Shown piece by piece: positions 1 through 20,000 of a DNA stretch of 20,000 bases (position 1 is its first letter; every line of letters begins with the position of its first letter). The stretch lies in assembly GCA_046563655.1 (NCBI GenBank), contig CM102289.1, positions 10,167,436 to 10,187,435 of the forward strand, in the 5' to 3' direction. This DNA is from Yuukianura sp. NJ FZ-2021. Its lineage: Eukaryota. The position numbers and the translations under genes were made by a program. The notes under the pieces were generated by a model. The model was given only the letters and a program-made list of their open reading frames with translations. It made no database searches and had not been told where the DNA came from.

Positions 1-2780
1 AGCAAAATTCCCAAAATCCGAAAATCCTAAAACACTAAAAACCTAAAGAGCAAAATTCCCAAAATCCGAAAATCCTAAAACACTAAAAACCTAAAGAGCA
101 AAATTCCCAAAATCCGAAAATCCTAAAACACTAAAAACCTAAAGAGCAAAATTCCCAAAATCCGAAAATCCTAAAACACTAAAAACCTAAAGAGCAAAAT
201 TCCCAAAATCCGAAAATCCTAAAACACTAAAAACCTAAAGAGCAAAATTCCCAAAATCCGAAAATCCTAAAACACGAAGGAGCAAAATTCTCAAAATTCG
301 AAAATCCTAAAACACTAAAAATCTAAAGAGCAAAATTCCCAAAATCCGAAAATCCTAAAACACTAAAAACCTAAAGAGCAAAATTCCCAAAATCCGAAAA
401 TCCTAAAACACTAAAAACCTAAAGAGCAAAATTCCCAAAATCCGAAAATCCTAAAACACTAAAAACCTAAAGAGCAAAATTCCCAAAATCCGAAAATCCT
501 AAAACACTAAAAACCTAAAGAGCAAAATTCCCAAAATCCGAAAATCCTAAAACACTAAAAACCTAAAGAGCAAAACTTCCAAAATCCGAAAATCCTAAAA
601 CACTAAAATCCTAAAGAGCAAAACTCCCAAAATCCGAAAATCCTAAAACACTAAAATCCTAAAGAGCAAAACTCCCAAAATCCGAAAATCCTAAAACACA
701 AAAATCCTAAAGAGCAAAACTCCCAAAATCCGAAAATCCTAAAACACGAAGAAGCAAAATTCCCAAAATCCGAAAATCCTAAAACACTAAAAACCTAAAG
801 AGCAAAATTCCCAAAATCCGAAAATCCTAAAACACTAAAAACCTAAAGAGCAAAATTCCCAAAATCCGAAAATCCTAAAACACTAAAAACCTAAAGAGCA
901 AAATTCCCAAAATCCGAAAATCCTAAAACACTAAAAACCTAAAGAGCAAAATTCCCAAAATCCGAAAATCCTAAAACACTAAAAACCTAAAGAGCAAAAT
1001 TCCCAAAATCCGAAAATCCTAAAACACTAAAAACCTAAAGAGCAAAATTCCCAAAATCCGAAAATCCTAAAACACTAAAAACCTAAAGAGCAAAATTCCC
1101 AAAATCCGAAAATCCTAAAACACTAAAAACCTAAAGAGCAAAATTCTCAAAATTCGAAAATCCTAAAACACTAAAAATCTAAAGAGCAAAATTCCCAAAA
1201 TCCGAAAATCCTAAAACACTAAAAACCTAAAGAGCAAAATTCCCAAAATCCGAAAATCCTAAAACACTAAAAACCTAAAGAGCAAAATTCCCAAAATCCG
1301 AAAATCCTAAAACACTAAAAACCTAAAGAGCAAAACTCCCAAAATCCGAAAATCCTAAAACACTAAAATCCTAAAGAGCAAAACTCCCAAAATCCGAAAA
1401 TCCTAAAACACGAAGAAGCAAAATTCCCAAAATCCGAAAATCCTAAAACACTAAAAACCTAAAAAGCAAAATTCCCAAAATCCGAAAATCCTAAAACACT
1501 AAAAACCTAAAGAGCAAAATTCCCAAAATCCGAAAATCCTAAAACACTAAAAACCTAAAGAGCAAAATTCCCAAAATCCGAAAATCCTAAAACACTAAAA
1601 ACCTAAAGAGCAAAATTCCCAAAATCCGAAAATCCTAAAACACGAAGGAGCAAAATTCTCAAAATTCGAAAATCCTAAAACACTAAAAATCTAAAGAGCA
1701 AAATTCCCAAAATCCGAAAATCCTAAAACACTAAAAACCTAAAGAGCAAAATTCCCAAAATCCGAAAATCCTAAAACACTAAAAACCTAAAGAGCAAAAT
1801 TCCCAAAATCCGAAAATCCTAAAACACGAAGGAGCAAAATTCTCAAAATTCGAAAATCCTAAAACACTAAAAATCTAAAGAGCAAAATTCCCAAAATCCG
1901 AAAATCCTAAAACACTAAAAACCTAAAGAGCAAAATTCCCAAAATCCGAAAATCCTAAAACACTAAAAACCTAAAGAGCAAAATTCCCAAAATCCGAAAA
2001 TCCTAAAACACTAAAAACCTAAAGAGCAAAATTCCCAAAATCCGAAAATCCTAAAACACTAAAAACCTAAAGAGCAAAATTCCCAAAATCCGAAAATCCT
2101 AAAACACGCCTAAAGAGCAAAACTTCTCAAAATTCGAAAATCCTAAAACACTAAAAATCTAAAGAGCAAAATTCCCAAAATCCGAAAATCCTAAAACACA
2201 AAAAACCTAAAGAGCAAAATTCCCAAAATCCGAAAATCCTAAAACACTAAAAACCTAAAGAGCAAAATTCCCAAAATCCGAAAATCCTAAAACACGAAGG
2301 AGCAAAATTCTCAAAATTCGAAAATCCTAAAACACTAAAAATCTAAAGAGCAAAATTCCCAAAATCCGAAAATCCTAAAACACTAAAAACCTAAAGAGCA
2401 AAATTCCCAAAATCCGAAAATCCTAAAACACTAAAAACCTAAAGAGCAAAATTCCCAAAATCCGAAAATCCTAAAACACGAAGGAGCAAAACTCCCAAAA
2501 TCCGAAAATCCTAAAACACTAAAATCCTAAAGAGCAAAACTCCCAAAATCCGAAAATCCTAAAACACGAAGAAGCAAAATTCCCAAAATCCGAAAATCCT
2601 AAAACACTAAAAACCTAAAAAGCAAAATTCCCAAAATCCGAAAATCCTAAAACACTAAAAACCTAAAGAGCAAAATTCCCAAAATCCGAAAATCCTAAAA
2701 CACTAAAAACCTAAAGAGCAAAATTCCCAAAATTCTAAAGTCCTAAAACACTAAAAACCTAAAGAGCAAAATTCCCAAAA
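1..2780. repeat. 48-bp tandem satellite (AGCAAAATTCCCAAAATCCGAAAATCCTAAAACACTAAAAACCTAAAG), about 58 copies, truncated by the window start
   Basis: Period of 48 is visible directly. The unit is built of 7-9 bp A-run subunits and has two CCTAA motifs. Recurrent 40-bp (…CACGAAGG / …CACGAAGA) and TCTC/TTCG variants occur. Confidence 0.98.
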
Positions 2781-2945
2781 CCAAAGCAGAATCACTGCTG
2801 AAAGCTGCAAAAGTTAGAGGTGTCTAAAATGTGGAAGACCATAGCGCTTAAGTCACCGTGGCCAAATTCCCGAATTTTTGTATCATTCCCCGCTTAGAAA
2901 AGAATTAAGCTTAATATTCAACATTTATTATCATTTTACAACAAA

Positions 2946-4613
2946 ATGTCAAAGGACCATACCGGAATTCCCATAAGAATGAGATTCTTTGGGCCACATG
3001 GAGGTTTTGCATTGAGCGAGATGGGAGGAAATACACGGAGAGGAGAAAAACTCTTTTCCCATACATTTCTCTCATCTCATCGCCCATCTCTCGCAATGCA
3101 ACTCGCTCTCTGGGCCCAGCCTTATAGAAACCCGGTAAGGCCCTTTGGATCACTGCTCTTTATTTTATAGATAACCATAAAATTTTTATAGCGCTTGTAT
3201 TCATTAACTAGGCAAAACTTATTATAAAAAAAAATAGTTTTAGTATTTGATTTAAGAAGAAAGGAATGGATGCCAAAATGATAGATGCGTGAGTGAGTAG
3301 TAAGAAGTAATGTCAATGTCTTACTCTCAAACCACAAAAGCTGGCTCAATATTCTTTGTCAGGACTATAATATCGTTCAGTCTTTTGTAGGAGCTTATTC
3401 GGCCTGGACCTATCGCAGATGGTGTGAGAGTTGAATACGAGTTAGTAGCAAGTGTTTCAGTAAGTATGCTGTTTGGACCTGCATCCAAGCCAGTTCGCAG
3501 CAAGTATATGGAAATGTATAAATTGAAGTATGGGAAATGTGCAGTCGGACAGTCCAGAAGTTGCTGTTCGATCGAGGACGAGCCTACTTACGCGCAAAAA
3601 GCTGTGTCTTTTGCTTATTTGATCGAAGACGAAACACCCAATGATAAATTTTATAAAGAAGAATTTACAAAGAAGAAAGTTAGAGGTTTGAAACCTAGAA
3701 GCGCTGATGCGGGAAGGAATGCAAGTTCTGGTATTAAATTTTCCACTTTAGTTGGTGGTAAATTCGAGGATTCCAAGAGGTATGATTTGTTTGTTATACG
3801 AACTACTCAAAACTGGGTCCAAGTTAACGAACCTATTTAACGTTAGCATCATTTGTCTTTAGCACAACATCATCTGCTTGTACGGATACGATTGAAAACA
3901 GGGCACTTGACCCAACGGTTACTCCTCCCATCATGGAGTCAGTGGAGACACAAGACGACGACCATAGTCGAACCGAACTGGATGATTTGGAGTAGGATTT
4001 TCATGAAATTATGATAAATTGAGATTGTTCTTTAATTATAATTATTGAGGTTGCGTTTCTAACTACTTGCTTTTATTTATTTTAGAAATTCTAACTGCAC
4101 AGGAGCCTCAAAAAATAATGATGTTAAGAAAGCAGTTAATGTTATTCCTGCTGCTCTGGAAATGAACGATACTACTGTTGCATGCAGCCAAGCATCATTT
4201 GTTACAGTAAATGAAAATTGTCATAGGTTAGTAACCAAAATCTTGTTCCTTCGACTTTAATTTTTTTTAATTTCAATGCACTTTTTGTTTATAAATTTGT
4301 CATTTGTAGGGAGCATACTCCGAGAGGCCTACTCAAAAATATAGATGAAAAACGATTATTTGACTCTATTTATGAGGTGGCTCAAATCAGCGGAATGCGG
4401 TCACTTGGAAGGAATCAATACAAGTGGAAAAGGGTTTGCGAATTAGTTGAATCCTTTAATACTACATCTTTCAAGTCCAAGCAATGGAATTGGGGTGGTG
4501 TAAAAAATTTCTTTTACAATAATCTTATGAAACATGCACGCTACAAGTTATATTATCCTCAAAATTCTGATGCTCGAATTTACTTTGAAACAAAATATAC
4601 ACGGAAAAAGTAG
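2946..4613 (+). CDS. Predicted intact 5-exon gene (~383 aa), unknown protein with a possible C-terminal Myb/SANT-like domain
   Basis: Exons 2946-3134, 3391-3779, 3863-3991, 4086-4226 and 4310-4613 are joined by GT-AG introns with compatible phases (0,2,2,2) and no internal stop. The last exon reads EKRLFDSIYEV…KWKRVCELV…WNWGGVKNFFYNNL. Exon 1 is the least certain. Confidence 0.6.
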
Positions 4614-4637
4614 GAAGCTTCTTATCGTGTTTATGCG

Positions 4638-5560
4638 GGATTCCAAAATGGAAGTCAATTTGGGATTCCAAAATGGAAGTCGAAATGGGACTCCTAAACG
4701 GGTTAGTTTCAACTCAAAATGGATGTCAATATGGGACTCCAAAATGGACGTCCAATTAGACTCCCAAAGAGTTGTTTAAACTCAAAATGGGATTCCAAAG
4801 TGGAACTTAATTTGGGATTCCAAAATGGAAGTCAAAATGGGACTCCTAAAGGGGTTAGTTTCAACTCAAAATGGAAGTCAAAATGGGACTCCAAAATGGA
4901 AGTCAAAATGGGACTCCTAAAGGGGTTAGTTTCAACTCAAAATGGAAGTCAAAATGGGACTCCAAAATGGAAGCGACTCCAAACCCCTCAGTTTTAATTC
5001 AAAATTTAAGTCCATGCAATCGATACACAGTTGGTTTGCACCGACTGTATATGGCAAGAAAGAGCAAGGAAAAATACGTGGCTGGAGTGGGACTCGAACC
5101 CACATCATTACCATTCCGGGGTAACCGCTCTCACCATTGAGCTACCCAGACACAGTACTTTCCTGCTCTGAAATTCTGCCTTTTAACCTGAACAGTCCAA
5201 GTACGACAGCCCTTCATTTCAACTCAAAATGGAACTCCAAATGGACTCCTAAATTCTCTCCTAATTTCAACCCAAAATGAAAGTCAAAATGGGACTTCAA
5301 AATGGACGTCCAAAAGGGACTTCAAAATGGAAGTCGAAAATGGACTCCCAAAGCACTGTCCCAATTTCAACTCCAAATGGAATCCCAAAGTCGACTCCCA
5401 ATGCCCTCTCCTAATTTTACTCCTAAGTGGAAGTAGAAATTGGACTCCGAAAGCACTGTCCCAATTTCAAACAAAATGAAGTCCAAATGGGACTTCAAAA
5501 CGGAAGTCCAAATGGGACTCCAAACGCCTCAGTTTCAACTCAAAATGGAAGTCCAAATAG
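4638..5560. repeat. Complex minisatellite of 12-13 bp units (AAAATGGAAGTC / AAAATGGGACTCC) with a TTTCAACTC-containing spacer, interrupted at ~5012-5212
   Basis: Many direct copies are visible; ORFs here are repetitive (QNGSQNGTPK). Confidence 0.92.
5079..5151 (-). mobile_element. tRNA-derived element (SINE head or tRNA pseudogene) inserted in the minisatellite
   Basis: Minus strand shows A box TAGCTCAATGG, D stem GCTC/GAGC, stem TTACC/GGTAA with loop CCGGAAT (no U33), T arm GTGGG-TTCGAGT-CCCAC, a mismatched acceptor stem and a following T run. Confidence 0.75.
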
Positions 5561-5830
5561 GTGAAAATAAAGTTTTTGGAAAAAGTTTATCTGTTAAGGT
5601 GATTACATACTGTGAGAATAAATTTTTTGGAAAAAAGTTTTTCTTTTAAGGTAATTATACATACTGTAACGTAAGAATTAAATTTTTGAAAAAGTTTCTC
5701 TCTTAAGGTGATTACATACTCTGAGAATTATATTTTTGAAAAAGATTTCTTTTAAGGTGATTACATACTATGAGAATAAAATTTTTGAAAATTTTTCTTT
5801 CTTAAGGTGACTACATTCTATGAGTATTAA
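5558..5830. repeat. ~50-bp degenerate tandem repeat (TAAGGTGATTACATACTNTGAGAATAAATTTTTGAAAAA…), about 5.5 copies
   Basis: TAAGGTGATTACATAC-type core at about 5596, 5647, 5704, 5753 and 5803. Confidence 0.9.
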
Positions 5831-5869
5831 ACCTACGTTGCACCTATGTTTTAAACTTATGTCTACGTT

Positions 5870-6213
5870 TCACCACGAAGGTCGATGGACGTGCAGATTT
5901 CGACTCAGAATACTGCGTACATCTTGAGTGAATGTCGAGGCGTCTAATACTTTGAGGATGAGGAGGGCGGTAGCATCTGTGAACCAGGATTTGATCAGCA
6001 TTGCATTGGCTACAGGCACAGACCACTAGTTAGTTAAATAGTCATTTGGACTGAATCAGCTCTTGAGGTTAAGTTAGCCGGGTAAGAGCGATAAGCTTCT
6101 GGTGAGTTGTCCAGAATAAATATGGAGTTGAGACCATTGGAAATGATGGACAGATCCTTCGAGAAGGAACCCAAGTGAAGAGTGCAGTGTTGTCGCCAGT
6201 ATCTCGTCTCCAG
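5870..6213 (-). pseudogene. CTDNEP1: CTD nuclear envelope phosphatase 1 (Dullard) 3' fragment
   Basis: 6213-6078 reads [45 protein letters not shown]. 6009-5870 reads [45 protein letters not shown]. Both match the CTDNEP1 C-terminus (RYYRQHCT…DNSPGAYRSHP…DVRSVLSRNLH). Donor is CT instead of GT at 6077; small deletions. Not in the ORF track. Confidence 0.92.
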
Positions 6214-8631
6214 GCTGGAGAATCTCCAGATTTAGGTTTCGAATCGGTTTCAGTGTCATTGTCTTTGCTTCCTTCCTCTTTTTTACTTTCTTCACCGCCA
6301 GCATTCTCAGACTGTTCGCTGTTCTCTCCGTTTGTGCTGGAATATCATCTCCACTCCCTGTAAAATGAAATGTTTCCATCACAATCTAATTCAAATGCTA
6401 AATCCCGCTTATTTCAAAATTAACCTGAAAATAACTTGCTAAAAGCTGATCCCAATTTAGACAGGGTATCCTCTTCTGGAGAAGCAACTGTTTCCACGGT
6501 TGCATTCTTCTGAAAAACAGATTCTACTAGTAGAGTGAGACTGATGATTCCATTTTCGTCCAAATTGTAATGGGCTTTGACGCCTTTCACTTCAATACCA
6601 TCGCCAATATTTTTAACACCTTTCAGATTCACTTTGGTAATGTTAGGAGTCTCGGTGGCACTAAAAACAACAAAAATGGAAATCAGCTGATACTTAAATT
6701 AACAAATTAAAAGCAAATCTTACTTGGCTTATGGCTTGGTGTGCTGGAACTTGCAACTCGCCGTAGCTGACGTAGAAACTGAAATCGTCTACGCTTATTG
6801 AATGTTCAGATCTTCTGTGGATAAGGATTCATGTAAGAAAAGAAAGTTCGGCGAACAATCTTGACTGGCCGGGCGGCTCCATCTTCTCCCTCCAGTTCCC
6901 GCTCAAAATCGACCTGCAAAAGAAACATTTCATTATTTGATGACTAATTTGAGCGATTTGTTTTAAAAACTTACCAAAATGGGAAAGAGAACAGCATTTT
7001 TGGTCAAAAACTTTTTCACTTTGAATCCAGAGCTGAGATCAGTTGCTTTGTAAACGGCGCCCATCACTGCAGCCTCGTCCGTGTTCTGACTCTTTCCTAA
7101 TTCTCGTTTCAAAACTTCAGTCAGTTTTTCCTGGACTTTTGGAATACGCGTTCCAGCTCCAACTAAAATGACTTGGTCAATGAGGTCCCTTGTAATTCCA
7201 GCGGCTGTTAACGCTTGTTCAACTGGATAGTTGACACGTTCGACCAGATCTTCACATAAACTCTCAAACTCGGCACGGGAAACGGAAGTTTTGAAGTCTT
7301 GTTCATCCAAAAGACCTTCAACCTGTAATCAAAAAGTCAGCACATTTCAAACATCGTTTTCAAAATTTAGTTCTTTCGAAGTGTTTTCATATTTTCATGG
7401 TTGAATCATTCAAATGGTGACTTCAGCCTGCATGTAACATGAACCGAAGCGCATTCTTTTACATTTGAAGTTTGAACGGAATAACAAGGAAAAAGTTGCG
7501 GTTCGAAAATACTTCAAAAGTAGTAAAAAAAATGAAGTAGAAACGTAGAAAAAATTTTTTACCTGAGCGTAGTGATCAGCGTTAGCACTCAAAACGTTTT
7601 TGAGTCCGCCGGTTTCCTTGAACAATTTGGCCAGGGTACGGCGGCTAGTAAAAACATTAGTTTCGGTCTTCTTCAGGTCATTGAAAGCCTTGCCCAGAAA
7701 ATCCCTCAGCCGAAGTTGCATTTCCAGACCACCCAGTGTATGATCGTATCTGAAACCAAGTGAATCAGCTGATCAACTTATTTCTGAAAACATGATGTTC
7801 GCAGTGTAATTTCAAATTCTAGACTTACCCAACACCAAGAATTGTCAACTGTGGATTAGTTTCAACTACTCCCTTCTCCTTAGTTTTCGTCATCTGATAG
7901 CTGATTACAGTAGCAACTGTAGTGGATGCTCCCATGTCATACAAGAGAAGGTGCTGAGGAGTCTCGTTGAAATCTTTTCAACAAAAAATACAATAGTTCA
8001 AAGCACCTAACAACATTCAAGTGTATTAAAAACGCCATTCCGACGAATAAAATTATCAAAATTCAAATATTTTGTGAGAGATTGATTACTGACCGTGGTT
8101 GCGTTTATGAACTGAAGAACATTGATATCCGCCAATTCGGATGCGTGCAGAACTGCTTGTCTGTCGGCTTGGTTGAAATAAGGTGGAACGGTGATGAGTG
8201 CTTCCATGACCGGTTGACTAGAAAACTCCTGAGCATAGTCACGCGCTTGGCTTAGAATCATTCCAAGGAGTTCCTCAGATGAATAAAAAGGTTCACTACA
8301 AACAGATAAATCAGTAATTAATAATTAATCATCAATCAGCTGTTATCGATTTAGGTTACGGCACCTGTCATGTTGAAAAAGAACTGTCCCACAGTCAGGA
8401 TCAGGAACTAAGTTGTAGTAAGGAAATCTCTTTTGATAAAGCTCTACAATTGGATTATCAATCTTCTTTACCAAGAGTTCCAAGAAGTAAAGGTAAGCAT
8501 TGGATGGGAAACGAACTGCTACGTTCAGTGCATCTTCTCCAATGAGCCGCTCATTGTCACGGAACGATACGGCAACTGGTGTTTTCCGCTTTGACTTGGG
8601 CACTCCAGGCTATAATAAAACGTATTAAGAG
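6214..8631 (-). pseudogene. HYOU1: Hypoxia up-regulated 1 / GRP170 (ER Hsp70-family) internal fragment, 8 exons
   Basis: Exons 8609-8365, 8295-8094, 8006-7829, 7749-7563, 7322-6975, 6913-6724, 6660-6425 and 6357-~6222. Motifs [63 protein letters not shown]. In-frame TGA at 7980-7978 and 6808-6806, frameshifts, and a deletion after PGVP. No signal-peptide exon and no C-terminus. Confidence 0.95.
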
Positions 8632-8694
8632 TCCAGCATCCTCCTCCCCTTGTCCACTTCATCCGCAACTCCTGTTTTCAAATTCACAACTTAA
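8632..8694 (-). pseudogene. CTDNEP1: CTDNEP1/Dullard short middle fragment (intron 3' end plus exon start GVADEVDKGRRML)
   Basis: 8638-8694 is 56/57 identical to 12507-12563. The reading frame continues at 6213 (…[13 protein letters not shown]). Confidence 0.88.
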
Positions 8695-8728
8695 ATGGGA
8701 TTTGGAAACTTCAATTAAGATCTCTTAC

Positions 8729-9928
8729 CCGATTTTTGGATTGTGTTTCCTGGGATTCGTTACTGTAGTGCATTTGGGAAAGAGTTTCTTCACATCCTCT
8801 CTAGTCACATCGGCATGAATGTTCGTCACGTAGAGACAAAATGGGTCAATGTGCTCAGGGTTATTCGTCACACGCGTGTCACTGTCCAGTTTCTCCTCCA
8901 CCTTAGAATAAAAACAAAGCTAGATAACTATCAACCCAAGCAAGAGAATAAAGATACTTGGAGGTTTTAGAATGAACTGGAAATGTTTAAACTTACGGTG
9001 ATATTTGAACCAGCGAATTTGACTTTCTTCAAGGCTTCCACTCCCTTCTTGACGTCTGCGTCGTGCTTGAAGATGACGAGAAACTGTCTGGGTTCGACAG
9101 ATTTGGCAAAGACTGCAATTTCGATGCCCCCATGCCACGCCTTCACAATTTGCTCTGTGATGGGAGGGTCATGCACTTTGATCAAGTACACACGACCACC
9201 ATGACCCAGCTCCTGCTCCGCCTTCATTCCTCGCTCGCAGGCTCCAGCCGGTCTTGGATTAGAACCCAATTTCTAAACACAGTCACAAGTTTACCAATTG
9301 GGAAGAAAGGTAGTGGAAAAGCGTGGATTACTTACGCTAGTCAAGCGTTGGAATCGGCCCTTCGTCTGGGCTTTCTTGTGAATGTTCTTACTCTGCGCAG
9401 AAACTTTATTCAATCCTCCCTTGGCTTGATCTTTCTTCTGGAACTTGTGCTTTGGCTGTTGCGTGGCTGGAGCTTTCGGTGGCGAAGTGCCTTTCGTCAC
9501 TTCCACCTTCTTTGCACCCACTGGTGGAGGAGCCACTTTCTTGTTCAAATTCTGAGGTTGAGTCTTCTGATTGTCATGCTTCTGTTCCTGTTTCGGAGGA
9601 TCTCCACCTACAGCCAAAAAACAGTTTTTAGAAAAGTTGATTCCAGATATCTGAAAGTAATTAACTGGTTTGGTTACCTTTGCATTGTGGCTGCTTGGTA
9701 CTTTGTTGACTACCGAAGGACTTGTTTCCTCCGAATTTATTGGGACGCTGACCTTGAAGTCCTCCAGGGGATTTACCTTGTTGGTTTTTGGGAAATTTGG
9801 ATGGGTATTGTTTCCCCCAACGGACTGCAAACACAAAACACAATCTTCAAGTCATAATTAAGTCAAGACTTAAGTAAGGAAGGAAAAATAGGAAAACTTA
9901 CCTTTCGTTTCTCGGCTGCCATGATCAT
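8729..9928 (-). pseudogene. 5' part of a two-RRM RNA-binding protein gene (painting-of-fourth/nucleolin-like), 5 exons
   Basis: Exons 9922-9902 (MAAEKRK), ~9824-9678, 9607-9336, 9272-8996 and 8901-8729. K/Q/P/G-rich N-terminus, a degenerate RRM (RVYLIKV…FLVIFKH…LKKVKFAGSNITV) and the start of a second RRM (IDPFCLYVTNIHADVTREDVKKLFP). One frameshift near 9805; truncated inside RRM2. Confidence 0.75.
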
Positions 9929-9960
9929 GTTCCCTTCAACTATTCTGTACTTCCTACCAG

Positions 9961-10122
9961 GAAACAACTTGTGGATTAAGCAATGAACAGACGGTGACCT
10001 TTAAGTTGGACGACGTCGAGGTCAACGTAATGACAACTGGATGAGCGACTACTGCTGACAAGGAGGAATTCAAAGTGAATCTGAGAACAGGGACTTCCAC
10101 TTCACAGAGGAGTAACAAGTAA
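9961..10122 (+). pseudogene. Possible last-exon fragment of an unidentified gene
   Basis: Pyrimidine tract plus CAG at 9958-9960, then ETTCGLSNEQTVTFKLDDVEVNVMTTG*ATTADKEEFKVNLRTGTSTSQRSNK* with one internal TGA. Confidence 0.3.
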
Positions 10123-10414
10123 CTCCACTGGTCTTATTTATAACTTTTTCTTTTCTGAGTGCGGACCACGCGTGTAACAAAAATTCCGCCATAAAGTCAC
10201 TATCGGAGGCTAATACTCGGAAAAGAGTAGAAACTGCAGATAGAGTTATCTGATTCTTAGACACTCCTATGTTTTGTACTTGACACAAAGTGCGGGAACC
10301 TAATTTAAATAGTTTAAGTTGTTAGATTTAACAAATCTAATACAATTCGATTACAAGAAAACAATTACTAAATTAATTAGTAATGAAGAATAATTATCTG
10401 TTGCTTTGCTTCAG

Positions 10415-11093
10415 TTTGAATAACAACTTGTGCAACTGTTGTTATTCACTTGATCTGGACCTGGAGGATTAGTGGAGGAAGACTCGTCTCCAATCAACTA
10501 AACGGTAACAATGTAACTTAAAAGGGAATCAGTTTTTACATGTGTTTTTATATCCTTAGGTCAGTTGGTTGTTAGCGATTAGTGACTCGGACGACACTGA
10601 CTTGGAGAACTTACGACAACTGGCCCTCAGCAGTCTCCTCAAGAACAACTTCCCACTTCAGACGAGTGAGTGCTGTGAGTGTTTCCCTGTCCACTTAGTA
10701 CTTTTCAATCATCATAGTGTTTCGTTTGTTTTGTATTAGGTCTTTTACCGTTCAACCTCCAACCTCATCTCAATTGAACCGGTGGAGAACTCCAAAAGAA
10801 GAATGAGGATGATGGACCCACAGTAGAGGAAGATGACAACGGACAGAGTGACGACGACAGGAGCAGTGGAAGCGAATATGCGGTTGTCGGTAATTGTCAC
10901 AACCAATGAAGCTAAAGGAACTGGACGTTGTTATGAATTTGTCGCTGGCTGTTGTGTTTTTCTAGAAGAGGGACTTTCTGTTTCATGTGGTGATGTGGAC
11001 CAAGTGATTGAGGAAGTTGTTGTGTCGGAGGGTGAGAACATGAACATGACAAGTCCAGAGGAAGAAGAGGCTGAAGATGCCGCCGTCAGTTAG
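10415..11093 (+). pseudogene. 5' fragment of an unidentified acidic protein gene (multi-exon)
   Basis: GT-AG introns at about 10505-10559, 10666-10739 and 10890-10965. Peptides SDSDDTDLENLRQLALSSL (preceded by ATT at 10578, a plausibly mutated ATG), STSNLISIEPVEN, EDDGPTVEEDDNGQSDDD and DQVIEEVVVSEGE; frameshifted. Confidence 0.5.
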
Positions 11094-11149
11094 CCATGCT
11101 TCTTTCGACGAGATTCACTTAGGAGTGCATTAGGAGTAACCTAATGTCA

Positions 11150-11550
11150 GACCGAGACGATTTGCTCAGTCGTCGATTCACGCCACATGACAACACGAGT
11201 ATCAACATTGACTATTCCATCCAGCATCATAGTTCTCTCCAGGTTAGCTCATAACATCATAAACTACAAATCCCGCAATGCCAAATAAAATGTCACTTTA
11301 CCAGAACGCCCACCGTGGAATCGATGACATGCTGTCGCAGGGATACCAAATACTTGGGAATTTGCGTGATCAGGAGTCCATCCTGAAGCAAACGAAGACA
11401 AGGATTCTAAACTTTACAAACACACTGGGACTATCTAACACCGTGATGCAGTTCATAGAACGCCGTGCATACCAAGACAAGTTTGTTCTCTACGGTGAGA
11501 TGCTTCTCACACTAACCATCATCTTTTTCATTTACATGTACTTTCTCTAG
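11150..11550 (+). pseudogene. GOSR2: Golgi SNARE membrin/GS27 3' half
   Basis: Exons 11150-11242 (RDDLLSRRFTPHDNTSINIDYSIQHHSSLQ) and 11305-11550 (NAHRGIDDML…LGLSNTVMQFIERRAYQDK plus TM helix). N-terminal half is absent; Glu where the family has GGM at the TM start. Confidence 0.92.
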
Positions 11551-11758
11551 ACCTTTCTCCCAACTTCATCTGTGATTCGTCTCCCTAACTTCTAAGCTTA
11601 TTAAATCATATCGTCCGTTTTCCTAAAATACGAGAGGATCTACCGGAGAGAAGAAGTGATTAGAATTAGTTGGATATTTCGTTTTAATCAAAGATACCTC
11701 GCCATGCCATCCACTGAAGTTTAATGGAAACTAGTGTTTAATTAGTAATTGAAGTACA

Positions 11759-12478
11759 CTATGGTCCAGCGGGGGCATGAGGGGCAGAGGTTCTTATGAT
11801 GTCAGAGTCACCAGGATCCGTGATGGAGAGGGTGCAGACTCGGAAGTACTTTCCACAGGCAGTCCCTAGCTCAATGTTGTTTCCAGTGTAGTGGTGGACT
11901 CCAGTCTTGGCCAACATTCCGTAGTACTCAATCTCTCACTTTCTAAAGACAGAAGAAGAGAAACACGACAGTCAAGCGCTGCCTCCCAAGATCCATCAGC
12001 AGCACACCATTTGTAAATTGGGAGAGAGGAGTGACTTACCTGAGTGGCGGAGTGTTGTTGGCGATGATGATGAGTTTGACCTTGTCATGTCTCAGTCACT
12101 TGATGGCCTGTTTGTAGCCTAGCACAACTTTTCCTGACTTCATCACAAGGGCCAGTCGGGAGTTGATGCTCTCCGCACTCTTTCTCTAAAAAACAATCAA
12201 AACATGGTAAATGCACAACTGGAGGGAAGCAGCATGTGACATGGTCTCTTTACCTGTTTTTTTTTGAAGCAACCATTTTGAAGTTTCTGGATTTGATGAA
12301 AGAAAGGACTTGTTAAGGGACCTGGACAGCAATAGGATACGAATGAAACCATTTGAATGGTTCATGAGTCGGTAGTTACTCGTAAGAATGAATTAGTGCT
12401 TACCTAGTAAATCGTTGACCACGACCAGTAGACCAGTAACACCGAAACACGTTTCTTCCTTGTTACTCGCAAAGAACG
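11759..12478 (-). pseudogene. RPL30: 60S ribosomal protein L30 (eL30), full-length unprocessed pseudogene
   Basis: ATG at 12276; coding exons 12276-12254, 12185-12040 and 11942-11759: MVASKK…SINSRLALVMKSGK…[55 protein letters not shown]. Frameshift in an A9 run; TGA at 12098-12096 and 11938-11936. Upstream non-coding exon (~12478-12404) starts in a pyrimidine tract. Not in the ORF track. Confidence 0.96.
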
Positions 12479-12486
12479 AAATGCAC

Positions 12487-12801
12487 AAATGATGGACAGA
12501 GACCGTATCCTCCTCCCCTTGTCCACTTCATCCGAAACTCCTGTTTTCAAATTCACAACTTAATTAACTTTATCCTACTTACAAATTCCACTCTAAATCC
12601 GACTTTAATTTTGAATAAACATACCTGCACCGTAGATGTCCATTGAGGCAGTGAACACGACCAACTCGAACCATTTGGAAACCTACGCAAAGGAATTCAT
12701 TTGTTATCATGCATGTTGTCTTTATACATTAAAACTTACGACATCCAGGAAGTAGTCGACGTGTGGTCGTTTGTGGACGAAAAACCGAACTGGATGTCGC
12801 T
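12487..12801 (-). pseudogene. CTDNEP1: CTDNEP1/Dullard middle fragment, 3 exons
   Basis: 12801-12740 [20 protein letters not shown]; 12682-12625 VSKWFELVVFTASMDIYGA; 12540-12507 GVSDEVDKGRRI; then 14 nt (12487-12500) identical to 6141-6154. The N-terminal DxDxT catalytic motif is not present. Confidence 0.94.
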
Positions 12802-14790
12802 GAGGCTTTGATGTTGAGGATCCACTGCTTCCAGCATCATCCCGATTCTTAAAAATACAAGATTAGCAAAGTAGTATATTCAGTTAGTTTAGTTGTTGGA
12901 AAGTAAAGTTACTTGAAGGGATTTGGACCAGGAAAGGCTGGTTGGCGGAAGAATCTGGATGGAGCTGACTTGGAGTTTGTTTCCTGCAAATACTTGGGCC
13001 AGTTGAATTCAATTAGTGGAGCACATCGCTTCGGTTCGGCCGAAACTTCCCCACTCGACTCATGTCCAGTTTTCTCTTTGTCTGAATCCGTCACTTCATC
13101 TGGTCCAGGCGACTTGGGATCACTCAGAGAAGAGTCAGATCCCAGGTGTCTCTAGCTTAACGCATGCTTACGTCTTTCCAACTAAATCCAAAATAGGCTC
13201 AAGATTGAGCACTGGCAAAGTCAATGACTTCTTCCCATCTCCATCCGTAGACTTAGGAACAGTTTCTGTTTCTGGATCTTGTTTGAGTCTGAGGAGCCTT
13301 CTGGGTTTGGAAGATTCAGGAGAAGAAACATTGGTGGAACTTTGTCGTTTTGATGTTTTTGTGATTGTGATTCCCTTGGGAATTTTAAACTTGGTAGCTG
13401 GAGACTCCTCTTCAGGCTCAGCGGTTTCTTCCTCCTCAATTATAAATACGAGTTCCAGACATTACCTTTGAATTCCATCGTGATGAGAATGGATGCCAGT
13501 GTTCCACAAGTGACACATCCAGTGACGTCCACACTCTCCTCCTTCTTTGACGTAACGCATGGTTCGGAACTTTGTTCCTTTTCACTCTCCCGGGCGTTCG
13601 GTTGTTCCGAAGAATCGTGAGATGGAATGTCGGGCTTTGGATTGGCGGATTCCTTAGTGGGAAGTGTTGGTTTCGGTAGGATGCTGGTTGAGACTGGTTT
13701 GATTTTGCTGTACTCGAACAGCTGACAGCCTGTGTTTGCTCCTTGATAAAGGCGACAATGGAACTCTCACTCATACTTGACTGCTCTGATGCATTGAAAT
13801 CAACCACCTCCATCATTCCAGAAGTTTCATCCACACAAATCTAAAACAGTGGAAATGGGGAAAAGTCAATTGACTTGGAACAATGTGCTTGGATTTTTGG
13901 TTGCCTTACCTTTCCTTGCAGCCCAGGGATTTTGAAAAGAAGTGGAAACTGGAAACGAAATCTTCTTTATCTGTACAAGTACAAAAAAATTAAAAGTTGT
14001 TGATGGAAATACTGTTTCTTCTTCATTGAACTGACCGTAGGTGAAGCAAAGTTGAATCCAATATCCTGTTAAAAGTATGAAGAAGAGTGTCTAAGTGGCT
14101 CACACTTATTTCTTCGCAGTATTTCCACATCGCACCATGACTCGGATGCTCTGCTCCACTCCATTTCCGTCTATCCCGTGGAATGCTGACTGGATCTGGT
14201 CATAGAGGCTGCTTTTGACTGAACTAAGTCAATCTCCATTTTCACTGGAAGAAAGGACGATACGTGTGGAAGATCTCCAATCAGACGTTGGTCCTTGGAG
14301 TCTTCAGCATCCCCACCTTCAAACTGTGAGGCACCTTCTTCCTCAGCATGTGCTTGTGATTCCACACTGAAACTAAGTCCGTCCTGCTCCTCATCAACAA
14401 ATCCCCACGTCCTGTTCCCGCTTCCAGTCTCTTCAGTTTTAATTAGATCGCTGAAATCATCCACAACGGTGATATAAGTACGTTGGGCCTTTGCTTGCTG
14501 TGTCGAAGGAGTGACGGTGTCAATTTGTGAAACAACGGATGGTGCCTGGAGAAAAATATGAGAGTCCAAACCATTGAAGTTGATAAAAGGACCGAACTAT
14601 AATTTGGACTAACAATTGTAGTAACTGTTGAGGCTGGGACGAATGTGAGAATGGAAGAGCTGTCCACAACAGAGAGAGGGACAGGATGTTGTAGTACTCC
14701 TCCAACACGGTTGGGCAAGGTCGCTGACGCCAGCCCCCCTCCCTGTGAAGGGAATCTTGACCCCTCATCGTCGTCGTTTTTTTTGCATGA
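12802..14790 (-). pseudogene. L(3)mbt / L3MBTL-like MBT-repeat gene, 5' part truncated in the first MBT repeat
   Basis: FNWPKYLQETNSKSAPSRFF…[20 protein letters not shown] is the start of an MBT repeat. Upstream GCKGK|ICVDETSGMMEVV and CVTCG resemble L3MBTL N-terminal motifs. Several frameshifts; donors at ~13465 and ~13171 are followed by only 20-25 nt of intron, implying internal deletions. Assignment of the most upstream exons is less certain. Confidence 0.78.
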
Positions 14791-14812
14791 CTTTAATTGC
14801 ATTGTTCCTTAC

Positions 14813-14881
14813 CTTAACCGATTTTTGATAAATAGTTGATACCAGCTTCAAATTCGTAGTTGTGCTGGTCGTAGATTAACC
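14813..14881 (-). pseudogene. Isolated exon-like fragment (LIYDQHNYEFEAGINYLSKIG*), source unknown
   Basis: Flanked by a TTTTAAG acceptor and a GTAAGG donor; phase is incompatible with the upstream exon ending at 15181. Confidence 0.3.
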
Positions 14882-14899
14882 TTAAAACTGGGTTAGCGC

Positions 14900-15170
14900 A
14901 AGAAATTTGGACATTTTAGGGATTAAAAGTCAATTTGAGCCCGGTTCGGAGACGAAAACACCCCGAAAACGATTTGTTGCGCCGAAGGCGCAAAAAATTT
15001 TGAGATTTTGGGGAAGGAAAGTCAATTTGAGCACGATAAGGCGGTCAGGAAACGTCGTAATGAGTATCTAGGCTCCAAGATTTTTTTAAATTCTTGCTCA
15101 AAAATCCATACCCCTCCTGGCGGCCTTCGGCCGCCAGACCCCTCTTTCCCCGGCTACCCCCTCTGCTTGC
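14900..15170. mobile_element. Intronic MITE-like remnant with GAA-triloop hairpins
   Basis: TTGCGCC-GAA-GGCGCAA (14977-14993), CTGGCGGCC-TTC-GGCCGCCAG (15117-15137), and direct repeat AAAGTCAATTTGAGC at 14926 and 15018. Boundaries are approximate. Confidence 0.5.
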
Positions 15171-15180
15171 CCATCCGTAC

Positions 15181-16125
15181 CTCCAACAGTACTCACAGTG
15201 GCCATTCCATGCTCATCCTGAACACTGAACACGTACTGGGTGTTGGGATCCTGTTGCTGGGAAATCGGAAGGATTTGTCCGTAGTTTCCTCCACTTGCCA
15301 GGTTGAGGATTGGTTGGTCGGTGAATGAGGTGATTGAGGAATCAGAGGGAAGAGCAATCAGTTCGTAGACGTCGTTCCCAGCCAGAACCTCCCCCACTGG
15401 AAACTACGGAAAAGAAATCAACAATGAATTCTCAATTAGGCTGAAATTTTTAATTTTGATGAGAAGAGACTAACATGAATTTGGGCTGGCGCAGTGCGCG
15501 CATTGGTCGTGTCAATAAGCGGCATGAAATTGAGAGGTCCATGGTTTGGAGTAGAGGTCGGCAGAAGAGCAGAGTGTCTCCGTTGTTTTGAATGTTGTAC
15601 AATTGGTTATCCGAGCCCACAACTACCGTTCTTGATGCAGCGTCCAAGTTGCCAGGCAACCCCTCCATGTAAATGTTGTTCATTTGCTGGAAATTGGGAA
15701 CGGAGGAGAGTGTTGCGTAGTTGACTTTAGCGGAACCCACCACTGTTTCGTTGATGGGTGGAGGATTAGGTTGCAGTTGTGTGTTGAGGTGAATCTGACC
15801 AGCGTCCACTGTCACTTGATCTTGGTGCGGATGATGGAAGACAACGTAGTGGCCATGTCCATCAGATGTAACATTCGTCACTCCACTCCCCTCACCGGGA
15901 ACACCGCTCATAGCCACAAAAACTGCAAAGCACCATTAGTAAACAAACATTAAATTAATTACTAACATGGAAGCACTTTGACTATCCAGTTAGATACACA
16001 CAATGGGTTTACCTGAAGCGATGTAGTTGTGATGCTTTAAGATTAACCGGAACTCAATTAATCTTAGTACGACCCTTAATTAAACAACTTTAGATTCTCG
16101 TTTTTTGTTCTTGTGGCTGTAGAAT
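15181..16125 (-). pseudogene. 5' fragment of an unidentified gene (non-coding exon plus two coding exons, Q/N/V-rich low-complexity N-terminus)
   Basis: Non-coding exon ~16125-16013; exon 15922-15475 with ATG at 15911 (MSGVPGEGSG…); exon 15403-15181 (FPVGEVLAGNDVYELIAL…). A frameshift near 15565 is needed to keep phase. Confidence 0.6.
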
Positions 16126-16156
16126 GAAGTGATTTTGGCTTGACTTCCATTTTATA
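16122..16156 (-). promoter_or_regulatory. Pol II core promoter: TATAAAA box plus Inr TCATTC
   Basis: Minus-strand TATAAAA starts at 16156, 31 nt upstream of the A (16125) of TCATTC, which matches the arthropod Inr TCAKTY. A splice donor follows at 16012. Confidence 0.65.
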
Positions 16157-16329
16157 TGAGAGCGAGAGGAGTTGGATTTACCCCTTGGAGGAGTTGGATC
16201 TTACTCCTCTGAAGTATTTATGTGAATCTCAATTCCTGGTGCGGACCGACGAGTGGACAAAACTTCCTCCACAACTTCTTTTTTTGTGAATGCGGAGGGC
16301 TAATCCTCTGAAATGTGTCATAATAGTCA

Positions 16330-17135
16330 TCGCGAGTACTTGCGATATCTACGATTGCTGATTACTCTTTAATTAAAGCATATAGAACTCCGGGATTGTG
16401 TTATCTGACATCAAACTTGTAATCGATTAGTTCTTTGTGATATAACGTATTCCGGAGTTTTAAAGTGCGTAATTAGCCTAATTTCTACTATTGTACCAAA
16501 ACCATGGTCGCAGCTACTTGCGATAACTACGATTGCTGATTTCACCTTAAGTAATCGATTTAAAATCCTGAAATGTGTTATGTCAGCTTGTAATCGATTA
16601 GTTCTTTGCCATGCAACGTATTCCAGAGTTTTAAAGTGCTTAATTAGCTTTAATTTTCACTTTTGTGCCAAACTCACGATCGCATGTACCTACGATGTCT
16701 GCGATTGGAGATTACTCGTAGAGTAATCGATTTAAAATCCTGAAATGTGTTAAATCGACTTGTAATTGATTAGTTCTTTCCCATATAACGTATTCCGGAG
16801 TTTTAAAGTGCTTAATTAGCTTCATTTTTCACTATTGGACCAAAATCTTGATCGCCAGTACTTGCGATTTCTACGATTGCTGATTACGGCTAAAGTAATC
16901 GATTTAAAATCCTGAATTGTGCTATATCAGCTTGTAATCGATTAGTTCTTTGCCACATGACGTATTCCAGAATTTTAATTTGCATAATTAACCTAATTAG
17001 CGCCTATTGTCCTCAAATTCAGTTTTTGCTTAATTACTCAGTAATTATGCAAATTAAAATTCTGGAATACGTTATCTCGACTTGCAATTGATTAGTTCTG
17101 TGCCGTATAACGTATTCCAGAGTTTTAAAATGACA
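16330..17135. repeat. ~173-bp diverged tandem repeat, 4 copies plus a partial copy
   Basis: Units start with TCGC…TACTTGCGAT…TACGATTGCTGATT at about 16330, 16507, 16680 and 16852; shared core TTGTAATCGATTAGTTCTTT…AACGTATTCCRGAGTTTTAAA. Confidence 0.92.
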
Positions 17136-17367
17136 TTTTTGCGCTATTGTCTTAACGCAATTGCAGAGAAACGCATTTTTCGTCGCAAAAACGTTTCGGA
17201 GATGGCCGAATTTGGTGTCAAAAGATGGGGAATTTAAAATACTATCGATTTTGACACCAAAATCTCGCCTATCGATGGATTTTGGCGTTTTTTTTGCAAA
17301 AAACATGATTTTTTTTGCGAAAAAACACAACATAAATACAAGTTTTGATTCCTTTGCTTTCAGTGTT

Positions 17368-17445
17368 GGCATAGTAGCTTACAGGTTTAGAGCGGGGCCT
17401 GTTTAGCACTATGGACGGTGGTTCGAGTCCCCACCATCATTTTTT
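17368..17445 (+). mobile_element. Degenerate tRNA-derived SINE head
   Basis: A-box-like TAGCTTACAGG…AGAGC, B box GGTTCGAGTCC in stem GGTGG/CCACC, followed by a T6 run; no proper acceptor stem. Confidence 0.5.
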
Positions 17446-17449
17446 CGAA

Positions 17450-17970
17450 TGGCCATTTTTTTTTCAAAGTTCATTATATTTTCGCCATATTCATTTTTTT
17501 TCCACAGTCATTTTTTCTCAAATTGCACTTTATTCTCCCACCTTCATTTTCTTGGGGGTAGGGGGGCCGACGTTGATTTTTATTTCAAAATTCAATTTAT
17601 TTTCCCACCGTCATTTTTTCACCACCTTCATTTTTTCCCCACAGTCATTTTTTTTTCAAAGTTCATTTGATATCCCCACCTTCATCATTTTCACACAATC
17701 ATTTTTTCCCCACCGTCATTTTTTTTCCAAAGTTCATTTTATTTTCACAACTTCATTTTTTTCCTACAGTCATTTTTTTGAAAGTTCAGTTTATTCTGAC
17801 ACCTTCATTGTTTTTTCAAAGTTCAATTTATTTTACCATATTAATCTTTTTTCCACAGTCCCTTTTTTTCAAAGTTCAGTTTATTCTCCCACCTTCGTAA
17901 TTTTCTCACAGTCATTTTTTCTCAAGTTCATTTCTTCAAAGTTCAATTTTTTCACAAGTTCACGTTTTTT
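17450..17970. repeat. T-rich degenerate minisatellite (CAAAGTTCA…/CCACCTTCATTTT/CACAGTCATTTTTT; ~17-bp subunits, ~50-bp period)
   Basis: Recurrent motifs are visible directly; they generate the spurious Phe-rich ORFs. Confidence 0.85.
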
Positions 17971-18114
17971 TCAGAATGCCGATGCAGTATTATATTTTCT
18001 AGATTCTGCATTAGAAAGGCCATTGCCAGCAGTTTGCTGGTGTTTGACATTTCAGAAAATTTTGCATTACACCTTTCGTTGTGGGGGGTTTGAGATATGT
18101 CCAAAAGCTCTATA

Positions 18115-19468
18115 AAGGTTTTGCATATATTCGTTCGTTGGATCGGCGAGGTCGATCTCTAGGGTTTTGCATATATTCGTTCGTTGGATCGGCGAGGTCG
18201 ATCTCTAGGGTTTTGCATATATTCGTTCGTTGGATCGGCGAGGTCGATCTCTAGGGTTTTGCATATATTCGTTCGTTGGATCGGCGAGGTCGATCTCTAG
18301 GGTTTTGCATATATTCGTTCGTTGGATCGGCGAGGTCGATCTCTAGGGTTTTGCATATATTCGTTCGTTGGATCGGCGAGGTCGATCTCTAGGGTTTTGC
18401 ATATATTCGTTCGTTGGATCGGCGAGGTCGATCTCTAGGGTTTTGCATATATTCGTTCGTTGGATCGGCGAGGTCGATCTCTAGGGTTTTGCATATATTC
18501 GTTCGTTGGATCGGCGAGGTCGATCTCTAGGGTTTTGCATATATTCGTTCGTTGGATCGGCGAGGTCGATCTCTAGGGTTTTGCATATATTCGTTCGTTG
18601 GATCGGCGAGGTCGATCTCTAGGGTTTTGCATATATTCGTTCGTTGGATCGGCGAGGTCGATCTCTAGGGTTTTGCATATATTCGTTCGTTGGATCGGCG
18701 AGGTCGATCTCTAGGGTTTTGCATATATTCGTTCGTTGGATCGGCGAGGTCGATCTCTAGGGTTTTGCATATATTCGTTCGTTGGATCGGCGAGGTCGAT
18801 CTCTAGGGTTTTGCATATATTCGTTCGTTGGATCGGCGAGGTCGATCTCTAGGGTTTTGCATATATTCGTTCGTTGGATCGGCGAGGTCGATCTCTAGGG
18901 TTTTGCATATATTCGTTCGTTGGATCGGCGAGGTCGATCTCTAGGGTTTTGCATATATTCGTTCGTTGGATCGGCGAGGTCGATCTCTAGGGTTTTGCAT
19001 ATATTCGTTCGTTGGATCGGCGAGGTCGATCTCTAGGGTTTTGCATATATTCGTTCGTTGGATCGGCGAGGTCGATCTCTAGGGTTTTGCATATATTCGT
19101 TCGTTGGATCGGCGAGGTCGATCTCTAGGGTTTTGCATATATTCGTTCGTTGGATCGGCGAGGTCGATCTCTAGGGTTTTGCATATATTCGTTCGTTGGA
19201 TCGGCGAGGTCGATCTCTAGGGTTTTGCATATATTCGTTCGTTGGATCGGCGAGGTCGATCTCTAGGGTTTTGCATATATTCGTTCGTTGGATCGGCGAG
19301 GTCGATCTCTAGGGTTTTGCATATATTCGTTCGTTGGATCGGCGAGGTCGATCTCTAGGGTTTTGCATATATTCGTTCGTTGGATCGGCGAGGTCGATCT
19401 CTAGGGTTTTGAAGATATTGTGTTTCGTTTCGTTGGGATCGGCGAGGTCGATCTCTAGGGTTTTGCAT
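18115..19468. repeat. 46-bp telomere-adjacent tandem repeat (AGGGTTTTGCATATATTCGTTCGTTGGATCGGCGAGGTCGATCTCT), 28 copies plus a degenerate copy
   Basis: Exact 46-nt period from 18115 to 19402 with no spacers; degenerate last copy at 19403-19456. Confidence 0.98.
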
Positions 19469-19469
19469 A

Positions 19470-19772
19470 GTATTCGTTGAAGTTGAAGAAGAGTCGAAGT
19501 TAGGTATTCTAGGAGGTTTGTTGTTGAAGAAGAAGGTTGAAGAAGAAGAAGAAGGGAAGAAGAAGGTGTTGAAGAAGTTAGGTTGAAGGTTAGGTTGAAG
19601 GAGAAGAAGTTGAAGAAGAAGAAGGTTAGAAGTTAGAAGAAGTGAAGAAGAGCAGGTTGTGTTAAGAAGAAGTTGTAGCTGAAGAAGTTAGAGTTGAAGA
19701 AGAAGGTTAAGAAGAAGGTTGAAGGTTAGAGTTGAAGAAGAGGTTAGGGAAGGTTAGGTTGAAGAATTAGGT

Positions 19773-19803
<31 letters not shown>

Positions 19804-19815
19804 AAGAAGAAGAAG

Positions 19816-19846
<31 letters not shown>

Positions 19847-20000
19847 TAGGTTAGGAAGGTTAGGTTAGGTTAGAAGAAGAAGTTAGGTTAGGTTAAGTTA
19901 GAAGAAGGTTAGGTTGTGTTAGGTTGAAGGTTAGGTTAGAAGGTAGGTTAGGTTAGGTTAGAAGAAGAAGAAGAAGAAGTTAGGTTAGGTTAGAGGTGCT
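19470..20000 (+). repeat. Telomeric tract: TTAGG repeats interspersed with (GAA)n
   Basis: TTAGG density rises towards the end (19846-19995), G-rich strand points to the end, and there is a pure (GAA)n at ~19776-19844. TTAGG is the ancestral arthropod telomere repeat. Confidence 0.8.

Follow-up and report, generated by a model that had tools for sequence, protein, structure and literature searches.

Patchworks of duplicons at human and primate chromosome ends were reportedly described by Linardopoulou et al. in 2005, and the capture of gene fragments by Helitrons and Pack elements is familiar from maize and rice. FoSTeS/MMBIR produces a chain of templated segments in which copying leaves a template and comes back to it a few tens of bases away, while processed pseudogenes are dead copies of housekeeping genes. 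The subtelomeric duplicon patchworks of human and other primates are made up of segments duplicated at the DNA level and bits of pseudogenes next to the telomere, which are end-joined, variable in copy number and organisation, and flanked by short tandem arrays (PMC2323237, in excerpt). In chimpanzee and gorilla, particular segmental duplications have hyperexpanded with satellites in the subterminal heterochromatin caps, a duplication-derived block becoming a high-copy array near the end whose copy number differs widely among related genomes (PMC3371704, in excerpt). Helitron and Pack-MULE capture leaves unrelated intron-bearing fragments that adjoin one another, are largely co-oriented and become pseudogenised (PMC3789558 and PMC8277862, in excerpt).

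In the window analysed here, a stretch of 20,000 nucleotides of DNA, pieces of six genes (CTDNEP1, HYOU1, an RRM gene, GOSR2, RPL30 and an MBT gene) and one unassigned 1.1-kb stretch lie side by side between 5.87 and 16.3 kb (Table 1). We regard this block as probably a non-functional subtelomeric duplicon, in which intron-bearing pieces of the six genes were joined stepwise by end-joining or insertional repair of breaks near the telomere. It shares the features listed above with the primate duplicons, but it packs small pieces of 0.06-3.5 kb, nested in one another, into 10 kb, and it belongs to an insect whose telomeric repeats are of the TTAGG type. The amplification described below recalls the ape caps, whereas the unit is here a 3.4-kb chimera of three gene fragments, which in the second sample may be an array or a circle. 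The adjoining, mostly co-oriented fragments resemble Helitron and Pack-MULE cargo; unlike such cargo, they came with no termini, hairpin, terminal inverted repeats (TIRs) or transposase that we could find, they are accompanied by duplications of 4-5 and 67 bp, and their sub-blocks behave independently. The returns to one CTDNEP1 position recall FoSTeS/MMBIR, but one junction is blunt, and the presence of intermediate forms, like the uneven divergence of the pieces, suggests several events. Dead housekeeping copies such as that of RPL30 also bring processed pseudogenes to mind, from which the block differs in that every identified piece has introns, save the 64-bp CTDNEP1 duplicate (which keeps intron-derived bases), and that poly(A) tails are absent; because introns are kept and such tails are lacking, the copies must have been made at the DNA level. 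Among the literature matches listed there is no insect report of such a mosaic, which does not deny that one exists elsewhere.

Table 1 Features of the mosaic block and its flanks (window coordinates)
Feature	Position	Strand	Evidence or remarks
Tandem array, left of block	4637-5837		
CTDNEP1 piece B	5872..6212	-	PDB 8ujl_A E 7.8e-16, chain residues 112-161; Pfam NIF 1.5e-7
HYOU1 (GRP170) internal piece	6213..8630	-	Pfam HSP70 6.4e-26, 2.7e-15, 1e-5
CTDNEP1 piece A'	8628..8694	-	Duplicate of final ~64 bp of piece A plus a few HYOU1-junction bases
RRM-protein gene, 5' part	8695..10041	-	P0271, 81% identity, E 2.7e-46; tblastn map
Stretch without gene assignment	10042..11128	.	No match in Pfam, GOSR2 profile or Atlas
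GOSR2 (membrin) 3' part	11129..11550	+	Pfam V-SNARE_C 8.2e-16; phmmer 1.4e-32
RPL30 (eL30) pseudogene	11759..12497	-	PDB eL30 residues 8-36 E 2.4e-9, 59-108 E 1.5e-27; Pfam L7Ae 2.8e-8
CTDNEP1 piece A	12505..12801	-	PDB 8ujl_A E 4.5e-8, chain residues 62-84; mid-exon start and mid-exon end
MBT-domain gene locus, 5' part	12802..16320	-	PDB matches; collinear read contigs
MITE	14708-15179 (with duplication 14699..15188)	.	9-bp target duplication CCTCCAACA, 13-nt terminal inverted repeats
Tandem arrays, right of block	16329-16990, 17454-17962, 18117-19478		

The earlier note on this DNA had placed the block between minisatellite arrays, with its telomere-side end about 3 kb from the TTAGG tract, and this setting was confirmed: arrays occur on both flanks, and a degenerate TTAGG tract begins at about 19.5 kb. 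Five matches to (TTAGG)3 with at most one mismatch were found, all on the plus strand at 19860-19994, a number reached by none of 200 shuffled controls. In a Pfam scan of 139 stop-to-stop ORFs of at least 45 aa, relevant families appeared in seven ORFs, all within 6037-11935 (NIF, HSP70 three times, a weak RRM_1, V-SNARE_C and Ribosomal_L7Ae), and the 34 ORFs outside the block gave no Pfam match. A DUF2195 match among the window ORFs was spurious. The patchwork of gene pieces that the note had seen is thus real, but not its count of at least eight genes, since Pfam, PDB and homologue searches identify six. ORFs at 13.4-15.9 kb and 10.5-10.7 kb matched no Pfam family and had no usable Atlas match; the "unknown genes" suspected at 13-16 kb are instead part of one source locus, since read contigs align 12802-16316 collinearly with the MBT locus. 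Introns are kept, with GT-AG ends in HYOU1, CTDNEP1, RPL30, GOSR2 and the RRM gene, and every piece except GOSR2 is on the minus strand; the note had described kept introns and mostly minus-strand pieces. That the pieces are truncated or disabled holds for the lesions (stops in HYOU1 exons, two in-frame TGA codons in RPL30), but RPL30 is disabled without being truncated.

The note listed CTDNEP1 three times; the three segments do not represent separate captures but a single 3' part of the gene, divided within an exon by a 6.3-kb nested insert, together with a 64-bp duplicate. Piece A comprises three exons (..20 letters / VSKWFELVVFTASMDIYGA / ..VSDEVDKGRRI) and two GT-AG introns. On reading the sequence, piece B picks up exactly where piece A (..GRRI) stops, and runs to the stop codon TGA at 5874-5872 with one intron, whose donor is non-canonical. 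Piece A' holds 18 nt of intron and the exon ending ..VSDEVDKGRRM. The continuity of A and B is matched in contigs from four public runs (X1-X4) of two studies, X3 belonging to the second: the joint 6212→12505, which represents the unsplit exon, occurs in three of the four runs (X2, X3 and X4), with short sides of 26-47 letters. Near-variants of this joint (6213→12508 and 6214→12507) are present in X1 contigs, and a joint 6213→8638 in X4.

Within the insert, the HYOU1 piece covers residues 58 to about 640 (homologue match to 58-594 of a 962-aa insect protein) and keeps at least seven introns together with about 21 nt of the upstream intron; tblastn gave seven HSPs. Its exons carry stops at about 7980 and 6800, and the last one is frameshifted. 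Of 1161 candidates in a homologue search, 449 proteins reached E<=0.001, with a top identity of 75%, and the name is taken from the best 120 of the 449, in which the named ones are insect hypoxia up-regulated protein 1 or equivalent. The RRM gene piece, assigned by P0271 and its Pfam domain, has its start codon at 9928, and corresponds to residues 1-294 of this 435-aa relative. Its cut end lies about 34 nt inside the intron that follows the exon with its end near 8728, which interrupts the RRM domain midway (RRM_1 is at P0271 residues 259-327). A PDB search with the RRM-region ORF 8970-9272 gave chance-level matches only (RBM7, E 0.24). The GOSR2 piece consists of the final two coding exons, residues 94-213 of 213 (tblastn 11129-11242 and 11302-11544), and a profile from 56 full-length GOSR2 proteins matched in 2 of 596 ORFs, with the N-terminal 97 positions missing. 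GOSR2 and RPL30 stand tail to tail, their stop codons 209 bp apart. RPL30 retains four of four coding exons plus introns, with in-frame TGA codons in place of residues 37 and 58 and, in the ATG exon, a shortfall of 1 nt in an A9 run. The stretch at 10042-11128, without Pfam, GOSR2-profile or Atlas match, may be intronic GOSR2 sequence or derive from some unrecognised gene.

The MBT locus is cut within the first MBT repeat, after ..DPQHQSL. Its identity relies on PDB matches, of 12912-13151 to L3MBTL3 (E 5.5e-7) and SCML2 (2.8e-6), and of 12739-12879 to L3MBTL3 (0.0027); a homologue search with 12912-13151 retained none of 28 candidates at E<=0.001. Contigs collinear over 12802-14695 and 15182-16316 continue beyond 12802 into the remaining MBT exon. 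The MITE is missing from other copies, where the joint 14698→15180, with nine shared letters, is found in X1, X2 and X4.

The exon-to-exon junction of the earlier note, MBT HQSL running into CTDNEP1 at 12801/12802, proved exact, and both unbroken exons are found in read contigs. The fusion is blunt, with no bases common to both parents and frames that differ by 2. Contigs that come loose at 12801 carry the CTDNEP1 exon unbroken upstream (two contigs in X1, four in X2), and at 12802 the MBT exon is unbroken in X1. The 6212/6213 junction has one shared base, and CTGGA, a duplication of 4-5 bp, stands at both ends of the HYOU1 insert; these are the signatures of end-joining seen here. Self-BLAST revealed a direct repeat of 67 bp (8628-8694 and 12498-12563, 94% identity). 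Among the contigs listed, which are assembled contigs and not raw reads, none spans the whole block, and 8694/8695 is the only one of the window's own junctions that is bridged, by an X3 contig at place 8704 with at least 31 letters on each side. An alternative junction, 12801→13437/13439, is present in contigs at a depth of 481 in X3 and 199 in X4; the form 12801→13439 has precisely the same CTDNEP1 breakpoint, a coincidence not expected under a simple stepwise model. An X4 contig also carries a joint 10126→16211. Two inverted similarities, one pairing 10105-10126 with 16190-16211 and the other 10342-10357 with the 172-bp array, were treated as chance, sensitive BLAST giving nothing below E 0.009.

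Many diverged variants exist among the read contigs. Of the words sampled from the window, a fraction of 0.54 occurs in the best run, and at many sites the window's letter is absent from the contigs of all four runs. The exact copy in the window may belong to a different individual or represent a minor variant. Originals are present too, namely the unbroken CTDNEP1 and MBT exons, the unsplit CTDNEP1 exon and a HYOU1 version of about 90% identity with ortholog-like length. Relative to the putative parents, the MBT part differs at 6/345, 49/709, 35/767 and 23/1135 letters (about 2-7%), and the HYOU1 piece at 21/207 and 13/117 (about 10%). From the depths and the diverged contigs together we infer more than one copy. 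In X3 the joint of the unsplit CTDNEP1 exon has a depth of 234.5, compared with about 9-10 for the putative single-copy parents, a baseline that we assume from two diverged parent-like versions of similar depth within each run. We did not take the number of contigs as a copy count, since at very high depth it is swollen by error variants. Nor do the depths speak for thousands of copies: organism A probably has only a few, as its parent-like versions have similar depths.

The second study contains a head-to-tail joint, 10041→6623, at a depth of 1048 in X3 (shorter side 233 letters), which defines a 3419-bp unit of RRM, CTDNEP1 and HYOU1 sequence. Depth in X3 is 884 in the bin 6540-6889, where the unit starts (6623), and 1029-1271 over 6890-10039; outside the unit it drops to 53-74 (10040-11789) and 12-100 (12840-16320). 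In depth, the unit exceeds the putative single-copy parents about 100-fold. According to self-BLAST it occurs once in the window, and the equal depths of joint and unit in X3 fit an array or a circle alike. We tentatively entertain, at well short of even confidence, that this chimera is a newborn macrosatellite whose three-gene origin is legible base by base, with copy numbers that differ about 100-fold between two samples, both from one species or from very close ones.

Read on the minus strand, the history would have begun with the blunt, out-of-frame fusion of the 5' part of the MBT locus to the 3' part of CTDNEP1 (12802/12801). A 2.4-kb HYOU1 fragment would then have entered the CTDNEP1 exon, leaving the CTGGA duplication of 4-5 bp, followed by a composite block of 3.8 kb (RPL30, the GOSR2 3' end, the unassigned 1.1 kb and the 5' part of the RRM gene), which presumably went in beside the HYOU1 insert, on its upstream edge, and duplicated 67 bp that include the older junction. 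The MITE may have landed in the MBT part as a fourth step. Later decay would account for the stops, the frameshifts and the lost splice donor, and further copying of the duplicon or its sub-blocks for the variants, including, in the second sample, a head-to-tail array of about 100-fold of the 3419-bp sub-block. Origin from a single locus by deletions alone, which the earlier note had named as a possible refutation of its reading, is ruled out for the inserts within the CTDNEP1 exon; this exclusion does not extend to the MBT-CTDNEP1 fusion. The repeated CTDNEP1 breakpoint (A, A' and B) would also be expected from one template-switching event with returns.

Such an event, a single replicative catastrophe in which break-induced replication with serial template switches (MMBIR/FoSTeS-like) passed from MBT to CTDNEP1 and returned twice to CTDNEP1, copying RPL30-GOSR2, RRM and HYOU1 templates between returns to nearly the same position, seems to us fairly unlikely. 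One CTDNEP1 position was indeed used three times (12505, ~8635 and 6212), with a step back of 64 bp and an overlap of 4-5 bp, a pattern typical of a polymerase that departs from a template and comes back, and every piece is a genomic, intron-bearing copy in a mostly common orientation. The 12801/12802 junction lacks microhomology, however, and the divergence of the pieces is unequal (about 2-7% in MBT against about 10% in HYOU1). Insert-free forms far above the presumed baseline depth, together with the alternative junction on the MBT side, also speak against a single event, as does the 67-bp duplicate, which seemingly holds the older CTDNEP1-HYOU1 junction and so implies an order. We consider it unlikely that a non-autonomous gene-capturing transposon (Helitron, Pack-MULE or Pack-TIR) gathered and spread the fragments. 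Unrelated intron-bearing fragments mostly in one orientation do resemble Helitron and Pack cargo (partly after the excerpted PMC3789558 and PMC8277862), variants exist in more than one copy, a family with a 9-bp target duplication (the MITE) has been active here, and rolling-circle elements can produce head-to-tail arrays. Against this, no transposase or RepHel domain was found by Pfam in the 139 ORFs, and none of 14 inverted pairs of at least 16 nt in 2780-18120 brackets the block, the best pair near its ends (22 nt, 82%) having its second arm inside it. A crude scan of 2.8-18.1 kb for a GC-rich hairpin with CTRR-T gave one site, 18011 (-), away from the junctions and the block ends. The 4-5-bp and 67-bp duplications are at odds with Helitron insertion, which makes none, and sub-block copy numbers vary independently. 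The earlier note had left the choice between a gene-capturing element and a sink built by repeated break repair; the blunt fusion, the nested inserts with duplications, the intermediate forms and the independent sub-block copy numbers favour the sink, and the element lost ground with the lack of transposase or RepHel, bracketing repeats and Helitron-like ends.

That the contig is a chimera stitched by the assembler from chromosome-end repeats is very improbable, even if no more than 0.54 of the sampled words occur in the best run, the window's letter is missing from the contigs at many sites, and four of the five main junctions have no bridging contig among those listed. The breakpoints match to the base the places where contigs of two studies diverge (12801/12802, 12505 and 6212), 8694/8695 is bridged in the second study, and the amplified X3 unit contains both 8694/8695 and ~8631 at uniform depth; moreover, a novel exon-exon junction needs reads that carry it, as an assembler cannot invent one. 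We likewise give hardly any credence to a functional locus, with chimeric genes or a source of small RNA made from the fragments. Two gene 5' ends are present (the RRM start codon, preceded by 113 nt, and the MBT 5' region), followed by 3' parts up to the CTDNEP1 stop, and the RRM-CTDNEP1 junction would give a GT..AG hybrid intron of about 52 nt. Both fusions are out of frame, however, with the RRM exon reaching a stop after four codons and MBT-CTDNEP1 shifted by 2, and the HYOU1 and RPL30 exons have premature stops.

As a stepwise subtelomeric duplicon, the block is a base-resolved record of a subtelomere accreting and nesting pieces of ordinary genes, in which the order of events is still legible, and it comes from the TTAGG-type chromosome ends of insects, for which descriptions at sequence level are still poor. 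It is also a trap for gene annotation, since it yields false HYOU1, RPL30, CTDNEP1, GOSR2 and MBT models, and it might be used as a marker to follow how copy number varies at chromosome ends. Should the tandem joint prove right, it would also show how a mosaic of this kind can give rise to a long tandem array, very different from one sample to another. The macrosatellite reading, if true, would fit a B or sex-limited chromosome, a fast-expanding chromosome-end cap, or extrachromosomal circles.

Repeats frame the AT-rich window on both sides, and the patchwork of gene copies at about 5.87-16.3 kb is, as the earlier note had it, bracketed by arrays (4637-5837 and 16329-19478) near a TTAGG tract that begins at 19522. 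With at most one mismatch, (TTAGG)3 occurs at five sites in 19860-19994, a number reached in 0 of 200 shuffles; all five are on the plus strand, which indicates that the right end is oriented as an insect-type chromosome end. The 48-bp satellite at the other end consists of six 8-mers with the pattern TCCNAAAA, CCTAA included, and its C-rich strand is the plus strand, an orientation opposite to that of the right-end tract. A tRNA-like sequence in the 25/50-bp minisatellite region (5078-5151, minus strand; ARAGORN Ser(GGA), 74 nt; Rfam tRNA, 51.3 bits) may be a tRNA pseudogene or the head of a SINE. Two plus-strand open frames in the AT-rich left flank, 3391-3837 (149 aa) and 4227-4610 (128 aa), match no Pfam family and could be more gene or transposon fragments beyond the block.

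Features of the window, with database matches to the gene pieces
Feature	Position (strand)	Details
48-bp satellite	1-2780	59 copies, 91% matches
25/50-bp minisatellites	4637-5837	
CTDNEP1	6037-6231 (-)	PDB, human chain residues 112-161, E 7.8e-16
RPL30	11762-11935 (-)	PDB, eL30 residues 59-108, E 1.5e-27
RPL30	12099-12185 (-)	PDB, eL30 residues 8-36, E 2.4e-9
CTDNEP1	12725-12862 (-)	PDB, human chain residues 62-84, E 4.5e-8
MBT, ..GMKLEGVDPEHQS of first repeat	12739-12879 (-)	PDB, E 0.0027
MBT, start of repeats	12912-13151 (-)	PDB, L3MBTL3 5.5e-7, SCML2 2.8e-6, Scm 2.1e-4
MITE, 472 bp	14708-15179 (with duplications 14699-15188)	9-bp target duplication CCTCCAACA, 13-nt terminal inverted repeats
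172-bp repeat	16329-16990	3.8 copies
T-rich short arrays	17454-17962	
46-bp array	18117-19478	29 copies, 98% matches
Degenerate TTAGG/GAAG tract	19522 to window end	
NIF phosphatase		Pfam E 1.5e-7
HSP70, three ORFs		Pfam E 6.4e-26, 2.7e-15, 1e-5
RRM_1		Pfam E 0.0075, weak, under Pfam's cut-off
V-SNARE_C		Pfam E 8.2e-16
Ribosomal_L7Ae		Pfam E 2.8e-8

The analysis drew on the window itself, on protein databases and on contigs from public reads. Pfam was run on 139 of the 157 stop-to-stop ORFs of at least 45 aa in 2.9-18.2 kb (the 18 left out are each at most about 68 aa); relevant families were found in seven, all within 6037-11935, and the 34 ORFs outside 5847-16286 had no match. DUF2195 (E 0.0055), under its cut-off, was taken as chance. 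The patchwork is real, but the Pfam, PDB and homologue searches identify six source genes, not the eight or more previously claimed.

The three CTDNEP1 pieces of the earlier note amount to a single 3' gene part, interrupted by 6.3 kb, and a 64-bp duplicate. Piece A, on the minus strand from 12801 to 12505, has three exons and two GT-AG introns and ends in ..DKGRRI, and piece B (6212-5872, minus strand) begins mid-exon and extends to a TGA stop, so that one exon is divided between A and B. The duplicate, A', repeats from piece A the last 18 nt of intron and 37-46 nt of exon: self-BLAST (143 rows, of which three pairs were left once self-matches and arrays were removed) aligns 8628-8694 with 12498-12563 in direct orientation, at 94% over 67 bp, the sole internal repeat of the block.

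The HYOU1 ORF at 6966-7328 (minus strand) matched 449 of 1161 candidate proteins at E ≤ 0.001. Among the best 120 of these 449, source-named relatives are mostly hypoxia up-regulated protein 1 or a Grp170/Hsp70 equivalent, and they are nearly all from insects with a best identity of 73-75%, so that the host is an insect without a close annotated relative. In tblastn, seven collinear matches to a 962-aa relative, with short introns between them, carry residues 58-594 and run from 8609 to 6423; about 21 nt of upstream intron, ending in ..TTATTATAG, precede the first exon, and an additional exon (6357-6213) holds the acidic linker, whose frame is shifted. An in-frame stop lies within a conserved exon at about 7980 (..IFC*KDFNET), and a gap and stop at about 6800 (..PYPQ-KI*TFNK). 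The piece is a disabled DNA-level copy, internally truncated, in line with the former description of the pieces as intron-bearing and truncated or disabled.

That description fits RPL30 only in part, since this copy is disabled yet full in extent, with an ATG exon, three more coding exons and GT-AG introns by sequence reading. TGA stands exactly at the positions of residues 37 and 58, and the A9 run of the ATG exon lacks one base, which could be a homopolymer error of the assembly. Both stops (about 12095 and 11936, minus strand) read AAG-TGA where relatives have Lys and then another residue, a shared context that is possibly coincidental. For GOSR2, the ORF at 11263-11547 (plus strand) had 760 protein matches at E ≤ 0.001 (lowest E 1.4e-32), and tblastn places residues 94-212 of a 213-aa relative on exons 11129-11242 and 11302-11544. 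A profile from 56 full-length relatives matched only these two exons among 596 block ORFs of at least 10 aa (next best E 2.4), and thus the N-terminal 97 profile positions, found in none of these ORFs, are missing. The two genes lie tail to tail, with stop codons 209 bp apart and ATTAAA soon after each, and may be naturally adjacent genes that were copied together in a single segment. In 10042-11128, no gene was recognised with Pfam, the GOSR2 profile or Atlas.

The RRM-gene ORF (8970-9272, minus strand) matched one protein, P0271 (435 aa, RRM_1 domain at residues 259-327; 81% identity, E 2.7e-46), whose residues 1-294 align by tblastn between a start codon at 9928 and position 8728. A GTAAGA donor closes the exon and is followed by about 34 nt of intron and then, at 8694/8695, by a CTDNEP1 intron tail; the piece is a 5' gene part cut within the RRM domain. 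A homologue search with the MBT piece found nothing. Read contigs on the MBT side are collinear with the window over 12802-13146, 13176-13884, 13929-14695 and 15182-16316, with 235 and 411 letters in place of 29 and 44 window letters, and omit 14699-15179. This collinearity indicates that 12802-16316 derives from one locus, and what was formerly described there as "unknown genes" is most simply accounted for by the 5' portion of the MBT locus. Neither gene fusion keeps the reading frame, and the RRM exon would splice via a hybrid intron of about 52 nt to reach a stop after four codons; with the premature stops in HYOU1 and RPL30, this leads us to read the block, from its sequence, as non-functional DNA.

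Parts of the block occur in five public DNA runs. Four of them come from a single sample (organism A, 2025), the fifth from a separate study (organism B, 2021); no RNA run is among those listed. Four runs (X1, X2 and X4 from organism A, X3 from organism B), all as assembled contigs, were compared with 5840-16320 at 80% likeness, and none of the contigs listed spans the whole block. At 12801, contigs (two in X1, four in X2) extend into the upstream CTDNEP1 exon (..PDFILKVTI), and a 2526-nt contig matching from 12802 extends into the remaining MBT exon (..FCVANIVDVQ), so that the CTDNEP1 and MBT exons both exist in unbroken form and the breakpoint is exactly placed; relative to these exons, the junction has 0 shared bases and a frame offset of 2. 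The unsplit CTDNEP1 exon, joining 6212 to 12505, is found in three of the four runs (X2, X3, X4), and X1 has the near-variants 6213 to 12508 and 6214 to 12507; the shorter sides of these joints are just 26-47 letters. An alternative junction joins 12801 to 13437 or 13439 (depth 199 in X4 and 481 in X3). It has the identical CTDNEP1 breakpoint, enters the MBT locus 637 bp further in, and in both runs lies far above the presumed single-copy depth. One X4 contig (depth 63.6) links 10126 to 16211 through 25 letters of other sequence; 10105-10126 and 16190-16211 have weak inverted similarity (22 nt, 82%). Only 0.54 of the window's sampled words occur in the best run, at many listed sites the window's letter is in no contig of any run, and, among the contigs listed, 8694/8695 is the sole junction crossed with 31 or more letters on either side (X3, at place 8704 and 67 letters short of the contig's end); all of this speaks against good representation of the window's copy.

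On the minus strand we infer the order MBT locus, CTDNEP1-A, a segment with RPL30, GOSR2 (plus strand), the 10042-11128 stretch and the RRM 5' part, then A', HYOU1 and CTDNEP1-B. A' retains CTGGA past the point where A stops and B opens with (C)TGGA, which indicates a 4-5 bp duplication around the HYOU1 insert. GG(A/T)CTCT, common to A and A' after the last CTDNEP1 base, is also the first bases of the HYOU1-side junction, so that the 67-bp duplication seems to take in an older junction; HYOU1 would then have come in first and the 3.8-kb block later. Differences from the parent-like contig are 6 of 345 letters in 12802-13146, and 49 of 709 and 35 of 767 further out; from this unequal divergence and the form joining 12801 to 13439, we speculate that the parent gene later supplied or renewed part of the MBT segment.

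Of the two origins first proposed, a break-repair "sink" is probably correct, and we favour it over both a single template-switching event, which is unlikely, and the other original proposal, a gene-capturing transposon, which we consider improbable. Helitron and Pack-TIR capture, reported in insects and other animals (PMC3789558, PMC8277862), is like the block in its cargo but not in its ends. The remark that no transposase is visible was borne out, with no transposase, RepHel or reverse-transcriptase domain in the 139 ORFs; none of 14 inverted-repeat pairs of at least 16 nt in 2780-18120 brackets the block, and a crude search for CTRR-T after a GC-rich hairpin gave one site, 18011, away from any junction. 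The MITE is a genuine small transposon, with its empty site in contigs of X1, X2 and X4, but it is a later passenger and shows only past activity of elements with 9-bp target duplications in this genome. The closest known systems are primate subtelomeric duplicon patchworks (PMC2323237) and great-ape subterminal caps with hyperexpansion of particular segmental duplications (PMC3371704); 40 of 323 matching papers, those listed, include no insect case of such a mosaic.

As an assumed single-copy baseline we took two diverged parent-like versions, of MBT and HYOU1, which have similar depth per run: 1364 (X1), 488 (X2), 8.7 (X3) and about 92 (X4) for MBT, and 329 (X2), 10.2 (X3) and 110 (X4) for the roughly 90% HYOU1 version, in which a 75-for-61-letter replacement restores an ortholog-like length. 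Other HYOU1-like contigs, ungapped at 7577-8021 with about 90-91% identity, have depths of 128.7 (X1) and 21.7 (X4), about 0.1-0.2 times the presumed baseline, and may be a minor variant, another organism or a sign of a wrong baseline. Summed over the block, organism A would have just some 1-5 times the baseline. For organism B, depths of 884 in the bin 6540-6889 and of 1029-1271 over 6890-10039 suggest that a 3419-bp RRM-CTDNEP1-HYOU1 chimeric unit, beginning at 6623, is present at about 100 times the assumed baseline. Elsewhere in X3, the unsplit-CTDNEP1 joint has a depth of 234, and the window-like parts 6190-6539 and 10040-11789 have 53-74, probably about 5-6 times the assumed baseline. 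A 1452-nt X3 contig (depth 1048) runs through 8808-10041 and then 6623-6850, which is the head-to-tail joint of the unit, and because its depth equals that of the unit, nearly all unit copies would lie head to tail, in an array or in circles. This tandem amplification in the second sample is the most interesting lead.

Follow-up and report, generated by a model that had tools for sequence, protein, structure and literature searches.

How a piece of one gene, introns included, came to lie within an exon of another is the question raised by this locus, which was analysed in a stretch of 20,000 nucleotides (hereafter, the window). The preliminary description of this DNA had placed a HYOU1 piece of about 2.4 kb, bearing introns, inside an exon of Dullard (CTDNEP1), and this agrees with the letters of the window base for base. 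On the minus strand, the Dullard exon, reading ...GGAGGATG CTGGA, halts at 8636-8632 and is followed by 22 nt that lead to an AG acceptor and by a HYOU1 exon from 8609. The final HYOU1 letters, TCTGGAGA, are those of 6230-6223 (minus strand); they are separated by the 9 nt TTCTCCAGC (6222-6214) from the Dullard exon, which restarts at 6213 with CTGGAGACG and reads CTGGAGACGAGATACTGG from there onward. Removal of the insert restores Dullard, as had been claimed, since deleting 8631-6214 rejoins the exon, whose 3' part aligns to human CTDNEP1. The reading that we favour, with moderate confidence, is that the HYOU1 piece is a copy of genomic DNA pasted into a double-strand break in the exon of a Dullard pseudogene. 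The features of the locus are collected in Table 1.

Table 1. Gene fragments and repair scars recognised in the window, in the order in which they are read on the minus strand.
Feature	Positions	Strand	Evidence
Upstream Dullard exon remnant (...IHSHHDGIQR)	13465..13551	-	tblastn, 7 Dullard representatives
MBT-repeat gene fragment, two exons and an intron, cut within an exon at 12802	12802..13151	-	PDB, loose ends
Dullard copy 2: mid-exon start, exon VSKWFELVVFTASMDIYGA, exon start GVSDEVDKGRRI, breaks after ...GGATAC	12505..12801	-	tblastn, E 1e-15 to 1e-17
Second break scar: 4 nt (GGTC) and a 14-nt copy of Dullard exon	12487..12504	-	exact word search, local alignment
Ribosomal protein eL30 gene copy with introns	11762..12276	-	PDB
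V-SNARE gene last exon, convergent with eL30	11263..11547	+	Pfam V-SNARE_C, E 8.2e-16, above cut-off
Nucleolin-like RRM gene front, residues 1-294 of 435, from start codon to 33 nt into an intron	8695..9928	-	homologue P0271
Dullard copy 1: last 22 nt of intron and 41 nt of exon, ending ...GGATGCTGGA	8632..8694	-	repeat alignment, tblastn
Internal pseudogene piece of HYOU1 (GRP170-type Hsp70) with 8 exons, 7 complete introns and 22 nt of another intron	6223..8631	-	Pfam, homologue search, tblastn, splice sites read
9-nt filler TTCTCCAGC	6214..6222	-	window letters, parental letters from read contigs
Dullard 3' part: exon 6213-6078, degenerate intron, last exon 6009-5873 to natural stop	5870..6213	-	Pfam, PDB, tblastn

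The insert belongs to HYOU1 by several searches. HSP70 was matched in Pfam by three of its open reading frames (ORFs; E 6.4e-26, 2.7e-15 and 1e-05), and 438 of 1161 candidates matched at E<=1e-10, the best named ones being insect 'hypoxia up-regulated protein 1'; among the 120 matches listed, most of those that carry a name are HYOU1 of insects, and the best identity is 75%. All seven HYOU1 proteins used in tblastn were collinear on the insert, with the full-length P0001 aligned over residues 58-594 and P0007 extending to residue 639 at 6225, and the insert corresponds to residues 58 to about 640 of a protein of about 960-1000. Its frame is closed by an in-frame TGA near 8000 and changes at 6791/6792, and the first HYOU1 exon carries a short in-frame deletion. 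Because introns are kept (seven complete ones with GT..AG and 22 nt of an eighth), and because the piece is an internal fragment that ends in the middle of coding sequence at 6223 without an A-run or poly(A), it is a copy made at the DNA level and not a retrocopy; retroposition, against which the preliminary description had already argued, is excluded.

The host is indeed a Dullard exon, although it does not belong, as the earlier account implied, to a gene hit a single time, but to a decayed pseudogene broken at least three times within a multi-gene, multi-copy patchwork. A word-index protein search with the Dullard piece returned six candidates and no matches, and the representatives used in tblastn were then obtained from a HMMER search. 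The 3' part matches the Pfam family NIF (E 1.5e-07), and its closest relative is CTDNEP1 (human, PDB 8ujl, E 7.8e-16, versus 1.7e-07 for SCP1 and 1.2e-03 for TIM50). The Dullard pieces lie in gene order on one strand (13551, 12801-12505, 8694-8632 and 6213-5873). The most upstream remnant is matched weakly by six of the seven representatives (E 0.07-0.16), with seven identical residues in a row and in the expected strand and order. Instead of an intact DxDx(T/V) motif in an uninterrupted gene, the locus shows HLWNT, which in that weak alignment stands opposite the catalytic DLDET of the homologues, an MBT-gene piece between Dullard exons, an exon broken twice, and a donor that reads CT instead of GT (6077) after the first exon of the 3' part; the last exon has in-frame deletions of two amino acids and of one. 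This Dullard copy is dead and decayed, not a working gene. The 5' half of the interrupted exon is present twice, 8694-8638 being equivalent to 12563-12507 with 56 of 57 positions identical (98%), and the two 5' copies taken whole (8694-8632 and 12563-12505) show two differences in 59 aligned positions. In Dullard coordinates, 4 nt separate the break of one copy (12505) from that of the other (8632).

At least five gene loci have contributed to the locus as a whole, which is a patchwork of their pieces and is itself repeated. The MBT piece, which matches L3MBTL3 (E 5.5e-07) and SCML2 (E 2.8e-06) in the PDB, takes the place of the Dullard stretch PDFILKVTIE; in the read contigs, the loose end behind 12801 translates this stretch before RHPV, so that the true Dullard gene runs on at the point where the window departs from it. 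Loose ends at 12801/12802 were found in all four runs, and the MBT parent translates onward there from ...HQSL into FCVANIVDVQ. With both parents recovered, this junction has a 0-nt overlap and neither microhomology nor filler; it looks more like blunt end joining, and the signature described below is therefore not carried by every junction. The eL30 copy matches the PDB over residues 59-108 (E 1.5e-27) and 8-36 (E 2.4e-09), begins with an ATG exon read by eye (12276-12254) and is dead, with an in-frame TGA at 12098-12096. The neighbouring V-SNARE exon gave no match in the PDB, and it and eL30 were probably copied as a single stretch of genomic DNA. The nucleolin-like fragment was recognised through P0271, a homologue that is 81% identical to the query ORF, falls into four collinear pieces in tblastn and matches nucleolin in the PDB (E 1e-09); the RRM_1 match in Pfam (E 0.0075) is below the cut-off, the RRM ORF itself has chance-level PDB matches only, and the N-terminal part is out of frame. 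The junction of this fragment with Dullard (8694/8695) falls inside two introns. Like the one at 12801/12802, it shows that breakpoints other than those of the insert are placed randomly within exons and introns, which speaks for the favoured reading. A nucleolin-like/Dullard chimeric protein was considered and rejected, splicing of the exon ending ...GG to the Dullard exon leading to a stop after four codons. Pfam searches of 140 further short ORFs yielded a single weak NIF match. A tRNA-like element at 5078-5151 was the sole find of Rfam and ARAGORN in the window, and the block is flanked by satellites and TTAGG arrays. Annotators should be warned that matches to HYOU1, Dullard, eL30, nucleolin-like, V-SNARE and MBT sequences here are dead fragments and not genes.

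The patchwork holds a second break scar, next to Dullard copy 2. Its 14-mer is identical to 6154-6141, which normally lies 58 nt downstream in the Dullard exon; it occurs exactly twice in the window, versus no such case in 200 shuffles, and local alignment shows the match to stand alone. A contig from run X3 (record 21, 12003-12552), a run of another study and of a differently labelled organism (organism B), spans 12487-12504, so that the scar is present in organism B too.

Capture of gene fragments by a transposon (Helitron-like or Pack-type transduplication) has been weighed as the source of these pieces, CTGGA being then a target-site duplication. Intron-bearing fragments of unrelated genes do adjoin, most of them pointing the same way, two organisms carry multiple copies of the block, and a 5-nt direct repeat flanks the HYOU1 piece. 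Nevertheless, no inverted repeat pairs were found in 2800-17000 (distant termini could lie beyond the 20-kb window), none of the 168 ORFs scanned belongs to a transposase, Rep/helicase or reverse-transcriptase family, what terminates the HYOU1 piece is host coding sequence with a filler rather than element termini, and Dullard is an interrupted backbone and not one captured block. This origin is regarded as quite improbable.

The ends of the insert are more informative. Microhomology is found at the 3' junction only, where the two partners have the 7 nt CTGGAGA in common: the HYOU1 paralogue described below ends with them at 6223, and GCTGGAGACG stands in the Dullard target. An inverted patch had been proposed at this place, and it is borne out by the letters: TCTCCAGC at 6221-6214 has GCTGGAGA as its reverse complement. 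The first 8 nt of the filler are the reverse complement of CTGGAGAA in the HYOU1 paralogue and its last 8 nt that of the Dullard GCTGGAGA, CTGGAGA appearing three times within 23 nt in the order forward-reverse-forward. Among random 9-mers (200,000 trials), an inverted match of 7 nt to the 40-nt flanks was obtained in 1.0% and one of 8 nt in 0.17%; 8 of the 9 nt of the filler match either parent inverted, with a chance p of about 0.002. Templated filler is therefore seen in two forms, the inverted TTCTCCAGC and the 14-nt direct copy at the second scar.

The preliminary description had named native HYOU1 sequence in the patch as refuting the templated reading, and this test turned out in favour of that reading. 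The reference used here is a contig from the reads (X4 record 23), a paralogue diverged by about 9% and not the single-copy parent; its exons share about 91% of their letters with the window (421 aligned, 38 different), and its introns have been replaced and do not align. At exactly 6223 this contig parts from the window and runs into open coding sequence that is unrelated. That copy thus lacks TTCTCCAGC as native sequence, and the 9 nt probably do not derive from HYOU1, although they could be native to the real donor, that is, to a donor reading ...TCTGGAGATTCTCCAGC... At the 5' junction (8632/8631), the 22 nt ascribed to an intron may be partly filler. As to the 5-nt CTGGA duplication of the earlier account, its second copy lies at 6213-6209, and the duplication holds against the nearer 5' copy of the exon but not against the copy at 12505, where the overlap is 0-1 nt. 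The word AGCCTGGAG is found at two places only, where the first HYOU1 exon begins (8611-8603) and at the 3' junction (6216-6208), two matches having been obtained in 1 of 200 shuffles. This pair could hint at a circular or tandem intermediate, a reading rated below the inverted copy because it adds just 3 nt beyond the shared CTGGAG.

Another alternative is that the assembly joined reads from separate HYOU1 and Dullard loci into a chimera, as may happen in a repeat-rich, multi-copy region where assemblers err; the window itself may have been assembled from the runs of organism A. However, contigs built from k-mers of the reads bridge both HYOU1 junctions, the 5' one in X1 (record 3, 8394-8674, depth 1741) and the 3' one in X4 (record 22, 6184-6555, depth 169), at depths similar to those of their neighbours (depths are quoted per contig, as hints, and summed-depth copy numbers were not used). 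In addition, X3, from the other study and organism, has continuous high depth over 6576-9963 and a contig across the 12487-12505 scar. An artefact is, in our opinion, very hard to sustain.

The preliminary description had recommended looking for Dullard copies with the empty site, and the uninterrupted exon was found in contigs of all four public runs, which join 6212-6214 to 12505-12508 or to 8638, the joints resting on short contig sides (26-47 letters) at a likeness setting of 80%. Two of the joined forms read in frame as ...RRILETRYW if nothing lies between, and one X4 contig reads ...GGATGCTGGAGACG... without interruption (joint 6213->8638). At least four sequence variants of the uninterrupted exon are present in the reads, and the two 5' copies in the window have the 2 differences in 59 positions mentioned above, so that recombination within the family could have shuffled the halves. 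An origin of the two halves in different paralogues, which the preliminary description had listed as refuting its reading, is thus conceivable.

The rival explanation rated highest is that the Dullard halves that flank HYOU1 come from different members of an amplified repeat family and that the insertion into an exon is illusory, HYOU1 having been attached to each half by separate events of end joining or unequal exchange, as in the segmental duplications of subtelomeres or heterochromatin. The family comprises multiple copies of varying likeness, each run containing contigs of 99+, 95-99, 90-95 and <90% likeness (112, 107, 59 and 32, respectively, in X1), and depths per contig in X3 range from 8 to 1048 between parts. 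The exon variants, the two slightly different 5' halves, the blunt junction at 12801/12802 and the satellites and TTAGG arrays around the block also fit such breakage and fusion. Against it, the Dullard pieces follow one another as in the gene and on a single strand, the CTGGA of the exon is precisely what the two flanks of HYOU1 have in common, and an uninterrupted exon of the copy-1 type (C at 8666) carrying GGATGCTGGAGACG exists in the reads. Two independent fusions 0-5 nt apart in the same exon would, moreover, hardly be expected except at a hotspot, which is what the best explanation itself proposes. Independent fusions are considered unlikely.

The evidence favours a paste that was templated by DNA and joined through microhomology. 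The repair origin claimed in the preliminary description stands as regards the paste at the DNA level and the microhomology, whereas polymerase theta is not singled out, theta-free routes giving the same scars in a study of yeast (PMC11724301). From the scars we infer the break, the order of the steps, the enzymes and the number of events, one or several. A broken end of the Dullard exon would have primed synthesis on the HYOU1 locus, beginning in an intron, and about 2.4 kb would have been copied. Release at CTGGAGA would have been followed by a short inverted copy of this motif (by foldback or strand switch) and by joining to the other broken end via CTGGAGA. Single snap-back, in-trans priming and hairpin-opening (P-nucleotide) schemes were worked out by hand, and none gives forward-T-reverse-C-forward exactly from the parental letters; since no simple one-step scheme fits, the inverted copy is ascribed here to either foldback or strand switch. 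The same few Dullard bases (...GGAT(A/G)C-TGGA-GACG, with hyphens at the breaks) are also the break point of the second Dullard copy, suggesting that templated insertions were strung together at a single fragile site; the chain would include the scar of 4 nt plus 14 nt, the eL30/V-SNARE piece and the nucleolin-like front. This chain may have arisen in one repair event with multiple switches or in a few successive ones, and the patchwork would later have decayed and been copied many times. A stepwise history would leave nested intermediates, and the X4 contig hints at one in which the nucleolin-like front with the 63 nt of Dullard is attached directly to the Dullard 3' half.

An extreme form of this proposal is a single germline event at a purine-rich fragile site, with at least five template switches, whose product seeded the repeat family, including a 3.4-kb tandem unit. 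The route would run from the local 14-nt copy to eL30/V-SNARE, the nucleolin-like gene, Dullard again 57 nt upstream, HYOU1 and the foldback. The chain leaves Dullard at two points separated by 4 nt and comes back 57 nt upstream; on the other hand, a blunt junction is present and the X3 depths are uneven. In organism B, 6623-10041 (3.4 kb) appears joined head to tail at high depth, and under the single-event reading this tandem unit would consist purely of housekeeping-gene fragments and have reached a high copy number in a related organism. We hold this version only tentatively and rather doubt it; if true, it would provide a dated, base-resolved satellite born from a chain of templated insertions.

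The locus is real, old and non-functional, and represents a known kind of repair scar; it reveals no new mechanism or function. Its value is that of a natural specimen of break repair moving kilobase-sized gene pieces into other genes in a germline of arthropod type, in which both partners and the uninterrupted target can be recovered from reads, the scars are legible at base level (7-nt microhomology, 9-nt filler, 14-nt copy), and a patchwork is becoming the raw material of a tandem repeat.

Among known systems, processed pseudogenes resemble the insert in being dead copies of housekeeping genes that lie ectopically and are flanked by a short duplication, but here introns are kept, poly(A) is absent and the piece is an internal fragment that begins in an intron. 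Patchworks of gene fragments occur at subtelomeres and on B and sex-limited chromosomes, and also as Helitron or Pack-MULE captures. They share with this locus the dead, intron-bearing housekeeping fragments, the flanking satellites and telomere-type repeats and the partly tandem amplification, although in the window no element termini were found and one pseudogene forms the backbone. Replicative template-switch rearrangements (FoSTeS/MMBIR and chromoanasynthesis, the subject of a review, PMC9199198) likewise stitch several templates together, return slightly upstream (as in the 59-63-nt duplication here) and mix orientations (as for the V-SNARE exon), whereas in this locus microhomology is shown at one junction only and another junction is blunt. 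Alternative end joining (alt-EJ) in flies is documented to give complex insertions and long microhomologies (PMC2895639), and templated insertions accompany synthesis-dependent microhomology-mediated (SD-MMEJ) or polymerase-theta end joining (PMC2943611, PMC5728401 and PMC9303309). The 7-nt microhomology junction, the short inverted filler and the 14-nt copy from 58 nt away are of this type; in contrast, insertions of that type measure tens of bases, and here at least 2.4 kb came from other loci, a length that would call for extended, processive synthesis on ectopic templates. Yeast is not known to have polymerase theta. At yeast breaks, foldback inversions of 5-34 bp and distant templated insertions are made by Pol delta together with NHEJ or alt-EJ (PMC11724301). 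Those events belong to a somatic and experimental system, and the insert sizes, germline fixation, decay and amplification seen here lie outside that work; what they have in common with the present locus is the combination of very short inverted duplications with insertions from distant places, among them complex multi-piece ones made by microhomology-mediated template switching.

The window (20 kb) is eukaryotic and arthropod-like, and on its minus strand, between about 5.9 and 13.6 kb, short exons alternate with introns of 60-220 bp. The preliminary description had placed a 2.4-kb piece of HYOU1 inside an exon of Dullard (CTDNEP1), with coordinates that, read on the minus strand, proved right to the base: the Dullard exon runs as ...GTGGACAAGGGGAGGAGGATGCTGGA to its last base at 8632, is followed by 22 nt ending in a good acceptor (...TTATTATAG) and by HYOU1 coding sequence from 8609 to 6223 (final letters TCTGGAGA), and picks up again at 6213 as CTGGAGACGAGATACTGG.... 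Homology assigns the insert to HYOU1: three of its ORFs match HSP70 (Pfam), 438 of 1161 candidates in the homologue search reach E<=1e-10 (best identity 75%), the best named homologues being insect 'hypoxia up-regulated protein 1', and in tblastn all seven HYOU1 proteins are collinear on it, with residues 58-594 of a full-length homologue (P0001) covered and residue 639 of another (P0007) mapped to 6225, close to the insert end. AG...GT boundaries are intact in all eight HYOU1 exons. The piece is disabled by an in-frame TGA near 8000 and a frame change at 6791/6792, its first exon has a short in-frame deletion, and it is dead.

The flanks can be identified as Dullard/CTDNEP1 on similar grounds. 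The 3' flank passes the Pfam cut-off for NIF (E 1.5e-07) and, compared with PDB entries, matches human CTDNEP1 (8ujl, E 7.8e-16) far better than SCP1 (1.7e-07) or TIM50 (1.2e-03); a HMMER search of 1.84 billion representatives with the Dullard piece gave 345 matches at E<=0.001, and tblastn with seven Dullard representatives places the last two exons at 6213-6073 and 6010-5879. The host is itself a wreck within a larger patchwork, and its exon start is present twice. The near copy (8694-8638) and a far copy (12563-12507), each including the last 22 nt of the Dullard intron, are equal at 56 of 57 positions. The far copy breaks off after ...GGATAC (12505), at a point 4 nt away from where the near copy does, and continues with GGTC and then with a 14-nt copy of Dullard exon normally located 58 nt downstream (12500-12487 = 6154-6141); this 14-mer occurs twice in the window and in none of 200 shuffles. 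Upstream, an exon expected as PDFILKVTIE-RHPV starts only at RHPV (12801), and a weak trace of the catalytic exon remains at 13551-13465, where the homologues' DLDET is aligned to HLWNT.

The Dullard pieces are kept in gene order and serve as the backbone of a patchwork composed of pieces of at least five loci (an MBT gene, eL30/V-SNARE, a nucleolin-like gene, HYOU1 and Dullard), whose breakpoints ignore exon-intron structure. At 12801/12802, loose ends in all four compared sequencing runs recover both parents, with 0 overlap and 0 filler. Transposon capture of these pieces is rather improbable; no inverted terminal repeats were found, and no transposase family was detected among the 28 + 140 ORFs scanned. 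The patchwork has no apparent function, every fragment being disabled. A chimeric product, with the nucleolin-like exon spliced onto the Dullard exon, was considered and rejected, as it meets a stop after four codons. Long open frames in 13171-15935 (minus strand; e.g., 15453-15935, 161 aa, and 14174-14596, 141 aa) match no Pfam family and may be low-complexity exons of an MBT-type gene or further fragments. One more breakpoint, at 10339-10342, with loose ends on both sides in runs X1 and X3, separates the V-SNARE/eL30 piece from the sequence lying upstream of the nucleolin-like gene (10042-10339).

The (TTAGG)2 motif occurs five times in the window versus 0.03 expected, and the TTAGG arrays at the right end suggest a subtelomeric or interstitial-telomeric setting. 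In the satellite at the window start the two strands differ extremely in composition (GC skew about -0.58, AT skew about +0.57), and its unit includes CCTAA-like motifs. The tRNA-like element, called Ser(GGA) by ARAGORN, is short for a serine tRNA (74 nt) and is flanked by 25/50/71-bp tandem repeats (4637-5490, 5562-5837); either a tRNA gene or the head of a SINE is possible.

Features of the window, with joints and contig depths from public sequencing runs (X1-X4); depths are hints only, not readable as copy number, and joints come from k-mer contigs with short sides (26-47 letters)
Feature	Position	Strand	Details
48-bp satellite	1-2780		window start; 59 copies, 91% matches
tRNA-like element	5078-5151	-	Rfam tRNA, 51.3 bits
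Nucleolin-like gene	9928 to 8728	-	residues 1-294 of 435, from start codon; cut 33 nt into intron at 8695
V-SNARE gene, last exon		+	convergent with eL30
eL30 gene, whole, with introns	after far-copy scar	-	disabled by in-frame TGA
Upstream Dullard exons	12801-12743, 12682-12623	-	attached to far copy; tblastn
MBT-repeat gene, two exons	directly before truncated Dullard exon (12801)
172-bp tandem repeat	16329-16990		3.8 copies, ~80% identity; right-hand border of gene-fragment block
46-bp satellite	18117-19478		right end of window; 29 copies, 98% matches
AAG/GAAG-rich low-complexity sequence, degenerate TTAGG arrays	after 46-bp satellite; 19846-19989
Uninterrupted-exon joint	6212 to 12505		X2, X3, X4
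Uninterrupted-exon joint	6213 to 12508		X1; two letters between
Uninterrupted-exon joint	6214 to 12507		X1
Uninterrupted-exon joint	6213 to 8638		X4; nine letters between
X3 contig depth	6955-7833 and 8808-10041		1037-1048
X3 contig depth	12003-12552		432
X3 contig depth	uninterrupted-exon joint		235
X3 contig depth	11187-11918		62
X3 contig depth	HYOU1 paralogue contigs		8-10

Five public runs contain the stretch, and four were compared at 80% likeness; X1, X2 and X4 come from one sample (organism A) and X3 from a different study (organism label B). An assembly artefact is very improbable, since both junctions of the insert are bridged by read-derived contigs (X1 record 3; X4 record 22). X4 record 23 (depth 110, a hint rather than a copy number) differs from the last three HYOU1 exons at 38 of 421 aligned letters and has entirely different introns, and it is therefore a paralogue or the functional HYOU1 gene. 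Its match to the window ends at 6223. Read as reverse complement, the 30 letters that follow have no similarity to the window and continue the open HYOU1 frame (...KPKSG EDKVDGAKNES), so that the filler TTCTCCAGC (6222-6214, minus strand) is foreign to HYOU1 in that copy; with Dullard starting again at 6213, any doubt over HYOU1 origin is confined to these 9 nt at most. In contigs of all four runs the 3' part of the Dullard exon is joined straight to its 5' part. On the minus strand, the 6212 to 12505 joint reads ...GGATAC followed by TGGAGACG and the 6214 to 12507 joint ...GGAT followed by CCTGGAGACG; if nothing lies between, both give in-frame ...RRILETRYW, their Ile codons being synonymous. 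In the X4 form with the 6213 to 8638 joint, which has the near-copy marker base (C at 8666), AGGAGGAT stands in two tandem copies (an 8-nt duplication), and after it comes GCTGGAGACG, exactly the target that had been reconstructed for the empty site. These contigs are good, though not conclusive, evidence that an uninterrupted Dullard exon exists outside the window copy.

At the 3' junction the Dullard target (CTGGAGA between G and CG) has 7 nt in common with the HYOU1 end (in the paralogue, CTGGAGA followed by A), and three copies of this 7-mer lie within 23 nt of the window, forward-reverse-forward, with single-base spacers. The filler matches, in reverse complement, the paralogue's CTGGAGAA over its first 8 nt and Dullard's GCTGGAGA over its last 8; among 200,000 random 9-mers, inverted matches to the 40-nt flanks reach at least 7 nt in 1.0% and at least 8 nt in 0.17%. 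None of the single-step priming schemes with parental letters gave the exact forward-reverse-forward arrangement. Separately, AGCCTGGAG (minus strand) is found only at 8603-8611, where the first HYOU1 exon begins, and at 6208-6216, across the 3' junction, two matches being reached in 1 of 200 shuffles; the repeat may reflect contact between the two ends of the inserted piece.

Contigs of all likeness classes cover the region in every run (in X1, 112 at 99% or more, 107 at 95-99%, 59 at 90-95% and 32 below 90%), a sign of a family whose copies have diverged. Breakage-fusion shuffling among the members of this family is an unlikely source of the arrangement. Over 7139-7646, contigs of X3 (depth 8) and X4 (depth 76) contain one more HYOU1-like copy (about 90-93% likeness); with its 506-nt internal deletion and 4 filler letters between the sides, it is another scarred family member. 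In X3, a contig of depth 1048 (side 233) leads from 10041 back into 6623, and organism B therefore appears to carry an abundant 3419-bp unit, head to tail or circular, in which the nucleolin-like front and a Dullard piece of 63 nt are combined with most of the HYOU1 piece. Depth, which is a hint and not a copy number, is 1040-1262 in all bins of 6576-9963 versus about 60 at 10.2-11.9 kb, and from this continuity, with no high-depth joint at 8632, we infer that the unit includes the 8632 junction. X3 record 21 directly bridges the 12487-12505 scar; thus, the junctions are common to two organism labels and old, which agrees with the decayed state of every fragment. The X3 contig over the V-SNARE exon and the last eL30 exon (723 nt; 0 other letters, 9 gap letters) is much closer to the window than the 2-5% differences elsewhere, and its depth is the lowest of the block.

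With moderate confidence, the arrangement is best read as the product of a break in the Dullard pseudogene exon that was repaired by ectopic, synthesis-dependent copying. The break would have fallen at one fragile spot, the purine-rich ...GGGGAGGAGGAT(A/G)C TGGAG, which is hypervariable among family members; repair would have copied kilobase stretches out of other loci and would have been finished by microhomology and short templated fillers. One multi-switch event would account for two departures only 4 nt apart and a return 57 nt upstream, and so, equally, would successive events at a hotspot. A junction scar of the type seen at the HYOU1 3' end is described for synthesis-dependent microhomology-mediated end joining (PMC2943611, PMC5728401, PMC9303309) and for pol-theta-dependent alt-EJ of flies (PMC2895639). 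In yeast, Pol delta with NHEJ or alt-EJ makes such a pair of features too, with foldback inversions of 5-34 bp and insertions templated by distant loci (PMC11724301). Naming polymerase theta, as the preliminary description did, therefore goes beyond the evidence; the microhomology and inverted patch that it noted are supported.

Comparable patchworks are known from subtelomeres, from B and sex chromosomes and from Helitron or Pack-MULE captures. The patchwork of the window is a well-resolved case of the already known templated-insertion and segmental-duplication patchworks.
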